From sequence record PP261279.1: a stretch of 64,000 nucleotides of DNA; one strand, given 5' to 3'. How positions within the stretch are numbered: the first letter of the stretch is position 1; each line of letters opens with the position of its first letter. Origin of the DNA: Escherichia phage ECP2303. The notes under the pieces were generated by a model. That model saw nothing but the letters and a program-made list of their open reading frames with translations, searched no databases and had not been told where the DNA came from. Shown in pieces: positions 1-64,000 of this stretch. The position numbers were made by a program, and so were the translations under genes.

Positions 1-110
1 TGACACTTTTGCCACTTTTGACACTTTTACCTTTGACACAATGTCACACAATATGCCATAATCTGACACCTTATACACTTTCGACACAATAACGACTGTT
101 ATTATTTCAT
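1..110. repeat. iteron-like cluster of (T)GACAC direct repeats
   Basis: Direct reading: tgacac/gacac recurs about six times in ~100 bp with one inverted copy (gtgtca); non-coding. Confidence 0.5.
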
Positions 111-189
111 GTTTCATTGTTCACGTATAGACTATTCCCGCATAGACTGTTTACGCCTGGATAGTTTACACCTTGACAGTTTACACAAA

Positions 190-440
190 GATGATAAGCC
201 ATGACATTCGTTTGCATGATAACAATTAACAAGTTAATAATATATGACATAATATAAAAGCAGGGCAACTATTAGCAGATCTATAGTTGCCTTGCTTGTT
301 ATGTCATGATTAACTAAATACAAGGCAACTATGATCTGATTAATAGATTGCAGACAAACTATCACGGGGGTGATTGTTACTGCTTTTATATTATGTCGCG
401 ACTCCGTCGCGCCATGCCATTCGTTTGCATAGTTGCCTTA
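190..440. repeat. nested inverted and direct repeats (candidate origin or operator region)
   Basis: catg(a/c)cattcgtttgcat occurs twice (~201 and ~415); inverted arms tatatgacataatataaaagcag / ctgcttttatattatgtcgcg; palindrome aaggcaactat...atagttgcctt; one copy of the GAGACAA-type motif at 351-370. Confidence 0.5.
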
Positions 441-1044
441 TTGTTACAGGTAAAACAATTACATTGTTAACTATTTCTTATCTTTCTCTTAGTCATCTAA
501 TGATTCCAGTCAGTATAGTTATGTGCAGTAAACATTAGACGACTAAAGATTTCTCTGATTATAGTAACCTATCGTGACAATTTAGGACTGTTTACGAAAA
601 ATGTTGACACTTGAGCTGATTTATGTTATGCAGTTTACACGAATAATTATTTTATGCAGGTATTGACTATTCCGTTATTCTGTGGTTGGAATAAATACTT
701 TGCAGGCTATAGAATGATGTGCGTACGTGAATTCTGAGATCTGGCGGCTATAGTTACACCCGATTTTTCACGTAGGACACGCTTTTGTGGTTGTGTAAGT
801 GTATGACTTATAAGGGTTTTTAATTGTTGACAGTATACTGAAGATGTGTATCAGGTTAAATTTTGTGCAATAGTTGCATTACGTGCATTTTTGGAAGGAA
901 AAACGTGTAAAAATGGCCCTGCTACCACACAATGAAAGATTATGCAATAGTTATTTTCCATGTATATTTGTACAGTATGTGGGATTGATGGCTAGTCAAT
1001 TATTCCACTTGCCAGGTAGGGCCGTTTATGGTAGGAGAAGAGCA

Positions 1045-1075
1045 GACAAAAAGAAAGGGGCCTTTAAGCCCCTTG
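1045..1075 (-). terminator. rho-independent terminator closing the leftward early operon
   Basis: Minus-sense hairpin aaggggcttaaaggcccctt followed by tttctttttgtc, immediately 3' of the CDS ending at 1093. Confidence 0.6.
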
Positions 1076-1092
1076 ATAATTCAGTTAAGAAA

Positions 1093-1512
1093 TTATAATG
1101 ATTCGTATATTTCAAAAATCCGATTTGCCAGGTCGTTACGGTAGCGGAATTTTTCCTCACGTTTGATCATAAGATCTTTATAGCCGTACTCTTTAAGCAC
1201 TTCATTAACTTTATGGCGGCATACTTTCATATTATCCTGCGCGTCACCAATAAATCTGTTGCTATGGTGCATGGCTTTAATTTCTTCTTCCAGGACCAGG
1301 GCAACTATGCGGACCGGATCAAGCTGATAGGCGGTAACATCCATGCGGCATTGTAAACGGCTTTTTACGTCTGCCACCGGATATACTGCAACCTCTTCCC
1401 CGTCAACATTGACAATAATTAGTTTACCATCGATTTCGAATCCTTTCGCCGCCGGACCGTGACAAAAAGCGTTATCAAAGCTATATGCCGGATTATTAGA
1501 TTTAATGTTCAT
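1093..1512 (-). CDS. hypothetical protein
   Basis: 139-aa ORF; AAGAGG RBS 7 nt upstream of ATG; last gene before the terminator. Confidence 0.7.
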   Translation of the reverse strand: MNIKSNNPAYSFDNAFCHGPAAKGFEIDGKLIIVNVDGEEVAVYPVADVKSRLQCRMDVTAYQLDPVRIVALVLEEEIKAMHHSNRFIGDAQDNMKVCRHKVNEVLKEYGYKDLMIKREEKFRYRNDLANRIFEIYESL

Positions 1513-1656
1513 GGTGTTTTTACCTCTTAGTTAATTTTCTTACAACTTCCCTTCAAAAAAGAATATAGCAAAACTGCCGATCCCTGTCAACCAGGGATAG
1601 CATAATTTTTATGTGATCAAGGGGCTTTATTGCCCCTGACCATGTAACTTGTTGTA

Positions 1657-1920
1657 TTATTTGTTGCTCATCCAGTTTTCCCAAGCTGCCTGATAATCTG
1701 CCTCACTACGGCGGATCTCTTCTTGCTCTTCAAGGCGGATCTCTTCTTCCAGGTACCCCAAGATGTCAGCCTTTTTAGTCTGGCGTAGCATCCAGTCATC
1801 TTTTTTGCGAGTGAAGATCTTATAAGCTTTCTCGCAAACCTCTTTTTTGCTACCTTTCTGGACTTCAAGAACACGATAAGCCATATATTGAACTAATTTG
1901 AGCTGATCAAGACGTTTCAT
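1657..1920 (-). CDS. hypothetical protein (charged, helical)
   Basis: 87-aa ORF; RBS aaagaggtaaacatc-ATG; preferred over the overlapping same-strand frame 1668..1874. Confidence 0.65.
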   Translation of the reverse strand: MKRLDQLKLVQYMAYRVLEVQKGSKKEVCEKAYKIFTRKKDDWMLRQTKKADILGYLEEEIRLEEQEEIRRSEADYQAAWENWMSNK

Positions 1921-1980
1921 GATGTTTACCTCTTTGTGCGGTTCTGATTAGTGGGCCTTTTGGCCCGTGTCATTATCTTA

Positions 1981-2253
1981 TTACTTATGGCGGCAGAATT
2001 CAAGCGTTTTTAATTGATAATCTTCCTCAGCCTGGAGTACGACCGCCTCGATCATTTCGTTGGCATTGTTAAAGCCATAACCTTTAGCGAACTCATCCGC
2101 GCCACCTTCGTGATCATGTTCTGCGTTCATCGCTTCCACAAAATGGAATTCCAAATTGTTGAGGTAGGGGCTTGATGTTCCGTCCTCTTTTTCGATGAGA
2201 TCCCAAATAGCATTAAAACGTGATTCGACTTCTTGATTAATCCAGCTTGACAT
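1981..2253 (-). CDS. hypothetical protein
   Basis: 90-aa ORF; RBS ggagagagg upstream of ATG. Confidence 0.7.
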   Translation of the reverse strand: MSSWINQEVESRFNAIWDLIEKEDGTSSPYLNNLEFHFVEAMNAEHDHEGGADEFAKGYGFNNANEMIEAVVLQAEEDYQLKTLEFCRHK

Positions 2254-2470
2254 AGTGTTTTCCTCTCTCCTGGTTGTTGTGTGGGCACTTTTGCCCCTTC
2301 AAGATAAATGTTACCTCACCCCATGGCAGATGTCAACGGTTTTTATAGTTCTTATATGACAGGCAGGCCCGGTGATTGTCTCCCCCTGTTCCCAAGTGCC
2401 GCCCGTTTAATAAGAATAGCAAAAGGGGCCGAACAAGTCAACCCCAAAATCAGTACCAAAACACTTTTAT

Positions 2471-2782
2471 TTATACGGTCCGATCATTGGCCTTTGTCCA
2501 GGACCTGGCGATCCGTTTCCCGGTCACCTGGAACGGAGGCTGCATTGTGTGTAATGAGTCCAGAGTAAGGGAGGACCGTTTACGGCGTATCTTCAGGATC
2601 GCTAACGTATTGTCCATCTCACGGCCAGGTCCTGGGCGGTATGGTGTGCCTCCAGCGTTAAGGTTGATGATCTCATGTATTGAGATCCGGCGTTGTTTTG
2701 CTTCCGCATCTTTGAAGATAGCCAGCGGAGGCGCTATGCGTTGCCGATACCAATCTAAAACGGTTGGCGTAATAGCGATCAT
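2471..2782 (-). CDS. hypothetical protein
   Basis: 103-aa ORF; weak RBS; start overlaps the next gene's stop; lies downstream of a promoter-like and motif-bearing intergenic region. Confidence 0.4.
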   Translation of the reverse strand: MIAITPTVLDWYRQRIAPPLAIFKDAEAKQRRISIHEIINLNAGGTPYRPGPGREMDNTLAILKIRRKRSSLTLDSLHTMQPPFQVTGKRIARSWTKANDRTV

Positions 2783-2970
2783 ATTTTACCCCCTATGTAG
2801 TCCGGTCGGTTTTTCTCTGTCATACGCTTAAGCAATTCTTGCATGTTGCTTATGGCTTGTAGTGTATCCTCTTCAAGGGATGAATCAAGATAATCAGGAT
2901 CATTCTTCACCTTGCAATGATTATGATAACGCAGTACCGCCAGTACTTTTTTAACTTCTTCCGCTGTCAT
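2779..2970 (-). CDS. hypothetical protein
   Basis: 63-aa ORF; 4-nt overlap with the downstream gene, typical translational coupling. Confidence 0.55.
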   Translation of the reverse strand: MTAEEVKKVLAVLRYHNHCKVKNDPDYLDSSLEEDTLQAISNMQELLKRMTEKNRPDYIGGKI

Positions 2971-2978
2971 TATCGCGC

Positions 2979-3113
2979 CTAAAACAATGAGTTAATATAT
3001 AACACCAGATCGCTGACTACCAGGACAACATTAATCAGCACATACCTAACCATAAAGGGAAAGATCGCCAACATTGCCGCCACGATCCCCATGGTAATAA
3101 TTATCTTTCTCAT
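2979..3113 (-). CDS. small hydrophobic membrane peptide (44 aa)
   Basis: Hand translation MRKIIITMGIVAAMLAIFPFMVRYVLINVVLVVSDLVLYINSLF; below the ORF-track size cut-off; fills the gap between flanking genes. Confidence 0.4.
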   Translation of the reverse strand: MRKIIITMGIVAAMLAIFPFMVRYVLINVVLVVSDLVLYINSLF

Positions 3114-3115
3114 GG

Positions 3116-3400
3116 TTAACGGTTCACGTAAGTTTTCCCGTTCACGGTTATGGGCAGATCCTCCAGGTCTGGATCTTCCTTAAGGTCGCGAGCAAGCTCA
3201 CCGCACCGGATACCCTCGAATCCGTAGTACTCTGTTGTGCCGTCCTTAAAAGTTTTAGCGGCAAGGCATAAGCGATAAGTAACCCCGATTTGATTGACGG
3301 CATGAATATCCGTTAGATTAACCTCTTTTGCCAGCTCTTTAGCCATTACAGGCGCATTAAGTCCAACAACCAGGGTAACCACTGCGATCATCTTTTTCAT
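3116..3400 (-). CDS. secreted/periplasmic small protein with N-terminal signal peptide
   Basis: MKKMIAVVTLVVGLNAPVMA signal-peptide-like N-terminus; RBS aagagg. Confidence 0.65.
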   Translation of the reverse strand: MKKMIAVVTLVVGLNAPVMAKELAKEVNLTDIHAVNQIGVTYRLCLAAKTFKDGTTEYYGFEGIRCGELARDLKEDPDLEDLPITVNGKTYVNR

Positions 3401-3491
3401 TGTGTCTATCCTCTTTCTGCTACGTTTAAGGCGGCGGTAACCGCCTGTTTATGCTTTGTTGGTTAATTTTCAGGTATCTGTATAAATTAAA

Positions 3492-3707
3492 CTATGCTGT
3501 ACGCTCAACTATAACAACGGTTTGGGGGATCTCCCCTTCCACCACTAGTAAGGCCTTTTTCTGCGTGATAGATATCTTTACCCGTTGCAGCGTGGCGGTG
3601 AAGTCTTTCATTTCGTCACGCGGTGTTTTAGTGCAGTACCAGATCTCAGGCTTGCCGATCTGTAAGTTGCGTAAAAATTCCGTTTTGCCTGTTTTGTTAG
3701 TGATCAT
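3492..3707 (-). CDS. hypothetical protein
   Basis: 71-aa ORF; RBS gtgagg upstream. Confidence 0.6.
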   Translation of the reverse strand: MITNKTGKTEFLRNLQIGKPEIWYCTKTPRDEMKDFTATLQRVKISITQKKALLVVEGEIPQTVVIVERTA

Positions 3708-3716
3708 TTGCCAACC

Positions 3717-3821
3717 TCACCCGATACCGTTGGAAGACAAGATCATATTAGACATGGTTGCAATCAGGCCAATACCCAGGGCAATAACCAAGATCACTGC
3801 ATCGATTAATTTCTGTTTCAT
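3717..3821 (-). CDS. small membrane peptide (34 aa)
   Basis: Hand translation MKQKLIDAVILVIALGIGLIATMSNMILSSNGIG; stop overlaps the RBS of the next gene. Confidence 0.35.
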   Translation of the reverse strand: MKQKLIDAVILVIALGIGLIATMSNMILSSNGIG

Positions 3822-3898
3822 GGTGTTTATTCTCTTCTGTTAGTAACCTTATTCATGGGGCCGCTACCACAGCCCCAGGGTAAGGCAGCTATGTGCTT

Positions 3899-4144
3899 TT
3901 AGTGTTTCATTCCAACCATCGCGGCACGGATCGCCGTAGTGCTGTACTTGAAGCCGTCCGGGGTCTTATCTTGTCCGGTTAGCTCCAGAAAAAGCATCAT
4001 ATCCCGCGCCGCATCATTACGATTAGCATTGGCGTTAATAAAGCCTTGGGCCAACCGGTACAATGACTCATCGTTATTAATCCAAAGGCTTACATTCCAA
4101 TGAGTTTTGTTTTTGTAACCGTTATAACCTTTATTGCTTTTCAT
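3899..4144 (-). CDS. hypothetical protein
   Basis: ORF-track frame 3899..4225; start moved to the internal ATG (MKSNKG...) preceded by aagaggtaaacacc, the RBS context shared by neighbouring genes. Confidence 0.6.
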   Translation of the reverse strand: MKSNKGYNGYKNKTHWNVSLWINNDESLYRLAQGFINANANRNDAARDMMLFLELTGQDKTPDGFKYSTTAIRAAMVGMKH

Positions 4145-4231
4145 GGTGTTTACCTCTTCTTTGTTCCAGGTGGCGGACCATTCCACCGCCTTATGTATTA
4201 TGCTTTGTAAGATGGCTGTTGTCAAACTATT

Positions 4232-4411
4232 TTAACGATAATCATCGTACGCTTTATTAACCTGGCGGATATAACATTCAAAAGCCAGATCAATAGATTT
4301 ATATTCACGGATATACTCACCATAGGAAACCACATACATTTCTATAGCTTCCTCATATGCGAGGAGAATAGAATCTAAGCCTACGATCTCAGTCTTTGCA
4401 ATAATAGCCAT
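4232..4411 (-). CDS. hypothetical small protein (59 aa)
   Basis: Hand translation MAIIAKTEIVGLDSILLAYEEAIEMYVV...; RBS aagaggataaaaatc-ATG. Confidence 0.45.
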   Translation of the reverse strand: MAIIAKTEIVGLDSILLAYEEAIEMYVVSYGEYIREYKSIDLAFECYIRQVNKAYDDYR

Positions 4412-4486
4412 GATTTTTATCCTCTTTGTAGTTGGTGGGGTTCGTTGCCCCCTTTGATTTATATATTACAGTCTTATATGGTCATG

Positions 4487-4720
4487 TCAACTATTTTCAA
4501 AAAATTTTTCTGCTGTGATATTCTTCCCGGTAGGGTTCGCTACTTTCAAAATTTTATCATGCACTGGACGCCCAAAAGAATAAGCGCCGTACACAGTAAA
4601 CCAATAATCGCCGTCAGGTTGTACTATTACTGCCGCATATGGTACGCCTTTTTCGTTTTTGCTGACAAAATAGATCACGTTGCCATTAATAGCCTCGGCG
4701 CGTTTAATTTGTTCCATCAT
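4487..4720 (-). CDS. hypothetical protein
   Basis: 77-aa ORF with RBS. Confidence 0.65.
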   Translation of the reverse strand: MMEQIKRAEAINGNVIYFVSKNEKGVPYAAVIVQPDGDYWFTVYGAYSFGRPVHDKILKVANPTGKNITAEKFFENS

Positions 4721-4775
4721 GATGATTTGCCTCTCTTTATTTTCATAATTGGGGGCCTTTTCGGCCCCGCCAGGT

Positions 4776-5060
4776 TTATTTATTGATAGCGTGCAGCGGG
4801 AAAGCTACGCCAGGTTGATAAATAACCTTTACAACCTCATCAGGACAAAAGAAGTTGCAGAACTCACCGCAATAGGCCTCATCCTCTTTCAACTCTTCAT
4901 CAACATACTCAAAAAAGTAGTCGATGCTTGGATAATCCTGGCCGTGATTATAGTCAACCATCGTTAATAATAACTCTTGATCATTCCGTAGGATGTGCAT
5001 ACCCGCTTTTAAGTATTTTGCTTCCATTTCTACTACATTGCCAGCGGTAACAATAGCCAT
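4776..5060 (-). CDS. hypothetical protein
   Basis: 94-aa ORF; RBS aggag. Confidence 0.65.
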   Translation of the reverse strand: MAIVTAGNVVEMEAKYLKAGMHILRNDQELLLTMVDYNHGQDYPSIDYFFEYVDEELKEDEAYCGEFCNFFCPDEVVKVIYQPGVAFPLHAINK

Positions 5061-5189
5061 GATTTTAACTCCTATCTATCTGGTCAACGATTGGGGGCCT
5101 CCCCCTCGACAACTCTTATTATCCATATTGTCGGGAATGATGCAAGTACTTCTTTAAAAATTTTTTAAGCGCCCCGTATGCCGTTGTAA

Positions 5190-5228
5190 CGCCAAAATAA
5201 TAAAGGCCATGCAACCGCATGGCCTTTA
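5190..5228 (-). terminator. rho-independent terminator
   Basis: Minus-sense hairpin aaaggccatgcggttgcatggccttt followed by attatttt, downstream of the CDS ending at 5263. Confidence 0.5.
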
Positions 5229-5262
5229 TGTGATTATATTGCTGTAGGCCCTGCCTGGGGCC

Positions 5263-5613
5263 TTATTTTGCATTCTTGCCTGTATTGCCGCCACGGTACC
5301 AGCGTTTGCGGTGAAAATGGTAATAATCACCCTCGGCATTAAACATCAGATGATTTTCAATAACCAGCTTACGAAGGTGGGCCGGATCTTGTTCCATTCT
5401 TGCCAGATTCCGGCGGCTGTTACGTAAGCGTATAAATTCCATATTCAGGCCGTTGATTGCAGCATGGATGTCAAAGTAACCACCTTTGAGACGTTCACGC
5501 ATGGCGTTAAGCTCAACACAATATACAGATTTCTCACAAATCAAGGTATTAGCTAGGGCGCGGACCTGGGCAAGGGGGTTAAGCTCATTAAGGTAATATA
5601 GTTTGACTTTCAT
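5263..5613 (-). CDS. hypothetical protein
   Basis: 116-aa ORF. Confidence 0.65.
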   Translation of the reverse strand: MKVKLYYLNELNPLAQVRALANTLICEKSVYCVELNAMRERLKGGYFDIHAAINGLNMEFIRLRNSRRNLARMEQDPAHLRKLVIENHLMFNAEGDYYHFHRKRWYRGGNTGKNAK

Positions 5614-5630
5614 AAAATCGCCTGCTGAAA

Positions 5631-5930
5631 TTAGTTTGAGAAAACATCGTTCACAATAGCGATCACAATGCCGCCCACCTTGTCACGGTCAGCAATGCAC
5701 AAATCACCATGGATCATGCGGTAGTCTGGATGATCTTTCACAGAATAGTCAATAAGTGTTTTCTTGTCGTCCAGCTTCGTAACTTCCATTCTCATAACGA
5801 TATGAGAATCATCAAAGGCATTATTCCGAAAAGTCATAGCCTGACCGCCAGGGCACCCGGTGATCTCAACTTCCACGCCGTCTACGATCTGACCATCAAA
5901 GAAATAGAGATTATTGGCGGGTATAAACAT
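5631..5930 (-). CDS. hypothetical protein
   Basis: ORF-track frame 5631..5951; start placed at the ATG (MFIPANN...) with 8-nt spacing from aaggag. Confidence 0.6.
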   Translation of the reverse strand: MFIPANNLYFFDGQIVDGVEVEITGCPGGQAMTFRNNAFDDSHIVMRMEVTKLDDKKTLIDYSVKDHPDYRMIHGDLCIADRDKVGGIVIAIVNDVFSN

Positions 5931-5974
5931 GATCATTGCTCCTTTTTGCACTGATTATTTTAACAGGGTTTAAA

Positions 5975-6020
5975 TTTACTTTATTGATGGCCCTGGAGTC
6001 AAGGCCATCTAAAAATAAAT
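5975..6020. repeat. 45-bp conserved intergenic repeat, copy 1
   Basis: tttactttattgatggccctggagtcaaggccatctaaaaataaa, near-identical at 9692 and 10313; contains hairpin gatggcc...ggccatc; directly 3' of a minus-strand stop. Confidence 0.7.
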
Positions 6021-6021
6021 T

Positions 6022-6222
6022 TTACAGATCTACAATCTCTTTAATTCGTTTTACTGCTGCCTCAGCGCCTTGAGGGTAGAAATTATGATAACCAATCACG
6101 CGGGTAATACTGATCGCCGCTTGGTGGTCCTCGTAGTCGCCTTTGAATATTTCTTGACCATCAACCAGCACAGCAATTTTTTCTTCTTTTTTGAAGTTAA
6201 TAACGCGGATATTGTTGCTCAT
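6022..6222 (-). CDS. hypothetical protein
   Basis: 66-aa ORF; RBS aaaaggagaaacaaa-ATG. Confidence 0.65.
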   Translation of the reverse strand: MSNNIRVINFKKEEKIAVLVDGQEIFKGDYEDHQAAISITRVIGYHNFYPQGAEAAVKRIKEIVDL

Positions 6223-6367
6223 TTTGTTTCTCCTTTTGGAACTTTGTCTGTGTGGTGGGGAGTGTCTCCCCGTTGATTGTTATTATCCATATTCTGGACC
6301 GGATTGCAACACTCAGGAAGAAAAATTTTTTGAAAAAAGTTAGGCCCCCAGGGATCGGGGGCCGTTA

Positions 6368-6487
6368 TCAGTTGCTTACAGCGATAAAATACATCCCTAC
6401 GCCTAACAATATTTCAAGGGCGATGATCTCAAGCCATACCATAACACGGCGCGCCTTATCGGTGCGGGGCTTATCCTTGGTTGTCAT
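6368..6487 (-). CDS. small membrane peptide (39 aa)
   Basis: Hand translation MTTKDKPRTDKARRVMVWLEIIALEILLGVGMYFIAVSN; RBS gggggag. Confidence 0.35.
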   Translation of the reverse strand: MTTKDKPRTDKARRVMVWLEIIALEILLGVGMYFIAVSN

Positions 6488-6596
6488 CGTCTCCCCCTTC
6501 CCTCCTGCTAGCAGTTACGTGGTTTGCAATGGCCCCCAGTAGTCCGATCACGACACACATCGCAAGAAAAATTATCTCTCCCGTTGTTCGATCCAT
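6471..6596 (-). CDS. small membrane peptide (41 aa), alternative to 6508..6729
   Basis: MDRTTGEIIFLAMCVVIGLLGAIANHV... with RBS gagagg; overlaps 6508..6729 in another frame, so only one is likely real. Confidence 0.3.
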   Translation of the reverse strand: MDRTTGEIIFLAMCVVIGLLGAIANHVTASRREGGDDDNQG

Positions 6597-6729
6597 TGTT
6601 ATAAAACCTCTCAAGATCAGGCCTAAAAGTAAATCTTTCGTTATTGAATCCGTCACGCCAGGCGGCTGGCTTCAAATCTTCACTAAATGGATTAATTAAC
6701 GTGGCATTATTTAAACGGTTGGCCCACAT
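6508..6729 (-). CDS. hypothetical protein, alternative to 6471..6596
   Basis: MWANRLNNATLINPF...; RBS gagagg; C-terminal part is low complexity. Confidence 0.25.
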   Translation of the reverse strand: MWANRLNNATLINPFSEDLKPAAWRDGFNNERFTFRPDLERFYNNGSNNGRDNFSCDVCRDRTTGGHCKPRNC

Positions 6730-7078
6730 ATTTTCTATTCCTCTCAAATAAGCGATCCGCCTCAGTTAAACAAATCTCATGGGCGTGATCTCTGGTTTTA
6801 GCTTCATCGAAAACCTGTTGTGCAAGGCTGCAACGTAGGGAGACTGGGAGATCACTATAATAGGCGTTGACAAACGTTTGAGCGTCGTACAGGTCTGAAA
6901 ATACTTTACCCTTTCTATTATTCCCCTTGTCAACAATTGCAAGGATAACCAATACAATAGTTGCAACCACCCCCAGGAAAATAGATATAATAAACCATAA
7001 AAAGGCGGATCTCCCCATCTTGCCAGCGATCCAGGCGTTAAACAAGGCAACCAATATAGCCAAAATAATAAATTCCAT
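6707..7078 (-). CDS. membrane protein (two predicted TM helices)
   Basis: ORF-track frame 6707..7111; start moved to MEFIILAILVALF... preceded by aaagagg; hydrophobic N-terminal half. Confidence 0.6.
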   Translation of the reverse strand: MEFIILAILVALFNAWIAGKMGRSAFLWFIISIFLGVVATIVLVILAIVDKGNNRKGKVFSDLYDAQTFVNAYYSDLPVSLRCSLAQQVFDEAKTRDHAHEICLTEADRLFERNRKYVGQPFK

Positions 7079-7142
7079 TCTATGTACCTCTTTTACAGTT
7101 CTGATCAACAATAAGGCGGCAAATATGCCGCCTGTTACCTGA

Positions 7143-7523
7143 TTAAAAATTATCGCCGTAAATCTTTCCGCTTTCTACCCATACCACCACGCGAGGCATA
7201 CTATCCCACACGTCTTGTTTTAGATTGAGCGCGTGCAATTCTTCGGTGGTGCTCATACCGGGCACGGGCTGATTGTATACTGCAAAACGACCACCCGCAT
7301 AATCATAGGCCAGGGTTAAATCACACTGGATCATCTTTTTGATCATGGCATTAAGCATGGCGTTAGCCGCATACTGATCACGTTTTAAAGGCAACTCTTT
7401 GATTAGTTTGCGATAGTTTTCGATATGGTCGCACACTGTTTCACGCGGAAGATCTTTCATATCTTCACGGAATGTAACCAGGTTAAACATAACGGTGTCA
7501 ATAGCCTTGGTAGTGGTTTTCAT
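7143..7523 (-). CDS. hypothetical protein
   Basis: 126-aa ORF; RBS aaagaggataaaatc-ATG. Confidence 0.65.
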   Translation of the reverse strand: MKTTTKAIDTVMFNLVTFREDMKDLPRETVCDHIENYRKLIKELPLKRDQYAANAMLNAMIKKMIQCDLTLAYDYAGGRFAVYNQPVPGMSTTEELHALNLKQDVWDSMPRVVVWVESGKIYGDNF

Positions 7524-7612
7524 GATTTTATCCTCTTTGTTTTGTGTGGGGCAAGACGTTTGCCCCTTGAGTTTTTAATATAGCAGGTTTTTAGATTATT
7601 GCAACACTTTAT

Positions 7613-8236
7613 TTATGAAAAACTCATCTCCCCATATTCATCCACATCAAACCGCCAATCATTGGCCTCGATAAGGCCGATCAAGTATTCTGCGGTGAAC
7701 TGTTCTAGATAGGCCTCCTCCAGGTCTACGTAAACCTTGCGGGATAGCTCCCGTACCGTCTCGGTGATCAGTTCTTCCAGGTCTTCCACTTTGTTTTCTT
7801 GTTTGGCGGTCAGATCTAGCCAAGTGGTATCAATGTACCCGCTTACAGTGTTTTCATGGCTGTAATGGCTGTACTTGTCGCGTTCAACACTGGCTGATAA
7901 CTCGCCATCGTGCATTGTGCCGAACAAGTGACGAATTGATCTGAACTTGGTCAGGGCCTTGACTTTACGCAAAAATTTTTCTAAATCCACGTTTTCAGCA
8001 CTGATTGACGCGCCGTCACCCTGGCACCAAAAGCCGGACCAATGTACTTCGGTATCTTCAAGGCCGTACTCTGGAAAAACTTGTTCTTTATAGTATTCAA
8101 TTACATTTTCTGCGAAAAAATCATCCCCGCTGCGTTCTTCTCTTTCGCGGACCATTTCAATGGCTTTTTCTTTTTGTTCGTCGGTTAGCACGTCGAAAGA
8201 TAAATTGTAACCTGTGGTAATGTTAACGGTGGTCAT
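7613..8236 (-). CDS. hypothetical acidic protein
   Basis: 207-aa ORF with RBS. Confidence 0.7.
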   Translation of the reverse strand: MTTVNITTGYNLSFDVLTDEQKEKAIEMVREREERSGDDFFAENVIEYYKEQVFPEYGLEDTEVHWSGFWCQGDGASISAENVDLEKFLRKVKALTKFRSIRHLFGTMHDGELSASVERDKYSHYSHENTVSGYIDTTWLDLTAKQENKVEDLEELITETVRELSRKVYVDLEEAYLEQFTAEYLIGLIEANDWRFDVDEYGEMSFS

Positions 8237-8310
8237 GATATTTTCTCCTGTTTTCTTTGTTAGTGGCGGGAAGTTTTCCCGCCTGTGTGTTTAATTATAC
8301 TTATTGAGAT

Positions 8311-8571
8311 TTACTTGTCAACACTATTTTTTAAATTATTGTGGCGCAAAATGTTTAAAATCTCCTCAACGTCATCAACACGGCGGCAATTTTTAAACGC
8401 TACCAATTGCCCCATGATTTTAATCACTGGGCGGCCTTGCCAGTGACCCTGGAGAAAGCGCGCCTTGACTTTATCGGTGGAACTATCACGCCACCAAATA
8501 GCCTTGTTGTTGCAGTAGTAAAAATTATTCAGGATAACATCAACTTTATCAAAATTTTTTAATTTACGCAT
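8311..8571 (-). CDS. hypothetical protein
   Basis: 86-aa ORF; first gene downstream of the promoter at 8604-8631. Confidence 0.65.
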   Translation of the reverse strand: MRKLKNFDKVDVILNNFYYCNNKAIWWRDSSTDKVKARFLQGHWQGRPVIKIMGQLVAFKNCRRVDDVEEILNILRHNNLKNSVDK

Positions 8572-8603
8572 GGCGTTTACTCCTTTCTCTCTTTGATGTG
8601 GTT

Positions 8604-8631
8604 AGTATAGCTAACCTGTTGACGATGTCAA
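8604..8631 (-). promoter_or_regulatory. sigma70-like promoter
   Basis: Minus-sense TTGACA-16 nt-TATACT; overlaps palindrome ttgacgatgtcaa. Confidence 0.55.
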
Positions 8632-8749
8632 TGATATTTTTAACGCCATAAAACGGCCCTGGGCGATGTTTTCAGGTTAAGGGGGGCGATTGCATAGGTG
8701 GGGGCCTTTTTGGCGCTTACAGGGCCAACCAGGGGCGCTATTAGTAGGA

Positions 8750-8782
8750 TAGAAATAAAAAGCCCCGCACAATGGCGGGGCG
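8750..8782 (-). terminator. rho-independent terminator
   Basis: Minus-sense hairpin gccccgccattgtgcggggc followed by tttttatttc. Confidence 0.6.
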
Positions 8783-8789
8783 TTGGTTG

Positions 8790-8987
8790 TTATTTGTCTT
8801 TATGGCGATATCGTTCTGCCTGTCGTTCACGTTCCAAAAGTAGGCCGGGCAATTTACGATCATAATGATTGCGCCAGATCTTCCCAAACCTTTTTGGCTT
8901 ATTCAGTTTATTGTTACGCTGGCGGCGTTCTGGCAGCTCTTCGGAATCATGAGGGCGCTTTACAATTTTCTCGAAATTAATTTTCAT
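8790..8987 (-). CDS. hypothetical basic protein
   Basis: ORF-track frame 8790..9011; start placed at MKINFEK... with RBS aagggggg; ends just before the terminator. Confidence 0.45.
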   Translation of the reverse strand: MKINFEKIVKRPHDSEELPERRQRNNKLNKPKRFGKIWRNHYDRKLPGLLLERERQAERYRHKDK

Positions 8988-9330
8988 ATCTTCCCCCCTT
9001 GCTAACTTCAATATTGGCCTGAATAGCCCGGATGCGGCGCTTTATAACTTCCTGATCTGTGTGGTCGTATCCCCAAAAGTCTACAATTTTTGCGCCACCC
9101 GCTTCCAGGCGGTATAGTGTTTCCTGCATTTTGTAAGCCGGGATCGGTCGCGGTGTTACTTGGTCGCCTTCTTTATTTTTATACTTTATAATATAATCTT
9201 CGTTATCGTTGAATGCCCAAAATGGATATTCTGCAAGGGCGGTACTTCCTCTTTCCTTTTTATCCTGGATCTTATTTACAATTAAAGCCGTAGCAATAGC
9301 GCCAATAATAAAACTAGCCCCGCTAATCAT
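8977..9330 (-). CDS. membrane-anchored protein (N-terminal TM segment)
   Basis: MISGASFIIGAIATALIV... hydrophobic N-terminus; RBS aaaggagaaag. Confidence 0.65.
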   Translation of the reverse strand: MISGASFIIGAIATALIVNKIQDKKERGSTALAEYPFWAFNDNEDYIIKYKNKEGDQVTPRPIPAYKMQETLYRLEAGGAKIVDFWGYDHTDQEVIKRRIRAIQANIEVSKGGRYEN

Positions 9331-9406
9331 GTGTACTTTCTCCTTTCATGGTGTTAATAAATTATCTTTATAGATGGCCCTGCAACCAGGACCACCGAAA
9401 AAATAA

Positions 9407-9652
9407 CTATTTCACAATGCCTACAAAACAGATCCCGCCTTCACCTATGTAAGCAATATCGGTAACTTTATAATTTGTCAAGATCTGTTTATTTAGTTCA
9501 TTAATAAAATCGGTCATTGCGTTGGTGTAGTTGTCTTCCATATCTAAGGCATAATCCCAGGCGTAAGCCTTTTTACGTCCGAAGCCTTTTACCATGATAC
9601 GGGCGCTTTTGGTGTTGGTGGGCGCATAATATTTGGTGATTAGTGCTGCCAT
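9407..9652 (-). CDS. hypothetical protein
   Basis: 81-aa ORF; RBS gaggag. Confidence 0.6.
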   Translation of the reverse strand: MAALITKYYAPTNTKSARIMVKGFGRKKAYAWDYALDMEDNYTNAMTDFINELNKQILTNYKVTDIAYIGEGGICFVGIVK

Positions 9653-9691
9653 GGTTTTAACTCCTCATTAGTTCAGTGTTAACAGTGTAAA

Positions 9692-9741
9692 GTTTACTTT
9701 ATTGATGGCCCTGGAGTCAAGGCCATCTAAAAATAAATTTA
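9692..9741. repeat. 45-bp conserved intergenic repeat, copy 2
   Basis: Same sequence as 5975-6020; directly 3' of the gene ending at 9739. Confidence 0.7.
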
Positions 9742-10080
9742 CTCGTTTTCTTCCAGCTCTGAAAGCTCTTCTTTCACTTCTTCGAGCTCTGTCTGCAATT
9801 CTTGGTACTCTTCATCGTCCTCAATATCCAGGCTGTCGATGTAGTCGCTAAATCCGCAGCGGTAAGCGATAGGATCTAGCTCCTTGAGGATACGCGACGG
9901 AAGAAAAGAAATGTTTCCGATCATAATTTCGCCGTAGATCTCGTCTAACCATTCATCATAGTTTTCGTCGTACTTGTCCTCGTCGATTTCAAAGTTATCG
10001 ATCTTGTTCTCAAGGTCTGCGATCTGTTTTTTCAGCGCGGCGATCTGCATAGCTTTTTCTGCGGCGGTCATAGTAGTCAT
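9739..10080 (-). CDS. highly acidic coiled-coil protein (DNA-mimic candidate)
   Basis: 113 aa, rich in D/E with heptad-like segments (ELEEVKEELSELEENE). Confidence 0.65.
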   Translation of the reverse strand: MTTMTAAEKAMQIAALKKQIADLENKIDNFEIDEDKYDENYDEWLDEIYGEIMIGNISFLPSRILKELDPIAYRCGFSDYIDSLDIEDDEEYQELQTELEEVKEELSELEENE

Positions 10081-10159
10081 GGTGTTTTCTCCTTTTGTGT
10101 GTTCTGGGAAGTTTTCCCGTTTACGTGTTTAAGTATACCGATTTGGGTTAGCTTGTCAA

Positions 10160-10279
10160 TTAAAAATTTAAGAAAAATTTTGCAAAACTGTTGGCGCTAC
10201 TCATTAACATTTGCGCCAGGATGTAACCGACAACGCAAACGATAATAGTTACCTTTGTGTATTGGCGTGTAGTGCTCAT
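10160..10279 (-). CDS. small membrane peptide (39 aa)
   Basis: Hand translation MSTTRQYTKVTIIVCVVGYILAQMLMSSANSFAKFFLNF; RBS aaggggg. Confidence 0.35.
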   Translation of the reverse strand: MSTTRQYTKVTIIVCVVGYILAQMLMSSANSFAKFFLNF

Positions 10280-10312
10280 CTTAAAGCCCCCTTTTTCGCT
10301 TAGTTGAGACTA

Positions 10313-10358
10313 GTTTACTTTATTGATGGCCCTGGAGTCAAGGCCATCTAAAAATAAA
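10313..10358. repeat. 45-bp conserved intergenic repeat, copy 3
   Basis: Same sequence as 5975-6020; directly 3' of the gene ending at 10360. Confidence 0.7.
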
Positions 10359-10359
10359 C

Positions 10360-10764
10360 TTAGTAAGTTTTCAGTACTTTACCGTCCAACCTGTCAAGCT
10401 GGATCTCGATAGCTGCAGAAAACCTATTGTACACCACGTCGCCCATAGAATCCAACCAATCTATGACGTTATACACCTGCTCTTTGTTCTTACAGGTCCG
10501 GATCCGTTTCATGATGTAAGCCGGATCAATATTGGTACTCTCGTCGGTGTTCCCCTGTACCTGGTTTGCCGTATTAGTTACATCTTTAATGGCCTTTACC
10601 ACCACCTGGAAGGGCTTTAAGGTACCTTTTGCGTTCATCTCACGCGCTTTTGCGGCGCGGTTGTTATATGTTACACAACGGCGGCAAATGTTGATCAAAT
10701 GCATGTCAATAATTTTTTCATCGTTTGCCAGTTCATTCATGATGCGGCGTACGTTCTTATTCAT
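10360..10764 (-). CDS. hypothetical protein
   Basis: ORF-track frame 10360..10863; start moved to MNKNVRR... with RBS aaaggaaaaaagatc-ATG. Confidence 0.6.
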   Translation of the reverse strand: MNKNVRRIMNELANDEKIIDMHLINICRRCVTYNNRAAKAREMNAKGTLKPFQVVVKAIKDVTNTANQVQGNTDESTNIDPAYIMKRIRTCKNKEQVYNVIDWLDSMGDVVYNRFSAAIEIQLDRLDGKVLKTY

Positions 10765-10847
10765 GATCTTTTTTCCTTTGTGTTGGCGGGAAACATTCCC
10801 GCCTTTTGTGCCCAGTTTACTTGAATTTTGCAGCGTGTCAACAATTT

Positions 10848-11246
10848 TTATTCGTGGGCGCATGTTACAATGTGCTTTTTATAGCCCAGGCGGTCAGCAA
10901 GTGCCGACAAAAACTCTTCTTCGTAGATCCAGCCGTCGGCAGTGATCCCCATAGCATTTAATGCGCTCTCAAGTGCTGCGTTGGCTTTATCATAACCGTG
11001 ACCGCTCGCCTTGCCTCCAGTATAGCCGTACTTATTGTTCTTGTTGTCGTGTATCCAAAAAACGCAGTAGTGAGTGTTCCCGCTGGCGGCGGCATAATAC
11101 CGGATCTCAGCTACTTCGTGCAAATTATTGTCATCGTCCAGGCCCACCAGATTATAAGCCTTGTAAAATCCACGATCACGGCGGCAGTTCTTGACATCAG
11201 AAAAAGAAAAGTCCGCATTATCAAAATTAAAGGTAGTGGTTTTCAT
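10848..11246 (-). CDS. hypothetical protein
   Basis: 132-aa ORF. Confidence 0.65.
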   Translation of the reverse strand: MKTTTFNFDNADFSFSDVKNCRRDRGFYKAYNLVGLDDDNNLHEVAEIRYYAAASGNTHYCVFWIHDNKNNKYGYTGGKASGHGYDKANAALESALNAMGITADGWIYEEEFLSALADRLGYKKHIVTCAHE

Positions 11247-11310
11247 GATTTTATCCTCTTAGTGTCTTTTGTGCTTTTAGTGTATTTGGTGTCGGACTGT
11301 ATGTCAATAC

Positions 11311-11508
11311 TTATTTTTTATTAAACCAGTGGTTGATCTGGCCTTTTGTCAGGGCGCAACGATTAAGCTGTTGCCGAGTATAGCTCTGACCGCGACGGAA
11401 TTTATAAAGGCCTTGCCCGTTGTTGATGGTTACATCCACCCGGCAAACCATTTGATCGGTGACCACCTGGCGAGTGTTGCGACGTACTTTGATTCCGTAG
11501 GCGTTCAT
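11311..11508 (-). CDS. hypothetical basic protein
   Basis: 65-aa ORF; RBS agagaggataaaaaatc-ATG. Confidence 0.6.
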   Translation of the reverse strand: MNAYGIKVRRNTRQVVTDQMVCRVDVTINNGQGLYKFRRGQSYTRQQLNRCALTKGQINHWFNKK

Positions 11509-11561
11509 GATTTTTTATCCTCTCTGTTAATTGGTGTGGTGTTGTTCACCTTGCGAGGATA

Positions 11562-11590
11562 AGAATAACAATAACTGTACGAGCTGTCAA
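11562..11590 (-). promoter_or_regulatory. sigma70-like promoter
   Basis: Minus-sense TTGACA-17 nt-TATTCT upstream of the gene starting at 11508. Confidence 0.35.
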
Positions 11591-11770
11591 CCATTAGTTA
11601 GAATTATTTTTTTTGGGCAGAATTCTCCAGCCGCCGCCCCTACCAGGTTAACCATCGTTTTTTCGTACTCTTCTTTATGTTCCAACGCTCCCGCCATAGC
11701 CTTTTCAACCAGGGCGATAGCCTCAGCGTCATTAATCGCTACATTTCCAGGGGATCAAATTACCTTTCAT
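11588..11770 (-). CDS. possible small gene with frameshift or non-ATG start
   Basis: Strong RBS gaggagg then ATG opens a 12-codon frame (MKGNLIPWKCSD); the +1 frame continues as protein-like ...NDAEAIALVEKAMAGALEHKEEYEKTMVNLVGAAAGEFCPKKIILTNG. Confidence 0.2.
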
Positions 11771-11960
11771 TTTTGTACCTCCTCTTCAATTGTTACCTGC
11801 CCTATAGCATAGGCCTACCAGGTTTGCAAGCTTTCACTCTCTCCTACCTGGTCAGTCAGGTCCTGCCAGGTTGGCCCCGCCAGGTTGCAACGGTTAGCGC
11901 ATCAGGTTAGAATTTTTTTGAAAAGTGTTGACAGCGGCCCCGCCAGGTGGCACAATATAC
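11640..11960. repeat. dispersed CCAGGTT iterons plus two AGGTTAGAATT-T-run elements
   Basis: ccaggtt at ~11643, 11818, 11866, 11880 (caggtt 11903, ccaggtg 11945); aggttagaatt with T-run at ~11596 and ~11905. Confidence 0.45.
11928..11958 (+). promoter_or_regulatory. candidate sigma70-like promoter, plus strand
   Basis: TTGACA-17 nt-CACAAT; followed by the GAGACAA-CACCGGGG motif. Confidence 0.35.
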
Positions 11961-11989
11961 CTATCGGAAGGACGGCAGGCACCGGTGAC

Positions 11990-12009
11990 GGGGGAGACAA
12001 CCACCGGGG
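11990..12009 (+). promoter_or_regulatory. conserved motif GGGGGAGACAACCACCGGGG
   Basis: Close copies at 12126-12144 (same strand), 2368-2386 (opposite strand) and 351-370 (degenerate). Confidence 0.45.
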
Positions 12010-12071
12010 ATGGGCGCTGCATAAAATGAGAACGGTTATCATTATCATTTAAAAATTTATGCAAAAAATCC

Positions 12072-12102
12072 TTGCTTTCTTTGTCCTGTGTGATACTATA
12101 AT
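12072..12102 (+). promoter_or_regulatory. candidate extended -10 sigma70 promoter, plus strand
   Basis: TTGCTT-16 nt-TACTAT(AAT) with TG one nucleotide upstream of the -10. Confidence 0.4.
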
Positions 12103-12125
12103 AACAAGCCGGGGCAACAGGGGCC

Positions 12126-12144
12126 GGGAGACAATCACCGGGGG
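12126..12144 (+). promoter_or_regulatory. conserved motif GGGAGACAATCACCGGGGG
   Basis: Second tandem copy, ~35 nt downstream of the 12072 promoter, followed by gagaatgattatcatt as in copy 1. Confidence 0.45.
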
Positions 12145-12217
12145 TGCCCGTTATTCTGCAAACGAGAATGATTATCATTCAAAATTCTAAATGAGAACTT
12201 TTCGCATTTCATAAATT

Positions 12218-12231
12218 TAGTTAGCATGCTA
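12218..12231. promoter_or_regulatory. perfect 12-bp palindrome TTAGCATGCTAA (operator-like)
   Basis: Read directly in non-coding DNA. Confidence 0.3.
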
Positions 12232-12304
12232 ATTACCTACCGTGACAATTCTATATAAAATAATACCTCCTTAAATATTTCCATATACAAATTTTAAAAA
12301 TCCA

Positions 12305-12480
12305 TTTCCGAAAACGAAAAATCGATTTCGTCCCCAAAAATTTCAGGTCGAGCTCCGGAACGATTTCCAGAAAATCTGATTCAGAAAACGAAAAACAGAT
12401 CGAGTACTAAGAAATTTATCGAGAAAAATTTTCAGAAAATTCAATCTTTGAAACGAAAAACAGATCGAGTACTGAGAGAG
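12305..12480. repeat. three degenerate ~66-74-bp tandem repeats
   Basis: Units begin gaaaacgaaaaa at ~12310, 12384, 12450; units 2 and 3 share cagatcgagtact(a/g)ag. Confidence 0.55.
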
Positions 12481-12631
12481 ATGTATCAAAACCTACTGAG
12501 AATAATGGGCTTATTGTTATAAAAGGTCAAAGGTAAGCTGGGAAAGTTCTGGTAGAAGGGTGAGGGTATGTGCGGAAAATCTGGAATAGTAACTTAAAGT
12601 ACGGTGCGAACGATAGAATGAGCAGCACATC

Positions 12632-12739
12632 TTATCGCGCCTGTCTTGAAAAATCCATTTTAGTTTTCGATCCATTTTCTGATTTTCTAAGAATTTTAAA
12701 ATATCCGGCCAGGTAAAATATCAAAAGGAGGAAATCCAT
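12632..12739 (-). CDS. small membrane peptide (35 aa) with stem-loop over its ribosome-binding site
   Basis: TAAGGAGG RBS 9 nt before ATG; MDFLLLIFYLAGYFKILRK...; the SD GGAGG can pair with CCTCC in codons 3-5. Confidence 0.35.
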   Translation of the reverse strand: MDFLLLIFYLAGYFKILRKSENGSKTKMDFSRQAR

Positions 12740-12784
12740 TTTAGAAATCCTCCTTATACTTGATGTGCCAGGGATTTTCAAGTA

Positions 12785-13114
12785 TCAACTGTCTTTGTTT
12801 TTAGGCTTGTGCATACGTAGAGGTATGGTCTTTATAACATTCCATCTACCCAACCCCTCCCAGTTCCAATTGTGAGCGTGATACCCGGTTATGCATGCAC
12901 TGCTGGCGTGATCATAAGCATAAGAGAACGCTATGCGAACCAAGTGGGGCCAGTCCCTCCACGGCTGTGGACCGTAAGCCTTCCTCCAACACCGACACAA
13001 ACTAATTGTCTCAAGAATAGGTAGAATAACAAATCCATATACCGCCACCAAAATGGTCAGAGCAATGATTGTCAGGAATACATACCCTGCAGTTGAAATA
13101 ATGATCTCTGTCAT
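12785..13114 (-). CDS. membrane protein
   Basis: 109 aa; hydrophobic N-terminal helix AGYVFLTIIALTILVAVYGFVILPIL. Confidence 0.6.
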   Translation of the reverse strand: MTEIIISTAGYVFLTIIALTILVAVYGFVILPILETISLCRCWRKAYGPQPWRDWPHLVRIAFSYAYDHASSACITGYHAHNWNWEGLGRWNVIKTIPLRMHKPKNKDS

Positions 13115-13314
13115 TTGTCATCCCCTTTCTTACGGATATAGATGTGAGAGCCTGCTTGTACATAAATTTCCAGACCATCTTCTGCAAAGATGTGGAATAC
13201 ACGGTCGCCTTCGTATTCAATACGGGATATCTTCATAACGGTCTTCCCACCCGGAATGCGGATCTCATCACCCACAGCAATGTTCCATGCAGATTTAAGC
13301 TTAAACATCTGCAC
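13111..13314 (-). CDS. hypothetical protein
   Basis: 67-aa ORF; 4-nt overlap with the downstream gene. Confidence 0.55.
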   Translation of the reverse strand: MQMFKLKSAWNIAVGDEIRIPGGKTVMKISRIEYEGDRVFHIFAEDGLEIYVQAGSHIYIRKKGDDK

Positions 13315-13546
13315 CCTCCTTTGGGAGCTCTAACTCTGGCATAGCCATATACGCCACAACAGGGTTGTAATCAAAGTAGAAATGACCGTTAATTATCCCA
13401 GTTTTGTGGGCATAGTCACCAGATCCTGCAAGAACAATCTCGCAAACTCCGAAATCCACCTTGCCATTCTCATCTGCCATGGCTACAATATACTTTCCTA
13501 GAGGCATGTTTTTAACGCCGTCTACAAATGTCCACCCTTTGTTCAT
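13301..13546 (-). CDS. hypothetical protein
   Basis: 81-aa ORF. Confidence 0.6.
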   Translation of the reverse strand: MNKGWTFVDGVKNMPLGKYIVAMADENGKVDFGVCEIVLAGSGDYAHKTGIINGHFYFDYNPVVAYMAMPELELPKEGADV

Positions 13547-13566
13547 ACTTTATCTCCTGCACTTTC

Positions 13567-13899
13567 TTAAGGTAACCAGTAAACAATTTCGCCTTTCAGT
13601 TCCATGTCGTTACCGACATAGATTTTCCAGCCATCCATTTTAGCCACTGCAGGAGTGAAGTCCGTAGAACCACTAACCTCTTTCCAAGTCCCGTAGTCAG
13701 GTTGCCAGATATAGAATCCACCTTCCTTGTCCCATGCTCCATATACCACATCGAGCAGGTTGCCCATTGCAACAATAGTAGGCCGTGGGAATAATACATC
13801 TACAGATGCGCCACAATTTCGGGTAGATTTTAAATTACAATCCCAAAAGATGTCTGCCAGTGTGGCGGCGATAGCTTTACGTCTTTCTAATGTTACCAT
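13567..13899 (-). CDS. hypothetical protein
   Basis: 110-aa ORF. Confidence 0.6.
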   Translation of the reverse strand: MVTLERRKAIAATLADIFWDCNLKSTRNCGASVDVLFPRPTIVAMGNLLDVVYGAWDKEGGFYIWQPDYGTWKEVSGSTDFTPAVAKMDGWKIYVGNDMELKGEIVYWLP

Positions 13900-13909
13900 G
13901 GTACGATAC

Positions 13910-14101
13910 TCACTTGTTGTTAAGAAGTTCTAAAACTTTCTGTTTTACTTTATCAAGGTCTGTTGATTCAAAAACTGTGCGATATCCCCAACTTTGCCCA
14001 TAGGAATGACTGCAATCCCCGTAACACCATTGCTCAACTTGATAGTATTCAAGGAATGGGTGCTGTCTAACTATGATGCCGTCTCGATTAAAAATTACCA
14101 T
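13910..14101 (-). CDS. hypothetical protein
   Basis: 63-aa ORF. Confidence 0.55.
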   Translation of the reverse strand: MVIFNRDGIIVRQHPFLEYYQVEQWCYGDCSHSYGQSWGYRTVFESTDLDKVKQKVLELLNNK

Positions 14102-14164
14102 AATTTATCCCTCTCTGCTAGTCTATGTTTGTATTATATACTGCAGTTTTCAGATGTCAACCTT

Positions 14165-14359
14165 TTACAGGTTACTCCAGTATAATCGGCATTTGCATTT
14201 TGGGCAATGAGGTTCTTTTATGTAGTAACCATCAGTCTTTGGAACACTTTTTGGTGCAGTTTTAAGATTGTACCGAGTAAAGCACCGGAAGCAGGTTACC
14301 TCTCCTACCTGTTGATCGTTTATCCACTCACCAGAGTAAAGCTCTTTCTTGTTTCTCAT
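14165..14359 (-). CDS. zinc-ribbon-like small protein
   Basis: ORF-track frame 14165..14416; start moved to MRNKKELY... with RBS agggag; CFRCF...CPKCKC cysteine pairs. Confidence 0.55.
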   Translation of the reverse strand: MRNKKELYSGEWINDQQVGEVTCFRCFTRYNLKTAPKSVPKTDGYYIKEPHCPKCKCRLYWSNL

Positions 14360-14361
14360 AA

Positions 14362-14556
14362 TTATCTCCCTAGTCCTCTGCAATCTTCTACCAGAATCTC
14401 CAGCCAGAAAGCACACGGGAACACTTTGAGGATTGAATCTTTACTCGGCTCGGAAGTTCTTTTTCCATAGGGCAGGTAGAAATACCCTCCTGCAGATTCA
14501 AACATGGCTCCTTCTGTTGTATCTATCACAGCTAGAATTAGGATTTTAGTCTCCAT
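14362..14556 (-). CDS. hypothetical protein
   Basis: 64-aa ORF. Confidence 0.5.
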   Translation of the reverse strand: METKILILAVIDTTEGAMFESAGGYFYLPYGKRTSEPSKDSILKVFPCAFWLEILVEDCRGLGR

Positions 14557-14610
14557 AGTGCTCCCCTGTCTTAATCGTTGTGGTGACTATACCACCTTAA
14601 AATATAGCTG

Positions 14611-15069
14611 TCAACACCCTTTGTACTCCACCACGATAATATCTATATCAAAAGTGGCAAGGTTAATAATGTCCTCTACATGTTCCCACTTCAAACCGCC
14701 TATGCCGCACCCGATCTTAGGGATGTAGAATGGTAAAATCGACCCCTCAAATACTTCATTGACTCGCTCAAATCCTTTCAGTATTGAGAAATATTCAGCA
14801 TTAGGTCCTGGATAGAACTGAGTATACAGATTTATTCCGTAGACAATACCTCTCGGAGATAAGTGCTCCCAACGGGAGAACGCGCCCAGTTTACTTAGGC
14901 AACCGTGCATAGTCATTTTATCAGCTTCCAATGCTTGAGGGAATTCACGAGCAATCTGCTTTGCTACACCCTTCCCCATTGTGTGGAAGCAGTTACAACC
15001 GTGGATCAGGTGACCAGCACCGCTCTTAAAAAGGGAGATTAAATCTCCCTCTACAGTATCAATAATCAC
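14611..15069 (-). CDS. macro-domain protein (ADP-ribose binding/processing family)
   Basis: Translation shows IVIIDTVEGDLI, HGCNCFHTMGKGVAKQI and IPKIGCGIGG, aligning with macro-domain blocks (GDIT, NAAN...GGGGVDGAI, P.ISTG.YG); likely GTG start overlapping the upstream stop. Confidence 0.6.
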   Translation of the reverse strand: MIIDTVEGDLISLFKSGAGHLIHGCNCFHTMGKGVAKQIAREFPQALEADKMTMHGCLSKLGAFSRWEHLSPRGIVYGINLYTQFYPGPNAEYFSILKGFERVNEVFEGSILPFYIPKIGCGIGGLKWEHVEDIINLATFDIDIIVVEYKGC

Positions 15070-15484
15070 GATATTCCAGCTCCTCTTCCACAATTTCAAA
15101 AAACTCAGTCCAGCACTGCGGCATATTGGAGTTACCGAAGTGGCTTTCATAGTAAAGGTTTTTACCGCTCGGAAGATAGAAATCTGTTACCTCATAAAAT
15201 CCACAATCGTCGCACTCTCCCTCTTCAAACTTGGCCTTAATCTTAATACCAAGGAAGGTGAAAAGTTTATGGATATCTTCGGTCTCGAACTCCCAACTAA
15301 TGTTGTTTTCCGCATCGGTGTAAAACTGGATCAGTAGGCCATCATCCATTTTTCCAAAATATTCTGTGAAGTAGCTCCCTTCCCAGAAGTCTTTGTGACA
15401 AATAATATCCATGCGCTTGCCCATAATAAAGGTGTGGGCGTTTCGTGCATCGTCACGAATCAGTTTTGGCATTTCATAAATCAT
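15059..15484 (-). CDS. hypothetical protein
   Basis: 141-aa ORF. Confidence 0.65.
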   Translation of the reverse strand: MIYEMPKLIRDDARNAHTFIMGKRMDIICHKDFWEGSYFTEYFGKMDDGLLIQFYTDAENNISWEFETEDIHKLFTFLGIKIKAKFEEGECDDCGFYEVTDFYLPSGKNLYYESHFGNSNMPQCWTEFFEIVEEELEYRDY

Positions 15485-15549
15485 CGTAGTTCTCCAGGAT
15501 CAATAGGTGGTGCTACAGGAAGATCATAAAACATGGCGATCACATTCTC

Positions 15550-15747
15550 TTACGCAGGAATTGCTTCAAACAGGCCGTTATCGATACCATCTTTCAAGTA
15601 AAGATTATACTCTATGTCGGTATCTGTGTAAAGGGCAGCATCCAGCATTCTATCTGTGAGTCCATCCATTGGGTGGAGAAACCACCACCCACGCCAGTCA
15701 AAGTAACAACCTGGTGCATCTTCTCTCACACGGATTCGATAAATCAT
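15550..15747 (-). CDS. hypothetical protein
   Basis: 65-aa ORF; RBS aggagg. Confidence 0.55.
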   Translation of the reverse strand: MIYRIRVREDAPGCYFDWRGWWFLHPMDGLTDRMLDAALYTDTDIEYNLYLKDGIDNGLFEAIPA

Positions 15748-15843
15748 GGGCAGTGGCCTCCTGTTAGTTACACATCCCAGTTTTCTTCGTTCATCACATC
15801 CTCCAGCTCTACAAGGTTATAATTGCACACCTTACAACCTGTG

Positions 15844-16260
15844 TCAACAGAAAACTTCAACAAATTCTTCCACAGTTTTAATGTCGTGGGAAAAAGGTTT
15901 ACGGCTATAACGAGCAATAGCACTGTCAACCACCGCCCGGTACTCCAAATCTTCAGAATATTTCATGAAGCATTGCAATGTCTCTGGACAGATAGCCAGA
16001 TAGCTCCACCACCCCTCTTCAGATTGGTAGTCAAATCCCATACTCTCTAGCCACGAAGCGTATACACCTGCACCTTCCAGCCAGTGAGTATTTTCATCAA
16101 GGAACTTGTTCACAGTCATGTGAGCTTCTAAGCATTTATCCAACTCTTTTCCGTTAACCAGCCACGCACTGACAGTGGCGCATCCAAGGTCCACAGATTG
16201 GGTTGATAGATTGTATTGGTCATAGTTCTCAGGTTTAACAATGATATCTTCTAATGTCAT
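15844..16260 (-). CDS. hypothetical protein
   Basis: 138-aa ORF; RBS agagagg. Confidence 0.65.
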   Translation of the reverse strand: MTLEDIIVKPENYDQYNLSTQSVDLGCATVSAWLVNGKELDKCLEAHMTVNKFLDENTHWLEGAGVYASWLESMGFDYQSEEGWWSYLAICPETLQCFMKYSEDLEYRAVVDSAIARYSRKPFSHDIKTVEEFVEVFC

Positions 16261-16279
16261 TTTTCAGTCCTCTCTATAC

Positions 16280-16308
16280 AAAAATGCCCCACCCTTTCGG
16301 GTAGGGCT
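16280..16308 (-). terminator. rho-independent terminator with GAAA tetraloop
   Basis: Minus-sense gccctacccGAAAgggtggggc followed by atttttgtat; near-identical copy at 26439-26467. Confidence 0.6.
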
Positions 16309-16322
16309 ATGTTAACTAGATG

Positions 16323-17549
16323 TTAAAAAGGTATGTCATCATCAAAGGCGTACTGTGCCGGATTCTGATCCATCGGGTCGTCTTCCGCATCATCTACAGG
16401 AGGAGCGTCTACAGTGTTTTGCTGTGGGGCGGCTTCCTGTTTGGCAGCTTGAGGCTCTTGATGGTCAGTGGCTCCAGCACCGTTCTTGATCCAATCATAC
16501 AACGGTTCAGCAAGATTAGTCAAGACATCTTTTGCCTCTGCAGTAATTGCTACTGCAAAATCATCAACTTTCGTTTTCTTGTCAATACGGCGACAAGCGT
16601 TCAATACCGCATTACCAACACTGGCACCTACTTCATCTTCAGTTCGGTTAGTGGCTTGAGCGTACTCTTTCTTAAGCTCGATGGTGACCACGTGCAGTGT
16701 TTTAGCCACATCTAAAGGGCTGTCAATCTTAAACCCGCGATCCAGGATGATCTGCAATGCATTGATACTGTGCCCTGTCTCTACACCGATGGGGTCGTAA
16801 GAGGATTTACGCTTACCACCAGAACCTTGTGTACCGTTCTCTGCTTTAGGCGGGTAGGCCTTGAAGCCGCTGATAATATTCCCGGTGTCTTTGTCAACAA
16901 TAGCTGCAACACGACCGCCAACCACCAGGTCTTTAAGCTGCTCATCAGAGACAACCATAGCACCTTCACCAATCTTGTGATCATTGACAGTAACCACGTT
17001 GCCAACAATCTGAGTCACATCACCATAGATGCGTAAAACGTCCTGATTGGCATTCTGCTGAGGTTTCTGCTTCTGGCCTTGTGATTGTGTGCCTTGTTGC
17101 TGTTTTTGTTGCTGTGGAGCTGCTGGAGCCTCTCCTGCCCCCAACTTAACCATTTTAGCCAGTGAGCCTTTGTAGTAGGTCTTGCCGTTATGCTCGTTTG
17201 CCTTCAAAGGGATATTTACGATCCATCCTGGCGTTACGGTTTCCCACTTGTCGTCAATTTTAACAGAGACGGAGTCTTGATGACCAGGCTTAAGCAGCTT
17301 ATCACCCATACTGATCCAAACTTCTTCACCACCTTGGAGCAGGTTATCAGAGGAGTCCAGTTCAGAAATCAGTAAAGAGATGGTGTGGCTGGATTCAATT
17401 TTCTTACCTTGCCACACAGTGGTTTTAATACCTGTTGTAGGATCAGCACCTTTAATGGGCTTGATGCTGACACGTTTAATCATACCGTGAGCCAGTAAAA
17501 CAGTTTCACGCGGATTCATCGGGTTGGCAAATTGTTGAATAACGCTCAT
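16323..17549 (-). CDS. single-stranded DNA-binding protein-like (acidic C-terminal DDDIPF tail, Q-rich linker)
   Basis: C-terminus ...AQYAFDDDIPF matches the bacterial SSB tail signature; start at MSVIQQ... with RBS aaggagacaaata-ATG rather than the upstream ORF-track start. Confidence 0.6.
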   Translation of the reverse strand: MSVIQQFANPMNPRETVLLAHGMIKRVSIKPIKGADPTTGIKTTVWQGKKIESSHTISLLISELDSSDNLLQGGEEVWISMGDKLLKPGHQDSVSVKIDDKWETVTPGWIVNIPLKANEHNGKTYYKGSLAKMVKLGAGEAPAAPQQQKQQQGTQSQGQKQKPQQNANQDVLRIYGDVTQIVGNVVTVNDHKIGEGAMVVSDEQLKDLVVGGRVAAIVDKDTGNIISGFKAYPPKAENGTQGSGGKRKSSYDPIGVETGHSINALQIILDRGFKIDSPLDVAKTLHVVTIELKKEYAQATNRTEDEVGASVGNAVLNACRRIDKKTKVDDFAVAITAEAKDVLTNLAEPLYDWIKNGAGATDHQEPQAAKQEAAPQQNTVDAPPVDDAEDDPMDQNPAQYAFDDDIPF

Positions 17550-17914
17550 TATTTGTCTCCTTGTTCTTCGTTGGTGTTTGCTGTGTGTGCAAACCCTGCT
17601 TGAATTAATTTGTCCTGCACTTGAGCCAACAGGCCCATTGCAAAACTTGTCGTCCCAGAAAGGGCCATTAGCATATCTCGTTGCTGAGCTACCCAACCTA
17701 AGGCATAATCTAAACGACGATATTTTTCTTCTTCGCGCAGAGCCTGAAATAACTGTTCAGCCTCTGGTTGTTGTGTGAGCTCCTGAAGTCTTCCCATAAA
17801 AGAAGAAAGTACCAGCAGAAGAGACACTTGATCTTTGCTTAACCCTAAGAAAAATTCTTGAGGTTGTTCTTGCTCGTTCATCGCAACCGACGCTTGATCG
17901 TTCATTTGTTCCAT
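17549..17914 (-). CDS. hypothetical protein
   Basis: ORF-track frame 17549..17959; start at MEQMNDQ... with RBS ggag; TAATG overlap with the SSB-like gene. Confidence 0.55.
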   Translation of the reverse strand: MEQMNDQASVAMNEQEQPQEFFLGLSKDQVSLLLVLSSFMGRLQELTQQPEAEQLFQALREEEKYRRLDYALGWVAQQRDMLMALSGTTSFAMGLLAQVQDKLIQAGFAHTANTNEEQGDK

Positions 17915-17996
17915 TGTGGAATCTCCGATTTTATTTGAACAACATAAAGGAGACACCATTTTAGCATCTCCTTCTGTAAATTACAACAGCTATTTA

Positions 17997-18242
17997 TTAG
18001 CCAATTACTTCGAAAGTGCCCCAACTCCCGTTCAGCAGGCAGGTGATCGGATCACCATCATCGTCAATTATTTCAAAGTTTTCAACATCCAGAATATGGT
18101 CATCGAACACAATACTTTCGTCACCACCACCAGAAACAACAGTGTATTCCTTACCTTGAGTCAAGTTTTGACACCCTTTGCCACCAAAACCTACTTCAAC
18201 ACAACGTACTTTCTGTCCTGCGCGAGCAACTACTTCAGCCAT
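17997..18242 (-). CDS. hypothetical small protein
   Basis: 81-aa ORF; RBS aggaga. Confidence 0.6.
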   Translation of the reverse strand: MAEVVARAGQKVRCVEVGFGGKGCQNLTQGKEYTVVSGGGDESIVFDDHILDVENFEIIDDDGDPITCLLNGSWGTFEVIG

Positions 18243-18259
18243 CTTAAGGTCTCCTGATA

Positions 18260-18562
18260 TTAATCGTCAAGTTCAAAATAGATTTTAACAGCTTCATCAA
18301 AGATTGGAATCCCGATGTTGTTGATAAGCTGCCAAACTACCATATCTTTTCCTGGATCTGGGAGAATGTCAACCTTTCTCCATGCGCTGTATATCCAGTT
18401 CGGACCGCCTTCTGCACTAACTGGTAGATTTTCACCAGCTTCCTGTAGATACTTATACAGCAAAAGGTATTCTGGATACTCTAGAACACTGTCCTCTGTA
18501 GTATACAGCAGTTCACGGTATACTTTCAAGAATCCTGTTGGGTTGATGTTTTCAGTCTTCAT
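18260..18562 (-). CDS. hypothetical protein
   Basis: Start placed at MKTENIN... with RBS aggaga. Confidence 0.6.
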   Translation of the reverse strand: MKTENINPTGFLKVYRELLYTTEDSVLEYPEYLLLYKYLQEAGENLPVSAEGGPNWIYSAWRKVDILPDPGKDMVVWQLINNIGIPIFDEAVKIYFELDD

Positions 18563-18956
18563 TTGCTGCTTCTCCTGCATTCATCAGATCTGCCATAGCG
18601 TCACCAACGAAGAGGACAACCACGTCGTTGACAGCGTCAGCATCATCTTTATTGATGTTGCTGAATTTGGGGCACACTGCAATGACCATATAGACCCCGT
18701 TGCCCAACTGAACAGTGCGTGTAGTGCACATCAGTGTGGTGCTTGTGCCTTCTTTAAAGGCAAATCCTTGCAGACGTTCTTCCAGAGAGCCACCTGTGGA
18801 TTTCAACAAGGCAAGATCTCCCAGTGCGTAGGTAGTGTCCTCATAGGTCAGTCCAGAGGTCAATGTTGCCTTTCCATCAGAGACTATAATAACTCCATCG
18901 GCACCGTCAAGCTCAGAGGCTTCAAAGATATTAATATCCCAAATGTTTTTCATCAC
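18552..18956 (-). CDS. hypothetical protein
   Basis: 134-aa ORF. Confidence 0.6.
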   Translation of the reverse strand: MMKNIWDINIFEASELDGADGVIIVSDGKATLTSGLTYEDTTYALGDLALLKSTGGSLEERLQGFAFKEGTSTTLMCTTRTVQLGNGVYMVIAVCPKFSNINKDDADAVNDVVVLFVGDAMADLMNAGEAANED

Positions 18957-19225
18957 GCTTCCTCGTCATCTAAGTAATCATCAAGAGAGGTGAAGATTTC
19001 ACCGAAGTATTCTAATACCTCCAGCTCTCTGGTGGTGCAACAAACATAATCTCCCTGGTCATCCTTGATAGTAGCCTCCTTACCTAGCACATCCACTTCA
19101 AATTCATCGTTTAGCAGGACGGCCCCTGTGTAAATTTTGTCTGCTGTGCAGTCCCGAAAAGCAGAGTCCTTCTCCAGATAGTCTGGCTTAACCTTGGCTT
19201 TAATTCGTTGATATTGTTTGGTCAT
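18953..19225 (-). CDS. small paralog-family protein
   Basis: Start at MTKQYQ... with RBS aaaggaga; shares (A/S)F(K/R)DCT...DD(E/Q)GD..(W/C)CT with 19289..19543. Confidence 0.6.
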   Translation of the reverse strand: MTKQYQRIKAKVKPDYLEKDSAFRDCTADKIYTGAVLLNDEFEVDVLGKEATIKDDQGDYVCCTTRELEVLEYFGEIFTSLDDYLDDEEA

Positions 19226-19288
19226 TGCTGTGGTCTCCTTTCGTTTTGATAGGGCCATTATATTAGACCCCATCTCTATTGTCAAGTA

Positions 19289-19543
19289 TTAATGCTCAGG
19301 TTTTACAAAAACTACTTCGTTAACAGTGCACCAGACAGAATCCCCTTCATCATCTTTAAAGGTAAGACACTGGGCCGAGTTTTCCAACTCATCAAGTTCT
19401 TCTTGTGATAAACAGGTTCCTTCTTCCAGAAGGGCTTTTACCAAAGGGTTCTCACAAAACTCTGCTTCATAAATTGCACCGAGTGTGCAATCTTTAAAAG
19501 CTCGGTCATTTGCAACGCATTCTGGCTTCAAAGTGATTTGCAT
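19289..19543 (-). CDS. small paralog-family protein
   Basis: 84 aa; RBS gaggag; paralogous to 18953..19225. Confidence 0.6.
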   Translation of the reverse strand: MQITLKPECVANDRAFKDCTLGAIYEAEFCENPLVKALLEEGTCLSQEELDELENSAQCLTFKDDEGDSVWCTVNEVVFVKPEH

Positions 19544-19619
19544 CTTAGCAGTCTCCTCAATTATTTAAAAATCAAATCTCTGTTTGTGTGAAGTATCTTA
19601 TATCCAATCTTACTTCTTG

Positions 19620-19991
19620 TCAATGGCTATTTTCAATCATCCACACAGGGTCGAGGTAAATTTGTTGGCGTTTTGCCCAATGACAAACTTCATTGTACAT
19701 CTGAATCTCTTTGTCTGTCAATTCACGAATAGGCTCATCTATACCCTCATTTTTGTGGTAATCCCAGTCGGCATCGATTTCCCACAACCATGACTTACGA
19801 TCTTCACGCTTACGCACACAGAAGTCCCCAGGACGGCCTGCCAGTGCATTTAAGAACTCGTTCTCCGCTCGCTCCTGAAGAATACTAAGGAGCAAAACGT
19901 TGGAGCATGACCGTAAAATATGCTTCAGCTCACAATCATCAATCTCAACTTCAATACGTTGCTTGACTGTGTGGGTACCTTTTACTAACAT
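19620..19991 (-). CDS. hypothetical protein
   Basis: Start at MLVKGTH... with RBS gaggagg. Confidence 0.6.
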   Translation of the reverse strand: MLVKGTHTVKQRIEVEIDDCELKHILRSCSNVLLLSILQERAENEFLNALAGRPGDFCVRKREDRKSWLWEIDADWDYHKNEGIDEPIRELTDKEIQMYNEVCHWAKRQQIYLDPVWMIENSH

Positions 19992-20001
19992 TCTACCTCC
20001 T

Positions 20002-20196
20002 CTATACAAACTCTGCAAGGGTTGTGTTGTTCACCGCACCGCAGTAGATGGAATATCCCAACCCATTAGGGTGCAGAAACCACGGCACACCTTGGTCATC
20101 CTTCACGTATACATCTCCATTTTTCGTGAAGGGCCAATACTCTTCCCCAAGGGTAAAATACCTACTCATACCTTCAGCCAGATACTTTACTTTCAT
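20002..20196 (-). CDS. small paralog-family protein (KDDxG..W(F/Y)(L/I) motif)
   Basis: 64 aa; shares the motif with 20193..20420 and 20417..20701. Confidence 0.55.
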   Translation of the reverse strand: MKVKYLAEGMSRYFTLGEEYWPFTKNGDVYVKDDQGVPWFLHPNGLGYSIYCGAVNNTTLAEFV

Positions 20197-20420
20197 AGAT
20201 CCTCTTCAACAGCTACAAACTTGGCAAGTAGGGTGGTTCCATAGATATGATACTCACCGTTTGCCAGATGGGAGATATACCAGGAGATACCGTCCTCGTC
20301 TTCGATCATATTGTTTCTGCGATCCTTATCGTAATAAACCTTGTAGACCTTACCTTCTTCAAAGAATGATAAATCTGTCATCTTCTCTTCTACAAACGTC
20401 GCTTTAACCAAAGTTGTCAT
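20193..20420 (-). CDS. small paralog-family protein
   Basis: 75 aa; motif EDEDGISWYI. Confidence 0.55.
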   Translation of the reverse strand: MTTLVKATFVEEKMTDLSFFEEGKVYKVYYDKDRRNNMIEDEDGISWYISHLANGEYHIYGTTLLAKFVAVEEDL

Positions 20421-20701
20421 TGATCTGCCTCCTTCTTGTTAAGCCGGAACACTGCAATAATAGCATTTCCAAGATGCAGTGTCAAATCATTTCCCAGATA
20501 CCACAGCATTCCACGGTCATCTTTAATGAAAGGGTAACAGTCTGGTGCCTTCCAGACATTATACACTTTGCCGACCTGAAAGAAATCAGGCCCTGTTGGA
20601 ATTTTAGTACCGGGCCACACTTGAGACACCTGAACGCACTCTACCTGCATAATAACAGGAATAGTCATGGAGGTAAATGTTTTTGTCGGTTCTACTACCA
20701 T
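20417..20701 (-). CDS. small paralog-family protein
   Basis: 94 aa; motif KDDRGMLWYL. Confidence 0.55.
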   Translation of the reverse strand: MVVEPTKTFTSMTIPVIMQVECVQVSQVWPGTKIPTGPDFFQVGKVYNVWKAPDCYPFIKDDRGMLWYLGNDLTLHLGNAIIAVFRLNKKEADQ

Positions 20702-20752
20702 AAAAGTCTCCTCTCTTTGTCTAGCAACACTTCCGTGTGTTGATAGTTTACA

Positions 20753-23530
20753 TTAGTGACAATCGCCCCAGTTACGACCGCACAAGTATTCACCTGTGAT
20801 CTGGAACGGAACGCCCATCATTTTAGAAGCCTGCCAGAAGCAATGCACCACCATTTCGCCCACAGGGCTCCAGATAAGTTCAAGCTTTCCGTCATCGTTC
20901 AAGATAGGATCGTATACCGTATTTCCGTCCTTGTCAACCATTTCGTTTCCATCCTCATCTTTGCGTGCCTTTTTGTACTTATGACCGTCGAACACATGAA
21001 GTTTAGCCTCCTGCTTGGCCTTAAATGTTTCCAGCTCTTCAATTGTGTCGAAGGTGTATACGGTTTTATACTTAGGTGTGTCAGGCACTTGAAGCTGATA
21101 TTCGTCATGGTAATAAATAATACGACGAACACCTTCATCATACCATCCACGCTTCACCATTTGGTGGTGCATGAGGATTCCGACCAAGTCGCACAACGAT
21201 GCACCGCCATTTTGCTGATATGCATTAAGCAAAGAGTGTTTAGAGCGGGTCCAAATGGCATGCCCGTCAAAAGAGTAGATAAATTTCTTACCTGTTGCTT
21301 CCCAGAATTTCTCCAGATCCTCTTTACGCCCCTTAAGGCCTGGGTTGGCATCCCAGAGAGCATCAATTACTCTCTGTCCAAGTTCTGGAGAGATATCTAG
21401 CATATCTGCAACTTTATCTTTTTGTGCCCCGTACATAACCCCATATGTGACAGGCTTACCATCGTTACGAGACACCTCTCTACCTGCTACTTTTGTATAT
21501 GCCTCAGCATTGTTTTGGTGCGCGTCCCCGTTACTTACAACATCATAATACAGACCGTTGTCAAACTCAAAGGCACCCCAGGCCCCGATGAGCTGCTCTA
21601 AGTTGGACCCGTCAATACCGATCTCAAAGTATCCCGGAGGAACACCCCACAGACTACGCATCTCTTTACCCATAACCACTTTAGGAGATGGTTTAGGCAT
21701 GTTTGCACAAATACTATGTTTCTGTCTGGAAGTGTTTGTTAATCCAGAACTTTTAGCAGGAAGCTTGTGGTCAATCTTCAAACGTGGATGATTAAGAAGA
21801 CCAGTATCAACCTTATCTTCCTTGATTGGATCAAGGACCGATCTGCGGTTTCGCAATGATAACCACAAAACGATATCTTTAGCCATCTCTCCGTTCAATT
21901 TTTCAAGATTCGGGCACAGGTGTCCAAACGTATCTTTCAGTTGCGGAGAAGTAATAAGCGCTCTGGCTTTTCTACGTATCTTCCCAAACACTTCCTTTTT
22001 AATCCTTTCTGAGTTAGGGAAGCTTCGGAACTTATGCACAGTTGTCTGGAACTTGGCATCAGTTTTGTTCCAGAAGTTGATAATTAGATCACAATACTCT
22101 GACTCTAAAAGCTCGTCCATATATGCATATACTCGTGCATCAACATCTGCATCAGGTAAAGCTTTCTTCTTACTATCCTTAGTTACATCCTTAGTTCTCC
22201 ACATTGTTGGGAGCCAACCAGCACTGATCAGGTATCGCTTGATGTCGTCCTGATTGCTGATTTTCATAGGTATCTTGCAGTCAGGCATTCGCTTCTGCTG
22301 TAGGTCACTTATCGCCTGATCCATCAGCTCTTTAGGTAAAGGGTGTGGTGTAGAAGTTCCTTTGATATACCCCCTCAAGAAATCAGCCATCTTATCGGGG
22401 TCTTTACAGCCCATCTCTTCACACCATTTTATCCCCATCTTACTTACATCCCCTGTGGAGGTAAATGCTCGCTTAGGAGGGGCTTTAAATTCTAAAGCAC
22501 TCATGTCTACAGGATAGCCAAGCTTGTCTTTTAACCATTTCCAACCATTATTGGAGATTGTCCCATCTTGGTTAAACGGCTTTTCAGGGAACTTAGGCCG
22601 TTGAGACATTGATAGCTCTTTTAAAGGAAGTTGTGGTTCAACACGATCAGCGATCTCTTTCATCCACGCATCGCAGCGGTCACGTAAAGCAATAGCCCCA
22701 TCTATGTCGAAATACACCCCCTGTCGAGCCTGCAGCTCCATCAGGAAGTGCTGTAACATGCCTCGGCGTAATGCGTTCTTCCAGGTGATCTTCTTGAAGC
22801 CTTTCGGCTTCTCTTTGGCAGGATCGTACATAAAGTTCTGCATGTCAGATTTGCCGTAGAATACACCTTTTGATTCAGCTACCAACTCCTTCCAGAGCAA
22901 CTCCTGAATGATAACGTCCTCGAACACACGATCCACATACTTCCACAGCGGAAGCTCACGCCAGTCATCGATTTGAACTTTCTGGTTACCAAGGGCATAG
23001 CCCCATGCCATAAGGCCATGAGGCCCAACAGGCTGCATTTTCTTGGTAACTGGATTGAATACTGCGTCCGGACAACCTTTTGGCAAAGGGCGGTCAGGCC
23101 ACAAGATTCGACTCATCGCTAACGTATCAAACAGATTAACCTGGTGGTCGTTGATAGTTCCCATGCATTTAGGATCACGGAACATATCAAAATGAATACC
23201 GGATAATCTTTCCATCAGCATAAAGTCGTAACTGTAGCAGTTATGGCAGTTCAAAGCCGTAGGTGACCAGTCTGAATTGCCTGTAAGCCAGCCTTCCAAC
23301 TCTGAAAAATCTGCTATGCGAGCCTCAAAATCTGTATAAAGGGTCTTCTTTGCCAGAATGAAGTTCTTAGCTTTCTCCACATCCTCTTCAGAGTAGTGTG
23401 TGCGGTCATTTAGGGGAAGGAACAGCATAAAACGGTTCTTATTCAGCTCTTTAAACAAACCGCAGTGATAATAAAGATCTGGGTCTTCCAGCAAGCCAGA
23501 GGCCTCAAAATCGAACGACCACATGCTCAT
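20753..23530 (-). CDS. DNA polymerase, family A, with N-terminal 3'-5' exonuclease domain
   Basis: 925 aa; Exo I-like FDFEASGL; motif A-like GIDGSNLEQL; motif B-like RNDGKPVTYGVMYG; motif C-like IIYYHDEYQL; RBS aaggaga. Confidence 0.9.
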   Translation of the reverse strand: MSMWSFDFEASGLLEDPDLYYHCGLFKELNKNRFMLFLPLNDRTHYSEEDVEKAKNFILAKKTLYTDFEARIADFSELEGWLTGNSDWSPTALNCHNCYSYDFMLMERLSGIHFDMFRDPKCMGTINDHQVNLFDTLAMSRILWPDRPLPKGCPDAVFNPVTKKMQPVGPHGLMAWGYALGNQKVQIDDWRELPLWKYVDRVFEDVIIQELLWKELVAESKGVFYGKSDMQNFMYDPAKEKPKGFKKITWKNALRRGMLQHFLMELQARQGVYFDIDGAIALRDRCDAWMKEIADRVEPQLPLKELSMSQRPKFPEKPFNQDGTISNNGWKWLKDKLGYPVDMSALEFKAPPKRAFTSTGDVSKMGIKWCEEMGCKDPDKMADFLRGYIKGTSTPHPLPKELMDQAISDLQQKRMPDCKIPMKISNQDDIKRYLISAGWLPTMWRTKDVTKDSKKKALPDADVDARVYAYMDELLESEYCDLIINFWNKTDAKFQTTVHKFRSFPNSERIKKEVFGKIRRKARALITSPQLKDTFGHLCPNLEKLNGEMAKDIVLWLSLRNRRSVLDPIKEDKVDTGLLNHPRLKIDHKLPAKSSGLTNTSRQKHSICANMPKPSPKVVMGKEMRSLWGVPPGYFEIGIDGSNLEQLIGAWGAFEFDNGLYYDVVSNGDAHQNNAEAYTKVAGREVSRNDGKPVTYGVMYGAQKDKVADMLDISPELGQRVIDALWDANPGLKGRKEDLEKFWEATGKKFIYSFDGHAIWTRSKHSLLNAYQQNGGASLCDLVGILMHHQMVKRGWYDEGVRRIIYYHDEYQLQVPDTPKYKTVYTFDTIEELETFKAKQEAKLHVFDGHKYKKARKDEDGNEMVDKDGNTVYDPILNDDGKLELIWSPVGEMVVHCFWQASKMMGVPFQITGEYLCGRNWGDCH

Positions 23531-23588
23531 ATACAGTTCTCCTTAAAGGGGAGGCGGTTGTACTACCCCTCCCACTCTTGGTTAAACA

Positions 23589-25667
23589 TTAAAAAGGTGT
23601 TTCGTCGTCTTCAAAACCAGGAACGTGGTTAGAGGACGGATCATCATACTGAAGATCTTCCTGTGTGTCAACAGGGTTAACAGCAGGAGTTATAACCTTA
23701 TCAGCCACAACCTTGCCCACAGGTGTTTCTACAACTGCATGCTCCTGATCCTCAAACATAGCTTGAGGTCTCCAAACAACCTCTCCACCTTCCCCGTCTG
23801 TAAACATCTGCATCTCTTTATCCCAATACCAATTGCTGGCATCGTGGAACTTGCCTGTGTGGGGATCCATAACTAGGGTGTCCGCAATACCTAAGGTTTT
23901 TGCTGGGCGGTTTTTAAGACCTACCAGCCGGACACGTCCACGGGAACGATCCACCATCTCCTCTGCCTCTACCCCGACAACCACCCAGCTAAGTTGCTCC
24001 AATCCGGCACTACCGCGAAGGTTCTCTTTTCGCACAGGGTACCAGAAAGGTAACGGATTTCCATCCTTATCCTTCGGAGGTACAATCTCTGTGCGCTTCA
24101 GGTGAGCAATCACCAAGATAAACACATTAAACTGCTTACAGAACGCGGCTAGTTGAGTCATAGCCATGTCAAGCTCTTTACGCTCATCCTTAACATTAAG
24201 CCCTGAAATCACCATAGACAAGTGATCCAGCACAATGTAACGGCAGTGATACAGGCACACCATTTGTTTAAGCTTAGTGATCAGCTCATCTACAGGGATG
24301 GAGCCGAAATGCTTGAACACTTTGATTTTTCCGGCCTTGGCCCAAGATTGATGAATCTCAGCGTGCTCCTGATCGGTCAGGAACTGACTGGGGTCTTCAA
24401 CAAACTCTTTAACATCAAACCCCAGCTGGTTAGCGTACAGAGAGTTGATTGCTTCCTCAGGATCCTCTTCAAGGTGAATCAGGCACAGGCGATCATCCTC
24501 TTCATAATCATCAGCTTTAGGGCATGTTGGGTCCATCAAGTATCTTGCAATGCAATGTTCCAGCTTCTTGGCTACAGTTGTTTTACCACCGCCAGACGGG
24601 CCTGTCAGCATCATCAAGGTGCCTTTGTGGAGTCCTTTCAGCATCTTCTGCAGTTTAGGGAACTCTGCACTAATATCCACGCCATTGGAAGTCTTCTTAC
24701 GAAGAGATTCAATGGAGAAGTCTTCTAAATCAGATACAGCATCAGGCACATATTTGACTGGGTGACGGAACATGTTGACAATATCTTCCAGCTTTTTAGC
24801 CTTCAGCATGTCACGAATATCTTTTACACCATCAGGGTCGTTTACCTCACCTGGGTATTCCACGTGGTAAACGTTGTCAGCCATCAAAAATGCTGCGATA
24901 TTATGCGTAGCTTCAACACCTTTGATAACGTGTTTTTGCTTCTCTACCTCGTTAGCTGCATCGTTGTCCATTGCAAGGACTACTGTTCCGTAGCTACGGA
25001 TAAATTTCTCATTGTTCGCAAAAGTGTCTACGGCGTTTGCACACCCGCAGTTAATTCCGACAAAAGGCAGGCATGGTTTTCCTGCCAGATCACCGCCGTT
25101 GATAACTGCATCAATCCCATCCTGGACTTCTTTAGCCCACTGCTTCACCTTCGCTGGGGCTTTAGCATTGGTGAGAATACCTTTTACTTGTACCTGATAT
25201 GCAGCCTGCCACGCTGCAATAACATCTCCTTCCCCCTCACAAACGTTAATCTGCTTGCGGTTGTTGGAGGATGCACACAGCTTTTGACCAAACATCTGGG
25301 AGTTGGCCTTTACTATGCCGACAACCGAGAAATGGCCCCTTTGCTCTTTAGGGATTGTCCAGTCACGCTTTTTAAAGCCAGATAGATTACCGTAGCGGTC
25401 ATAATACGGAAAGTAGGTGGCAGTAACAGTTACGCCATCCTCTTGGGATAGCGATGATCGTACACCAAAATATTGTGCAGCCATCAGTCCAATATTTTGT
25501 TGTGGAACAGGGACAATTTTAGTATTTTCTAAAACAGTCTCTACAGTTTCAACTTCTTTTTCATCACGATAGTCTCGTTTCACACTTCCCCCACTTTTAT
25601 ACTTAGTTGCTTTCGGGTTTGGCTCACCGAAACGGTTGTATGCAGATGCCATGAATTTACTGCCCAT
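23589..25667 (-). CDS. primase-helicase (TOPRIM primase + DnaB-family helicase, T7 gp4-like)
   Basis: 692 aa; TOPRIM-like VCEGEGD and LAMDNDAAN; Walker A LTGPSGGGKTT; VLDHLSMV; IAHLKR; LRGSAGLEQLS. Confidence 0.85.
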   Translation of the reverse strand: MGSKFMASAYNRFGEPNPKATKYKSGGSVKRDYRDEKEVETVETVLENTKIVPVPQQNIGLMAAQYFGVRSSLSQEDGVTVTATYFPYYDRYGNLSGFKKRDWTIPKEQRGHFSVVGIVKANSQMFGQKLCASSNNRKQINVCEGEGDVIAAWQAAYQVQVKGILTNAKAPAKVKQWAKEVQDGIDAVINGGDLAGKPCLPFVGINCGCANAVDTFANNEKFIRSYGTVVLAMDNDAANEVEKQKHVIKGVEATHNIAAFLMADNVYHVEYPGEVNDPDGVKDIRDMLKAKKLEDIVNMFRHPVKYVPDAVSDLEDFSIESLRKKTSNGVDISAEFPKLQKMLKGLHKGTLMMLTGPSGGGKTTVAKKLEHCIARYLMDPTCPKADDYEEDDRLCLIHLEEDPEEAINSLYANQLGFDVKEFVEDPSQFLTDQEHAEIHQSWAKAGKIKVFKHFGSIPVDELITKLKQMVCLYHCRYIVLDHLSMVISGLNVKDERKELDMAMTQLAAFCKQFNVFILVIAHLKRTEIVPPKDKDGNPLPFWYPVRKENLRGSAGLEQLSWVVVGVEAEEMVDRSRGRVRLVGLKNRPAKTLGIADTLVMDPHTGKFHDASNWYWDKEMQMFTDGEGGEVVWRPQAMFEDQEHAVVETPVGKVVADKVITPAVNPVDTQEDLQYDDPSSNHVPGFEDDETPF

Positions 25668-26421
25668 TAATTCTTCTCCTTACTGCAGGCTCGTTTGCTA
25701 AGAATACAGCTCTTGCCCAGCCACGTGGTGTAAGGCTTCGAATCATCTTCGTCCTTGCACTCTTTCCACCTAGCTTAGCGTGTTGCATGGAATAACCACT
25801 AACCACATCAACTATTTGCGGGACAGGTTTTGTGGCGGGGATTATAAATCCATTGCCTATCCAACCGCAAGTTATTTTTGGGTAGGCATCACGTGGAGCT
25901 ATAAATTCAGGAAACCATGGGTTTACATCATCCTCTGGTAGATACCCACCATAATCCGAAGGATGAAAACGGTAATCAGGTTTTCGCCACAGTGTTGACA
26001 TAACTCCTACAGGGTTCTCTACATGCCACGGGCAATCGTAAATCTCTCCCAACTCTTCTGCAACCCGAGCATCTTTCACAGCATCAATTTGGATCAGAGG
26101 ATCCTTAGCCAGCTTTTTCTTAAAGTGTGCAGCTCCGGATACTGCTAAATGCGTGCACGGAGGAAATGCAAGAATAAAGTCTGGAGCTGGGTACATGCAA
26201 AAAGTTTCTTGAGGGAACCACGGGTCAATCCAATAATCCACGTAGTGAATGTTGGAATGATCGGTTATCACCTCTGCATAACTGCCATGGTCAGCACCTT
26301 CTGCGTTAAAGCACAGGCACAGATATCCAGCTTTTGCCCAGTCAATAACTGCACCACCAGACCCGTCAAATAGACTCCACACAACACCTTTGTGGTAGTG
26401 TTCTTTGTAGATAAATTTCAA
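25657..26421 (-). CDS. C5-cytosine methyltransferase-like protein with atypical PPCT catalytic motif
   Basis: Motif order matches C5-MTases: I SLFDGSGG, IV AFPPCTHLAVSG (PCQ is canonical), VI HVENPVG; likely TTG start after RBS aggagg; ORF-track start lies upstream of the terminator hairpin. Confidence 0.55.
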   Translation of the reverse strand: MKFIYKEHYHKGVVWSLFDGSGGAVIDWAKAGYLCLCFNAEGADHGSYAEVITDHSNIHYVDYWIDPWFPQETFCMYPAPDFILAFPPCTHLAVSGAAHFKKKLAKDPLIQIDAVKDARVAEELGEIYDCPWHVENPVGVMSTLWRKPDYRFHPSDYGGYLPEDDVNPWFPEFIAPRDAYPKITCGWIGNGFIIPATKPVPQIVDVVSGYSMQHAKLGGKSARTKMIRSLTPRGWARAVFLANEPAVRRRINGQ

Positions 26422-26438
26422 TTTGCTGCCTCCTAATG

Positions 26439-26467
26439 CAAAAAGCCCCACCCTTTCGGGCAGGGCC
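26439..26467 (-). terminator. rho-independent terminator with GAAA tetraloop (copy 2)
   Basis: Minus-sense gccctgcccGAAAgggtggggc followed by tttttgcatt; near-identical to 16280-16308. Confidence 0.6.
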
Positions 26468-26472
26468 TAGTG

Positions 26473-26955
26473 TTAAACCCGGATACCTATTGTATACTCG
26501 GTGGATACCAATGTCAAATCTAAATTTAAAATTTCTTGCATCTCATAGTATGCATCCAGAGTGAGATACATTTCCCCATCCTCTTCTACATACTTGTCGA
26601 GATGTTTGAGGCACTTTGGATAACTATCAAGGGCAGCTTTTAAGCACTCAAACTCCGTGCTGTTGATGAATCCTTCCATCTTGGCTACCCGTTCTGGAGT
26701 AACAATAGCACTGTAGTGAGATTTAGCTTCCTGAATGCAATGGGTCCAAGCATCAACTTTCTCTTCAAAAAGCCCGAAGAATTTCTTTTTGGTAAGTTTC
26801 AGATTTTTTAAGTGCTTAAGCACTCGGTTGCCGATTACAGCCACATCACGAAACTTAAAGATAACTTTGTCGATATCCTCGCGGCCTATTTTCACAAAGC
26901 AGGCCTTGCACATCTCGGGAGCAGCGTAGCCTACCTTCCACATAAAATCTGACAT
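26473..26955 (-). CDS. hypothetical protein
   Basis: 160-aa ORF. Confidence 0.6.
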   Translation of the reverse strand: MSDFMWKVGYAAPEMCKACFVKIGREDIDKVIFKFRDVAVIGNRVLKHLKNLKLTKKKFFGLFEEKVDAWTHCIQEAKSHYSAIVTPERVAKMEGFINSTEFECLKAALDSYPKCLKHLDKYVEEDGEMYLTLDAYYEMQEILNLDLTLVSTEYTIGIRV

Positions 26956-26967
26956 AACACTCCCTCC

Positions 26968-27366
26968 TTATTCTTGAAAAGCAACGATATCGTATGAGCT
27001 TGCAGACGAGCCGGGTGAAGAGTGGCTCCAGTCTAGATCATCAGAATAGTCAGCATACTGTGCACCACTCCGCAGTTTATATTTTACCCACTTACCTGGT
27101 GCAGGGTTTTCACCACCTTCCCATACTTCCCAACCTTCTGGCAATCCGTCGTCCTGAGAGTTGTCGTCCACCTCACTAATAATCTTAGGGTTTGGAACCA
27201 AGATCCATGCAGGCTCTTCCTTCTTAGCAAGTGTCCACACAATGTATGTGTCTGAGCAGGAGCATGTCAGTAAAGTATACCCACTGTTCAGAGCTTCTGC
27301 AAGCTCTTTTTCAGCATCTTCTAATTTGGTTAGGTGGTATTGGATAATCTTCACATCTGTAATCAT
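26968..27366 (-). CDS. hypothetical protein
   Basis: 132-aa ORF. Confidence 0.6.
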   Translation of the reverse strand: MITDVKIIQYHLTKLEDAEKELAEALNSGYTLLTCSCSDTYIVWTLAKKEEPAWILVPNPKIISEVDDNSQDDGLPEGWEVWEGGENPAPGKWVKYKLRSGAQYADYSDDLDWSHSSPGSSASSYDIVAFQE

Positions 27367-27671
27367 CAGAAACCTCCTGTCTCTTCAGCAAATGCAGCCG
27401 CTGTTGTTGCTGCATCCAGATAGGACTCTAGTTCACGTGCTGCCCGTTTGTAAATCGAGTGGCGCATATCGTTCGGCAGTTGGTGAAAATCCACCTCTTC
27501 TCCGTTGTGGTAAACATGCACATCAGTAATCTGTCTAAATCCATAATAATCAACATCAGAATCACGGCACTCTGGATCTGGCAACTGGACAACTGCCTGA
27601 GCCTCTACAGTGAGCATATTGTCAAGTTCGAAATCGATTTCAAAAGTATATGGTTTATAACGCTTCATCAT
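27366..27671 (-). CDS. hypothetical protein
   Basis: 101-aa ORF. Confidence 0.6.
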   Translation of the reverse strand: MMKRYKPYTFEIDFELDNMLTVEAQAVVQLPDPECRDSDVDYYGFRQITDVHVYHNGEEVDFHQLPNDMRHSIYKRAARELESYLDAATTAAAFAEETGGF

Positions 27672-27727
27672 TCGGTGTTCTCCTTGTCTTGTGTGAAGAG
27701 TAGACCTCTCCTTCGATATTTTAAATA

Positions 27728-29071
27728 TTACTCTAAATCTTCTTCTGAGTCAAGCCTATCTTTCACAACTAAGTTCTGGGCAAGTTTGTAATAACGAAAG
27801 CCCCCACCACCTTGCCAGTTTACAGATTTAGAAATACCACTTTGATCTTCACCATCGATCACTTTTTGCAAGCGTGGAATAATATGGGTATGACAATGAT
27901 CTCCTAGCTCAACCGAGATCCAACGTCTTTTCATCTTGTGAGCTACAGCAGCAGTAGTTCCCGAACCGCCGAATGAATCCAATACTAAATCTCCTTCTCG
28001 CGTACACATTTCTAAAATCCGCTTCAAAAGCGCTTCAGGTTTTTTTCCATTTTTGAAACTAACGCCCCCTTCATTTGCTATTCCATTCCAACTAATGTCA
28101 GTCCAAACATCAGTTATTAGTTCAGCAGGCTGCATCTCACCGTCAATTTCCAAAAGCCTATTGGAATAAAAGACCATTTGCCTACCATTTGCGATATAAA
28201 AGCCTTCGACATCCTCATTTGGATGTACATAAACCTTATCCCTATCTTTCTTTGACTTCTCGATAGTTTCTTTTCTCTTTATTTTGGCACCACCGCCAAT
28301 TGCAACGGATTGAAATACACGTTCTGCATTATCAATTGCAAATTGTGCTAATTCATAATCAAATGTATCAGGCAGTTTTTTCTTGGCTTCTTTTGTATCT
28401 TTATAGCCATTGGCCTTTGCAAACGCATCGGCAATACCGCACCACGTCCAACTTTTATAATGGTCATCTGGGTTTAATAGATATTTGTTATATCCCGTAT
28501 CATACTCTTTAGGTATATAGATTTTGTTAAGTGGTTTCTTGGTACGATCTTTTGCATATACAAGCAAAAAGTTTGCTGTGGAGAAAACTGTAGTTCCTGT
28601 TGCTTTAAAGCCTGAAGGGCAATTTGTAGTCATCGATATGGTATTTAACTGATTTGCACGACCAAAAATCTCGTCCATCAAGACTTTTAAATAAGCCATT
28701 TCGCAGTCATCTAAGTGAACGAATATCACTCCATCATCGCTTAGCAGATTACGAATTATTTCTAATCTGTCCCGCATTAAGCCCAGCCAAATGGAGTGCT
28801 CCAGGCTATCATCGTAGTGCTCAAAATCCCTTCCGGTATTGAATGGCGGGTCTATGTAAACACACTTCACTTTGCCTGCATACTCTTGCTCTAGTGCCTT
28901 CAATGCCAGTAAGTTATCTCCAAAAATCAGTTTATTATCAAAAATATCGTTTTCGGTCACCTTTTTACTGGCGTGATAAGACTTGCTCGAATCTTCTAAC
29001 AAAATGTGAGGCTCTAGCTTTTTGCGCTCGTTCTTACCTATCCAGGTAAGTTCTAATTTGGTTTTACTCAT
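27728..29071 (-). CDS. DNA methyltransferase, beta-class (N6-adenine or N4-cytosine), Type III Mod-like orphan
   Basis: 447 aa; motif IV VYIDPPFNTG before motif I LVLDSFGGSGTTA (beta-class order); N-terminal LIFGDNLLALKAL. Confidence 0.85.
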   Translation of the reverse strand: MSKTKLELTWIGKNERKKLEPHILLEDSSKSYHASKKVTENDIFDNKLIFGDNLLALKALEQEYAGKVKCVYIDPPFNTGRDFEHYDDSLEHSIWLGLMRDRLEIIRNLLSDDGVIFVHLDDCEMAYLKVLMDEIFGRANQLNTISMTTNCPSGFKATGTTVFSTANFLLVYAKDRTKKPLNKIYIPKEYDTGYNKYLLNPDDHYKSWTWCGIADAFAKANGYKDTKEAKKKLPDTFDYELAQFAIDNAERVFQSVAIGGGAKIKRKETIEKSKKDRDKVYVHPNEDVEGFYIANGRQMVFYSNRLLEIDGEMQPAELITDVWTDISWNGIANEGGVSFKNGKKPEALLKRILEMCTREGDLVLDSFGGSGTTAAVAHKMKRRWISVELGDHCHTHIIPRLQKVIDGEDQSGISKSVNWQGGGGFRYYKLAQNLVVKDRLDSEEDLE

Positions 29072-29132
29072 CGTTTGGTGCTCTCCTTAATTTTTGTGGG
29101 GAGGAGTGCCTCCCCTTTATACTCACATCTTA

Positions 29133-29474
29133 CTACTCAAGGTCTTCAGAGTCAAGCTCAAAAAGAATCAAACTGTGCATGCCTGCAGAGAGATCAACAC
29201 ACCCTGCAACAATAAGGGTTTGATAGTAAGGTTCAGCACCCTCAATATCTTCGTTAAAATCCACAACAAGGTAGTCACCTTTGTTAAAGGTGTATTTGTC
29301 CGATGTAAACGCAAAACCTGCCCAGTCACCTACTGCAGGATCTTTATCAGTCACCTTTGTTAGCAGTAGATCTTTTTCACGAGATCTTTTAGTAAAATCG
29401 TGAATCACAACATCCTTCTCTTCAGGAGTCGGATTGCCACACACGTAGTTAACGATATTTCTCCACAAACTCAT
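29133..29474 (-). CDS. hypothetical protein
   Basis: 113-aa ORF; 4-nt overlap with the Dda-like gene. Confidence 0.6.
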   Translation of the reverse strand: MSLWRNIVNYVCGNPTPEEKDVVIHDFTKRSREKDLLLTKVTDKDPAVGDWAGFAFTSDKYTFNKGDYLVVDFNEDIEGAEPYYQTLIVAGCVDLSAGMHSLILFELDSEDLE

Positions 29475-30841
29475 ACGTCCCCCTTTTCTGCTCTAGTTTC
29501 AAAATCTTTCCTGACTTTCTCGTCTAAGCCAGGAAAAGTTGTATTATAAAACTCTACGACTCTCGGGTCAACAATAATATCCACCTCTCTTAATGGACGC
29601 AACAAGTTTATTCCTTGTATCGTCTTAACCCGACTCAAGGCAACATACGTCATTCCGGGAGAGAAAGCTCCGTTCTTTCCGAGGTCCAGGTTGTAACAAT
29701 CTAGCGTAAGTCCTTGACTTTTATGTGATGTTACTGCGTACCCTGATTTCAAAGGGAGTTGCTCATAAGACCCGATCACAACCCTCTCTATGAACTTCTC
29801 CATCTTCCTTTCGGCAATATTGTACCTCTGGGAAGGTTTGTACTCGTTATTCTCCCACAATCTCGGCTCAATTTCAACCTGTGCCCCGTCTTCCAGCTCA
29901 ACTACTACAGATTTGGTCTTGAATTTTACCACTGTGGCGCGTGTCCCGTTGACATAGTACGGAACTTTGTGGGTAGGGTCAACATCGTTTGAGGTTATCA
30001 TAACCTTCATCCCTATCTTCAGCCTCATTTCCTGCTCCACAGGCAGTGTGGAAGGGAACTTACCTTTCATTTTACCAATGTAGGTCTTCTCTGGGGCCTT
30101 GATGGCATCATAGAAACGTCTGTTCACCTCCTCTGCTTGCTTATTGGTGGCACAGATGGTCAAGGCATCTGTTGGGACACCACCATGATAGCAACGAGTG
30201 TTAAGCTCTGCTACAACCTCTTTTATGCGACGACCTTCACGAACACAGTTCAACATTGTGGCGAAGCGAACAGATTCCTGACGGAACTGGTCTACTAAGG
30301 CTATATTGTGAAGATTAAGATCCTCCCAAGATTTTGTATAGCAACACAGATCTGTGTGGTAGAAGTTGAAGTAGGCCTCCTTCTCCATAGAAGAGACAAC
30401 TGGAGGTGCTTGGTAGAAGTCTCCAAACAATAACACCTGAATGCCTCCGAAAGGCTTGTCATTTTTCCGAAGAAAGCGGAGTTTTCTATCCATCTCTATG
30501 AACTTGTCAGCACGGATCATGGAGATTTCATCGATAATTAGGATGGTAAATGCCTTGCTTTTCAGAGGCTTTGCTGTTTTTGCCCTTATTGCTGTCCAGT
30601 CTGACTCCATGCTCACACCTGCGGCAAGATCGAAAGTTCGGTGAGCTGTTGCTCCATTAACGTTTAAAGCGGCTACCCCTGTCGGGGCAACCGTTATGCA
30701 AGAGTCTCCATACATGGACTGGATTATGTTGATAAGATATGTCTTCCCTGTTCCACCAGGTCCACTTACGAAGACATTCTCACCGCTCATGATTGCAACA
30801 AGGGCAGCATCTGTGCCTACATCGTACTGCCCTTTTTCCAT
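29471..30841 (-). CDS. dda: SF1B DNA helicase, Dda/Pif1/RecD-like
   Basis: 456 aa; Walker A GPGGTGKTY; VAPTGVAA; Walker B DEISMI; VTSHKSQGLTLD. Confidence 0.8.
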   Translation of the reverse strand: MEKGQYDVGTDAALVAIMSGENVFVSGPGGTGKTYLINIIQSMYGDSCITVAPTGVAALNVNGATAHRTFDLAAGVSMESDWTAIRAKTAKPLKSKAFTILIIDEISMIRADKFIEMDRKLRFLRKNDKPFGGIQVLLFGDFYQAPPVVSSMEKEAYFNFYHTDLCCYTKSWEDLNLHNIALVDQFRQESVRFATMLNCVREGRRIKEVVAELNTRCYHGGVPTDALTICATNKQAEEVNRRFYDAIKAPEKTYIGKMKGKFPSTLPVEQEMRLKIGMKVMITSNDVDPTHKVPYYVNGTRATVVKFKTKSVVVELEDGAQVEIEPRLWENNEYKPSQRYNIAERKMEKFIERVVIGSYEQLPLKSGYAVTSHKSQGLTLDCYNLDLGKNGAFSPGMTYVALSRVKTIQGINLLRPLREVDIIVDPRVVEFYNTTFPGLDEKVRKDFETRAEKGDV

Positions 30842-32082
30842 TACGCCTCCTCGTAGATAATGTCGATAGTGTTACCGTCGCGGTCAACCACGTACTCAAT
30901 TGGGTCGCCATCTTTGCGTGATTCTGGAGCTACTACGATTTCGTAGCGGCATGCACGGCACTTGGCACTGTTGTGTTGGTAAGGCACACTAACTACATCA
31001 GCAGGGTCAACCATAACCGTCATCACAGTTCCATAGCTCTTTGCATACTCTTTGCTGGCACAGTGCAGGCCATAAGAGCATGCAGCTTCCGGATCATCCT
31101 CTACAAAGTTACGGGGCATGGATACAAAAGCCCCCTGGTATTGTGGGACTTTACCACTGTGCCAATCCACCCACTTGTCGCCGTTAAACTGAACCCCTTT
31201 GTAGCAAATGATTCGACCATCTTCTGCAATCTGAATGTCGTTTGCCTGCATAAAATCGTAGAGCATGTTTACAGATTTTGCAGAAGGATTGCGTAGCAGG
31301 CGAACGAGGAATTTCACATAGCGGTCATCCAGTGTTCCGTCTGCATAATCTTTCTCAATTTTCTTTGCAATGGTGGATCGCATCTCTACACCGTAGTAGT
31401 AGAGCTTACCATCTTTCATGATCAGGTTGTCTGCAAGTGTGGTGAACTCATTCTTGCGTTCCAGCCAGACAAGGATTTCACCAATTGCCTCGTCATATTC
31501 CTGAACAGAGATATGTTCGAAGACTTTCTGGTAAACTTCCTCGCTTTCACTGCGGCGAATTTCAAAAATACCTTCGTTGCAGGTGATCTGGAGGAGTTCC
31601 CCGCAAATAACCACCAAAGGCTCGATGCTTCGGGTCTGTTGCTGAGACACACTGCTCACCACCTCCAGCACCGGGTCTTTGACTTCTACTAAAGGTTCTT
31701 CTGACTTGATTGCTACCCCAGTGAACCCTACACCGTGAACAACACACAGCGGATATACCACGCCCCAACGTTTAACGGAACCTTCTCCTAAATCTAAGAT
31801 CATGGCGTACTTACCGTTATCTTCCAGCCCATATCGAAATAAACGGGCCTCTTCACGGGTTTCAAAATCCTCACGGGTGTAGCAGACGCTGTCACGGTCA
31901 GGATCGAACAACTCTGGGGCACCTACTGCCAGTGTCCAGGTTGTGTTACCTTTCTCAATAGCGCATGTGAAACCCTTCTTCTCAAGCTCTGCACGGCGGT
32001 CACGTGCTTCTTTACGAGTTTTGAAATGTTCGTAGATGAAAATCATCTTGGTCTCCTTATTTGATGTTATTCTTTGTATCAA
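30841..32082 (-). CDS. hypothetical protein (possible rIIB-like partner of the upstream GHKL protein)
   Basis: 413 aa; start overlaps the end of the GHKL gene by 26 nt; rIIB assignment rests on gene order only. Confidence 0.55.
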   Translation of the reverse strand: MIQRITSNKETKMIFIYEHFKTRKEARDRRAELEKKGFTCAIEKGNTTWTLAVGAPELFDPDRDSVCYTREDFETREEARLFRYGLEDNGKYAMILDLGEGSVKRWGVVYPLCVVHGVGFTGVAIKSEEPLVEVKDPVLEVVSSVSQQQTRSIEPLVVICGELLQITCNEGIFEIRRSESEEVYQKVFEHISVQEYDEAIGEILVWLERKNEFTTLADNLIMKDGKLYYYGVEMRSTIAKKIEKDYADGTLDDRYVKFLVRLLRNPSAKSVNMLYDFMQANDIQIAEDGRIICYKGVQFNGDKWVDWHSGKVPQYQGAFVSMPRNFVEDDPEAACSYGLHCASKEYAKSYGTVMTVMVDPADVVSVPYQHNSAKCRACRYEIVVAPESRKDGDPIEYVVDRDGNTIDIIYEEA

Positions 32083-34039
32083 TCAGTTCACGGTATTCAA
32101 TCATAGCAGGAGTGTCCCAATATTTCAAGCCTACATGCTTCAAAAGTGGATATTTCTTTTCCAATCTTGCAATATAGGCCTTCCCGCACTTAACCCGGTT
32201 GGCGATTAAGATTTTGGCACGATGATTTAGCTCACCGTACTTCCACGTGGTGCTACCTTCCCACTTGTGAAAATGTGGCCGATAACTTCCAAAATCCTGC
32301 ATGGGGATAATTTTACCTAACTGTCTGTACAGGCTGTCATATGAAGTTTCATTTGCTGCGCGAGTTAGTAAGAATTTCCAAGCATCCTCTTTCAACAAAT
32401 GTTCCACATTCTTCTCTGTAACATATTGGCAATCAGGATCAGTCCAAAGCAGACGAGATTCCGACACCAGGTACAGATCTTCCCCTTCAGGAATCTGGAG
32501 TGCCGCACGCACACGGTCATAATCTTGCTGGTAGATGTTGCTCATCTGCCCTAGCCAACAACTTCCGCGTTGGATATCCCCCTCATACGGTATGCAGTGC
32601 TTAATCTTCCTGAACTCTGCCTTAGTAATACGCTCACGCCGGAAGTAACCATCCTTCTCAAGTTTTTTAACCCAATAGCCTGGTTCGTAACGGGTTTTGG
32701 TTTCACCTTTCTTCGTAGGTCGGCGTGGAAGCTCCGATAACAATTTGACCGTATCTGCAAAAAACGGATGGTGTGCCGCCTCTTTAAACTCTTTCACCAG
32801 ATCCGTGTTACGGCAATAGAAAACGTTGCGTCCGGTAATCTCGCTTAAGTAGTTACACTTATTCCGGTTATATTTGCCGTCTCCGTCGTTAAATACTAAA
32901 TAAACTCCCCGTAAGAATTCTACCTTTCCGTAGCAGGCGTAACCTATGCGGCCTTTATTTAAGCCGCCAGCGAAGATCTCGCAGTCCCCCAAATTTCCTA
33001 GCCCTGTTTCTTCCCAGCGGTCATACATAAAATTCTTACCGAAGATGTGCCCGAACACTCCACTGTTCTTCATCATCTCGCGTGCTTCTGAGGATGTTTT
33101 TGCTGTCTCCAGTTCTGCAACAACTTCTGCTCCACGAAGGCGAATGCCTTCTTTGACAAAAGCTTCCAAACGCTCTTGGAATCCACCATCGTCGTGACCT
33201 TCTATGGTCCATTCACGCCCTGGGTTAATATTGCAATCTCCGATAGGGATCTCTACACAAATTGCAGGATAATCTATTAGTGTCTCCAGGAACTTAGAAC
33301 GGTAAGGTTGGTGACCCATTACCACACGACTCTCGTCAGAGCTGGTATAACCCTTCAGGATGGTCATTTTCCAACCATCCTTCTCGTAGTGATACTGCGC
33401 CTCAACCTTGTCACCTTCCAGCATCTTACTGGTCATAGGGTCGGTAACGGTAAACGGAAACTTTGCATAGCGTAGGCATGACGCAATAGCAGTGCGATAT
33501 TTCAGGACATGCTCTTTCTTAACATGGAACTGAACTTTTACCCCGTTGTGCTCTTCAGTCTTCCGCTCGCGGATCTTGGTAACGTTTGGGATACCCTGAT
33601 CCAAGAACAATAGATATGTGCTTTCAACACCATTGTGCACACTGATAACATCGAAAGTGTCCACCATGCTGAACGGAGCCTTTGAACCAACACCTTTATT
33701 ACCTACCAGAGCGTTGCTGTTGCGCTTGGTTGACTCCCCGAGGTTCATGAAAGTGTTGCGGACCATCTCTTCTGACATGCCCAATCCAACGTCCTGCACA
33801 AAGAAGTATGGTTCAAGGTCTGTAGGGGAGTGAATGATGATCGGTACATCACCCCGTCCAGACTCAACATGAGAGTCCACAGCATTGAAGATTGGTTCAC
33901 GGCAGCTTGCCAGCACCTTATCTTCGTAAATCCCTTTAATGATTAGCCCAAAAGTCTCTTTGTTCAGAGAAATTGAGCCCCTGGTGACCTCCATATTTCC
34001 GGTTAGTACTGCTTTAGTTTCATTACTGTTTACAATCAT
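32057..34039 (-). CDS. GHKL-type ATPase domain protein (Hsp90/MutL/histidine-kinase-like fold; rIIA-like)
   Basis: 660 aa; N-box REPIFNAVDS, G1 VQDVGLGMS, G2 GNKGVGSKAPF in GHKL order and spacing. Confidence 0.6.
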   Translation of the reverse strand: MIVNSNETKAVLTGNMEVTRGSISLNKETFGLIIKGIYEDKVLASCREPIFNAVDSHVESGRGDVPIIIHSPTDLEPYFFVQDVGLGMSEEMVRNTFMNLGESTKRNSNALVGNKGVGSKAPFSMVDTFDVISVHNGVESTYLLFLDQGIPNVTKIRERKTEEHNGVKVQFHVKKEHVLKYRTAIASCLRYAKFPFTVTDPMTSKMLEGDKVEAQYHYEKDGWKMTILKGYTSSDESRVVMGHQPYRSKFLETLIDYPAICVEIPIGDCNINPGREWTIEGHDDGGFQERLEAFVKEGIRLRGAEVVAELETAKTSSEAREMMKNSGVFGHIFGKNFMYDRWEETGLGNLGDCEIFAGGLNKGRIGYACYGKVEFLRGVYLVFNDGDGKYNRNKCNYLSEITGRNVFYCRNTDLVKEFKEAAHHPFFADTVKLLSELPRRPTKKGETKTRYEPGYWVKKLEKDGYFRRERITKAEFRKIKHCIPYEGDIQRGSCWLGQMSNIYQQDYDRVRAALQIPEGEDLYLVSESRLLWTDPDCQYVTEKNVEHLLKEDAWKFLLTRAANETSYDSLYRQLGKIIPMQDFGSYRPHFHKWEGSTTWKYGELNHRAKILIANRVKCGKAYIARLEKKYPLLKHVGLKYWDTPAMIEYRELIDTKNNIK

Positions 34040-34536
34040 TTATTGCGCTCCTTGTAGTAGATATGACTCCCGAACTGAGCTGTCCTCTGCATCTTTTTTG
34101 CCCATTTCGGTCGTACTTTGGTTGTATGGTAGTGTGTTGCTCCACCTGTTATGTCCATAGCCATGTATGCAACATGGTTGTTATTATAGACCTTTAGAAG
34201 CATCTTTGCAAGACTTTTAGCGTGATCCCATGAATCTTTTTCTGTCACCTTAAAAGTTTTGCCGTGGTTTGTCCACGAAAACTGGTTAGGTTGGTAGACA
34301 ATCTTTCTTATGGTGTCTGGGTATTTGGGGTGAGATTTCCTGTTTAGGGTGGCAAACCCAGATGCCAGCATACCCATCGTGCCATCCCCTCTAGCTTCCC
34401 TGTAGATATTGCATGCTAGAATGTTTTCCTTAGTATCTGATGGCTTGCAAGTATGGTATACTTTTTGTTTTGGTGCTGCAACAACAGGCAGCGATAAAAA
34501 TGCGCTCAAAATAATAGCAAAGATCTTAATTTTCAC
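34036..34536 (-). CDS. secreted cell-wall hydrolase, SleB/CwlJ-like
   Basis: 166 aa; signal peptide MKIKIFAIILSAFLSLPVVAA; NIYREARGDG...ATLNR...YQPNQFSW matches the SleB-type signature; probable GTG start. Confidence 0.65.
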   Translation of the reverse strand: MKIKIFAIILSAFLSLPVVAAPKQKVYHTCKPSDTKENILACNIYREARGDGTMGMLASGFATLNRKSHPKYPDTIRKIVYQPNQFSWTNHGKTFKVTEKDSWDHAKSLAKMLLKVYNNNHVAYMAMDITGGATHYHTTKVRPKWAKKMQRTAQFGSHIYYKERNK

Positions 34537-34554
34537 AATAACTCCAAATAGAAA

Positions 34555-34576
34555 ATCCCCGCCGAAGCGGGGGAGG
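34555..34576 (-). terminator. terminator/attenuator hairpin
   Basis: Minus-sense cccccgcttcggcgggg followed by attttctattt; same stem-loop as 60698-60713. Confidence 0.45.
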
Positions 34577-34585
34577 TCTTAGAAA

Positions 34586-34966
34586 TTAATCGTAGTGTGC
34601 CAAAATCTCTCCATCGTTGCAAGTTCCCTCTACAAAGTTATGAAGATTCATGCACTCATCTTGATAGAAGAATTTACCGCTTTTCAGCCGTAAGCCAAAC
34701 AACTCCGCATCTCCACGATGGCAAGCCTCTACAAGTTCATAGATTTCATACGGCAACTCTCCGTCGTCATGGAAGAACCCAGCCTTATCGTTGACATAGA
34801 TGAAGAAATAATCACTGCTGTCGCAAGCGTCCAATATTTTAAACCAGATTTCATCTACATCTTTTTCTCGGATATCGATCACGCAAGTGGAGCTGCATTC
34901 GTACTCCTTCTCCGGCTCCTCGGTCAATACCACCAGGTAGTTTCCCCGCTTACCTACTTTAGCCAT
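34586..34966 (-). CDS. hypothetical protein
   Basis: 126-aa ORF. Confidence 0.6.
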   Translation of the reverse strand: MAKVGKRGNYLVVLTEEPEKEYECSSTCVIDIREKDVDEIWFKILDACDSSDYFFIYVNDKAGFFHDDGELPYEIYELVEACHRGDAELFGLRLKSGKFFYQDECMNLHNFVEGTCNDGEILAHYD

Positions 34967-34975
34967 ACAACCTCC

Positions 34976-36160
34976 TTAAGCTTTAGCCAAAATGGCGCTA
35001 AACTCTTCACCAAACTCTTTTACAATCTTCATCAGGTTTGGGTATGCTTTGATCAGCTGAGCAACGATCTTGTCACGACCTTTACCGATAAGCAAGGCAT
35101 TTCCTAAGGCATTAGGTTTCATCATCGCCATAAAGACTGAAAATACAAAATCTCGGTTCTCGTCCTTGAAGTTTTCCCAAAGGAAATCGAGAAAGTTTGC
35201 CACACAGCTAACAAGATCTTCGTCGGAGATACTTGCATTTTCCATCATATTACGAATAGCGATGCAACCTTCAGATCCAAGAATCCACAAGATGTCTGGC
35301 TGTTTAGGACCTACGTATTCTTTGCAACCTCCTGCCATAATCCGACCGATTTCCGGTAAGTTGCGTTTCTTGGTGTGGTAAGTCCAGATCTCTACCGCTG
35401 CAGTGTGACCAATAGCACCTTGCAGAAGAACACGGGCCATAGCGTCAGAAATAATACCGCTGTCAAAATCGTGCAAGATATCAGATGCAGCAACCCAAGA
35501 TCGCGGTGTGGCAAAAGATGGACAATTAATCTCAGCCATGGCCTCATAATTATCGATAGCTGATGGAACTCTTTTCAGATATCCAATTACAGAGGAGTGC
35601 ACCCCATTAAGGAATGCGTAGTCCTCAATAAACACCTCTGCATTGCTTGTAACCTCTACAATGATAAAACGGTTAGCCAGAGGGGCTTCGAGCGCCGAAA
35701 GAACCGCACCATCTGTAGAACGGTTACCAGCAGCCACAAAAACAGACCCCTTAGGGAATGCATAAGTACCGCACTTGTGGTCAAGCATAATTTGCATTGC
35801 AACCTTTTGTAGGTAGTTATCTGCATGAGTGAGCTCATCCAGAAAGATAATTCCGCTCCAGTCAGGATCCGCAGGCCAAAATTCTGGAATTGCAAACACT
35901 GTACGTGTAGTTCCATCCGCTTCTACAGGGATAGGTAGCCCAGATAAGTCGGCAGGATCTTTATCTGACAGCCGCACGTCAACAAGGTTGTCATCTCGCT
36001 CACCGAACATATTATCAGCGATCTGCTTCATCACCTGGCTTTTACCTACACCCATTGGTCCCAAAATTAGGACAGATCGGCTATGACGTTGGGCAAACTG
36101 AATAATAGCTGGCAACTCACGGACAGTGATTTGACCACTTTCGAATACGTTTCTTGACAT
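34976..36160 (-). CDS. MoxR-like AAA+ ATPase (AAA_5-type)
   Basis: 394 aa; Walker A LILGPMGVGKSQ; Walker B IIFLDELTHA; AAGNRS. Confidence 0.75.
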   Translation of the reverse strand: MSRNVFESGQITVRELPAIIQFAQRHSRSVLILGPMGVGKSQVMKQIADNMFGERDDNLVDVRLSDKDPADLSGLPIPVEADGTTRTVFAIPEFWPADPDWSGIIFLDELTHADNYLQKVAMQIMLDHKCGTYAFPKGSVFVAAGNRSTDGAVLSALEAPLANRFIIVEVTSNAEVFIEDYAFLNGVHSSVIGYLKRVPSAIDNYEAMAEINCPSFATPRSWVAASDILHDFDSGIISDAMARVLLQGAIGHTAAVEIWTYHTKKRNLPEIGRIMAGGCKEYVGPKQPDILWILGSEGCIAIRNMMENASISDEDLVSCVANFLDFLWENFKDENRDFVFSVFMAMMKPNALGNALLIGKGRDKIVAQLIKAYPNLMKIVKEFGEEFSAILAKA

Positions 36161-36429
36161 TAGTAAAAGTCCTCTACTTGTGTGTAAGTGTTTTCAAAGT
36201 TTTCCAAAACAGATATCACATCGGATCTGTCAATATCATACGTGACTCTCCAGTTGTACGCAACCCTTTCTGCTGTTGCCTCTTCTGGCGCTAGTCGTCT
36301 GCTGGCATAAAAGAGTGTTGGAGTACACTTTCTTGCTTGCCCTCTAACTTTCCCATAATAATATCTGTGAATATCTTTGTCAAAATTTAACTCTTTTTCT
36401 GCACGAAGTTCATATTGCTGGTATAACAT
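36160..36429 (-). CDS. hypothetical protein
   Basis: 89-aa ORF; ATGA overlap with the MoxR-like gene. Confidence 0.55.
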   Translation of the reverse strand: MLYQQYELRAEKELNFDKDIHRYYYGKVRGQARKCTPTLFYASRRLAPEEATAERVAYNWRVTYDIDRSDVISVLENFENTYTQVEDFY

Positions 36430-36473
36430 CTCTACTACTCCTTAAGCAGCATCCTTGCCGCCATTCCTGCCCA

Positions 36474-36854
36474 CTAAAATGCAGTCCGAATCCAGACAAG
36501 GTTCTTATCTGCCCAATCATAGAGGCAAGTCATTGCACTATTGAATTGCTCACACGGAGGATAATCTTCTTCCATCTGACGCATAGCAGAGCCTTGTGGG
36601 TAAAGCTCCCGTGCTGCAAACCACGCGTCGTAGTCATCAACGGTGTCGAAGTAGTATACAACATCCTCCAACTCAGGATCGAACTTTGAACTATCAGGAT
36701 CCAGTTGTTCAGGGAACTTGGAGCGTAACTTGCCAGCCACAATACTTGCCAACTCGCTAACATGCTTATTGTCCCACTCCATTAGCTTCCCGTCTTCAGT
36801 GATGCGTCCTAACCACTGATCATGAAGGTCAACTGTTGTCTTCCACCGGGCCAT
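36474..36854 (-). CDS. hypothetical protein
   Basis: 126-aa ORF. Confidence 0.6.
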   Translation of the reverse strand: MARWKTTVDLHDQWLGRITEDGKLMEWDNKHVSELASIVAGKLRSKFPEQLDPDSSKFDPELEDVVYYFDTVDDYDAWFAARELYPQGSAMRQMEEDYPPCEQFNSAMTCLYDWADKNLVWIRTAF

Positions 36855-36856
36855 TA

Positions 36857-37114
36857 TCAGTCCACCTCTTCTTCTCGTTGTAGTTCAAGATACCCGTAGG
36901 TCTGGACATCTTCAAGGGTGTGGAACTCCCCATCTGCCGCTAATGCACGAACAACTTGGCACAAAACCTTATGAGGAACTTCATCCAGACCAAGATTCAG
37001 TGCAGGGAACACCTTATCTAAGTCAACAAAATAAATGAACTGTAGCTCACCAGCTTCAAAAGGTGTATCTTCAATAAACATCTTCTCGGCATTAGTCAAG
37101 ATCTGCACTTTCAT
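36857..37114 (-). CDS. hypothetical acidic protein
   Basis: 85-aa ORF. Confidence 0.55.
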   Translation of the reverse strand: MKVQILTNAEKMFIEDTPFEAGELQFIYFVDLDKVFPALNLGLDEVPHKVLCQVVRALAADGEFHTLEDVQTYGYLELQREEEVD

Positions 37115-37470
37115 TATTCTACCTCCTCTTCTTTTTCTTCGGCATTAGTTTCATGGCTACCCCACTCTGGAGTTTCCACCTCGATAGTAAACTCACGCAC
37201 TACACGGTAATTGCCCATGAAGCGCTCCACTTCGTCAAGGCTTATGGAGAGGCCATTGGCAACCAGGTCTGCAGCACCCTCTTCTACCAGGTAGTCCAGA
37301 TTGGCTTCCAGAGCTTCAGGTTCAAACCCTGTCAATGCAATCAGATAACCTTTCCCTTCATCAGGGAGGACAATACATCCCAACTGATTTTCTTTAAAAA
37401 GGCAGTGACCATCATTATTGATTGGGTGTTCATTGCAGTAAATAGCTGCACGATAAGTAACTTTAGACAT
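37114..37470 (-). CDS. hypothetical acidic protein
   Basis: Start at MSKVTYR... with RBS aaggag. Confidence 0.6.
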   Translation of the reverse strand: MSKVTYRAAIYCNEHPINNDGHCLFKENQLGCIVLPDEGKGYLIALTGFEPEALEANLDYLVEEGAADLVANGLSISLDEVERFMGNYRVVREFTIEVETPEWGSHETNAEEKEEEVE

Positions 37471-37483
37471 CGGCAAGGTCTCC

Positions 37484-37762
37484 TTAGGCAATTGTCATTT
37501 TACATTCTTGAAATTTTAACACAAGACGGTGATTGTGTCTAGTGTCTAAAAAGATTTTTTCAACCATCAGGCACACGGTATAACCGTCCATCTTGTTGAC
37601 AACAAAATCTCCAGGGTAAGGGAGAGTGTCCCCTGGGCTGGGAAAGCATAACCCGCTCAGAAAGGCATCATCGGTGGTGGACTTAATGGATTTCCACACA
37701 CTATCTGCCTGAACATTCTCACCAACATAATATACACTACCACATGACTTCATCATAGTCAA
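37484..37762 (-). CDS. hypothetical protein
   Basis: 92-aa ORF. Confidence 0.55.
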   Translation of the reverse strand: MTMMKSCGSVYYVGENVQADSVWKSIKSTTDDAFLSGLCFPSPGDTLPYPGDFVVNKMDGYTVCLMVEKIFLDTRHNHRLVLKFQECKMTIA

Positions 37763-38657
37763 TCTCCGCGTAAATTAAACTGGAATCAGTATACTTCTTT
37801 AATGGGTAAATATCCTGTCCATAGATGCAATCATTAAACACCTCATCTACCCAAAGGCTACGCTTATATCCCATCATTTCTAAAACACTCATCTCTTCTT
37901 CGGTAAACTTATCACCACTCTTGCAAGATGTCAATACCTCATTTTGAACTCTTGCTACCTCGAATCGGTTATTGGCAATATCGCTATTGGCGATCAAATA
38001 CTCACCTAGAGGGTGTGCGGCATTAAAGATGCACAGTGGACGGCTGACGTAATAGTCTCCGGGTGTATAAAAATTGTTGAGGTCTTTCACTAGAACATTC
38101 TTATCAGTCACTTCATTTATAACATCATGCATATCGCACATCTTTATATGTTTGAGGATTCCATCTCCCATCACAAAATAAAAACTTGCTGAGACACTTT
38201 CGGCATAGATCTTACTAGATCCGTTGTAGTTGTATTTTACTCGGATGCTAACGGGGGTTTTTCCTGTCGCGTTAGCCATCATCCAAAGAAATGGCAGCTC
38301 ATACTTCTCCTCTGAGGAAACAAAAGGTGAGGTAGCCAGAGATCGAAAACCTCCAGAGAAGTTGAAAGTTACAGAACCGCTCCGGCGGTATGATACCGCG
38401 TATTCTACTTTTATATCGACGTACCCATTGGAATAGGTGTGTCCTTCATTATCTAAATATGTCCACTTATCAGACCCAGATACCAATCTACGCTCAATAA
38501 CCTTCATCACTACAGGAATTAGTGGGTTGGTACAAACCGCTTTTGAAGTAGCTTTATCATCTAAAGCCTCGTAAATTGCAGAAAGGATGTCCCCAGCTGA
38601 AAGATTGGTTGTTATGTCCTGTTTCCACCGCGTACTAAAACTGTTAAGATTTGCCAT
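37737..38657 (-). CDS. hypothetical protein (first gene of the leftward operon)
   Basis: 306-aa ORF directly downstream of the minus-strand promoter at 38698-38726. Confidence 0.65.
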   Translation of the reverse strand: MANLNSFSTRWKQDITTNLSAGDILSAIYEALDDKATSKAVCTNPLIPVVMKVIERRLVSGSDKWTYLDNEGHTYSNGYVDIKVEYAVSYRRSGSVTFNFSGGFRSLATSPFVSSEEKYELPFLWMMANATGKTPVSIRVKYNYNGSSKIYAESVSASFYFVMGDGILKHIKMCDMHDVINEVTDKNVLVKDLNNFYTPGDYYVSRPLCIFNAAHPLGEYLIANSDIANNRFEVARVQNEVLTSCKSGDKFTEEEMSVLEMMGYKRSLWVDEVFNDCIYGQDIYPLKKYTDSSLIYAEIDYDEVMW

Positions 38658-38697
38658 AAGTAAGTGCTCCTATGTTAGTTTTCTTTCGAATGGGTGC

Positions 38698-38726
38698 ACT
38701 ATATTGTGGAGTTAGAGTAAAGTCAA
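38698..38726 (-). promoter_or_regulatory. sigma70-like promoter for the leftward operon
   Basis: Minus-sense TTGACT-17 nt-TATAGT. Confidence 0.6.
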
Positions 38727-38745
38727 CACGTTTTTGATGTTGACA
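38722..38745. promoter_or_regulatory. operator-like inverted repeat shared by the divergent promoters
   Basis: GTCAACAcgtttttgaTGTTGAC overlapping both -35 elements. Confidence 0.45.
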
Positions 38746-38768
38746 TCTGTTGAGACAATTGATACGAT
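38740..38768 (+). promoter_or_regulatory. sigma70-like promoter for the rightward operon
   Basis: TTGACA-17 nt-TACGAT. Confidence 0.55.
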
Positions 38769-38799
38769 TTCTTCACTTACAGAGCACGAGAGACGACGC

Positions 38800-39777
38800 A
38801 TGAATCTTGAAAAATATTATACACCAGAAGAGTTAGAGCGCTTGCTCAAAAAATATAGACGCAAACAGAATAACGCACGGAAACGAGATATAGAGTTCGA
38901 CCTGTCATGGGAAGAATACCTCCTATTTGGTAAAAAACTTTTAGGAGATGGAGTATGCGACTATACCCTTATACCTTTTGACATGCACACAGATGAAAAC
39001 GGGCTGGGGAATCCTTTCTACCCATCTTTGGAGCGTATAGATGATGAAGGTCCTTACGCAATTGACAATTGTTGTGTGGTAGGGTTGAGGTGCAATGCTC
39101 TGAAAGACTGTCTGGTAGATAAAAAGACTGCAATCCTGATTAAAGACAAAACTGATCGAAAAATTGTCCAGCAGATGATGCTCCACCTGAGTGAAGAGCG
39201 TATGGAGAAGTTGAAAGGTGATTATACTTTTGAAGATTTCATCTTGCAATACGGGACAGAAGAAGATAAACTAGCACTATTTGACGAAGAGGAAGAAGAT
39301 ATGTCACCGATGCAGGATTTTAAAAATTTCATGGCTGATCGTGCAGCCAACAAACACATTTCAGACATCGTAAACGAGACTGTGACAGAAGAAATTGAAG
39401 AACAGACATCTGAAGAGGAAAAAGAGCCTCAGGTGGTTGAAGAGGAGATTGCAGAAGAGGTTCCTGCACTGCCTGATGATGTTGAGATTGCTAAGGCTTA
39501 CACTTTCTATTGTCAAACGTTCTACGATGCAGGTATGAAAGTTGACCTGTCGTTCAGCCAATTTAAGAGTTCGTATATTCGCAAATGCTGTGCTTTAACT
39601 GGTGAACGTCTCGGAGCTGGACTTAAACCACTGTTGGTGACCGACTGGAATAAAGGTTTCACTAAAGGAAACTTTATGGTAGTATCTCCAATTATGGAGA
39701 AAGCTATGACAGATCTTATGAAGACCACCCGCATGACAATGACCGAGTTGGCAGGTATTTTCAAACACGTTAAATAA
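38800..39777 (+). CDS. HNH-endonuclease-like domain protein
   Basis: ORF-track frame from 38734; start moved to the ATG at 38800 because the first ATG overlaps the -35; CDY...SLERIDDEGPY..DNCCVVGLRCNALK resembles an HNH core. Confidence 0.45.
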   Translation: MNLEKYYTPEELERLLKKYRRKQNNARKRDIEFDLSWEEYLLFGKKLLGDGVCDYTLIPFDMHTDENGLGNPFYPSLERIDDEGPYAIDNCCVVGLRCNALKDCLVDKKTAILIKDKTDRKIVQQMMLHLSEERMEKLKGDYTFEDFILQYGTEEDKLALFDEEEEDMSPMQDFKNFMADRAANKHISDIVNETVTEEIEEQTSEEEKEPQVVEEEIAEEVPALPDDVEIAKAYTFYCQTFYDAGMKVDLSFSQFKSSYIRKCCALTGERLGAGLKPLLVTDWNKGFTKGNFMVVSPIMEKAMTDLMKTTRMTMTELAGIFKHVK

Positions 39778-39810
39778 TGACAGGGGCCATTGGCCCCTTC
39801 TGGAGTTTTA

Positions 39811-41271
39811 ATGGATAGCAGAAGTTCAGAAATCATTGCCTCACAGAAAGATGATGCCCTGAGAATGTTGCAGGCTGCACGTATGTATCTCCTTGAAAAG
39901 CTGCCGTTTTATGGCACACTGCTGTCAGGATTGCAGTTCGTAGAAAACCACACATGGTGCTCCACCATGGCAACCGACCATAAACGCATCTATTACAGCC
40001 CTGAGTTCATTATGGGATTGGCTGATGAACGCAAGGTTATTCTTAAGGCTTCTCTAACTGACGAACAGTTTGAGATGGCTGAGGTTTTCTATTCCCTCAA
40101 ATCTGTGAAAGAGGTGGCTTTTCTTCTGTCACACGAGGTGGGGCATATTATCTGTGATCACCTGGTCCGTGGTAAAAGCTTCGAGCCGGAACTGTTTAAT
40201 ATTGCTTGTGATCATGTTATCAACACAGGTCTTGTGGTTGACTTTAGCAAGCCTCCCTGTGTTTTCTTCCCGAAGGGGAAAAGCACTACGTTCGTGAAAG
40301 GTAAGCCTTTTGGTTTCTTAGCCAGCTGCTACTGCGACATGAGGTTTCATGGATGGATTGCTGAGAACGTCTATGCGGTTCTTGATAAGCAAAGAGATCA
40401 GAATAACGGTAAAAGTAAGAGCGGTAAAGGTGAGAACTCTCAAGGGGATAAGCGACAAACCGATGATCACATGAGTGGGAACGGTGGCACCAGCGATGAT
40501 CTTGGAAAGGCTATGGGGTATGATCAGCCACAACCTGTAATCAGCCAATCTGATAAAGATCAGGCCATGCAAGACTCTGGTGACATGCTGGAAGCAGCAA
40601 TGCAAGCTTCCGGAGGTCGTTGCCCCGAGGCGGTGCGTGAGTTTGTCAAGAACAGAGGTAAGCCTGTAATCAACTATATAGACATCATTAAGCAACGCAT
40701 GTTGTCTAAACGAAAGGCCGAACTGACCTACAGAAAACCTGGTCGCCGATCTGGGTCTTTGACCAGCACAATGCGAAAAGTTGGGGCTATAAACAAGAAC
40801 CAGCACGTTATTGTTCCTGGTCGTAATCCGGAAAACACCATAGATATTGTGGTAGCTTTAGACGTTTCTGGCTCGATATCTCAAAGAACTTTAAAGAAAA
40901 TGTTCAATGAAATCACCGGATTGTGCAATCTGTATAAAGAGTTTAAGGTTACAATGTTCTGTTGGTCAACTGAAGTCGGAGAGGTTAAAGTATATACTCG
41001 CGGCAACATAGACGAAATGATCAACTATGAGGTCCACTCAACATGGGGCACAACAGCTGCTTGCGTGTTCGAGTATCTGGATGCCAACATACCAAATGCA
41101 AAAGATGTCATCGTCCTGACCGACCTATACTTTGAGCATAACTTTGAACAAAAGGCTGTTGACAACAAGTGGAAAAAGTACGATACTTTATGGGTTCTCA
41201 CCGAAGGGTATAATAAAAATTATATCCCTAGCTTTGGTAAAACTGTGGAATTAATCGAGTACGCTAAGTAA
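39811..41271 (+). CDS. vWA-domain protein with N-terminal HExxH putative metallopeptidase domain
   Basis: HExxH in LLSHEVGHIICDH; MIDAS-like DxSxS in VVALDVSGSIS; ATG at 39811 after ggag. Confidence 0.7.
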   Translation: MDSRSSEIIASQKDDALRMLQAARMYLLEKLPFYGTLLSGLQFVENHTWCSTMATDHKRIYYSPEFIMGLADERKVILKASLTDEQFEMAEVFYSLKSVKEVAFLLSHEVGHIICDHLVRGKSFEPELFNIACDHVINTGLVVDFSKPPCVFFPKGKSTTFVKGKPFGFLASCYCDMRFHGWIAENVYAVLDKQRDQNNGKSKSGKGENSQGDKRQTDDHMSGNGGTSDDLGKAMGYDQPQPVISQSDKDQAMQDSGDMLEAAMQASGGRCPEAVREFVKNRGKPVINYIDIIKQRMLSKRKAELTYRKPGRRSGSLTSTMRKVGAINKNQHVIVPGRNPENTIDIVVALDVSGSISQRTLKKMFNEITGLCNLYKEFKVTMFCWSTEVGEVKVYTRGNIDEMINYEVHSTWGTTAACVFEYLDANIPNAKDVIVLTDLYFEHNFEQKAVDNKWKKYDTLWVLTEGYNKNYIPSFGKTVELIEYAK

Positions 41272-41286
41272 GAGAGGATGTTATTT

Positions 41287-41544
41287 ATGGCAACAGAGGT
41301 AGTAATTAAAGCTGAACGCCCAGTTAAAAAAGCTATCAACACGTTCCCTGTGGGGACCATTGTGAGCATGATCACAGAGTCAGGTCGTGTATCTACGCTG
41401 CTGATTGTGAAATCTGCATGTTCTTCTTGTGTGTGGGCTTACGATCTGGACGAGAAAGAACTAAAAGATTTTGTTGGGGAGCTGAAAGCAACCGAGCTCG
41501 ATGCTCGTATCGAAGTATTTGGTGAAACTATGGAGGAAGAGTAA
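41287..41544 (+). CDS. small paralog-family protein
   Basis: Start at MATEVV...; similar in outline to 41544..41807 and 41809..42042. Confidence 0.55.
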   Translation: MATEVVIKAERPVKKAINTFPVGTIVSMITESGRVSTLLIVKSACSSCVWAYDLDEKELKDFVGELKATELDARIEVFGETMEEE

Positions 41545-41807
41545 TGACCACGAAAATCACTATTGCAGAACCGAAAGCTAACACGCAACCTATCGAAAAG
41601 TTTAAATGCGGCGAGGTGGTAACATTCACACCAGATAATGAAGATGCTAAGATTTTCGCAATGGTCACAGCTGAGTGGATGTGTGACAACACCACACAGG
41701 TTCTGCGTTTTGACACCTATCTTACCGATGAAATCAGGAACGACAAGATTGTGACTGGTGTGGATACTGAGATTGTTTTCTACAAGAGCTTTTTAGAGGG
41801 TTTCTGA
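41544..41807 (+). CDS. small paralog-family protein
   Basis: 87-aa ORF. Confidence 0.6.
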   Translation: MTTKITIAEPKANTQPIEKFKCGEVVTFTPDNEDAKIFAMVTAEWMCDNTTQVLRFDTYLTDEIRNDKIVTGVDTEIVFYKSFLEGF

Positions 41808-41808
41808 T

Positions 41809-42042
41809 ATGGCAAAAATTCGAAAATTATCTAGCAATCAGGTTGTGAAAGACTTCGAATCTGGAGAGATTCTTTATGTTCGTGATGCAGATGACGAAGG
41901 TGAAGATCTCGTTATGTTGGTGGGGCACGCTGAGGACGGATGCATCCAAGCTGTTTTTCTTGAAACAGCTATGGTGCACTGGATAGAGCTGGACTTGAAA
42001 GCACGAAAACCTAAAGCAGAAATCCTGATTTACGAAGATTAA
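41809..42042 (+). CDS. small paralog-family protein
   Basis: 77-aa ORF. Confidence 0.6.
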   Translation: MAKIRKLSSNQVVKDFESGEILYVRDADDEGEDLVMLVGHAEDGCIQAVFLETAMVHWIELDLKARKPKAEILIYED

Positions 42043-42058
42043 CAAAAAGGAGATAGCC

Positions 42059-42508
42059 GTGTTGAGCAAGCGTGAATGCGACAGCATTAGCCTGAATTCT
42101 TATAAGAAACAATGGTTTGGGGTAGAAGTTTGCCGACTGCGGCTAGGCTCCTACCTGAACTTCGTTTATTATGAGAGCGATAGTCGTATCGTTTCTTATG
42201 AAGTGTTCTACACTAAGAACACCTTCGAACTGCGCCGTAAAGTGGATGGCGGGAGAACTACCGCTCAGAATAATTGGGAAACTATCCTACCTACAGATGT
42301 TATAGGAAGTCCCCTGAATGTATCTGAAGATGAAAATCTTATGGTTCATGCTATGATGGGACTTGACAGCTTAGAGCTGGCAATCTATGATATGTCCATC
42401 GAAGCAGTTAAGCTGGACTACATCGAAAACACTTTAGAGGAAGGTATCAAGAAGTTTCTCAGTGAGAAATTAAAAGACCACTTTCATAAGGAGCTATACC
42501 TGTTATGA
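42059..42508 (+). CDS. hypothetical protein
   Basis: 149 aa; GTG start after aaaggag. Confidence 0.55.
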   Translation: MLSKRECDSISLNSYKKQWFGVEVCRLRLGSYLNFVYYESDSRIVSYEVFYTKNTFELRRKVDGGRTTAQNNWETILPTDVIGSPLNVSEDENLMVHAMMGLDSLELAIYDMSIEAVKLDYIENTLEEGIKKFLSEKLKDHFHKELYLL

Positions 42509-42750
42509 AGACCCGTAAAGAACGTAACAAAATTTTACCTGGAGCTCTCGAACACCTGATGAAGTGCAGATCTATTTGGCACTCTGCCAAGGAAGGGCAG
42601 AAGGTGGTTGTGGTTAGTGACAATACCAACCCGTTTGGAGATTATACCACTATGATGGCCCCGTATGTCCGTGATGGTGTTGTGGAAGTGGTCCCTTACA
42701 ACGGTCTGCATGAACGGCACTTTGAAAGCACTTTGCTAGTGGAGCTATAG
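42505..42750 (+). CDS. hypothetical protein
   Basis: 81-aa ORF; ATGA overlap with the upstream gene. Confidence 0.6.
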   Translation: MKTRKERNKILPGALEHLMKCRSIWHSAKEGQKVVVVSDNTNPFGDYTTMMAPYVRDGVVEVVPYNGLHERHFESTLLVEL

Positions 42751-42752
42751 TC

Positions 42753-43319
42753 ATGGCGGTCAATGTGGCTTACAACACAGGAAAGCTTGACAGAGACATT
42801 GGGTGTCTTGTCCTTTCAGATACAGAAGAGTATTGGGGTTATGGGTTGCTGTCAGACCCACACCCGAGCAACCTTGTATCAACAGTGCTATACCGCTACG
42901 ACCCTGTGCCAACGGTACACGACAAAGACATTCACGACCTTCGGATCAAGTGTCTGGAAGATCTGCTGAACAATGGTTGCAATGATCTGAGGGTAGCCAA
43001 AGAGAAGCTTACAAACATTCACAAAGAGGAAGTGATGAGCACCCTCAGTAAGAGATCAGTGCACAAAAAGATGATGCTGAACTTTGCAATGGGTATCTAC
43101 ATGGACGGGTATAAGGGAGGTGATCCGATTCTCAAGCTTCGCTGCCCAACACTGTGGGAAAGGGTGGTTGACAGTAAGGACGGCACTGCCCTGCTTGAGC
43201 TTCACACTGCAGGTTGGATATGGCGGTATGTTGATGGATACCCTCTATGGGCATGTGGGCCTGGGGAATTTGTTGACAGGCCTAGTGCGGTGGTGGACCT
43301 GCTATTGCAGTTTGAATAA
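42753..43319 (+). CDS. hypothetical protein
   Basis: 188-aa ORF. Confidence 0.65.
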   Translation: MAVNVAYNTGKLDRDIGCLVLSDTEEYWGYGLLSDPHPSNLVSTVLYRYDPVPTVHDKDIHDLRIKCLEDLLNNGCNDLRVAKEKLTNIHKEEVMSTLSKRSVHKKMMLNFAMGIYMDGYKGGDPILKLRCPTLWERVVDSKDGTALLELHTAGWIWRYVDGYPLWACGPGEFVDRPSAVVDLLLQFE

Positions 43320-43374
43320 AAGTGAGATATAAGGTGTTCATGCACCTACTAACAATACAACAAGAGAGACTGAG

Positions 43375-43650
43375 ATGACGAAAGAAGAAGCTGACGTATT
43401 AGACTTTGCACTGGAGGCTACGCAAGAGGCTCTGGTGTTAGCTTGGAAAATGAACCAGCGTGCTGCAGAATGCAACCGCCGAATCAATGAGATCCTGGGC
43501 ATGTCTATGTATGATTTCACCATGCATGCTGGAGAGATTCCTGAATTAACTGCTGAGATGAATGATCTTGACGATAAAATTAATATCATTCTGAAGACAG
43601 CAGAAACAACTCACCAAACCGCCCGTAAATTTATCAACGAGAAGGTGTGA
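43375..43650 (+). CDS. hypothetical protein
   Basis: 91-aa ORF. Confidence 0.6.
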   Translation: MTKEEADVLDFALEATQEALVLAWKMNQRAAECNRRINEILGMSMYDFTMHAGEIPELTAEMNDLDDKINIILKTAETTHQTARKFINEKV

Positions 43651-44117
43651 ATATGGACTACAGCTACTGCGGGGAAGAGGTCCCTTTTAACTACAGCAAT
43701 CTTACCACAAGCAATCCATATGAGACACGCCACGGCACACACATCATTGCCATTGACTTTGATGGAACATTTAATGCGAGTCCTTTCATCTTCTCCCGCC
43801 TGATCAGGGACCTGAAGAAGGAGAGGTGGACAGTATACCTTGTGACTTTCCGATTCATTACTCAAGACAATGTGGACATTGAGTATTGGCGCAAGGAGCT
43901 TGATGTTGGTGTGTTTTATACTGGAGGTATTCAGAAGGCAGCCTATCTGGCGCAGTTTGATATCTACCCAGATATTTGGATTGATGATTCTCCGGCATGT
44001 ATTCCGGCTAAAAATCAGTTAGAGTTTGCAATGAAGGAGATCGAGTATAAGTCTGAGGCTAAGCGGAACGGATGGCCTTTTATTATTGAAGATTACCCAG
44101 ATCCTGAACCGGAGTAA
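43647..44117 (+). CDS. HAD-superfamily phosphatase-like protein (5'(3')-deoxyribonucleotidase-like)
   Basis: HAD motif I IIAIDFDGTF and motif IV-like IWIDDSP; 156 aa. Confidence 0.5.
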   Translation: MNMDYSYCGEEVPFNYSNLTTSNPYETRHGTHIIAIDFDGTFNASPFIFSRLIRDLKKERWTVYLVTFRFITQDNVDIEYWRKELDVGVFYTGGIQKAAYLAQFDIYPDIWIDDSPACIPAKNQLEFAMKEIEYKSEAKRNGWPFIIEDYPDPEPE

Positions 44118-44122
44118 GAGCC

Positions 44123-44293
44123 ATGAGGCGAAGATATCATTACCTGATGTGGAAGTTATATCATGGTGCTGCTAAAGCTTACCGCACCGTGTTTAGTAAT
44201 GACAATCACTGCATTATGTTACGCCTTGCCGCCATTGGACATCACAATGAGTGGATTCGTGCAATCGTAATAGGTGACAAAGATTTTAAGTAA
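44123..44293 (+). CDS. hypothetical small protein (56 aa)
   Basis: Hand-found ORF MRRRYHYLMWKLYHGAAKAY... with RBS ggag; below the ORF-track cut-off. Confidence 0.3.
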   Translation: MRRRYHYLMWKLYHGAAKAYRTVFSNDNHCIMLRLAAIGHHNEWIRAIVIGDKDFK

Positions 44294-44323
44294 AGTATTG
44301 CTTTCTAGATGGAGACTGATTAA

Positions 44324-44704
44324 ATGTGCAAGTGTAAATCCTATAATTGGAAAGTGAAAGGTGCCAAGCATCAAAATGTTATCGTTGATGTGCCTAAAAA
44401 GCTCCGTGACGGCAAAAAACGTGTGTGCCTTGATAAGTGCATGGCTAAGCCTATCATGAGTCTATGGGCGGCAGGATTGAAAACTCTAAACTGCTGCTGT
44501 GGTCATAACAAAGATGTTCCAAGTATCATTATCCCAGAAGATGCAGACCCTAAAGCTTATGCAAAAATACTGACCCGCTACCCCAGCACCTTCCTGATCG
44601 GAAAATGGTGTCACGATGAACTTCAATGGTGGGTAGCATACGGTAGTATAGGTACTGCTTTTGGCTTTCCAGCCCTGTCAGAGCGCTACGTAAAAGTGTC
44701 ATAA
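44324..44704 (+). CDS. cysteine-rich protein
   Basis: 126 aa; multiple Cys clusters (MCKCKS, LNCCCGHN). Confidence 0.6.
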   Translation: MCKCKSYNWKVKGAKHQNVIVDVPKKLRDGKKRVCLDKCMAKPIMSLWAAGLKTLNCCCGHNKDVPSIIIPEDADPKAYAKILTRYPSTFLIGKWCHDELQWWVAYGSIGTAFGFPALSERYVKVS

Positions 44705-44869
44705 TCGATTTTAAGGCCTCAAACGAGGCCTGTGCCTTCATAAATTGTCCTACCCTATGTGATTACCCACCCTGAACAAAATACCTCTCCAAAATCGTTT
44801 AAAATTAAGCTTGACCCCAACATCAGATCTATGTATGATTACCTCACCAACCAAACAGAGGAGATCGTC

Positions 44870-45277
44870 ATGAACAATCTTGCAGATGTAAATGTCGAAA
44901 TTGTTAAACTAAAGTTCTTGGGCTTTCGAGACCCTTATTCTTTAACAGCTATACTAATGGACACTCACTTCACACCAGGTAAAGAGTACACAGCCTTCCG
45001 TTATATTTGTGGAGATCACGAATCAGCTTATAGTGTGAATACAAACCTCGGCGAGGGATATTTCATCAGAGATATCACAGATCACTTATGGGGAATGTGG
45101 GAGTTGGTGGAAGAAGAGAATAAATCCCTTCCTAAAGAGATTTGGGTGCACACCTTCCACACAGGTAAGTTTGGAGGTACGGAACATAAGTCTATCCACT
45201 ATGATGAAGAAAGTGCCATCAAACAACAAGCTGTGCTTGGTGGATCTGTAGAAAAATTTTTTAAATGCGAGGACTGA
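44870..45277 (+). CDS. hypothetical protein
   Basis: Start at MNNLADV... with RBS gaggag. Confidence 0.55.
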   Translation: MNNLADVNVEIVKLKFLGFRDPYSLTAILMDTHFTPGKEYTAFRYICGDHESAYSVNTNLGEGYFIRDITDHLWGMWELVEEENKSLPKEIWVHTFHTGKFGGTEHKSIHYDEESAIKQQAVLGGSVEKFFKCED

Positions 45278-45280
45278 GAA

Positions 45281-45481
45281 ATGGCTGATTTTTGTAAAGA
45301 TTGCTCTGAAGAGTTGTTTGGCTTTGACTGCAAAGATTTGGAAGGTCTGATCACTGAGGATCAGTGGAAGGAAGGCTATGCAGCACCTGTTATTTGTGAA
45401 GGTTGTGGCTATACCTATGTTGACCATAAAGGTAAGCGCGTCAAGCCGTCTGAAGATGGGGCATGTTGGGAGTATTACTAA
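45281..45481 (+). CDS. zinc-ribbon-like small protein
   Basis: 66 aa; CKDC...CEGCG cysteine pairs. Confidence 0.55.
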   Translation: MADFCKDCSEELFGFDCKDLEGLITEDQWKEGYAAPVICEGCGYTYVDHKGKRVKPSEDGACWEYY

Positions 45482-45484
45482 CTA

Positions 45485-45520
45485 TAAAAAGAAAGGGGCC
45501 GTTTGGCCCCTTTTTATTTA
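45485..45520. terminator. bidirectional rho-independent terminator between convergent operons
   Basis: Hairpin aaaggggccgtttggcccctttt flanked by A-run on one side and T-run on the other. Confidence 0.7.
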
Positions 45521-45527
45521 CCCCTTG

Positions 45528-48500
45528 TTAACGAGAAAAGGTTGCGTAGGCTTCTAGACGATACTGCTGGTCACCAGGGAACATAACACCTATAGAGGCT
45601 GTCCCTAGAATCCTGCCTTCCCTTCCAGACTCCATTCTGAACCCTACCCATCCTGAACTCCTTGCAGCCTCGATGTTGTCGCTATACCCGAAAGTGGCAA
45701 GATCGTCAACACCAGCCCCAAACAGCAACTGAAGCTGACTTCTCGGAAGCCCTATAATTTCAGGAATATACGCACCAAAGTACACCATCTGCCCTACCTT
45801 AGGACCGCTGCCGTACTCCATCGGTTTGCTTGTAGAGAAAGTCTTCATACCAGAAGTACCTGCCGGATTAGGGTATGCCCCGTTTGTTGCTGTACCTATC
45901 CACATTCTCCACTGTGGTGCCATCTGTTTAACAGTAAAAGATGTTGAGGACGTTTTGCGGCCTGCATCATCTGTAACTACAAACTTTATGGTGACATTCC
46001 CAGTAGCTTTAAATGTTACCAGTCCTGTGGTAGCATCCACTGTTGCAATGTTGGTATTGCTACTTTCCCAAGTCTTTCTAATCCCAGATACGTTGGAAGG
46101 GGTAATAGAAGGTTCCTGCATCTGCAGTTTACCGCCCACAATCCCTATGCCGTTGCCAGGATTATACAGTGCACCAACCTCGTCTATAATGTTCCCTGCT
46201 TTGAGACTATACTTCCTTGAGAAATTGTAGGTTCCGTTATAAGTGTGTGTCCCTGAGAAGGTGACATCTGCCTTCCCGTAAGAGATGCAAACCAACGCAT
46301 ACTTCCTGTCAGGCAACGTTTCTCCAGTCTCTGGGTGAGTTTTACCTACCTGGAACACACTCGGGTCAGTAGAGTCGTGACTATCACTAACGGAGCTTGG
46401 ACCGCCCATCAACTGTGACAAACAATTCCTTACCCATGTCCAGTTATTATCGCTGGAGAAGTCCACAGTCAAATCAAACACAACCCACTCATTTGGCTTC
46501 CACACAGGTGTTGTAATGGACTTGCCTACACCACCTCCTTGGAGTGTTGCCGACTGTTCAGTGATCAGGGCCGCATAGGCCAGAGTTCCTAAACTCAGAG
46601 TCTGGCTTGCTGTCCTCACTACCTTAGAATCAGCATCTGTGAAGTTGTTGATGATTTGGAATGTGCCATAAGTGTTTTTACAGGTAATTCTGGCGTTCAG
46701 TGTGTCAATCTTCCTCACATCTGCCATAGCAGTGTTAGACACAGAGAAGTCAGAAGCTTTAGCTGAGTTTGCCGCAACAGCAGGATCAACGTTAAGAGTT
46801 GCGTTGAACTGACAAGCAGGAGTAACCAGTAGCTTGTTATCACCTATTTGCTTCCATGAAACACTTTGAACAGGGAGATTCCATTTAATACCTGAGAAAA
46901 CCTTAGCAACCCTTGGCCCCAAAGCTCCAGTCCTGTTGTCTTTACAGCACATAGACATGGTGATCGTTGACGGAGTGGCCTGACCAAATAATTGCTGTGC
47001 TTTTGCAGAGGACATAGTGTAGAAATTGTCCTTAACAAACTCATCAGCAGCTAAAGATCCATCAGCTCTCCACCACTGAACCTGATACCCTGTTTTGTCC
47101 CAACCACCGACCTGCTTCAAGTCCTCCCAGGAGATTTCCAGATCCCCGGTGGTAGGATTGATTGCAGCAGTTCCTGGTGTTCCAGATGACCATATTGGAA
47201 TATCGAACCACGCTGGTTTAACCGACTGCACTGCGCTGGGACCTATTGCGGCAGCAAGTTGCTGGCCCATCAATACGCGAGCATCTTTCACCAGACCCCA
47301 CTCAATCATAGACCCAGAGTAACCTTCTTTCTTGTAGGCTGAGGATCCGTTCAAATGGATGAGTCGGCTTGTGCCAAAGTTATGTGCTCCACCACCGTTG
47401 TCGTCTGCAAAATTGGTTATGATTCTGTCCCTGATATTTTTCCATGCCCTGCCTCCAATCTCGTAGTCATGGTCATAACATCTTTGCAGTGTTGTCCAGC
47501 AAATGATCGCCATCCTTCTACCATTGCTGAAGCCAAAGGCCTGATCGTTAAGCTCTCTCCACAAGTAGCAGTTGGTGGTCCACATGGCCCTATGAATGTT
47601 AAACCAGTTTATAGATTTGGCTGAGTTGTTCCACTGAGTCCCAGGTAATTCAGGCCATACTGCATTAACCAGCATGTCTTCTGTTCCTGCATCAACCAAG
47701 AACCCTCTCACCTTCTTACCCATGCCTACCCTATCTTTTGCAATCCAACTGCCAAACAATCTCAGTTTTGGACCGTAGACAACATCTTCCGGATGCTCAA
47801 AAGAAATATATTTTAGGTATATTGTAGGGTCACCATAGGTGCCATCACAAACAGCTTTGTGCATGTTCTCACCAAGGTCTAGACGAAGTCCTGTTACAAC
47901 TCTAGACGTGTCGGTGAATTTGTCTGTTAAATCAAACTCATACCACCACCAACCTGCACCCAACAATACTTTCTTACAACGCTGTGCATCTGTATCAGAT
48001 ATTCTCTTATCGCCTGCAAAAGGTGAGTCAGCAAACTGATAGTGCAGAGCAACCTCAAAAGGATGTGTGGATGTCCCGTTTTCTGCAAGAACTTGTTTAC
48101 CTATCAGGTCGCACTTAATGATCATCACAACACGTTTGTATCCGTTTGTTACCGGAATTTGCATGGACATGGATGTCCCATCCATGTTTGATCTCAGTGC
48201 AGTCATGATGATATAAGGGTCAACGGCATTGCCCAAAGTCTCAGGACCGGGGATTATCTTATACTTCTTGACCTGCCCCATGATGTAGTCACTTGCGTAA
48301 GTTGCCTCATTCAAGCAAGATCCTCCACCAGGTAACTCACCAGGTCCCCAGAAAAATGCGCCGTAACAGTTGTAGAACCACTTGTTAGGATCGTATTTAT
48401 TCTTGAAGGTCTGAACCTCGTTGGCCTGTTTTGTCAAGAAAACCTGCGTGTCTGTGAAGATTGCAGGGTTTACTCTCGCCTGTCTTGGAGGGTAACCTGT

Positions 48501-51164
48501 AGTTTGGTTAAACCACAAATTACAAGAGTAATCCCTCATATAGTCATAATCAGAGTATTTGTTTACATCTTCGTTCCAACACATGTTTAGGTTGGTACCG
48601 CCCATGCATACAATATATTCTGCGACATACTTATCACTTCTGGTAGGAATACCTATGAACCATCTGTTAACAGGCTCATCCCAAGCTGTGCGCTCATCTT
48701 TAACGCAGATAGCAATCCAGTCATGTGTTCCTGTTTTCTTGCACACATCTCGCTTCATACCATAGTAGAACTCTTTAGTATTCGGCTCAGGTGCATTTAT
48801 CAGGTAACTCCATGCCTGATTTGCATAAGTTCCATTGGTGCGTGGATCATGATCAAAGGCATACATGATGATCCTTTCCCCACCAAGATGTTCGCCAAGA
48901 GTAACTTTGACATTCACATCGCCGTAACCATTGCGAACAACATCCATATTGTCAATAGAGATGCCTCTGGGAGTGTAGGCAATCTTCAGCGAGTTATCCT
49001 CACTAGTGCCACCAAGTGTAATCCCTATGTTGTTTGTTGTCCCGTCGGCATATCTTACTGTGGCTTCCCAGCGTATTCCGAAATATCCTGCATCATGGCT
49101 AACAATTTTCAGTGTACGAGCACCAGAGTTAGGTTTTCCAGGATCAGGCCAAGGATTTGGATGTTCATGGACAGTCAACGATGTCCCGTTTTGCTCGTTG
49201 ACCTGCAACATTTTACCGCCTCTGCCGTTAGGGTTGAACTCCCACAAGGCTTGTGTTTTCACAATATTGTCATACGTGGTACGTCTCTGATCGTAGATCT
49301 CCTGAGTCACATCGTAGGTTACAGACCCGGCATCCATTCTATGGAGTCGTACTATATACGATGTATCGCCTTCTACAGCAGGTTGAGCTGCGTTAAGCCC
49401 GAAGTATACAGTATCGTTGACATGGAACTGTTTGTTTCTACCGACAGTATGCCACTTGCCGTTGGACGGGTACGCTGGGACGATAGTGTTCCAGTTCAAA
49501 GTCCTTGTTGTGTGGGTTCTGCCTGTGCCATGTTTGTCATGATAGGTTATTTTTACAGAGTACAGTCCACGTCTGTTAACATTTCTGTTATATTGGGTAA
49601 CAACAACTTCGTTGGCCCCGCCGTGGTTCCAGTTGGTGGAGAATTGGTAATTTGCATCTGTAACAACCGTGCCTGCAGCATTTACCAGTTCAATCTTGTC
49701 AATAATGAACGTAGCCCCCTCTGGCTGAGGCTTCAATTTCATCTTGACCGTGTCACCAATGTAAATATTGCTAACGCTGCTAACACCGTTAACTTCGAAA
49801 ATATCATCAACACCCCAACTGTCTACTGGGACATTTTTATACCAATTCTCAGGAACCTCTGTGAACCCCTGGCTATTAAGTCTGCCGCCAAACAGGTTGT
49901 TAGATCCTGCAAAACTTCCCCTTGGGATGCCTGACCACCAAAGTTTACCATTAACAACAGTAAAGGTTCCTAAGAAACCTTCTCTGTGGATGCCTTGGAA
50001 ATAAACACTCTCTGTCCAGCTAACTGGCAGGCGTTGCTCAACATATTTAGCTGTAGCAAGAGCTTGATAGTGGATAAAATTAGCCCTAGGGCTATTGTTT
50101 GCAGATTGTGCACCAATATCATTACACAAGTTGCGAGAGAATCCACGATACTGTTTAGTGCCATTATTGAAGAAAATGCCACTTGTGCCATATCCACGAG
50201 CCATTATCACCTCATGGGTGTAGGTGATATTTAAGGAACGCCATGTGTCATCTCCCCAGACGTCTTGCCCGTAGAATACGTTAACAAGCTGCTGGTCATT
50301 GGGTTTGTGCATCCTCTGTGTGGCAATTATTGCCCCGTTAGGGCCACACATAAACCCTTTCCACTCCTCATCTGCAGGAATGCCCCTCAAATCGTTACGA
50401 GTAATCTGCACAGGGGGCCAAACAAGGTCGTTTCTACTGTTATTTCTCAGAAAGTCGTATCCAGCAATCCAGAAACCCCTAGGACCACCGAAAATAACAG
50501 AATTGTCATGCACCTCGCAGTTGATGCTTGGGTTTTTCCAAGGTCCTGTTTCAGGATTTTCCGATGTCTCACCAATCTTCACAGGGGTTGCATGCTGATT
50601 TTTATCTACATGTAAAGATCCGTAGGTGTTGTTACCAGATCCATACAGGTTAAGTATGCCAGTACCTTCTGCCTCTGCAATAACCCAGACAGTGTTGTTA
50701 ATACCGCCCATCACCTCAATAAGGCGTTCTGGGTGGGTGTCAAGGTGCAATCCTTTAACAATCTGCTCTGGGAGTGGTGTCCACTCGTTTACGCAAACAT
50801 CATTACCGCCTGCAGCAGTGGATCCGATAAGACCTGCAGTGCAGCCGATGTAGAAAAACTGGTTATCAAAAGTCCGGATCACAAACGCGCGGTCTGCTCT
50901 CCACACATGATCAACATTCCAGGCTGTTTCGCTCGGATAGTTTATAGGGCTACGATCCCCAGTGCGGCACTCTCCGAACTTGTTATAGCCGGTAATATTA
51001 AGCTGACCATCATCAAAAAGTATAGCTAAGCTATTTACATAGGATACTGTGTTGCTTGTACCATCACTGTTGTCTATTGGGTATGACAGAACAGCAAGTT
51101 CCTTAATTCCACCCCTCTTATCGAGGAAATGACGACCAAGTTTTAGCAAAGGGATTGGAAGCAT
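45528..51164 (-). CDS. giant structural protein (1878 aa) with RCC1-like repeats and Big_2-like Ig domain; putative tail fibre/adhesin
   Basis: Uninterrupted 5.6-kb ORF; N-terminal Gly-rich repeats of beta-propeller type; C-terminal TWESSNTNIATVDATTGLVTFKATGNVTIKFVVTDDAGR resembles Big_2. Confidence 0.8.
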   Translation of the reverse strand: MLPIPLLKLGRHFLDKRGGIKELAVLSYPIDNSDGTSNTVSYVNSLAILFDDGQLNITGYNKFGECRTGDRSPINYPSETAWNVDHVWRADRAFVIRTFDNQFFYIGCTAGLIGSTAAGGNDVCVNEWTPLPEQIVKGLHLDTHPERLIEVMGGINNTVWVIAEAEGTGILNLYGSGNNTYGSLHVDKNQHATPVKIGETSENPETGPWKNPSINCEVHDNSVIFGGPRGFWIAGYDFLRNNSRNDLVWPPVQITRNDLRGIPADEEWKGFMCGPNGAIIATQRMHKPNDQQLVNVFYGQDVWGDDTWRSLNITYTHEVIMARGYGTSGIFFNNGTKQYRGFSRNLCNDIGAQSANNSPRANFIHYQALATAKYVEQRLPVSWTESVYFQGIHREGFLGTFTVVNGKLWWSGIPRGSFAGSNNLFGGRLNSQGFTEVPENWYKNVPVDSWGVDDIFEVNGVSSVSNIYIGDTVKMKLKPQPEGATFIIDKIELVNAAGTVVTDANYQFSTNWNHGGANEVVVTQYNRNVNRRGLYSVKITYHDKHGTGRTHTTRTLNWNTIVPAYPSNGKWHTVGRNKQFHVNDTVYFGLNAAQPAVEGDTSYIVRLHRMDAGSVTYDVTQEIYDQRRTTYDNIVKTQALWEFNPNGRGGKMLQVNEQNGTSLTVHEHPNPWPDPGKPNSGARTLKIVSHDAGYFGIRWEATVRYADGTTNNIGITLGGTSEDNSLKIAYTPRGISIDNMDVVRNGYGDVNVKVTLGEHLGGERIIMYAFDHDPRTNGTYANQAWSYLINAPEPNTKEFYYGMKRDVCKKTGTHDWIAICVKDERTAWDEPVNRWFIGIPTRSDKYVAEYIVCMGGTNLNMCWNEDVNKYSDYDYMRDYSCNLWFNQTTGYPPRQARVNPAIFTDTQVFLTKQANEVQTFKNKYDPNKWFYNCYGAFFWGPGELPGGGSCLNEATYASDYIMGQVKKYKIIPGPETLGNAVDPYIIMTALRSNMDGTSMSMQIPVTNGYKRVVMIIKCDLIGKQVLAENGTSTHPFEVALHYQFADSPFAGDKRISDTDAQRCKKVLLGAGWWWYEFDLTDKFTDTSRVVTGLRLDLGENMHKAVCDGTYGDPTIYLKYISFEHPEDVVYGPKLRLFGSWIAKDRVGMGKKVRGFLVDAGTEDMLVNAVWPELPGTQWNNSAKSINWFNIHRAMWTTNCYLWRELNDQAFGFSNGRRMAIICWTTLQRCYDHDYEIGGRAWKNIRDRIITNFADDNGGGAHNFGTSRLIHLNGSSAYKKEGYSGSMIEWGLVKDARVLMGQQLAAAIGPSAVQSVKPAWFDIPIWSSGTPGTAAINPTTGDLEISWEDLKQVGGWDKTGYQVQWWRADGSLAADEFVKDNFYTMSSAKAQQLFGQATPSTITMSMCCKDNRTGALGPRVAKVFSGIKWNLPVQSVSWKQIGDNKLLVTPACQFNATLNVDPAVAANSAKASDFSVSNTAMADVRKIDTLNARITCKNTYGTFQIINNFTDADSKVVRTASQTLSLGTLAYAALITEQSATLQGGGVGKSITTPVWKPNEWVVFDLTVDFSSDNNWTWVRNCLSQLMGGPSSVSDSHDSTDPSVFQVGKTHPETGETLPDRKYALVCISYGKADVTFSGTHTYNGTYNFSRKYSLKAGNIIDEVGALYNPGNGIGIVGGKLQMQEPSITPSNVSGIRKTWESSNTNIATVDATTGLVTFKATGNVTIKFVVTDDAGRKTSSTSFTVKQMAPQWRMWIGTATNGAYPNPAGTSGMKTFSTSKPMEYGSGPKVGQMVYFGAYIPEIIGLPRSQLQLLFGAGVDDLATFGYSDNIEAARSSGWVGFRMESGREGRILGTASIGVMFPGDQQYRLEAYATFSR

Positions 51165-51212
51165 TGTGTTCTCCAGATAAGAAAACCGCCCCGTCAGGAG
51201 CGGTTAGATATA

Positions 51213-52958
51213 TTAACGTTGTGCAATTACTACGTCTACGATATCACCAACACCACAATACGTTAATTGCAGCAAGGTAACACTGTTAGCCTTGTTGTTA
51301 ATAACAGGTGTTGCCGACAGGATAGCATACTTATCGTGCAAAGTCACGTTGTGACCTACAGCATCCTGAATTACATAGATAACCGCAGTGAATGGATAAG
51401 GTTTATCTTCCGCTGATGTCCCAGGCCACTGTCCTATTGTAAAATCCCCTTTCGCGTGAACAACATACATACTGGCCTGCCCGTTAGGTGTCCATGTCCC
51501 ACTGGACGCGTCAACCTCCTCTAAATCAAAATCTACCTTTCCTGCGTGGAAAGTAGGGGCAGTAATGGTTTTACCCGCCTCAATTTCTTGAGAGGTGGTT
51601 ATCTTGCCACTGGAGTTAATGCCATTACAGACAAAGTTGACATTAGAGAAGTCAGGCAACCACCCAGTCACCGTGCCGGATATTTCAAGGTTGTGAACAG
51701 AGGTGGTGCCAGTCCCTGCTGCGTTTAAACTGACATCTCCATTTACCTGCAAGTTGCGGGTAACGTTGCAGTTTTCAGAGTTTGCAGTTGTTGCAGTTAA
51801 AGTGGTTGTTGTCAGCTCGGTAATTACACCTTTGTTGGCTGTAAGCCCTTCTCCTTCAAAAGTTGCACGCTCATTGACTCTTAAGGTATTCAGAGCTATG
51901 TTTTGGATAGAGGCCGTACCTCGAATAACTACAGACCCGCCAATCTCCAAATCGCCATTTATCAATGCATCACCAGTGCTTTCAATATAGCTAGGATAGA
52001 TCATGGTGCCATCGACAGAGTATGTTATCCCTGTAACGGTACCTGTCACCTCAAGGTTCTTAACCCTGGTGGTCCCATCGACCTGCAATGTCGGTTCGGT
52101 TGCTGCCTTCATGGCATTACCACGAATGTACACGTAGTCAAAAAAGTTATTACCCAGACCATCAAAATGCACATCGTTATTATTAGCCACTGGTTTCCCA
52201 GAAGTTATAGTGTCAGCTATAACCCTGTGGGTGGACACTTCATGAGGTTGCAGCTCTGTACTTCTCCAGTCTGCATGCTTAGGATCGCTCCACGCAAAAG
52301 TAAGTGTAGAAGTATTTGCCGTGAGGATTAGATTCCTAAAGCGTGCAGTAGAATCTGCCCCATTAACAGGTCCATGTAAGGTAAGGGTGCCACCAACTAT
52401 AGTGTTAGCGAGTTCTGTAAGACCTTTTACCACCAAAGATCCTACAGTAACTTTCATCCCCTCCATGGCTTTAAATATGCTATCAACATAGTCAACAACA
52501 AACTCTGTGTTTGCTATGGACTCTGACTTATCGTCCATTGGAGGTGTAGGTACTCGCGGGTCACCTTCGAACCTTGGGCTGTTAAGTTTTGCGTAGTATT
52601 TTGCCATTACTGCAGAGTCGGTGTATAATCTCCAGTTTGGAGATTGTGAAGGATCTGCTGGCATTCTAACCGGGTTAGATTTTGATGCTGCTGGGGCGTA
52701 CCACCACTGAGTGCCTGTATCCCCTTTAAACTCATACAACTGGTTAAAAACTGTTGTGGATGCACCATACGCCCAAGGGATTGGTGGCGTTTTAAAATAA
52801 AGGGTGTCAAGCATGGCTTTTCGTACCGTAGGGATAGTGGTCCCATCCTCTACGACAACTTCATCCACAGCGTTACCGTTGACAATCAAGTGCAAACGTT
52901 CAGAATCAACAATTACTTGATCTACCGCCTGCTCGAAGCTTGTCATGTCTTGCGCCAT
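51213..52958 (-). CDS. tail fibre/tailspike-like protein
   Basis: 581 aa; Thr/Gly/Asn-rich beta-helix-like repeats. Confidence 0.65.
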   Translation of the reverse strand: MAQDMTSFEQAVDQVIVDSERLHLIVNGNAVDEVVVEDGTTIPTVRKAMLDTLYFKTPPIPWAYGASTTVFNQLYEFKGDTGTQWWYAPAASKSNPVRMPADPSQSPNWRLYTDSAVMAKYYAKLNSPRFEGDPRVPTPPMDDKSESIANTEFVVDYVDSIFKAMEGMKVTVGSLVVKGLTELANTIVGGTLTLHGPVNGADSTARFRNLILTANTSTLTFAWSDPKHADWRSTELQPHEVSTHRVIADTITSGKPVANNNDVHFDGLGNNFFDYVYIRGNAMKAATEPTLQVDGTTRVKNLEVTGTVTGITYSVDGTMIYPSYIESTGDALINGDLEIGGSVVIRGTASIQNIALNTLRVNERATFEGEGLTANKGVITELTTTTLTATTANSENCNVTRNLQVNGDVSLNAAGTGTTSVHNLEISGTVTGWLPDFSNVNFVCNGINSSGKITTSQEIEAGKTITAPTFHAGKVDFDLEEVDASSGTWTPNGQASMYVVHAKGDFTIGQWPGTSAEDKPYPFTAVIYVIQDAVGHNVTLHDKYAILSATPVINNKANSVTLLQLTYCGVGDIVDVVIAQR

Positions 52959-52967
52959 GATTTCTCC

Positions 52968-53234
52968 TTAAGCTTTTTGCTCTTCGTTTTTAACGTGGTC
53001 AGGGTGCTGGCAACCCCACCGGAGCGAGATGAATTTGCTAATAAGCTGGGGGCAGGCTACTGAAGGTGCATATATCCACGCATACCATTCAGGAAGCGTA
53101 TCATTATACCCCATATGAATAAACACCCCAGTCATCACCGCCATGCCTATGTTCGACCATAGCTTAGATTGGGATACTTTCGTAGGGTCATCAGATGCCG
53201 CAACCAGTCCCCATAAAAACTGAGTTAGTTTCAT
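52968..53234 (-). CDS. small membrane-associated protein
   Basis: 88-aa ORF with a hydrophobic segment. Confidence 0.5.
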   Translation of the reverse strand: MKLTQFLWGLVAASDDPTKVSQSKLWSNIGMAVMTGVFIHMGYNDTLPEWYAWIYAPSVACPQLISKFISLRWGCQHPDHVKNEEQKA

Positions 53235-53245
53235 TTACCCTCTTT

Positions 53246-54292
53246 TTAAGCATAAGATATAGTGATCCATTGACCGTTTACAAGTTTTTGGATAGCACCT
53301 GTCCAGTAATCACCTTGATAAGGGTGTTTATAAGCGTAGTTACCAGAGCACATCACATGTCCAGGGTAGACTCTTGACTCTCTGTAGGTGGTTTTGAAAC
53401 GGTTTGCTATCCTTACATCGTCAACCCCTCTACTGGGCATAGGGACAGTAAGGTTACCACTACCGTCTGCGCTGTTACCGTTTACCCTGCGGACCACGTT
53501 TCTTCCACCAACGGTTGCATATTGGCCTCTAACGGTTTCATCGTTACAATCAACTCTTCCACCTATTTGAGCGCTTCCGCAGGATTGTTGTCCGTTAACA
53601 GTGGCTCTTGGTATCGTGACCGCATTGGCATTTGCAGAGGAACTTTTTGCATCGTTGCATTCAAGATTTCCTTGGATAGCCAGTCTTGCACGGTTGGCAG
53701 TTATAGCATTGAGCTTCATAGCCGAAAACACAGGCTGCCCACCAGAAGGTTGAAATCTCCAACGGAACCCGTCTATTTGGTGAGAAGGATCATCAAGGTC
53801 TGTGCCGTCAGCACCACCGATGTTGTCCATAATCCAGAAATCCATCGTCGTCTTGTCTGGCGTTATGGTGGTATATATTGCCGCACTGTCTGTTGACGCA
53901 GATGCAAACTCGATTCTTTGGAGACCTAAAGTTTGAGTCTGAGTCATTATGTCTCCAGACTTGTCAACATATAGATCGTCCATTTCTTCAGGTGAGTATA
54001 CATTGAGAACTTGACGTGCAGCAGCTTTGTCTGGAACGTCTGCTAGATTATTAGTGACCCTTAAGAATCTATTATCCCATCCTGGGACAACATCTTCTGT
54101 TAAATGCTTCAACCACGCAGAAAGCATGTGAAGTTCAAAGTTAACAACTTCACATGCCATTCTTTGTGTCATATCCCAACCTTTCAATCTCTCTTCTTTT
54201 TTTGGTTGAGACTTATTCAACTCTCCCGTATTTTCAAGCACAACATCCTGATTGGCCCAAATATCAAGAGGGATAACTGGTTTAGTCATCAC
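53246..54292 (-). CDS. tail fibre protein, paralog 2
   Basis: 348 aa; shares PL(D/E)IWA N-terminus and LQKLVNGQWIT(I/V)(S/N)YA C-terminus with 55304..56344. Confidence 0.7.
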   Translation of the reverse strand: MMTKPVIPLDIWANQDVVLENTGELNKSQPKKEERLKGWDMTQRMACEVVNFELHMLSAWLKHLTEDVVPGWDNRFLRVTNNLADVPDKAAARQVLNVYSPEEMDDLYVDKSGDIMTQTQTLGLQRIEFASASTDSAAIYTTITPDKTTMDFWIMDNIGGADGTDLDDPSHQIDGFRWRFQPSGGQPVFSAMKLNAITANRARLAIQGNLECNDAKSSSANANAVTIPRATVNGQQSCGSAQIGGRVDCNDETVRGQYATVGGRNVVRRVNGNSADGSGNLTVPMPSRGVDDVRIANRFKTTYRESRVYPGHVMCSGNYAYKHPYQGDYWTGAIQKLVNGQWITISYA

Positions 54293-54340
54293 GTTCTCCT
54301 GAGAAAATTCCTTAGGACTATTTTAACACTTTAGAGAACA

Positions 54341-54363
54341 AAATGCAAGAACGGAGTCCTTTC
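54341..54363 (-). terminator. candidate terminator/attenuator hairpin
   Basis: Minus-sense gaacggaaaggactccgttc followed by T-rich tract. Confidence 0.35.
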
Positions 54364-54378
54364 CGTTCTGACCTTTGT

Positions 54379-54693
54379 TTACCTTTTACTATGCTCTACG
54401 AGCATGTGCAAAATCTTTTGTACATCAGCTCGGATGCCGGAGACATCTGTCCTGACATCCTGCTTAAGGTCGTTAATATCGGCCTCTAGCTTGCTTAACC
54501 GGGTCTCGATAACGGAATCAAGTCTATCTTTTGTAACCATACTGTTTTTCACTAAGATGAGGTCTTTCTCCAGTTCATCCAACCTCTGGGAAATGCCTTT
54601 CCATTTGGTGTGCCACTGGTTGAAAGCCCATACACAGATCGGGACAACGGTACCCATACAGATACCGTACAATGCCGCCAAATCCAACTCCAC
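54379..54693 (-). CDS. membrane protein with coiled-coil region
   Basis: 104 aa; N-terminal hydrophobic helix then heptad-like charged region. Confidence 0.55.
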   Translation of the reverse strand: MELDLAALYGICMGTVVPICVWAFNQWHTKWKGISQRLDELEKDLILVKNSMVTKDRLDSVIETRLSKLEADINDLKQDVRTDVSGIRADVQKILHMLVEHSKR

Positions 54694-54704
54694 AACACCT
54701 CCTC

Positions 54705-55289
54705 TTAGAGGGTAGGTCGCTCCGGGAAGAAAATGTCAGGGGCTTTAGATGTATCTATTTCAAGAAGTTTTACCCTGTACATTTTCAAATCTCTGATGTT
54801 ACGTTTCTGGTCATCAGTAAGATCATATTCAAGGTCAATCATGTCTTGATAGGCACCAATTCTAGCAGTAGCCCAAGCAAGTTCTGTCTCTATGACACCC
54901 TCTGCCTGTTGAACAAAGAATTCATTGTCTGTGACAAATTCATCACCAACTAAACGCAAAGCGTCGTGGTGAAGCATAATGTTTTCTGGTACCTCTTCTT
55001 TTTTGGCGATAACCACACGAAGACCTGGAGCAGGCCATAAGGCATCAGGTTCTTCTGTAGATGTCTTAAGAATTCCCTTCTCGTCAACAAGTAGGAAGAT
55101 ACAACCTGGATTTTCTTGTCGCAATGTTCGTGACTGCACATACCAATCGCCATCATCATTACGTAAAAAATACCCAGTGTATGCGGTGTAATCCTCAACC
55201 TCTTGAGGGGTCAGCTCCTTGGTTTCCTTGTTGGCGTGGTATTCGCCAGATCCCGGTTGGTAAAGTTTAAACTCTTGAAGTATTTTCAT
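54705..55289 (-). CDS. tfa: tail fibre assembly chaperone (lambda Tfa-like)
   Basis: C-terminus RDLKMYRVKLLEIDTSKAPDIFFPERP matches the recalled lambda Tfa C-terminus [27 protein letters not shown]; follows a tail-fibre gene. Confidence 0.8.
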   Translation of the reverse strand: MKILQEFKLYQPGSGEYHANKETKELTPQEVEDYTAYTGYFLRNDDGDWYVQSRTLRQENPGCIFLLVDEKGILKTSTEEPDALWPAPGLRVVIAKKEEVPENIMLHHDALRLVGDEFVTDNEFFVQQAEGVIETELAWATARIGAYQDMIDLEYDLTDDQKRNIRDLKMYRVKLLEIDTSKAPDIFFPERPTL

Positions 55290-55303
55290 GCTAGTCCTCC
55301 GAT

Positions 55304-56344
55304 CTATGCATAATTAACAGTGATCCATTGACCGTTTACAAGTTTTTGTAAAGGTCCTGCCCAGTAAGTTGAACCACGCATCTCTTTTTTGTCACCGAAA
55401 TGCCAGCCTGTGACAACGTAGCCGTTGCGGATTGGAGATTCAGAAACGCCGTCCACAAGTCTTGCACCGATTCTGATGTCTTGCACACCTGTCTGCGGGA
55501 TAGTGATCGTTACATCACCGTTACCGTTAGCCGTCACTCCGTTCACAGAGCGAACCACATTTCTGTTACCGACAACACAGTGCTGGCTTCTTACAACCAT
55601 ACTGTCACAACTTGCACCACCATTAACATATACTGACCCAGCCGTCAATTGACTAGCCACATTGCAGTTGGTGAATGTTGCTGTATTACTGATAGTAAGG
55701 TTATTACACCTCATGTTATCGACAACTTCAACATTGCCTACCACTTTCAACAGCGCACGGTTAGCCGTGATCGCGTTAAGGTACATCAAAGTGAACTCTG
55801 GATTAATATCCGGCTGAGTTGGCTGGAATCTCCAACGAAACGCATCTACTGTAGATGTACCGCCATCATCAAACGACCCGGTATTATCACTTAACCCAAA
55901 GTCGAGAGTTGTCTTATCTGGGCCAATAGTCGTCTCTATCCAAGCCTTATCTGTCTCGGCAGCTTTAAAGTTGATACGTTGCAAACCCAAGGGGCCTGTC
56001 ATTGTATCACCTGTAACTTTTACATACCTGGCGTCTGCCTCTTCCTTGGTAATAATCCCAAGGTTTCTACGGGCAACAGGGATGTTCAAAAGATCACTCA
56101 AGTTATTATCACGTACCAGATAACGGCCTTCTTGAGCGGGGATCTGCTCGTCAGCAATATATTTTGCCCAAGTTCCGAGCATATTGAAAATATAGTTAAG
56201 TTCTTCACATGAGGGCTTTTGACCAAGATCCCAACCTTTTCTCCACAAATCATCAATCGGGCGTAGCCTGTTCTGTCTGTGGGTGTTAGGCAGAACCTGA
56301 TCCTCCTCTGCCCAAATCTCTAATGGAAAACTAGGTTTTGACAT
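55304..56344 (-). CDS. tail fibre protein, paralog 1
   Basis: 346 aa; conserved termini shared with 53246..54292; followed by tfa. Confidence 0.7.
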   Translation of the reverse strand: MSKPSFPLEIWAEEDQVLPNTHRQNRLRPIDDLWRKGWDLGQKPSCEELNYIFNMLGTWAKYIADEQIPAQEGRYLVRDNNLSDLLNIPVARRNLGIITKEEADARYVKVTGDTMTGPLGLQRINFKAAETDKAWIETTIGPDKTTLDFGLSDNTGSFDDGGTSTVDAFRWRFQPTQPDINPEFTLMYLNAITANRALLKVVGNVEVVDNMRCNNLTISNTATFTNCNVASQLTAGSVYVNGGASCDSMVVRSQHCVVGNRNVVRSVNGVTANGNGDVTITIPQTGVQDIRIGARLVDGVSESPIRNGYVVTGWHFGDKKEMRGSTYWAGPLQKLVNGQWITVNYA

Positions 56345-56356
56345 TTTATCTCCTGA

Positions 56357-58429
56357 TTATGAGAAGTCTGGCGGGACAACATCTTCTACATACCCTTTCA
56401 GAGCAACCTGCCCCATATGAAGCACGGTAGAATCTCTAGCGGTAACAGTGATGCTGTCAGACATTACTTGCGGGTATGCCCACACATACTGTTTTACCTC
56501 AGGGTATCTATACTCTATAGTTGCCATGTTTCCGCAAATACATCTCCATAAAAATTCTTGGTAATTCCTAGTTGGGTCATAGCCATATACCGGAGCAAGC
56601 TCTTTACTAGGAACGAACCCTGCAAGGTATTGTATTTCAGACGGTTGCCAACCTAACCTAACGATAGGTATGTTTACAGACTCTTTTGCCTTTTCAATAC
56701 CTCCCTGCATCACCCAATCGTAGCACTCGGTGCAGAAGAAATCAAGAGCACCTGCTTCCTTTTTATATTGGTCAGCAAGGTTCAGCTTTTGTGTAAGCTC
56801 GGTTTCCATAATGGTTGGGAAAAACAGCAAAGCTGTCATCTGAGCTGATGCAGCGTGTGCCTTTACTGCCTTTGAAATAGCCGCAATACGAGCGCCAAGC
56901 TTACCACGACAAAATGCCACATACTTGTCGTAAACACCGCCAGTTTTAGGATCGTCAATAGTCCCAATATCTAATGCATACTCACCTGTCTCATCATAAA
57001 ACGCCTGCTTTGTAGGGTAATCATAAATACAAGGCCTACGAGTATCGGTATTGTACCACCACCACGGTTCACCAACCTGCATAATCACTGGCAGGTTGTT
57101 TCTCATAGCGGCTGATGCAAAATTCTTAAATACTGCAGTAAGGAAATTCATACCCTCTTCAATGGTTGGAGATAGGAGGTAGCTACAAGGTGTATACCCT
57201 GTTTTAGCGTAGTTATCGTTCCAGTCTCTTTGGGTCCATTCCAACGGGCAGGCATCGCTGAAAAGCTCAAAACTTACAGATTGCATAACGTCGAAGTTAT
57301 GTCGTTTGGCATTGTACATAAAATCATCATGCCATTTATAAGCTGCAGCGTTTAGCGCTCCTGTTCTGTTTATAGACCATTGGGTTCCGGACCATGTGTA
57401 GTCATAATAATGACTCATACCAACATAATGGTTTATGGTTCCGGTATATCCCAGACGCTTGATATTGTTCAACACCCTTAAAGGAGAGACGTTCCACATA
57501 TCGTCATATGCGGTGCAGATCCCAACGTCGTGCTCTCTCACCTGAATATTATTAAGTTGCATCATTTTCCAGCCTGTGTCTGGCTGAAGCAAATCTAGGC
57601 GCAACTCACACTCTACATTTTCCGTTCTCGGGTCTGTGCTATTACTTACCCAGTCTTTAGGCATGAGTGGTATTAAAATCCTTCTCACCTGCCGAGGATC
57701 AACACCCATCATGTTGTTGTTCTGGTCCATCCCGACGCAGTCCTCGAAATCAATATGAATTTCTGCAACATTCTTATCCTCTGAGATGCTGACAGCATAT
57801 TGAGCTAAAGGAACATAGATGATTGTGCCATCAACAAGGTCTACAGTCATAATCATCTTTTCAGGAGTGGAGAAGTTGCTGGCGTTGGTTATTGACATTC
57901 TGAACCAAAGTTTGGTGTTTCTCATCTCATAGTGATCATCAAACCCAATACCGAAATGGTCATACTTGTCAACTGTTTCCCAAATGCATCCAGCCATACC
58001 CCCATATGTTCTTGACACTAAACGGTTAATACAACAGTTGTTATCTGCAACAATACAGGTACTTTCAGTCTGCTGAGTAGTTGTAACCCAATATCTTGGG
58101 TGGAACATTCTCTCCTCGACAGTATCCCAAGATATCCTGTCAAGATTCTCATCTGAAACTATTGTACATTTCGCCCTTTGTGTCCCGATCATCACCCCTT
58201 GAGATTTTGATGAAAACTCCATAAAGAAGCTTCTTGGCAACCTGTTGGGTAATTTGTCAACAATTTCCACCGGAATCTCAATACTGGTTGCCCCGACTGG
58301 GATAGTTACATCGCCCTCAACATGATCATAATCCCTACCAGGAACGGCAGTATCCTGAACTGTGCGGTAATGAAACTGCGCAGCCATTGTAGAGTAATCA
58401 CGGTAAGGTTTAAAAACAGCTGTTGCCAT
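56357..58429 (-). CDS. tail/baseplate-associated protein (690 aa)
   Basis: Long ORF within the tail module; no catalytic motif recognised. Confidence 0.65.
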   Translation of the reverse strand: MATAVFKPYRDYSTMAAQFHYRTVQDTAVPGRDYDHVEGDVTIPVGATSIEIPVEIVDKLPNRLPRSFFMEFSSKSQGVMIGTQRAKCTIVSDENLDRISWDTVEERMFHPRYWVTTTQQTESTCIVADNNCCINRLVSRTYGGMAGCIWETVDKYDHFGIGFDDHYEMRNTKLWFRMSITNASNFSTPEKMIMTVDLVDGTIIYVPLAQYAVSISEDKNVAEIHIDFEDCVGMDQNNNMMGVDPRQVRRILIPLMPKDWVSNSTDPRTENVECELRLDLLQPDTGWKMMQLNNIQVREHDVGICTAYDDMWNVSPLRVLNNIKRLGYTGTINHYVGMSHYYDYTWSGTQWSINRTGALNAAAYKWHDDFMYNAKRHNFDVMQSVSFELFSDACPLEWTQRDWNDNYAKTGYTPCSYLLSPTIEEGMNFLTAVFKNFASAAMRNNLPVIMQVGEPWWWYNTDTRRPCIYDYPTKQAFYDETGEYALDIGTIDDPKTGGVYDKYVAFCRGKLGARIAAISKAVKAHAASAQMTALLFFPTIMETELTQKLNLADQYKKEAGALDFFCTECYDWVMQGGIEKAKESVNIPIVRLGWQPSEIQYLAGFVPSKELAPVYGYDPTRNYQEFLWRCICGNMATIEYRYPEVKQYVWAYPQVMSDSITVTARDSTVLHMGQVALKGYVEDVVPPDFS

Positions 58430-59115
58430 TAACCCTCCTGTCTAGTTGCGTTTACTGTAATACTTTCACAATAAATGGTTGTGGTGTCCCAATCAGGTCT
58501 TACGTCAGGAACATACAGCAAAGTAGCCAGCCCACCAACTCCGAATTGGTTTTCTTCCCACACTGATCCGAAGCCAAGAGCTGTATGGTCCCCTTCAAAA
58601 CCAAAAGCTTGCCCTTGCGATTCTGTAAGACGCAAATGACAAGGCAATGGTAGCATGTCTAAGATCTGATCGATAGACTGCAATATGTCAAAGCAAGTTT
58701 TTCTAATATTTATGTCAAATCTGAAGTTGTCTCCTTTCCACGTATCGAAATTGTCCCTTCCGAACAATTGTCGCAAGGTGGAGATGACATCTTCGCGAGT
58801 CCCACCCCTTGATGCTGCGGCCTGCTGAATAATCAGCGTGGCACGAAAATCAGCATCTGAAAGTCCATTCCTAAGAATACCAAGTTGATTACCAACTTCG
58901 TCAAGGTATCTTCCGCTAGCATTGTTAAGCAATCTTCCTTCAGCCAAACCTACCAGCATCTTATCAACATCCTCCAACCTTTTAAGGTACACGGTTAAGA
59001 ATGTGACCAAATTAACCTTCTCAGCCAGAAAATCTCCAGGCAGGTAGTCAAGACCTCCCTGAACAAAATCTGGCAGAGTGTGGATGTGGTTAACATCCGA
59101 CTTAATCTCTGCCAT
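58429..59115 (-). CDS. baseplate/tail protein
   Basis: 228 aa; ATGA overlap with the downstream gene. Confidence 0.6.
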   Translation of the reverse strand: MAEIKSDVNHIHTLPDFVQGGLDYLPGDFLAEKVNLVTFLTVYLKRLEDVDKMLVGLAEGRLLNNASGRYLDEVGNQLGILRNGLSDADFRATLIIQQAAASRGGTREDVISTLRQLFGRDNFDTWKGDNFRFDINIRKTCFDILQSIDQILDMLPLPCHLRLTESQGQAFGFEGDHTALGFGSVWEENQFGVGGLATLLYVPDVRPDWDTTTIYCESITVNATRQEG

Positions 59116-59126
59116 ATCTCGCCGCC

Positions 59127-60617
59127 TTAAATAGTTTGTTGGAAAGTTATATTACTTTCGTCGAGGTCAAACACCTCGGTCATGTTCGCAACAATATCGT
59201 TTGTAGTGTAAGCTTCATCAGAAGCTCCTACTGGTTTAACTTGAATTACCAGTCTATTAAATCTGCCTATTGACACAGCAGCAGATGCAGCACCGACCAA
59301 TTGGATATTATACAACGTATCTGCAACATCCAGTCCGTTAACAACCTGTAAAAGAGCCTCTACAATGGCATCTTTTTCGGTTGTGGAAAGCGCAGCACCA
59401 GAGTAGGTAATTCTTACATCCAGGCGGTAGGTATTTGCCTTGGAGTAATAAATTCTTTCAGTTTGACCGTCAGATGTAGTGACATCGTAGAAAATATTAC
59501 CATAAGTCCTGTTCGTACAGGCTATAGTTTGGTAAAGTGCTTGGCAAATGTCCTCCGTTGCACCACCAAACACAACCACTTGGAACTTGTAAGGAGGTAT
59601 ACCTTTAGCATCAGTTTTATCGGTGTTGTTGGAGAACACTCTCACTTTCTCAACACCTTTCACCTCGCTTACAGCGCTAAGGATTGCAGGACGGGTAGCC
59701 TTAGATGTTAACTGTTTTGTGCTGGAAGCTCTTAAGCGATACTCTGAGTCTTTCTCAACATCTCTGCCCTCATTGAATCTTTCTCGGTTGGTAAGTTTGA
59801 TAAATCCACTAGGGGTAGGTGACATTGTTGTCACGGTTTCTGCCTCTCTTGACAGCTCACCAGCCTCGTTAGCGATAACATCCAGGGTGATAGTTCTTTC
59901 TCCTACAATCGGGGATACTCTGAAATCTACCCTGCTATTAAGTCCAACTTGATCAAGATTCGAATTGTACCCTATCCACAACGTTCCTGTCAACATATCG
60001 ATCTGAATCAAATCGTCGTTCAACAGGGTTGTATTATCGACAATGAACTGCTTAATCTCTCCGTAAAAGCTTGGCAGATCAGAGGAGTCCAGAGCCTTAT
60101 CTGTTAAAACCAGACTTTTTGTTTTGATACTTCCGTCTGTCTGGTTGGTAATTTGAAAGTTGTATTTCCCAATTCTTAGGTCTGGAGCGTTTATTCTGTG
60201 AGCAATAAGATTTCCAGCCACCTGCACATCGTTGCTAAGAACAAAGTTGCCACTGTCCAGCGTATAAGTTTTGGAATCATAAATCATATTGTACGGCACA
60301 GTTGTGTTGATTGTCAACTGGCAGGTACCTGATGATTTAGAACGGCCTCTTCGGTAAATACCCTGCCTTCCAAGAAGCTCATCCAGGTAAATACCTTCTG
60401 CCCCATACAGCGTCTGTGATGCGTATACAGATGCTGCCATAAGAATAAGTTGATATTCTCGCTCGTTGAAAATAGTGGTCAGCTTATCTGCAACTGAGTT
60501 ACTCTGTACGTTGAAGTTTTCGCCAAAAGCACGGATCAGGCTTTGCTTAGTTTCAACGATTAGGTCATTTAGGGTTGGTATAACGAAACCAGCCTCTGTC
60601 AATCCATACTTAGCCAC
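59127..60617 (-). CDS. baseplate protein (Baseplate-J-like N-terminal pattern)
   Basis: 496 aa; N-terminal region resembles the pattern of gpJ/gp47-type baseplate proteins, from memory only. Confidence 0.55.
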   Translation of the reverse strand: MAKYGLTEAGFVIPTLNDLIVETKQSLIRAFGENFNVQSNSVADKLTTIFNEREYQLILMAASVYASQTLYGAEGIYLDELLGRQGIYRRGRSKSSGTCQLTINTTVPYNMIYDSKTYTLDSGNFVLSNDVQVAGNLIAHRINAPDLRIGKYNFQITNQTDGSIKTKSLVLTDKALDSSDLPSFYGEIKQFIVDNTTLLNDDLIQIDMLTGTLWIGYNSNLDQVGLNSRVDFRVSPIVGERTITLDVIANEAGELSREAETVTTMSPTPSGFIKLTNRERFNEGRDVEKDSEYRLRASSTKQLTSKATRPAILSAVSEVKGVEKVRVFSNNTDKTDAKGIPPYKFQVVVFGGATEDICQALYQTIACTNRTYGNIFYDVTTSDGQTERIYYSKANTYRLDVRITYSGAALSTTEKDAIVEALLQVVNGLDVADTLYNIQLVGAASAAVSIGRFNRLVIQVKPVGASDEAYTTNDIVANMTEVFDLDESNITFQQTI

Positions 60618-60685
60618 GTCACTCCTCCGGTATGAAAATCTCTACAAGGTATTTTACCAAATTTTGTAACAATAGTCAATCTGAG

Positions 60686-60714
60686 CATAAAAATAAACCC
60701 CGCCGAAGCGGGGC
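60686..60714 (-). terminator. intra-operon terminator/attenuator
   Basis: Minus-sense ccccgcttcggcgggg followed by tttatttttat, 3' of the J-like gene. Confidence 0.55.
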
Positions 60715-60722
60715 TTTAAAGG

Positions 60723-63700
60723 TTAGTCGTGAGACTCGTTCCAAGGTCCTTGGAAACTAGAGTTAGAACGGCTTACCACAACAGTAGGACAGGATATTGC
60801 GACCCCTGTTACAGAAGACGTTGACCATGGTGTGTAGATTTCAACAACAATATCTATGGTTTGTTCACCAAGACCCGTTATCCCTACTGCACACATACCG
60901 TTGTTGTCGTTTCCGTACTTCTTACCTGCAAGGATTTGATGTCCGGCTATCCAAACGTTAAGCTGGGAGCCAGACAAGGTTCCGTTTAGTTTAAAGAAGA
61001 ATGTTACGTTCTTACCTTGTCCTGAAACGTTGTCCACATATCTCCACCTCCAACGGCAAACCCTCTGCTGTGAGTTATATACTGGAGGACAGTCACCGTA
61101 GGTTCTGTGTGCAACTATTGCACCTTCGAACTGGTTAGCACGGATAACAGAAGCTTCTACACGCCCACGAAAGGTACCTCCGGTTGCATCTATGGTGCCC
61201 CTAAAGCTACCATTATTGGCATAAACATCCCCACGGAAGGTACCACTAGTGGCGTTAACTGCCCCTGTGAAGTTACCAGAACTGGCGTTGATGTTGCCTT
61301 TCACCCACACATCCATAAATTGGGCGTGCCCGTTCTTGTTAATATACCAACCGTATTTATGGTACCCGTTGCCATCGTAGTTGTTTGACGAAATTTCTTG
61401 TGCGATCTTGGCAGATGAAATCGTCCCGTTCTCTATAAAAGCATCTTTCAAGAACGCTTGGTTGTTCTTGATTGCGAAAGCAAGGGTTGCTGTTCCATTT
61501 CCAGGGTTGTATACCGCAAAATTGTTTGCACTAACCATGAAGTAGGATTGAACTTGGCCTCCAGACCCTTCCATCCCCAACTGGATACCTGCAACATATT
61601 TATTCCCTGCGGAGTCTACCTGTATTTTTGTGCCCCATTGAGCATTTACTTTACCCTCTAAGTCGGTTACAGCCTTAGATGTTGTAGCTACTGCAGCCCT
61701 GATCTCGGACACATCCCCAACATCATCAATGATCTCCTGCTTAGCAACAGCAAGTTCTTGACGAATAGCTGACGCTGTGCCGTTGATAAGGTCCACAGTA
61801 GCTTTGTTGGTATCGGAAATTGTAGCATCCAGCGCTGTTTTTGTGGAAGTCAGTTTTCCATCCAAAGCATCAATCGCCTGCTTGTTGGTAGAAATCTCCC
61901 CACGTGCAGAAGTTATCTGCTCTGACAGTGCAGATGTTTTCTGATTCAACAAGTCAGTGGTGGCCTTGTTGGTATTGGCAATCAAGGTGTTGAGGTCAGT
62001 TTTTGCGGTGGTTATCTTGCCATCCAGGGTGGTATAGTTTTTAGATACCGTCGCGTTTGTCTGACTGATCTTTTGATCCAGAGTTTCAGATGTCCTGTTC
62101 AAAAGATCCACAGTTGCCTGGTTAGTGCTCAAGATGCTTGCGTCAAGTTCTGTTCTCTGAGTATTGATCTTACCATCCAGAGTTTTATCTCCGGCTAAAT
62201 ACCCGCTCTCAACTCCCTCTATCTGCTCTACCAGCTCACCTTTGGCGGCAACCAATTTCTCATCTAAAGCCTCTGTCTTTTTGTTCAGAAGATCAGTAGT
62301 TGCTTTATTGGTTGTCTCGATCAGAGATGCCAGTCTGCCACTTTCAGTGTTCAGATCGTTGGTGAATTTGTTCTGTGCAGCAACAAGTTTCCTATCCAGC
62401 GCTGTAATGTTACCATTGACATCTTCAAACTTCTGAGTTGTTTCTGTAACTACCGCACCTATTCTGTCCCCAAGTTGTTGGAACGCTTCATCTACCCTAC
62501 CATCCATGTACCTGTTAAGTTCTGTGACACGATTTTCAACCTCTTCAATAGAGGAATCCAAAGTGCTCATCAACTCTTTATAAGTTTCTGTCTTTTTGAA
62601 TTCAGCATCTATCTGAGGCATCAAATCCTCAATAGAGGTATAGCAGCGTGCAGCGCATTCTACAAACTGAGAGCTACCAAAAGCGTTTGTGGTTCGAATA
62701 TACCAATAATAAACCTTATCGTTCTGCAGACCTTCAGATGTCCAAGTCGAACCAACACCCATACGGGTGGCTTCTGAAGTAACGGTTGCATCACTAGTGT
62801 CTGGCAACCTTGTCATACCAGATGTCCAAAAGTCATACTGGGTGCTTACACTTGCTAAATCCCTGCTGTGTGGAATCAAGGTGATAGCAAAGTATCCTTG
62901 CTTAACCTCTACAGAAACAGGAGCTTCAGGTGCCTGAATGTTAAACTCGCAGTACGCTTCTGGAGATACACCACCTTTATAAGATGTTGCAACCACGGTT
63001 GCTGTGTATGACCCTTTGGTCAAGCCTTCTACTCTGACAAACTGCTCAACTGTCTGTGCTGTCCAAACAATCTCTCCGTTCTTTCTTACCTGCACAATAT
63101 TTTGAGCGTAAGTTCCAACGTTGTCCCAAGCCAAAACACCGTGAGTTACTTCCCCAGCTTGGAGAACGGAGTATCTGAAGTTTTGCGGTTGAGCTACACC
63201 GGATGGGGATATCGGAATATCTACATCGCCGGAATCCGGAAGTTGCCCTGTGGCATCATTCCACTCTTTAGCATCTTGACGAAGTTTTACCTTGACACCG
63301 CCCTTTTTGGTGAACTCCCATTCAAGAACCCTCATTTCTTGGCCCACTATACCAATACTTGGGAGATTCATTGTAACGTAACGGCCAGGTTTAAATTTAA
63401 AACCTCGCATATTGCAGGTGACTTCAATAATCCTGCCAGCTCTAGCACGTCTTAAAAATATTGCAGAAACACGCTGAGCTTGATAAGGGCTGGTAACAAA
63501 GCGGTAGTCTATATCGATTATCTTTCTTTCTCCATCCTTCTCTATCCACTCTGGGACAAACACTGATGGAAAATCTGTTTCAGAATACCCTTTGGTCGGA
63601 CTGGTGAATCTGCCAGTTATTGTGTTGGATCTTTTGTCAAACGAGGCTTCCGGATAGATCTTAACCTCACCACAGACACAGTCCTCACTCAGTGTCATTG

Positions 63701-64000
63701 TTGCCGGACCATAATATGCACCTACCAGCAGTCCATACTTACCAGCTACATAGCTGAGATCTGCACCACAAGCTTTCAGCATTTCTGCCATAATACTTGC
63801 TGGGGCCTCATCCATATCGAACTCGCCATTAATGGTGTAACGGCGCTCACTAGTTCCGTCCGCGTTTCTTACCGCCTCATCGCATATGTTAGCAGCCTCC
63901 TTGAAGGACTCCCAGTTGATGGTTTCGTCAGGACATTTAAGGTACGTTCTTAAATAGTCTAGAATCACCAAGGCCGCGTTATTGGTATACACCTCTTTAC
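60723..64000 (-). CDS. host-specificity/tail-tip protein, lambda J-like, 5'-truncated by the window edge
   Basis: Segments KYVAGIQLGMEGS, FMVSANNFAVYNPGNG, GYFAITLIPH and YYWYIRTTNAFGSS parallel recalled lambda gpJ (KHYVAGIGLSMED, FLVAANRIAFIDPANG, GYFQITATPH, YYFYIRSVNTVGKS); no upstream stop within the window. Confidence 0.75.
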   Translation of the reverse strand, partial: KEVYTNNAALVILDYLRTYLKCPDETINWESFKEAANICDEAVRNADGTSERRYTINGEFDMDEAPASIMAEMLKACGADLSYVAGKYGLLVGAYYGPATMTLSEDCVCGEVKIYPEASFDKRSNTITGRFTSPTKGYSETDFPSVFVPEWIEKDGERKIIDIDYRFVTSPYQAQRVSAIFLRRARAGRIIEVTCNMRGFKFKPGRYVTMNLPSIGIVGQEMRVLEWEFTKKGGVKVKLRQDAKEWNDATGQLPDSGDVDIPISPSGVAQPQNFRYSVLQAGEVTHGVLAWDNVGTYAQNIVQVRKNGEIVWTAQTVEQFVRVEGLTKGSYTATVVATSYKGGVSPEAYCEFNIQAPEAPVSVEVKQGYFAITLIPHSRDLASVSTQYDFWTSGMTRLPDTSDATVTSEATRMGVGSTWTSEGLQNDKVYYWYIRTTNAFGSSQFVECAARCYTSIEDLMPQIDAEFKKTETYKELMSTLDSSIEEVENRVTELNRYMDGRVDEAFQQLGDRIGAVVTETTQKFEDVNGNITALDRKLVAAQNKFTNDLNTESGRLASLIETTNKATTDLLNKKTEALDEKLVAAKGELVEQIEGVESGYLAGDKTLDGKINTQRTELDASILSTNQATVDLLNRTSETLDQKISQTNATVSKNYTTLDGKITTAKTDLNTLIANTNKATTDLLNQKTSALSEQITSARGEISTNKQAIDALDGKLTSTKTALDATISDTNKATVDLINGTASAIRQELAVAKQEIIDDVGDVSEIRAAVATTSKAVTDLEGKVNAQWGTKIQVDSAGNKYVAGIQLGMEGSGGQVQSYFMVSANNFAVYNPGNGTATLAFAIKNNQAFLKDAFIENGTISSAKIAQEISSNNYDGNGYHKYGWYINKNGHAQFMDVWVKGNINASSGNFTGAVNATSGTFRGDVYANNGSFRGTIDATGGTFRGRVEASVIRANQFEGAIVAHRTYGDCPPVYNSQQRVCRWRWRYVDNVSGQGKNVTFFFKLNGTLSGSQLNVWIAGHQILAGKKYGNDNNGMCAVGITGLGEQTIDIVVEIYTPWSTSSVTGVAISCPTVVVSRSNSSFQGPWNESHD

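Follow-up and report, generated by a model that had tools for sequence, protein, structure and literature searches.

A solitary SAM-dependent DNA cytosine-C5 methyltransferase (C5-MTase) of the PHROG 757 family, with no partner nuclease, is very probably encoded on the minus strand of the 64,000-nucleotide stretch of Escherichia phage ECP2303 DNA analyzed here (PP261279.1; the window), as part of the core gene set in the replication module of Vequintavirus. The gene is an ordinary, already annotated, and already known cytosine-C5 methyltransferase of all rV5-like coliphages. On sequence grounds, the protein belongs to a compact phage family of Dcm-like C5-MTases which includes the Dcm of phages K42 and KarlJaspers (Bas06). 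It carries little weight as a discovery, being a routinely annotated rV5-like core gene with an already characterized homologue.

Gene location and genomic context

The DNA of the window was that of a Vequintavirus and was 100% identical to Escherichia phage ECP2309. Mechanical ORF calling placed the gene at 25657..26451 on the minus strand with a GTG start (264 aa). The TTG at 26421 is the better call for the start of the gene, because the GTG lies inside the stem of a hairpin and the nearest cluster in the database (P0001; 332 member sequences, 97% identical) has the same length of 254 aa. The hairpin separates the methyltransferase gene from the ORF upstream of it, whose stop is at 26473; a promoter-like match was located within the 3' end of that ORF. 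The last 11 nt of the gene overlap the start of a primase/helicase gene (ATG 25667), and the gene is placed in the DNA replication module. Scans of the window for tRNA genes and Rfam families revealed no match. The features are collected in Table 1.

Table 1. Features of the methyltransferase gene and its upstream region (window positions)
Feature	Position	Strand	Basis and remarks
CDS, 254-aa Dcm-like cytosine-C5 DNA methyltransferase	25657..26421	-	TTG start, TAA stop included; ORF and translation, PHROG 757
C-terminal conserved block RSLTPRGWARAV, residues 228-239	25705..25740	-	Resembles motif IX by sequence
Variable segment flanked on both sides by conserved blocks, about residues 196-215	25777..25836	-	Subtype counts; pairwise alignment with Bas06 Dcm
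YPKITC, residues 180-185, strand beta7	25867..25884	-	Invariant K182 and T184 at motif VIII position
Motif VI HVENPVG, residues 133-139	26005..26025	-	Aligned to ENV of DNMT3A and M.HhaI
Motif IV AFPPCTHLAVSG, residues 85-96	26134..26169	-	Aligned to GFPCQ (M.HhaI, E. coli Dcm) and SPCND (DNMT3A)
Motif I SLFDGSGG, residues 16-23; follows strand beta1 as the SAM-binding loop	26353..26376	-	Aligned to SLFDGIATG (DNMT3A) and LFAGLGG (M.HhaI)
Shine-Dalgarno-like GGAGG	26429..26433	-	7 nt upstream of TTG 26421; read directly from sequence
G+C-rich hairpin followed by T-run, terminator-like	26443..26468	-	11-pair stem, 7 G-C pairs, tail TTTGCATTAG; pattern match only
Sigma-70-like promoter match TTGACA-17-TACAAT	26489..26517	-	11/12; consensus match only

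Family membership and distribution

The protein matched the PHROG 757 profile 'DNA methyltransferase' over residues 2-252 (E 2.3e-86). A total of 4182 homologues were found at E<=1e-3, and tblastn matched 1507 phage records; the motif conservation is therefore not a product of chance. Members of the PHROG 757-type family were 219-262 aa long (median 232), and all the signature blocks of the family (DGSG, FPPCT, ENPV, K-x-T-C-x-W, and GGKSxRTKxIRSLTPRG) were present in the protein. All 115 matching records of related Vequintavirus-type phages contained the gene, with a nucleotide identity of at least 92%, and the Vequintavirinae of the BASEL collection carry it under the annotation 'Dcm-like C5 cytosine methyltransferase'. 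In a prophage, a family member has Dam, NinG, and RusA as neighbours but no nuclease beside it.

Scans of the 254-aa protein against Pfam and NCBIfam remained below every threshold, with no Pfam match at E<=1, and PF00145 gave weak sub-threshold matches in 15 of 25 relatives (best 1.3e-6). Among PDB sequences, phmmer returned only an insignificant match to M.HaeIII (E 0.37), and hmmsearch with the family profile found no chain. The family escapes the Pfam and NCBIfam models, which explains the label 'hypothetical protein' in many records, including that of the source phage.

Conserved motifs and predicted structure

The initial annotation had described a 254-aa ORF with three motifs in C5-MTase order, and the ORF and the motifs SLFDGSGG, AFPPCTHLAVSG, and HVENPVG were all found where it had placed them. 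When aligned to M.HhaI, M.HaeIII, Dcm, and DNMT3A, the protein showed the superfamily order F18-D-G-S-G-G, P88-C89, and E135-N136. Conservation was measured over two sets, of 25 sequences and of 206 diverse sequences, in which G20, S21, P87, P88, C89, T90, E135, N136, P137, K182, T184, and the SLTPRG string were invariant or nearly so. V138 was likewise invariant, together with E135, N136, and P137, in the 25-sequence family alignment, and F86 of FPPC was kept in at least 90% of the 206 diverse members. The catalytic Cys89 is encoded at 26155-26157 and Thr90 at 26152-26154 (minus strand). Glu135 is the ENV-type glutamate, equivalent to the E128 mutated in K42 Dcm. The R-x-R of motif VIII appears to be replaced by K182-x-T184 on strand beta7, where K182 matches K176 of K42 Dcm.

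The C-terminal block RSLTPRGWARAV resembles motif IX, which reads RRLTPRECARLM in E. coli Dcm and RKLHPRECARVM in M.HhaI. It aligned to motif IX with M.HhaI (E 0.57) and Dcm (E 0.12) and to the target-recognition (TRD) loop with DNMT3A (E 0.27); each of these alignments was non-significant (E 0.12-0.57), yet the same register was obtained from two canonical enzymes. The conserved R233 falls in the block aligning to motif IX. Downstream of the block, nothing resembling the canonical motif X GN(S/A)V could be seen in the alignments with M.HhaI, Dcm, and DNMT3A. When the protein was aligned pairwise with Bas06 Dcm, the segment at about residues 196-215 alone was gapped and dissimilar; it is of the subtype 'GYSxQH' in the rV5-type protein and 'NPGW' in K42/Bas06 Dcm, and may represent a putative minimal target-recognition loop.

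The AF2 model (pLDDT 88.8) displayed the seven-strand order of a class-I MTase. Foldseek analysis of the model revealed the methyltransferase domains of DNMT3A/3B as the best matches (E 2e-6), and the predicted class-I Rossmann-like fold matched DNMT3A/3B, M.HhaI, and M.HaeIII. The initial annotation had named the absence of such a fold as grounds against its assignment; the fold is present, so this objection fails. The hhalign comparison of the 206-sequence family profile with DNMT3A (probability 85%, E 6e-6) aligned motifs I, IV, and VI; profile alignment set C89/T90 against C81/Q82 of M.HhaI and C710/N711 of DNMT3A. Comparison of the 25-sequence alignment with E. coli Dcm aligned motif IV alone and was not significant. 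Motif order, predicted fold, and profile alignment thus support the C5-MTase assignment. The protein is also short for a C5-MTase, as had been remarked, with 254 aa compared to 327 aa in M.HhaI, 472 aa in E. coli Dcm, and 285 aa in the DNMT3A catalytic domain.

Threonine after the catalytic cysteine

Thr90 in PPCT, read directly from the sequence, replaces the Gln that follows the catalytic Cys in canonical enzymes, as first described. The description of this Gln as invariant was refuted, since DNMT3A/3B/3C carry P-C-N at this position and DNMT3A/3B are active enzymes. PPCT was found in 118 of 120 close homologues and in at least 90% of the 206 diverse homologues, and Gln was never found; P87-P88-C89 was invariant and T90 was kept in at least 90% of members. 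As judged from these alignments, the Thr of PPCT characterizes a large phage family and is no peculiarity of this protein.

Activity within the family is documented for K42 Dcm, which produced high levels of 5mC on msDNA by LC-MS (bioRxiv 10.1101/2023.08.16.553469; published as Cell Rep 2024 43:114857). The 5mC was lost in a C82A/E128A/K175A/K176A mutant, and the enzyme triggered retron Ec86 (bioRxiv 10.1101/2023.08.16.553469). In that study K42 Dcm was assayed for 5mC alone (bioRxiv 10.1101/2023.08.16.553469). Within the family, 5mC formation is shown only for this enzyme. The copy in phage tonijn, near-identical to Bas06 Dcm, has C82, E128, K175, and K176 exactly as published for K42 Dcm. 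We infer that the orthologue encoded here would be active as well.

Proposed mechanism and alternative explanations

The conserved C5-MTase active site suggests that SAM would be held by the Rossmann-like core together with motif I (FDGSGG), and that Cys89 of PPCT would attack C6 of a flipped-out cytosine while Glu135 of ENP contacts its N3/N4, with Lys182/Thr184 standing in for the motif VIII residues. Methyl transfer to C5 would be followed by release of the enzyme by beta-elimination. The large target-recognition domain found in classical enzymes appears to be replaced by the very short variable loop (about residues 196-215) and the basic GGKSxRTKxIRSLTPRG block.

The proposal that the Thr-for-Gln change points to a different substrate or altered chemistry was left unsupported, given the PCN of DNMT3, the Thr as the family norm, and the 5mC made by a PPCT homologue. 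In its fullest form, such a reading would have the cofactor pocket opened by the smaller Thr and by the apparent lack of the canonical Asn in motif X, so that a group other than methyl (e.g. carboxymethyl from host Cx-SAM) is transferred or a free nucleotide serves as the substrate. CmoX (PDB 8yf3), a phage DNA cytosine C5-carboxymethyltransferase, likewise has P-P-C, and its use of Cx-SAM results from a single substitution at the position of M.HhaI N304 (PMC12783734). The equivalent of M.HhaI Asn304, which in CmoX is an Arg that contacts the carboxyl of Cx-SAM, could not be located in the family by sequence alignment. Cx-SAM is produced by E. coli (cmoA is present in MG1655). However, CmoX is defined by SPPC, Arg350, and a co-occurring phage CmoA (PMC12783734), whereas the rV5-type protein has FPPC. 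When 50,697 phage records were searched by tblastn with E. coli CmoA, no homologue was found in Escherichia phages; the 86 matches lay elsewhere, in Erwinia, Pseudomonas, Synechococcus, Staphylococcus, and other phages. Identity with CmoX was rejected on these two grounds. DNMT3A is also without the Gln and is a plain methyltransferase, and the DNA of Vequintavirinae is readily restricted, which argues against a bulky global modification. Altered chemistry or cofactor use is thus very unlikely. Very little probability is likewise given to an at least partial transfer of groups other than methyl; a weaker version of this reading would have the GYSxQH loop direct the enzyme to a target unlike CCWGG.

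A Dnmt2-like enzyme, which would use the DNA-MTase fold to methylate cytosine C5 in RNA (tRNA), is highly improbable, since its structure matches score below DNMT3B/3A and the bacterial DNA MTases, the K42 homologue methylates DNA, and the gene overlaps a primase/helicase gene in the DNA replication module. Least probable is a methyltransferase relic that has lost catalysis and serves to bind DNA or to regulate. The sub-threshold Pfam and NCBIfam scores, the unusual motif VIII, and the undetected motif X would suit it, but all catalytic residues (FxGxG-type loop, P-C, E-N) are kept without exception in hundreds of diverged sequences, a pattern consistent with purifying selection on catalysis, and the homologue is active in dependence on those residues.

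Biological role

The DNA cytosine-C5 methyltransferase probably serves, as we infer, to methylate phage DNA as it replicates and, collaterally, the DNA of the host, blunting cytosine-sensitive restriction. BASEL Vequintavirinae were reported as 'exceptionally susceptible' to the restriction-modification (RM) systems tested, so that any protective value of methylation is narrow. CCWGG sites in the window (134 observed vs 154 expected) showed no avoidance and did not reveal the specificity, and in the literature searched there was neither a methylome nor a determined motif for the Vequintavirus or Drexlerviridae enzymes of the compact Dcm-like family. Sensing of the methylation by retron Ec86 is a side effect known in relatives. 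As the relatives are the trigger of this defence, identifying the phages with an active copy helps to predict sensitivity to retron Ec86.

Comparison with known methyltransferases

The family is among the smallest C5-MTase architectures. In comparison with the classical enzymes M.HhaI, M.HaeIII, and E. coli Dcm (PF00145), the phage protein has PCT for PCQ, ENP for ENV, and apparently K-x-T for R-x-R. The spacing from motif VIII to the putative motif IX is about 40 residues, as against about 100 in classical bacterial C5-MTases, and unlike these the phage protein falls below the Pfam gathering score and has no recognizable GN(S/A)V motif X. The proposed short-loop architecture is most like that of the small-TRD DNMT3 enzymes. 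Sequence identity to the DNMT3A/DNMT3B catalytic domains is only about 15%; the ADD and PWWP regulatory domains are absent from the phage protein, and the C-terminal motif IX/X region of DNMT3A/DNMT3B could not be aligned to it.

The closest known system is the Dcm of the Drexlerviridae phages K42 and Bas06. The KarlJaspers gene bas06_0055 (711 bp) encodes a protein that is 54% identical in an alignment of 235 residues (E 4e-87) and shares PPCT, ENPV, the K-T block, and GGKSxRTKMIRSLTPRG with the rV5-type protein. Both enzymes are compact (236 aa and 254 aa here), and both are orphan enzymes of lytic coliphages. They differ in the variable loop, where the rV5-type protein also has a 4-residue insertion, and in the genomic neighbourhood, the overlap with a primase/helicase gene being a feature of the rV5-type gene. 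For the K42 enzyme, CCWGG was assumed and not mapped, and a dcm+ host without the phage enzyme showed little 5mC on msDNA (bioRxiv 10.1101/2023.08.16.553469), which fits poorly with an identical CCWGG specificity. Because the variable loops differ, the specificity of the K42 enzyme is not transferable to the rV5-type enzyme.

Family assignment and fold

Scans of the 254-amino-acid window protein against Pfam and NCBIfam gave no match, while PHROG 757 'DNA methyltransferase' matched with an E-value of 2.3e-86. Homologues could be collected as 4182 sequences from a large protein collection, 2064 clusters from a 50%-identity representative library and, by tblastn, 1507 phage records, which include Drexlerviridae, Vequintavirinae, Klebsiella siphoviruses, Vibrio phages and Roseobacter phages. 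Weak matches to PF00145 (C-5 cytosine DNA methylase) were present in 15 of 25 aligned members (best 1.3e-6). The AlphaFold2 model built from the family alignment was confident (pLDDT 88.8, pTM 0.89) and revealed the class-I methyltransferase order of strands and helices. Foldseek comparison with the PDB placed the methyltransferase domains of DNMT3A/3B at the top (E 2e-6, probability 1.00), and the BFVD matches were family members named 'DNA-cytosine methylase'. The SAM-binding Rossmann fold, whose absence was to count against the initial annotation, is present according to AlphaFold2 and Foldseek; the assignment of the protein as a C5-methyltransferase is right, given the PHROG 757 match, the fold match to DNMT3A/3B and the motif alignment.

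Gene start and motif positions

The mechanical ORF call extended the ORF to a GTG codon, giving 264 amino acids. The TTG start, read from the sequence with a GGAGG element at a spacing of 7 nt, is the better call, because the GTG falls within the stem of a hairpin that is rich in G+C and followed by a T-run, and because 254 amino acids is likewise the length of P0001, the closest cluster in the database (97% identical, 332 member sequences). All three motifs lie where the initial annotation had placed them. The stop region shares 11 nt with the ATG (25667) of a 692-amino-acid primase/helicase gene (PHROG 239, E 2e-158).

Features of the methyltransferase gene and its upstream region (window positions)
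Feature	Residues	Position	Strand	Basis
Methyltransferase CDS	1-254	25657-26421	minus
TTG start		26421	minus	read from sequence
GGAGG		26429-26433	minus	read from sequence
GTG start of 264-amino-acid ORF		26451	minus	mechanical ORF call
Motif I SLFDGSGG	16-23		minus	translation
Motif IV AFPPCTHLAVSG	85-96		minus	translation
Motif VI HVENPVG	133-139		minus	translation
Cys89 codon	89	26155-26157	minus
Thr90 codon	90	26152-26154	minus
Terminator-like hairpin with T-run		26468-26443	minus
Promoter match TTGACA-17-TACAAT		26517-26489	minus
ORF of 132 amino acids		26968-27366	minus
ORF of 101 amino acids		27366-27671	minus
N6/N4-type methyltransferase, 447 amino acids		27728-29071	minus

A near-consensus sigma-70-like promoter match was observed within the end of the upstream ORF, followed about 20 nt later by the strong terminator-like hairpin and then by the methyltransferase ribosome-binding site. 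A promoter running into such a hairpin is odd; the hairpin may end upstream transcripts or stabilise the new 5' end, or the promoter itself may be a chance match.

Threonine after the catalytic cysteine

P87, P88 and C89 were invariant in 25 aligned homologues, and T90 was nearly so (Asp in two). The 120 closest clusters read PPCT in 118 cases and PPCD in 2, T90 was kept in at least 90% of 206 diverse full-length members, and the residue following P-C in 150 representatives was T, D, E, N or another, never Q. When a profile of the 206 sequences was aligned with M.HhaI, C89 fell on C81 and T90 on Q82 (E 0.037). The profile aligned much better with the catalytic domain of DNMT3A (probability 85%, E 6e-6), pairing SLFDG with SLFDG, PPCT with SPCN and ENP with ENV; both reference sequences matched the PDB exactly. 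The initial annotation had called the Gln after the Cys invariant; DNMT3A, 3B and 3C read P-C-N-D-L, so Gln is not invariant among active C5-methyltransferases. Its reading of PPCT was accurate, but the motif is no novel oddity: Thr at this position typifies a large phage family that is already annotated and includes a member shown by experiment to be active.

Activity of a homologue and alternative readings

In a study of retron Ec86, escape mutants were isolated from phage K42 of the Drexlerviridae (95.4% identity with KarlJaspers/Bas06), and a 711-bp 'dcm' gene was disrupted in all of them (bioRxiv 10.1101/2023.08.16.553469; later Cell Rep 2024 43:114857). LC-MS detected high 5-methylcytosine on msDNA of the retron after expression of K42 Dcm, but not after expression of the C82A/E128A/K175A/K176A mutant (bioRxiv 10.1101/2023.08.16.553469). 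In the corresponding 711-bp gene of phage tonijn, C82 lies in PPCT, E128 in ENPV and K175-K176 in FKKTC, a numbering identical to that published for K42 Dcm. Over 235 residues, the window protein shares 54% identity (E 4e-87) with the Bas06 protein bas06_0055, labelled 'Dcm-like C5 cytosine methyltransferase'. The LC-MS result together with PPCT in these relatives therefore demonstrates that a PPCT enzyme of the PHROG 757 family makes 5-methylcytosine in DNA.

The initial annotation had also proposed altered chemistry. In concrete terms, the enzyme would transfer a group other than methyl, for example from Cx-SAM. This has a precedent in CmoX, a phage DNA cytosine C5-carboxymethyltransferase that is homologous to C5-methyltransferases and uses Cx-SAM via Arg350 at the M.HhaI N304 position (PMC12783734), and a host Cx-SAM synthase, CmoA, exists. 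However, the K42 homologue gave 5-methylcytosine. CmoX is defined by SPPC with Arg350 and usually accompanies a phage CmoA (PMC12783734), whereas the PHROG 757 family has FPPC and a CmoA homologue occurs in no Escherichia phage record. The 'exceptionally susceptible' response of Vequintavirinae to restriction systems further argues against bulky or global DNA modification, and altered chemistry is thus highly improbable. An RNA-directed, Dnmt2-like role is unlikely, as the homologue acts on DNA and the gene lies within the replication module; a dead-enzyme role is likewise unlikely, with catalytic residues invariant and a homologue active on DNA.

Genomic setting and distribution

Across the 12 kb surrounding the gene, identity was 100% with Escherichia phage ECP2309 and 92-98% with rV5, FV3 and further Vequintavirus genomes. 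The full-length gene was found in 115 phage records with nucleotide identity of at least 92% and is therefore a conserved gene of the Vequintavirus group. The replication module runs DNA polymerase, primase/helicase, C5-methyltransferase, three small ORFs, N6/N4-type methyltransferase, helicase and rIIB. BASEL Vequintavirinae (AlexBoehm, CarlMeissner, JeffSchatz and others) carry the same gene at 92-95% nucleotide identity, labelled 'Dcm-like C5 cytosine methyltransferase'. Records elsewhere name it DNA cytosine methyltransferase or Dcm-like; PP464953.1 (26116-26880), whose phage matches the window, has only 'hypothetical protein', likely because Pfam/NCBIfam models miss the PHROG 757 family. 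An E. coli prophage copy in a nin-type region adjoins Dam, NinG and RusA without a nuclease, which is consistent with an orphan enzyme.

Sixteen GenBank records (MG0656xx, e.g. MG065644 and MG065666) entitled 'Campylobacter phage' and listing Campylobacter jejuni as host were 92-93% identical to the window across the region; their host or organism labels look wrong. The N6/N4-type enzyme 1.3 kb upstream is a second orphan DNA methyltransferase (Pfam N6_N4_Mtase E 1e-43, PHROG 67); its relatives are labelled adenine methyltransferase or type III Mod-like, and a nearby nuclease gene is absent. Directly downstream of it, the 101-amino-acid ORF (PHROG 4240, unknown function) weakly matched the C-terminal part of PHROG 1573 'DNA methyltransferase' (E 2.9e-6) and may represent an accessory methyltransferase domain that has become detached. 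The first 50 residues of the 132-amino-acid ORF (PHROG 11995, unknown function) weakly matched PHROG 10384 'DNA ligase' (E 5.8e-7). Scans of the 64 kb detected neither tRNA genes nor Rfam families.

Target sequence

For K42 Dcm a CCWGG target was an assumption, made because defence was lost when either C of the msDNA CCTGG was mutated; those experiments used dcm+ MG1655, where little msDNA 5-methylcytosine was seen without the phage enzyme (bioRxiv 10.1101/2023.08.16.553469). This points to a phage enzyme whose specificity is unlike that of host Dcm, or to an msDNA site that host Dcm has no access to. No avoidance of CCWGG was found in the window (134 sites observed, 154 expected), and neither GATC (ratio 0.95) nor CCWGG (0.87) was depleted against Markov expectation across the 64 kb. 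On the same measure, depleted palindromes were CCCGGG (0 observed, 6.1 expected), CTAG (ratio 0.59), GGATCC (0.57) and CCGG (0.73).

Compact architecture and comparison with known enzymes

The remaining interest lies in the target specificity and in the unusually small architecture. Between the motif VIII position (K182/T184, strand beta7) and the conserved C-terminal block RSLTPRGWARAV (residues 228-239), only about 20 residues (196-215) vary strongly in the family, with types such as 'GYSxQ[HYF]' in the window protein and 'NPGW' in K42/Bas06; we infer a putative minimal target-recognition loop. The block was 45% identical over 20 residues to motif IX of E. coli Dcm (RRLTPRECARLM; non-significant E 0.12) and aligned in the same register with that of M.HhaI (RKLHPRECARVM; non-significant E 0.57). 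Most members terminate a few residues past the block, where no motif X GN(S/A)V was recognisable, and the last helix (233-251) may be a candidate for that role. About 44 residues separate the motif VIII position from the C-terminal block in the window protein, compared to about 107 in M.HhaI. Around the catalytic cysteine, the family reads PPC-T-D-L by consensus, which is similar to the DNMT3 variant; the window protein itself has PPC-T-H-L.

Follow-up and report, generated by a model that had tools for sequence, protein, structure and literature searches.

A rIIA-rIIB gene pair of a Vequintavirus-type coliphage and its probable role against Rex-type exclusion

Two adjacent genes of Escherichia phage ECP2303 (PP261279.1) constitute, with a probability that we put at about 0.9, the rIIA-rIIB module of a Vequintavirus (rV5-like) coliphage acting against Rex-type exclusion. 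The analysis covered a stretch of 64,000 nucleotides of this record, here called the window, which is genome DNA of such a phage; within it, positions 30841-34039 share 100% identity with Escherichia phage ECP2309 (PP464953.1), and 119 phage records match this segment. The pair is already known, and its identification is correct but ordinary. The discovery value is small because the identical deposited genome names rIIA, sister genomes name rIIB, and near-identical orthologues were tested in 2025. As a matter of annotation, the gene for the 401-amino-acid (aa) protein of ECP2309, labelled 'hypothetical protein' in that record, should read rIIB.

Identity and layout of the gene pair

The open reading frame (ORF) listing contains two long co-directional ORFs in this segment. 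A first-pass annotation had marked the same two ORFs, which stand, without stating that both lie on the minus strand. The rIIA gene (32057..34039, minus strand) encodes 660 aa plus a stop codon and is annotated as 'rIIA protector' in PP464953.1. The rIIB gene (30841..32046, minus strand) encodes 401 aa plus a stop codon, starting from an ATG at 32046, with the same CDS limits in ECP2309, ECP26, and EdH4.

The suggestion that the pair is rIIA/rIIB-like, made by the first-pass annotation, was supported by family profiles and by direct comparison with phage T4. rIIA matches PHROG 612 (RIIA) over its full length (E value of 2e-123; residues 1-658 on profile positions 1-724), and the same family is the best PHROG match of T4 rIIA. 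When the two rIIA proteins were compared directly, BLASTP gave an E value of 4e-21 over residues 1-198 and hhalign a probability of 100% over 303 columns (residues 1-307 on T4 residues 1-311), an alignment that comprises the GHKL domain and the domain following it. For rIIB, the match to PHROG 609 (RIIB), the family that also holds T4 rIIB, has an E value of 1.4e-61; the comparison with the T4 protein itself yielded 37% identity over 204 residues by BLASTP (E value of 8e-39) and a probability of 99.9% by hhalign. The resemblance thus goes beyond a generic GHKL likeness, because in rIIA it covers the full PHROG 612 profile and in rIIB the core matches T4. The arrangement of the genes recurs in other phages: in each of the 47 IMG/VR loci with upstream DNA, a diverse set with rIIB identities of 29-99%, rIIA immediately precedes rIIB in the same orientation, and none of these 47 loci encodes an rIIA-rIIB fusion. 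No other rII-like domains were found elsewhere within the window.

The junction between the genes had initially been described as a 26-nt overlap of rIIA with the start of a 413-aa gene, suggesting coupled translation. This overlap is spurious and arose because the ORF caller took the first possible start (TTG 32082), a codon inside the end of rIIA. We rejected TTG 32082 as the rIIB start because it lacks a Shine-Dalgarno sequence whereas ATG 32046 has AAGGAG, and because all checked annotations agree on the latter. At the junction, rIIA ends with TAA (32057-32059), and ATG 32046 of the 401-aa rIIB follows after a 10-nt spacer; the AAGGAG sequence (32053..32058, minus strand) is separated from this ATG by a 6-nt gap, and two of its bases also belong to the stop codon of rIIA. 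The three GenBank records checked (ECP2309, ECP26, and EdH4) all annotate this start, and the length in protein cluster P0001 (344 members) is likewise 401 aa. Instead of being coupled to rIIA, translation of rIIB is predicted to rely on a strong ribosome-binding site of its own and to begin 10 nt past the rIIA stop.

Both genes lie in a tightly packed co-directional run composed of sleB, rIIA, rIIB, and a Pif1-like helicase gene. On the upstream side, the stop codon of the SleB-type cell-wall hydrolase gene (34036..34536, minus strand; Pfam Hydrolase_2, E value of 2e-19) overlaps the rIIA start by 4 nt (ATGA), and the upstream position of sleB is kept in related loci. On the downstream side, the ATG of the Pif1/Dda-like helicase gene (29471..30841, minus strand; Pfam PIF1, E value of 1e-33; PHROG 325) shares 1 nt with the stop codon of rIIB (TAATG); in all 16 related loci, a co-directional helicase gene of this kind lies 3' of rIIB, directly adjoining it in 14. 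Given these two overlaps, rIIA-rIIB is part of a longer run and not an isolated two-gene unit. Just upstream of sleB, a consensus scan detected a GC hairpin resembling a terminator, CCCCGCTTCGGCGGGG followed by a T-rich tail (34557..34572, minus strand), which may mark the 5' end of the transcription unit holding rIIA and rIIB. The promoter scan was uninformative, since it returned 26 sites when 21.1 ± 4.4 were expected.

Domain architecture of the two proteins

The first 190 residues of rIIA (33470..34039, minus strand) form a GHKL (Bergerat-fold) ATP-binding domain, as indicated by its motifs, by Pfam, and by an AF2 model with a pLDDT of 83. The N-box, G1, and G2 motifs that had been reported for the 660-aa protein are readable as E48xxxN52xxD55 (33875-33898), D83xGxG87 (33779-33793), and G113xxGxG118 (33686-33703), respectively, all on the minus strand, and the score against Pfam HATPase_c_3 is 34.9 bits, above the gathering cut-off of 25. 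Across 22 relatives, the most distant of them at about 20% identity, none of these motif residues varies. A second domain (residues about 195-310; 33110..33457, minus strand), with invariant Y246, R275, and E276, can be aligned to the transducer domain found in gyrase/Hsp90/MutL-type ATPases. rIIA combines the Bergerat fold with a transducer-like domain, which is a GHL-type feature, and is classed as a gyrase/Hsp90/MutL-type GHKL ATPase with all catalytic motifs intact; the intact, invariant motifs and the GHL-type fold make it plausible that rIIA is a working ATPase. The C-terminal half (residues 311-660; 32060..33109, minus strand) is lineage-variable. It lies inside the single PHROG 612 envelope, and an rIIA_C HMM shows it to be conserved in relatives of Vequintavirinae-like type; against T4 rIIA, neither BLASTP nor hhalign produced an alignment of this half. 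Pfam and NCBIfam returned no matches in rIIA to TOPRIM, MutL endonuclease/C-terminal, Hsp90 middle/C-terminal, CW, or hinge domains, and no solved structure of rIIA or rIIB was found in PDB sequence searches.

rIIB is made up of three parts, all encoded on the minus strand. Residues 1-102 (31741..32046) contain two tandem βαββ units (3-42 and 54-102) of SPOR-like or ferredoxin-like character, residues 103-143 (31618..31740) are a variable, low-confidence linker (pLDDT 23-27, variable alignment columns), and residues 144-401 (30844..31617) constitute the conserved rIIB core. This core is common to T4 and includes the motifs NPSxKxV, MPRxxVxD, C323-S-x-G-L-H328, D350, and K362xR364xC366; its structural matches in BFVD are rIIB proteins, and PF26926 is listed for rIIB relatives in the protein database. 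The conserved cluster of C323, H328, and C366 could conceivably represent an unrecognised metal or catalytic site.

Against the SPOR profile PF05036, the N-terminal fragment of rIIB scores 22.5 bits (cut-off 21) and the whole protein 19.2, with only profile positions 12-49 of 76 being matched. rIIB shows no export signal: its N-terminus, MIFIYEHFKTRKEARD, is charged, with no signal-like hydrophobic start and no membrane anchor. Because a signal peptide and a membrane anchor are lacking, the SPOR-like domain could not reach periplasmic peptidoglycan. A search of the N-terminal module against 1.84 billion representatives gave 4 matches only, two of them weak and to large repeat proteins, of which one has a SPOR signal, and the matches are too few for a function to be assigned from them. 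No HTH matches were obtained at the N-terminus of ECP2303 rIIB, where SPOR-like repeats take the place of a T4-type HTH; in T4 rIIB, residues 7-50 give several sub-threshold HTH matches. Since N-termini vary across the rIIB family, the lack of a T4-type HTH does not exclude membership. The two SPOR-like βαββ units in rIIB of the Vequintavirus lineage, as opposed to the HTH-like N-terminus of T4, are a modestly new detail.

Neither rIIA nor rIIB has a convincing transmembrane segment (Kyte-Doolittle maxima of 0.93 and 1.69, respectively). The 19-residue maximum of rIIB is located at residue 95, and residues 95-113 are the sole hydrophobic stretch of the pair; we rejected it as a transmembrane segment, as it is partly β-strand and then disordered linker and is not conserved. 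Any membrane association of the two proteins would therefore be peripheral.

Probable role against RexAB and competing explanations

A role in countering prophage-mediated exclusion, which the first-pass annotation had put forward, corresponds to an experimental result for the EdH4 orthologues, which are 97.0% and 96.8% identical to rIIA and rIIB (PMC11879866). Knock-down of EdH4_00063 or EdH4_00062 by CRISPRi-ART decreased the titre from 5e10 to 5e7 PFU/ml, i.e. about 1000-fold, on rexAB+ cells (PMC11879866, supplementary file 23), and no titre loss was seen without rexAB (PMC11879866). The same work, which calls the rII module widespread and 'poorly understood', reports that five phages, EdH4 among them, were unaffected by knock-down of either rIIA or rIIB when RexAB was absent (PMC11879866). 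For T4, rIIA and rIIB insertions were depleted solely when RexAB was present (bioRxiv 10.1101/2025.11.20.689424). By transfer from the congener EdH4, both ECP2303 proteins would be dispensable on ordinary hosts and required for plaques on E. coli with lambda RexAB. A need confined to RexAB+ hosts defines the module as a counter-defence against Rex-type abortive infection and not as a strict lysis inhibitor. RexAB affected only two or three phages of the BASEL panel, so the natural target of Vequintavirus rII may be another Rex-like system.

In the mechanism that we propose, rIIA and rIIB would act as one physical unit, in which rIIA may serve as an ATP-operated dimerising clamp and rIIB as its partner or adaptor at a membrane-associated phage replication site. 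The unit could either keep the Rex sensor RexA untriggered or stop RexB from depolarising the membrane, and of the two we slightly favour masking of the trigger over direct inhibition of RexB. Because the rIIB N-terminus is unlike that of T4, the details of targeting may differ. The rIIB of T-even phages triggers Tmn and a CARD-gasdermin system, which makes the divergent N-terminus a natural variant worth testing. It is conceivable, if rather improbable, that this N-terminus is an exchangeable targeting module (HTH-like in T4, tandem SPOR/ferredoxin-like βαββ in Vequintavirinae) that sets where rIIA-rIIB anchors. If that were true, the module would also determine which abortive-infection systems are neutralised and which sensors (Tmn, CARD-gasdermin) are tripped, and the rII module of Vequintavirus would be a variant with a function of its own, not a plain orthologue.

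Other explanations of the pair were weighed against a counter-defence role. A main role in phage DNA replication or transcription is one that we take seriously while holding it to be unlikely; rIIB would then be a DNA-binding regulator or an anchor between replisome and membrane, rIIA a DNA-acting GHKL ATPase, and Rex resistance a side effect. Consistent with this, T4 rIIB has been placed among specific transcription factors (Iyer et al. 2021) and has weak N-terminal HTH matches, the Tmn preprint describes RIIB as a component of the replisome that provides membrane anchoring, the proteins structurally closest to rIIA (topo II/IV/VI, MutL, MORC) act on DNA, and the helicase gene follows rIIB in each of the 16 related loci. 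Nevertheless, the rIIB of ECP2303 lacks an HTH and has a SPOR-like module in that position, and none of the phages tested needed the rII genes on Rex-free hosts. A role in replication is compatible with the version of our mechanism in which a replication-derived trigger is masked, and the two are not fully exclusive.

The label 'lysis inhibitor', found in many GenBank records, and the PHROG category 'lysis' with its label 'RIIA/RIIB lysis inhibitor' would suggest a true lysis-inhibition module, delaying holin-mediated lysis upon superinfection, and a cell-wall hydrolase gene does lie just upstream of rIIA. We judge this very improbable, given that the label is historical and stems from the 'r' plaque phenotype, that the T4 record ties rapid lysis to 'various lysogenic strains' and 'effects of specific prophage', and that the knock-downs in five phages, EdH4 included, were without effect absent RexAB. 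In T4, the genes responsible for lysis inhibition proper are rI, rIII, and the holin gene t. We give practically no credence to the idea of a generic GHKL protein, related to topoisomerases, MutL, Hsp90, or MORC, that lies next to an unrelated gene, with no rII module: the full-length match to the rIIA family profile, the direct match to T4 rIIA over the GHKL and second domains, and the conserved gene order in 47/47 loci refute it, the partner is unambiguously rIIB, and TOPRIM, MutL C-terminal, and Hsp90 middle/C-terminal domains were not detected. What speaks for such an enzyme is that no model for rIIA or rIIB from Pfam or NCBIfam matches the pair, in which these libraries see only generic HATPase_c_3, sacsin, and HSP90 signals, and that the PDB sequence search with rIIA reached TRAP1 at an E value of 0.1 only. 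The rIIA-rIIB module acting against Rex-type exclusion is the reading that we retain.

Comparison with related ATPases and known rII modules

rIIA shares only 9-18% sequence identity with the GHL-type GHKL ATPases (Hsp90/TRAP1, ParE/GyrB, topo VI-B, MutL, MORC, and SMCHD1), from which it differs by a C-terminal half specific to the rIIA family. Compared with the SPOR domain (PF05036), examples of which are the peptidoglycan-binding domains of RlpA, CwlC, and FtsN, rIIB matches half of the profile only.

A BFVD search turned up a single uninterrupted rIIA-rIIB ORF of 1049 codons in phage RB43. The fusion protein (YP_238977.1, 1049 aa) has the rIIA GHKL domain at residues 11-193 (1.4e-56) and the rIIB core at residues 842-1044 (2.7e-60), in the same order as in ECP2303, with one polypeptide in place of two genes. 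The RB43 fusion, the adjacency in 47/47 loci, a two-domain GHL-type ATPase whose catalytic residues do not vary, and the lack of a solved structural relative for the rIIB core frame the question of how rII defeats Rex.

T4 (AAD42647.1 and AAD42649.1) has the same order, rIIA then rIIB on one strand, and its junction, TAA TAAGGAAAATT ATG, is laid out as in ECP2303, with the Shine-Dalgarno sequence abutting the rIIA stop and a spacer of 10-11 nt. The N-terminal GHKL domain and the second domain of T4 rIIA are homologous to those of ECP2303, whereas the C-terminal half (about 350 aa) is unalignable pairwise. T4 rIIB is 312 aa long, compared with 401 aa in ECP2303, which has two SPOR-like βαββ units and a disordered linker where the T4 protein has its HTH-like N-terminus. 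The neighbours differ as well, being rIIA.1/gp60 and denB.1 in T4 and sleB and the Pif1-like helicase gene in ECP2303. EdH4 (Vequintavirus murica), a different isolate, encodes EdH4_00063 and EdH4_00062 with the amino acid identities given above, and the lengths of both proteins and their flanking genes agree with those of ECP2303; their 20 and 13 substitutions, respectively, all fall outside the GHKL motifs and outside the rIIB residues common to T4.

The rII gene pair and its junction

On the minus strand, the 660-aa GHKL ATPase gene rIIA (34039..32057) is followed by a second long ORF, its partner rIIB. The first-pass annotation described the latter as a 413-aa gene overlapping rIIA by 26 nt, but this overlap is an artefact: it depends on beginning the ORF at the earliest candidate codon, TTG 32082, which falls within the 3' end of rIIA and is not preceded by a ribosome-binding site; that start was rejected. 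The real start is ATG 32046, giving a 401-aa ORF (30841-32046, minus strand) with a Shine-Dalgarno sequence, AAGGAG, at 32058..32053, two bases of which are common to the rIIA stop codon. The junction thus reads ...AAA TAA GGAGACCAAG ATG, with 10 nt between the rIIA stop and ATG 32046; the T4 junction is alike (TAA TAAGGAAAATT ATG, spacer 11 nt). The 401-aa form is annotated in the phages ECP2309, ECP26 and EdH4, and protein cluster P0001 (344 members) is likewise 401 aa. The earlier observation is therefore confirmed in part, for the motifs and the gene pair but not for the overlap.

Genuine overlaps occur with the neighbours, as the SleB-type cell-wall hydrolase gene sleB directly upstream (34036-34536, minus strand) meets rIIA via ATGA and rIIB meets the Pif1-like helicase gene via TAATG, so that the rII pair forms part of a series of closely packed genes oriented in the same direction. 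The sleB product has a signal-peptide-like N-terminus (MKIKIFAIILSAFLSLPVVAAP), and a strong, terminator-like GC hairpin with a T-rich tail, a consensus match only, lies just upstream of sleB (34572..34557, minus strand).

We compared 50 IMG/VR loci with rIIB relatives (29-99% identity). Of these, 47 extend upstream of rIIB, and in 47/47 the gene directly before rIIB, on the same strand, is an rIIA-type GHKL ORF; the 16 nearer loci retain the gene order (sleB)-rIIA-rIIB-Pif1 helicase. Phage RB43 (NC_007023.1, 1-3150, minus strand) carries a single uninterrupted 1049-codon rIIA-rIIB fusion ORF, with the rIIA GHKL domain at 11-193 (1.4e-56) and the rIIB core at 842-1044 (2.7e-60); no such fusion was found in 47 other loci. 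The fusion also accounts for the matches of rIIA N-termini to PHROG 609, a profile of 1055 positions that carries the label RIIB. Strict adjacency and natural fusion argue, at the level of gene arrangement, that rIIA and rIIB would work as one physical unit.

Identity and anatomy of the two proteins

The GHKL motifs reported for rIIA at first pass are all readable (N-box E48xxxN52xxD55, G1 D83xGxG87, G2 G113xxGxG118). The protein scores 34.9 bits against Pfam HATPase_c_3 (cut-off 25), and across 22 aligned rIIA relatives, down to ~20% identity, the motif residues do not vary. rIIA matches PHROG 612 (RIIA), which is also the best family match of T4 rIIA, end to end (E 2e-123). T4 rIIA is 28% identical over residues 1-198 (BLASTP, E 4e-21) and aligns with the profile of the 22 relatives with 100% probability over 303 columns (hhalign, residues 1-307 vs T4 1-311). 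These columns span the ATP-binding domain together with the one that follows, so the similarity to the rII profiles goes beyond the generic GHKL fold. The AlphaFold model (mean pLDDT 83.2) identifies rIIA as a predicted gyrase/Hsp90/MutL-type ATPase with a Bergerat domain (~1-190) and a transducer-like domain (~195-310). In the second domain, Y246, R275 and E276 are invariant, and R275 may be the equivalent of the γ-phosphate-sensing Lys/Arg of gyrase/Hsp90/MutL-type enzymes. Over the C-terminal 350 residues, conservation is limited to Vequintavirinae-like relatives, in agreement with the 'highly variable C-terminal domain' of rIIA described by Iyer et al. 2021 (PMC7824862).

rIIB matches PHROG 609 (RIIB; E 1.4e-61) and T4 rIIB (37% identity over 204 residues, E 8e-39; hhalign probability 99.9%), and the structural neighbours of its model (mean pLDDT 73.7) among predicted viral proteins are rIIB proteins of many phage groups. 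The assignment as an rIIA/rIIB-like pair thus stands. In the model, two βαββ units (residues 3-42 and 54-102), which form an internal repeat (E 1e-4), are followed by a disordered, variable linker (~103-143) and a conserved core (144-397). The N-terminal units are weakly SPOR-like (Pfam SPOR, 19.2 bits for the whole protein and 22.5 for the fragment; cut-off 21). Because rIIB has no signal peptide, a periplasmic peptidoglycan-binding role is unlikely, and no convincing transmembrane segment was found in either rIIA or rIIB. The SPOR-like module is confined to the Vequintavirinae-like set among the rIIB loci compared and, in a search of 1.84 billion representatives, matched only four sequences; the T4 rIIB N-terminus is HTH-like instead, with several sub-threshold HTH matches at residues 7-50. 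In the core, C323 and H328 (within CSxGLH) and C366 (within KxRxC; window 30844-31617) are invariant in window rIIB, T4 rIIB and four other relatives; they may form a metal site or catalytic pair.

Source phage, database records and the wider window

The source is a Vequintavirus (rV5-like) coliphage. The deposited genome of ECP2309 (PP464953.1) is 100% identical to both window 1-25000 and window 30841-34039; at ≥90% identity, the latter, the rII region, has matches in 119 phage records, and most sister genomes already name the pair rIIA and rIIB. ECP2309 names rIIA and labels rIIB (CDS WXX18304.1, window 30841-32046) 'hypothetical protein', while other records use 'ATP-binding protein' for rIIA and 'SPOR domain-containing protein' for rIIB. 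At least 16 'Campylobacter phage' records (GenBank MG065635-MG065682; host C. jejuni) are ~93% identical across the whole rII region and match window 1-25000 as well; these appear to be mislabelled or contaminant assemblies. P0005, a 498-aa protein from a single 3.3-kb ENA contig, combines many TPR-repeat Pfam matches with a segment that matches 55% of window rIIB at 100% identity and is probably an assembly chimera.

Relative to PP464953.1, the window has a single 1-nt deletion around 37763 (record CAAATCTCC, window CAATCTCC) at the 3' end of a minus-strand fucosyltransferase-like gene, whose ORF is 306 aa (37737..38657) in the window vs a 299-aa CDS in the record (window-equivalent 37759..38658). 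Either a homopolymer slip or a difference of sequencing or version could account for this. Across ~38000-46000, where GC skew becomes positive and long ORFs change to the plus strand, a divergent transcription block separates two minus-strand blocks; the ECP2309 annotations for this stretch include an anti-termination protein and an HNH endonuclease. A search of the whole 64,000-nt window for tRNA genes gave none.

Counter-defence and comparison with known rII systems

EdH4 belongs to the same genus, and its EdH4_00063 and EdH4_00062 are 97.0% and 96.8% identical to window rIIA and rIIB, respectively. Adler et al. (Nat Microbiol 2025, PMC11879866) used dCas13d to knock down each of these genes: on cells expressing the lambda exclusion system rexAB, knock-down of rIIA or rIIB lowered the titre from 5e10 to 5e7 (supplementary file 23), whereas no titre fall occurred without rexAB. 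The same dependence was seen in T4, MM02, SUSP1 and N4 (PMC11879866), and transposon sequencing of T4 likewise finds rII conditionally essential (bioRxiv 10.1101/2025.11.20.689424). By analogy, the orthologue knock-downs and the T4 transposon data argue that the window rII module is a counter-defence against Rex-type abortive infection, and the role against prophage exclusion proposed in the first-pass annotation is supported. That databases call the genes 'lysis inhibitor' is a legacy of the historical rapid-lysis plaque type; the T4 record ties this plaque type to specific prophages.

Mechanistically, the intact motifs and fold suggest that rIIA would act as an ATP-operated dimerising clamp, as in other GHL ATPases, and the evidence for a two-protein unit that rIIB would be its obligate partner. 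The complex might hide an infection-derived signal from RexA, a DNA-binding protein and partner of the membrane protein RexB (PMC11077077), or might block RexB-mediated depolarisation. We lean weakly towards masking of the trigger, since the proteins structurally closest to rIIA act on DNA, T4 rIIB has an HTH and the neighbouring helicase gene is conserved.

For the phage, rIIB also carries a cost: T6 RIIB sets off a CARD-gasdermin system (PMC10312443) and T2 RIIB activates Tmn directly (PMC13001434). D219 of T2 RIIB, which matters for Tmn (PMC13001434), aligns with a variable loop of window rIIB, around F287.

The rII pair is already known, given that a deposited genome has the same sequence, sister genomes name both genes and orthologues almost identical to them have been put to the test. 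The only mildly new points are the GHL-type two-domain assignment of rIIA, the Cys/His cluster conserved in the core of rIIB, and the SPOR-like N-terminal module that replaces the HTH of T4 in Vequintavirinae rIIB.

Follow-up and report, generated by a model that had tools for sequence, protein, structure and literature searches.

An exported SleB-type cell-wall hydrolase gene beside rIIA in an rV5-like phage probably encodes a dispensable accessory enzyme and not the lysis endolysin

Signal-peptide and SAR endolysins, such as Lys44 of Oenococcus phage fOg44, Lyz of P1, and R of phage 21, reach the periplasm by Sec without a holin hole; Lys44 and the SAR enzymes are pre-positioned there and activated when the membrane potential collapses. 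The rV5-like phages encode a separate, lambda-R-like endolysin without an export signal, gp89, which the rV5 paper names as the lysin (PMC3606486), and the purified homologue from phage ECP26, LysECP26, shows lytic activity (PMC9728275). A second cell-wall hydrolase, CB7_83 of Pectobacterium phage CB7, was reported to bear a signal peptide and to be conserved across Vequintavirinae, and its expression in E. coli was described as toxic, on "data not shown" (Buttimer et al. 2020, PMC7344957). Transposon insertions have been mapped in phage Bas54 (= MaxBurger) on E. coli K-12 in LB: the SleB-like gene bas54_0065 is disrupted at 32 of 36 TA sites and classed as nonessential, and zero insertions are recorded in the endolysin gene bas54_0202 (the gp89 homologue) and in the spanin genes bas54_0001/0002 (HIDEN-SEQ). 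Such a map is silent on what the SleB-like gene is for. The CRISPRi-ART supplements hold no fitness value for the T5 homologue, and a second transposon preprint makes no mention of the phages at issue.

We analyzed a stretch of 64,000 nucleotides (the window) from Escherichia phage ECP2309, which is an rV5-like Vequintavirus. The gene considered here, sleB (34036..34536, minus strand), encodes 166 aa from a GTG start, with a GGAG ribosome-binding site (34542..34545, minus strand) 5 nt upstream, and is annotated at identical coordinates in GenBank record PP464953. It is the orthologue of rV5 ORF2/gp2 "SleB" and of bas54_0065: the protein matches that of rV5 at 100%, and the Bas54 gene, for which orthology was checked, is 98.0% identical in DNA. 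We found sleB in 115 phage records at 96–100% nucleotide identity. Between KB57 and 4MG, which belong to sister genera, dN/dS is ∼0.06, and this ratio, together with the identity of the rV5 and window proteins, suggests that the gene is still functional. The gene had already been annotated and described, and its recovery here is a correct re-discovery.

The protein, small and of a single domain, belongs to the Hydrolase_2 (SleB/CwlJ) family, whose enzymes cleave the glycan strands of peptidoglycan, by sequence score, by fold, and by its Y-x-E-[AS]-R-G motif. Its Pfam PF07486 score is 70.4 bits (cut-off 27; E = 2.1e-19; profile positions 2–100 of 100), which places the domain at residues 51–161 (34054..34386, minus strand), the modeled fold spanning residues ∼28–166, and it matches PHROG 938 "endolysin" (E = 1.7e-27). 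The PDB sequence search returned the SleB catalytic domains 4F55 and 4FET and no others; the same two were the only significant matches when an AlphaFold2 model (mean pLDDT 95.9) was compared with the PDB by Foldseek (probability 1.00, TM 0.75–0.79 relative to the target; next match E > 2). The predicted catalytic glutamate, E47 (codon 34396..34398, minus strand), lies in the motif Y45-R-E47-A-R49-G; in the PDB sequence match, its counterpart in Bacillus SleB is the leading Glu of YGESRGE. Y45, E47, R66, and W145 are unchanged in 58 of 58 sequences in the homologue alignment (A1), and one of two alternative Cys pairs is present in 53 of them. A word-indexed protein search recovered 10 relatives, and an exhaustive search recovered 11,334 representative proteins at E ≤ 0.001; homologues are encoded by 1,265 phage genomes. 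We rejected the identification of the protein as the spore cortex-lytic SleB proper: it scores 48.3 bits against the SleB equivalog model TIGR02869 of NCBIfam (cut-off 236.5), aligning only to the C-terminal part of the model, positions 83–201, and it has no N-terminal peptidoglycan-binding domain, the Pfam search giving Hydrolase_2 alone and residues 1–27 being taken up by the signal peptide and a short linker. Neither a spore cortex nor muramic-δ-lactam occurs in E. coli, the host. Bond specificity is carried over from Bacillus SleB, at ∼24% identity, and is to be read as an analogy; several phage papers name the Hydrolase_2 domain an amidase.

Residues 1–20 form a predicted Sec signal peptide (34477..34536, minus strand) composed of an n-region with two lysines (MKIK), an h-region of 12 residues (IFAIILSAFLSL), 8 of which are I, L, or F, and a c-region (PVVA). 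Small residues, V18 at −3 and A20 at −1, precede A21, and signal peptidase I is predicted to cut between A20 and A21, the P-V-V-A|A junction being judged by the −3/−1 sequence rules rather than by a trained predictor. With this tripartite signal and no lipobox, the protein reads as a Sec-exported substrate of signal peptidase I. A lipoprotein was rejected, there being no Cys ahead of residue 30, and so was a SAR endolysin, given an h-region that is not rich in Gly, Ala, or Ser and is followed by an AXA site. An N-terminal export signal was found heuristically in 137 of the 160 homologues collected from the word-indexed and exhaustive searches. The homologues of KB57, 4MG, CR9, the T5-like phages, ALITA, and anhysbys (Vequintavirinae, Stephanstirmvirinae, and T5-like) have AXA-type signal peptides, and the signal sequences themselves have diverged among these phages while the export property has been kept; those of PAK_P1, Ab03, and Cassandra have SAR-like or anchor-like N-termini, unlike the protein here. 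The sequence-only reading had placed at 34036–34536 a hydrolase of SleB/CwlJ type whose signal peptide looked cleavable. The position is right and the gene is real, the evidence for it lying well above what chance would give; the enzyme type is borne out by the Pfam, PHROG, PDB, and Foldseek matches; and the predicted signal peptide has the classical n-, h-, and c-regions and fits the −3/−1 rule with V and A.

The TGA stop of sleB overlaps the ATG of rIIA in an ATGA (34036..34039, minus strand), an overlap of 4 nt that is likewise annotated in rV5 and Bas54 and that suggests translational coupling of the two genes. rIIA (32057..34039, minus strand; PHROG 612, E = 2e-123), with a GHKL ATPase domain, is followed by rIIB (30841..32082, minus strand; PHROG 609, E = 1e-61; GenBank start at window position 32046) and then, in the GenBank annotation, by helicase and replication genes. 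Upstream of sleB lie ORF3 (126 aa, unknown function) and a gene for a MoxR-type AAA ATPase (together 34586..36160, minus strand). Between ORF3 and sleB, directly upstream of the latter, a terminator scan returned a terminator-like hairpin (34547..34572, minus strand) with six G-C pairs, CCCCGC-UUCG-GCGGGG, followed by AUUUUCUAUU; it folds at −20.9 kcal/mol (z = −3.4) and carries no annotation in rV5. Eight other phages, among them KB57, 4MG, CR9, ALITA, anhysbys, PAK_P1, and IME-SM1, have a GC hairpin at the corresponding place, and in five of the nine phages compared the sleB homologue starts with GTG or TTG. The nearest strong sigma-70-type promoter upstream, TTGACA-17-TATTAT (36355..36383, minus strand), corresponds to "P4" of rV5 and reaches sleB only via read-through of the hairpin; from the hairpin to the sleB start, the promoter scan gave no sigma-70-like site. 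Because promoter-like sites in the region are no commoner than in shuffled sequence (19 vs. 17.3 ± 4.2), the P4 equivalent counts as a consensus match only. A literature search turned up no transcriptome of a Vequintavirus infection. sleB and rIIA, neighbors on one strand, are probably transcribed together, and sleB expression would be early and low.

The first reading had also set sleB apart from any lysis cassette and had recognized no holin or spanin nearby. Both remarks hold: the unit contains rIIA, rIIB, helicase, primase, and DNA polymerase (annotation; PMC3606486), and within the window the gene is flanked by ORF3 and the MoxR gene upstream and by rIIA/rIIB downstream, with no holin or spanin adjoining it. 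In rV5, the spanin genes adjoin the terminase gene and the lysozyme gene is ∼70 kb off (rV5 coordinates). The interpretation offered there, a secreted endolysin or an action in superinfection exclusion or entry, stands only in part, and the reading passed over the overlap of the sleB stop with rIIA and the holin-like gene found in sister genera. An endolysin is genetically needed for lysis or plaque formation, and by the published Bas54 data this gene is not. Since gp89 is separate and lytic in the form of LysECP26, and since sleB of Bas54 is freely disrupted, the sleB enzyme is an exported accessory and not the endolysin of lysis. A function in entry is unlikely as well, given the signal peptide and given that the text of the rV5 paper does not name the protein as part of the virion. 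The evidence points neither toward superinfection exclusion nor away from it.

We consider it likely, on the whole, that sleB encodes an exported SleB-type enzyme serving as a dispensable accessory, with lysis carried out by cytoplasmic gp89 and the spanins. The gene would be transcribed with rIIA and rIIB from the replication-gene (early/middle) unit, its expression probably being held low by the upstream terminator-like hairpin and the GTG start. After Sec export, signal peptidase I would remove residues 1–20 from the preprotein, yielding a periplasmic enzyme of 146 residues (basic, 16.9 kDa, pI ∼10) that may be stabilized by a C30–C42 disulfide. By analogy with Bacillus SleB, E47 would act as the catalytic acid in cleaving the MurNAc–GlcNAc bond, most likely as a lytic transglycosylase. 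Lysis itself would depend on the lambda-R-like gp89 acting from the cytoplasm together with the spanins, and not on gp2, whose role we judge most likely to be nicking or remodeling the sacculus from the periplasmic side ahead of the membrane breach, with an aid to envelope breakdown that would come into play only under particular host or growth conditions. An active exported muralytic enzyme should be harmful before lysis, which is a point against this explanation.

The alternative that survives best, which we regard as possible but doubtful, gives the enzyme an early, conditional accessory or counter-defense job in the periplasm that is unrelated to final lysis; superinfection exclusion through altered peptidoglycan, adaptation to hosts with modified or stationary-phase walls, and the countering of an envelope-linked defense are among the candidates. 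Its neighbors are nonessential conditional genes: the MoxR ATPase gene two genes upstream (bas54_0063 in Bas54) is an anti-defense gene needed against the predicted defense system DS-28 (HIDEN-SEQ), and rIIA/rIIB of the Vequintavirus EdH4 counter RexAB. The gene is, moreover, dispensable yet strongly conserved, and large virulent phages of unrelated lineages (T5-like, phi92-like, Pakpunavirus, Nankokuvirus, Vibrio phage helene, and the jumbo phage Cassandra) carry genes for exported or membrane-anchored Hydrolase_2 proteins amid their replication genes, at a distance from those for lysis. However, the neighborhood argument is weak within a long co-directional gene array, the sequence points to no specific target, and in the portion of the HIDEN-SEQ report available, the one clinical isolate compared did not require the Bas54 gene (log2FC = −0.88, q = 1).

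Two further alternatives are each very improbable. The first takes the protein as a signal-peptide endolysin for host lysis, waiting in the periplasm until loss of the membrane potential, brought about by a holin or pinholin, switches it on. PHROG 938, which the protein matches, bears the label endolysin; a Hydrolase_2 protein acts as endolysin in Pseudomonas phage Ab31, where its gene comes behind those for the Q antiterminator and a holin with three transmembrane segments; and a holin-like two-transmembrane gene (51–65 aa) lies directly 3′ of sleB in 4MG and KB57, between sleB and rIIA, and a two-transmembrane one directly follows the homologue in CB7 (PMC7344957). But the holin-like neighbor is missing in rV5 and in the window phage (tblastn, nothing better than E = 0.1), and the endolysin of Ab31, which lacks a signal peptide, is of a different architecture from the sleB protein. 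In the Bas54 transposon data, the sleB orthologue tolerates disruption whereas neither the lambda-R-like endolysin nor the spanins can be dispensed with, and therefore gp2 is neither required for lysis nor able to replace gp89. As the main route of lysis, the proposal is largely refuted by these data. The second takes the protein as a catalytically inactive peptidoglycan binder, of equally low probability. The activity of the sleB protein itself is predicted, which leaves room for such a reading, but the catalytic Glu and the entire Y-x-E-A-R-G motif are invariant, the model superposes on active SleB domains, and the toxicity reported for CB7_83 (PMC7344957) also speaks against it.

Least credible of all is the reading that the protein travels in the virion as a lysin and breaches the wall while DNA is injected. 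Some Autographiviridae, among them Rhizobium phage RHph_TM34, Atu_ph03, and Palo, do have a Hydrolase_2 domain within an internal virion protein of ∼1100 aa. Against this reading, the sleB protein is of small size and bears a Sec signal peptide, its gene sits in the replication-gene unit and not in the structural one, the phage already encodes baseplate lysozyme-like proteins (PMC7344957; bas54_0023 in Bas54), and the Bas54 gene is nonessential.

A broader proposal, which we put forward tentatively and hold to be clearly less likely than not, is that the exported or anchored Hydrolase_2 enzymes of large virulent phages with Gram-negative hosts make up a distinct and widely conserved class of accessory proteins, acting conditionally in the periplasm before lysis. 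Such enzymes occur in Vequintavirinae, phi92-like and T5-like phages, Pakpunavirus, Nankokuvirus, and some jumbo phages, with their genes placed amid replication and early ones; the purposes of the class may include superinfection exclusion, counter-defense, or growth on hosts with altered or nongrowing walls; and in the rV5-like phages the enzyme may form one envelope module with rIIA/rIIB. A separate endolysin is present alongside the exported Hydrolase_2 protein in the lineages checked (rV5-like, T5-like, and Phapecoctavirus), and the data on essentiality for the class come from Bas54 only. A conserved, exported, dispensable wall-cutting enzyme recurs in several phage families used therapeutically (rV5-like, T5-like, phi92-like, and PAK_P1-like), and a defined conditional phenotype for sleB would extend the list of phage envelope functions. 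Many database records, among them the window phage's own and RefSeq rV5, name the gene "endolysin"; the label matters for enzybiotic mining, as the genetics put the real endolysin at another gene.

Set against known systems, sleB is unlike the signal-peptide and SAR endolysins in several ways: Lys44, Lyz, and R are lysis endolysins of other folds, whereas the sleB enzyme is dispensable, and its h-region is short and strongly hydrophobic with the AXA site next to it, unlike a releasable anchor rich in Gly, Ala, and Ser. The catalytic domain of Bacillus SleB (4F55 and 4FET), a germination-specific lytic transglycosylase, shares the fold and the Glu motif but is only 23–24% identical, and the phage protein is without the N-terminal peptidoglycan-binding domain. 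Ab31 ORF65 has the same catalytic domain and motif (WGEARGE) but lacks a signal peptide, and its gene belongs to a lysis cassette of lambdoid type, where it follows Q and a holin and has an Rz-like spanin nearby. The "SleB" proteins of T5-like phages (such as AKFV33 ORF81 and T5_ev219) and of phi92-like phages (Stephanstirmvirinae), 34–41% identical to the sleB protein, combine a signal peptide with Hydrolase_2 and are encoded far from the holin-linked endolysin, though not beside rIIA/rIIB. Closer still, at ∼50% identity, are the homologues of Certrevirus (CB7_83 of Pectobacterium phage CB7 and CR3_087 and CR9_095 of Cronobacter phages CR3 and CR9) and of KB57 and 4MG (Mydovirus and Seunavirus), which resemble sleB in size, domain, AXA signal peptide, and upstream hairpin; Certrevirus differs from the window phage in having no rIIA/rIIB (PMC7344957), and in CR9 the homologue is followed by a 61-aa ORF without a hydrophobic segment. 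Between rV5 and the window nothing of substance differs beyond that missing hairpin annotation: rV5 gp2 and bas54_0065 are the same gene as sleB, with length, rIIA overlap, MoxR, ORF3, rIIA, rIIB, and helicase all in agreement.

The gene under study, sleB (34036..34536, minus strand), comprises 166 codons; it starts with GTG, and a GGAG ribosome-binding site precedes the start by 5 nt. Escherichia phage ECP2309 (PP464953.1, genus Vequintavirus) matches the region at 100% identity (record coordinate = window coordinate + 459), and 115 rV5-like phage records match it at 96-100%. In rV5 the gene is ORF2, which the original record of 2006 labels 'SleB'; rV5 and ECP2309 encode the same protein, and the genes differ by two synonymous changes only. 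The gene is already known, having been annotated since 2006 (database labels are 'SleB', 'cell wall hydrolase', 'endolysin' and 'hypothetical protein'), and a 2020 study described its signal peptide, conservation in all Vequintavirinae genera, toxicity on expression, and possible holin neighbour (PMC7344957). Sixteen unannotated 'Campylobacter phage' records (MG065635-MG065682) share 98-99% identity with rV5-like phages of E. coli over the region and are probably mislabelled or contaminant genomes.

The sequence-only reading had proposed a SleB-like protein with a signal peptide, and this was confirmed: matches to Pfam Hydrolase_2 (PF07486, 'cell wall hydrolase', SleB/CwlJ catalytic domain; 70.4 bits, cut-off 27, E = 2.1e-19), to PHROG 938 (E = 1.7e-27), and in PDB, where the sole sequence matches are the SleB catalytic domains of Bacillus cereus and B. 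anthracis, together with a tripartite N-terminus, rule out a chance ORF. An AlphaFold2 model built from 58 homologues (mean pLDDT 95.9, pTM 0.86) retrieved only 4F55 and 4FET from PDB by Foldseek (probability 1.00, TM 0.75-0.79 relative to target; next E > 2), both deposited as 'germination-specific lytic transglycosylase SleB', and matched many phage 'SleB' or 'cell wall hydrolase' proteins among predicted viral structures. E47 lines up with the first Glu of the YGESRGE motif in SleB; Y45, E47, R66, and W145 are invariant across the homologue alignment, and R49, Q85, F86, S87, H158, and Y161 nearly so. The enzyme is probably a lytic transglycosylase, because this is the current Bacillus SleB assignment (4FET title), which we follow in place of the older 'amidase' label of phage papers. 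Orthology to spore SleB was rejected (48 bits vs the 236.5-bit cut-off of the NCBIfam SleB equivalog); Bacillus SleB has an N-terminal peptidoglycan-binding domain, whereas the phage protein has none.

The N-terminus, MKIK-IFAIILSAFLSL-PVVA/AP (slash, predicted cleavage), is built like a Sec signal peptide, with all three regions and a V-x-A site. SAR and lipoprotein readings were rejected because the ECP2309 h-region is short and strongly hydrophobic (I/L/F at 8 of 12 residues) and an early Cys is absent. An exhaustive HMMER search returned 11,334 representative proteins at E <= 0.001; in a set of 160 homologues (10 from the first search plus the best 150 of these matches), a simple hydropathy and lipobox heuristic called an N-terminal hydrophobic signal in 137 (128 signal or anchor, 9 lipoprotein-like). 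The export signal is a family trait whose sequences have diverged around a retained AXA architecture: the predicted cleavage regions read TTPVLA/KDNA in Mydovirus and Seunavirus, ATALA/KDNA in Certrevirus, SSQA/SHDA in T5-like phages, and PVVAQA/EAAN in phi92-like phages. Homologues from Pseudomonas phages (PAK_P1, Ab03, Cassandra) carry an Ala/Ser/Leu-rich N-terminal segment without a cleavage site, and this segment has more of the look of a signal anchor or SAR domain. For the predicted mature protein, residues 21-166, the mass is 16.9 kDa and the pI about 10, and it contains two cysteines. Among 58 homologues, 53 have one or the other of two conserved Cys pairs, C30 + C42 (ECP2309 type) or C39 + a Cys near position 78, which would fit oxidised periplasmic enzymes.

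sleB lies within a long run of codirectional minus-strand genes, transcribed in the order fucosyltransferase-like gene, four small ORFs, ORF5, MoxR-type ATPase, ORF3, sleB, rIIA, rIIB, helicase, methyltransferase, primase-helicase, and DNA polymerase. The rV5 authors placed genes 10-1-238-164 in one transcription unit with sigma-70-type promoters (PMC3606486). Assignment to an early region is reasonable by position; our literature search found no infection transcriptome confirming early expression of sleB. The sleB stop and rIIA start overlap as ATGA (34036-34039, minus strand), and the two genes are therefore probably translationally coupled. Between ORF3 and sleB is a terminator-like hairpin (34547-34572, minus strand; six G-C pairs, UUCG loop, U-rich tail; -20.9 kcal/mol, z = -3.4) that is absent from the rV5 annotation, and no promoter-like site was found between it and the sleB start codon. 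Eight other phages of unrelated genera, among them KB57, 4MG, CR9, ALITA, anhysbys, PAK_P1, and IME-SM1, have a GC hairpin at this position, and the start codon is GTG or TTG in five of nine sleB homologues; these features suggest deliberately low expression.

Several observations concern the neighbouring sequence. The MoxR-type AAA ATPase gene (34976-36160, minus strand), two genes upstream of sleB, is orthologous to bas54_0063 of the Vequintavirus Bas54. An 89-aa ORF (36160-36429, minus strand) is called 'ATPase' in ECP2309 and PHROG 13164, yet has no Pfam domain, and the label seems to have been copied from the neighbouring MoxR gene. Antisense to the sleB/rIIA junction runs a 73-aa ORF (33939-34160, plus strand) with two hydrophobic segments; expression signals for it are not evident, and it probably exists only as a side effect of conservation on the coding strand. 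The rIIB N-terminus (about 31921-32025, minus strand), which by eye resembles two short repeats, has a subthreshold match to the peptidoglycan-binding SPOR domain (E = 0.0015, 19.2 bits, cut-off 21), curious beside a wall hydrolase.

Lysis genes are found elsewhere. rV5 ORF89 encodes a 156-aa enzyme without a signal or SAR segment, which we take to be clearly related to lambda R. ORF89 was described as 'an obvious lysin', and gp129 was proposed as the holin (PMC3606486); LysECP26, the ORF89 homologue of rV5-like ECP26, has 62% identity to lambda lysozyme and, when purified, lyses outer-membrane-permeabilised Gram-negative cells (PMC9728275). ORF66 and ORF67 adjoin the terminase and have features of an o-spanin lipoprotein and an i-spanin, as PMC7344957 also supports. 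All of these genes lie outside the window, in agreement with the earlier remark that no holin or spanin was recognised near sleB.

[quoted passage not shown] This placement matches Escherichia phage MaxBurger (MZ501093.1), whose sleB is 98.0% identical to that of the window. bas54_0065 was disrupted at 32 of 36 TA sites (mean read count 916, above its neighbours) and is non-essential, as are rIIA, rIIB, and the 'putative holin' bas54_0115; zero insertions were recorded at the 24 sites of the endolysin gene bas54_0202 (471 bp) and in bas54_0001 and bas54_0002 (i- and o-spanin) (10.1101/2025.11.20.689424). Because sleB is disrupted freely and the endolysin and spanin genes are not, the SleB-like enzyme is dispensable for lysis and cannot replace the lambda-R-like endolysin under laboratory conditions. 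The suggestion of a secreted endolysin as the lysis enzyme consequently fails, and the 'endolysin' label in many records is misleading. rV5 gp129 is at 94058-94294 in rV5 coordinates; if the non-essential bas54_0115 is its counterpart, as we assume, the true holin of rV5-like phages would be another gene.

Two sister genera, Seunavirus (4MG) and Mydovirus (KB57), have a gene for a 51-57 aa two-transmembrane protein after sleB, followed by rIIA, rIIB, and helicase; the holin-like ORF between sleB and rIIA is 4MG_271 (4536-4709 of the 4MG locus) in the former and an unannotated copy (about 4533-4690 of the KB57 locus) in the latter. Certrevirus CB7, which lacks rIIA/rIIB, has a small membrane protein 3' of sleB that was proposed as a class II holin (PMC7344957), whereas the 61-aa ORF downstream of sleB in CR9 has no hydrophobic segment. 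No homologue of the small two-transmembrane gene was found in rV5 and ECP2309 (best tblastn E = 0.1); Vequintavirus has lost this ORF.

We propose that transcription of the replication-gene unit would read through the hairpin into sleB and rIIA/rIIB, and that sleB would be translated from GTG, a weak start; Sec would export the preprotein, signal peptidase I would cut after A20, and the basic periplasmic enzyme would cleave glycan strands via E47. The protein's domain, fold, catalytic motif and export signal are established, as are gene linkage and dispensability; cleavage, chemistry, and the level and timing of expression are inferred. As to its role, we tentatively prefer the view that the enzyme helps, as an auxiliary and under particular conditions, to break or remodel the sacculus. 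An alternative that we take seriously, though at lower odds, is an early task in the periplasm that has nothing to do with lysis, for instance exclusion or counter-defence. sleB sits among conditional accessory genes: bas54_0063 is reported as an anti-defence gene against the predicted defence system DS-28, to which the strong requirement for the MoxR gene in one clinical-isolate comparison of the preprint was attributed (10.1101/2025.11.20.689424), and knock-down of rIIA/rIIB in Vequintavirus EdH4 had an effect only with RexAB expressed (PMC11879866). In that comparison sleB itself was not conditionally required (log2FC -0.88, q = 1; 10.1101/2025.11.20.689424). As readings of the protein, a main endolysin, an entry lysin, and an inactive protein are each very improbable.

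The dispensability of sleB was already readable from the 2025 supplementary data (doi 10.1101/2025.11.20.689424). Our additions are the hairpin that precedes sleB, with its conserved position, the probable coupling to rIIA, the loss of the holin-like neighbour in Vequintavirus, the link to essentiality data, and a three-way split in domain architecture.

Three arrangements of the Hydrolase_2 domain are seen among phages. The first is the classical endolysin, which has no signal and is encoded in a lysis cassette; in Pseudomonas phage Ab31 the Hydrolase_2 gene follows the Q antiterminator and a three-transmembrane holin, and an Rz-like spanin is close by. In the second, seen in some Autographiviridae (RHph_TM34, Atu_ph03, Palo), the domain is part of an internal virion protein of ~1100 aa, a virion-borne use of the fold; T7 gp16 bears its transglycosylase domain where these proteins embed the SleB-like one. 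The RHph_TM34 protein runs from 1278 to beyond 4405 of its locus, and those of Atu_ph03 and Palo are BFVD matches. The third, to which sleB belongs, is a small exported or anchored protein among the replication and early genes of large virulent phages (Vequintavirinae, phi92-like, T5-like, Pakpunavirus, Nankokuvirus, Vibrio phage helene, Cassandra). A separate endolysin is also present in the lineages checked (rV5-like, T5-like, Phapecoctavirus). For T5-like and Phapecoctavirus genomes, earlier authors had already commented on a 'second endolysin far from the holin'.
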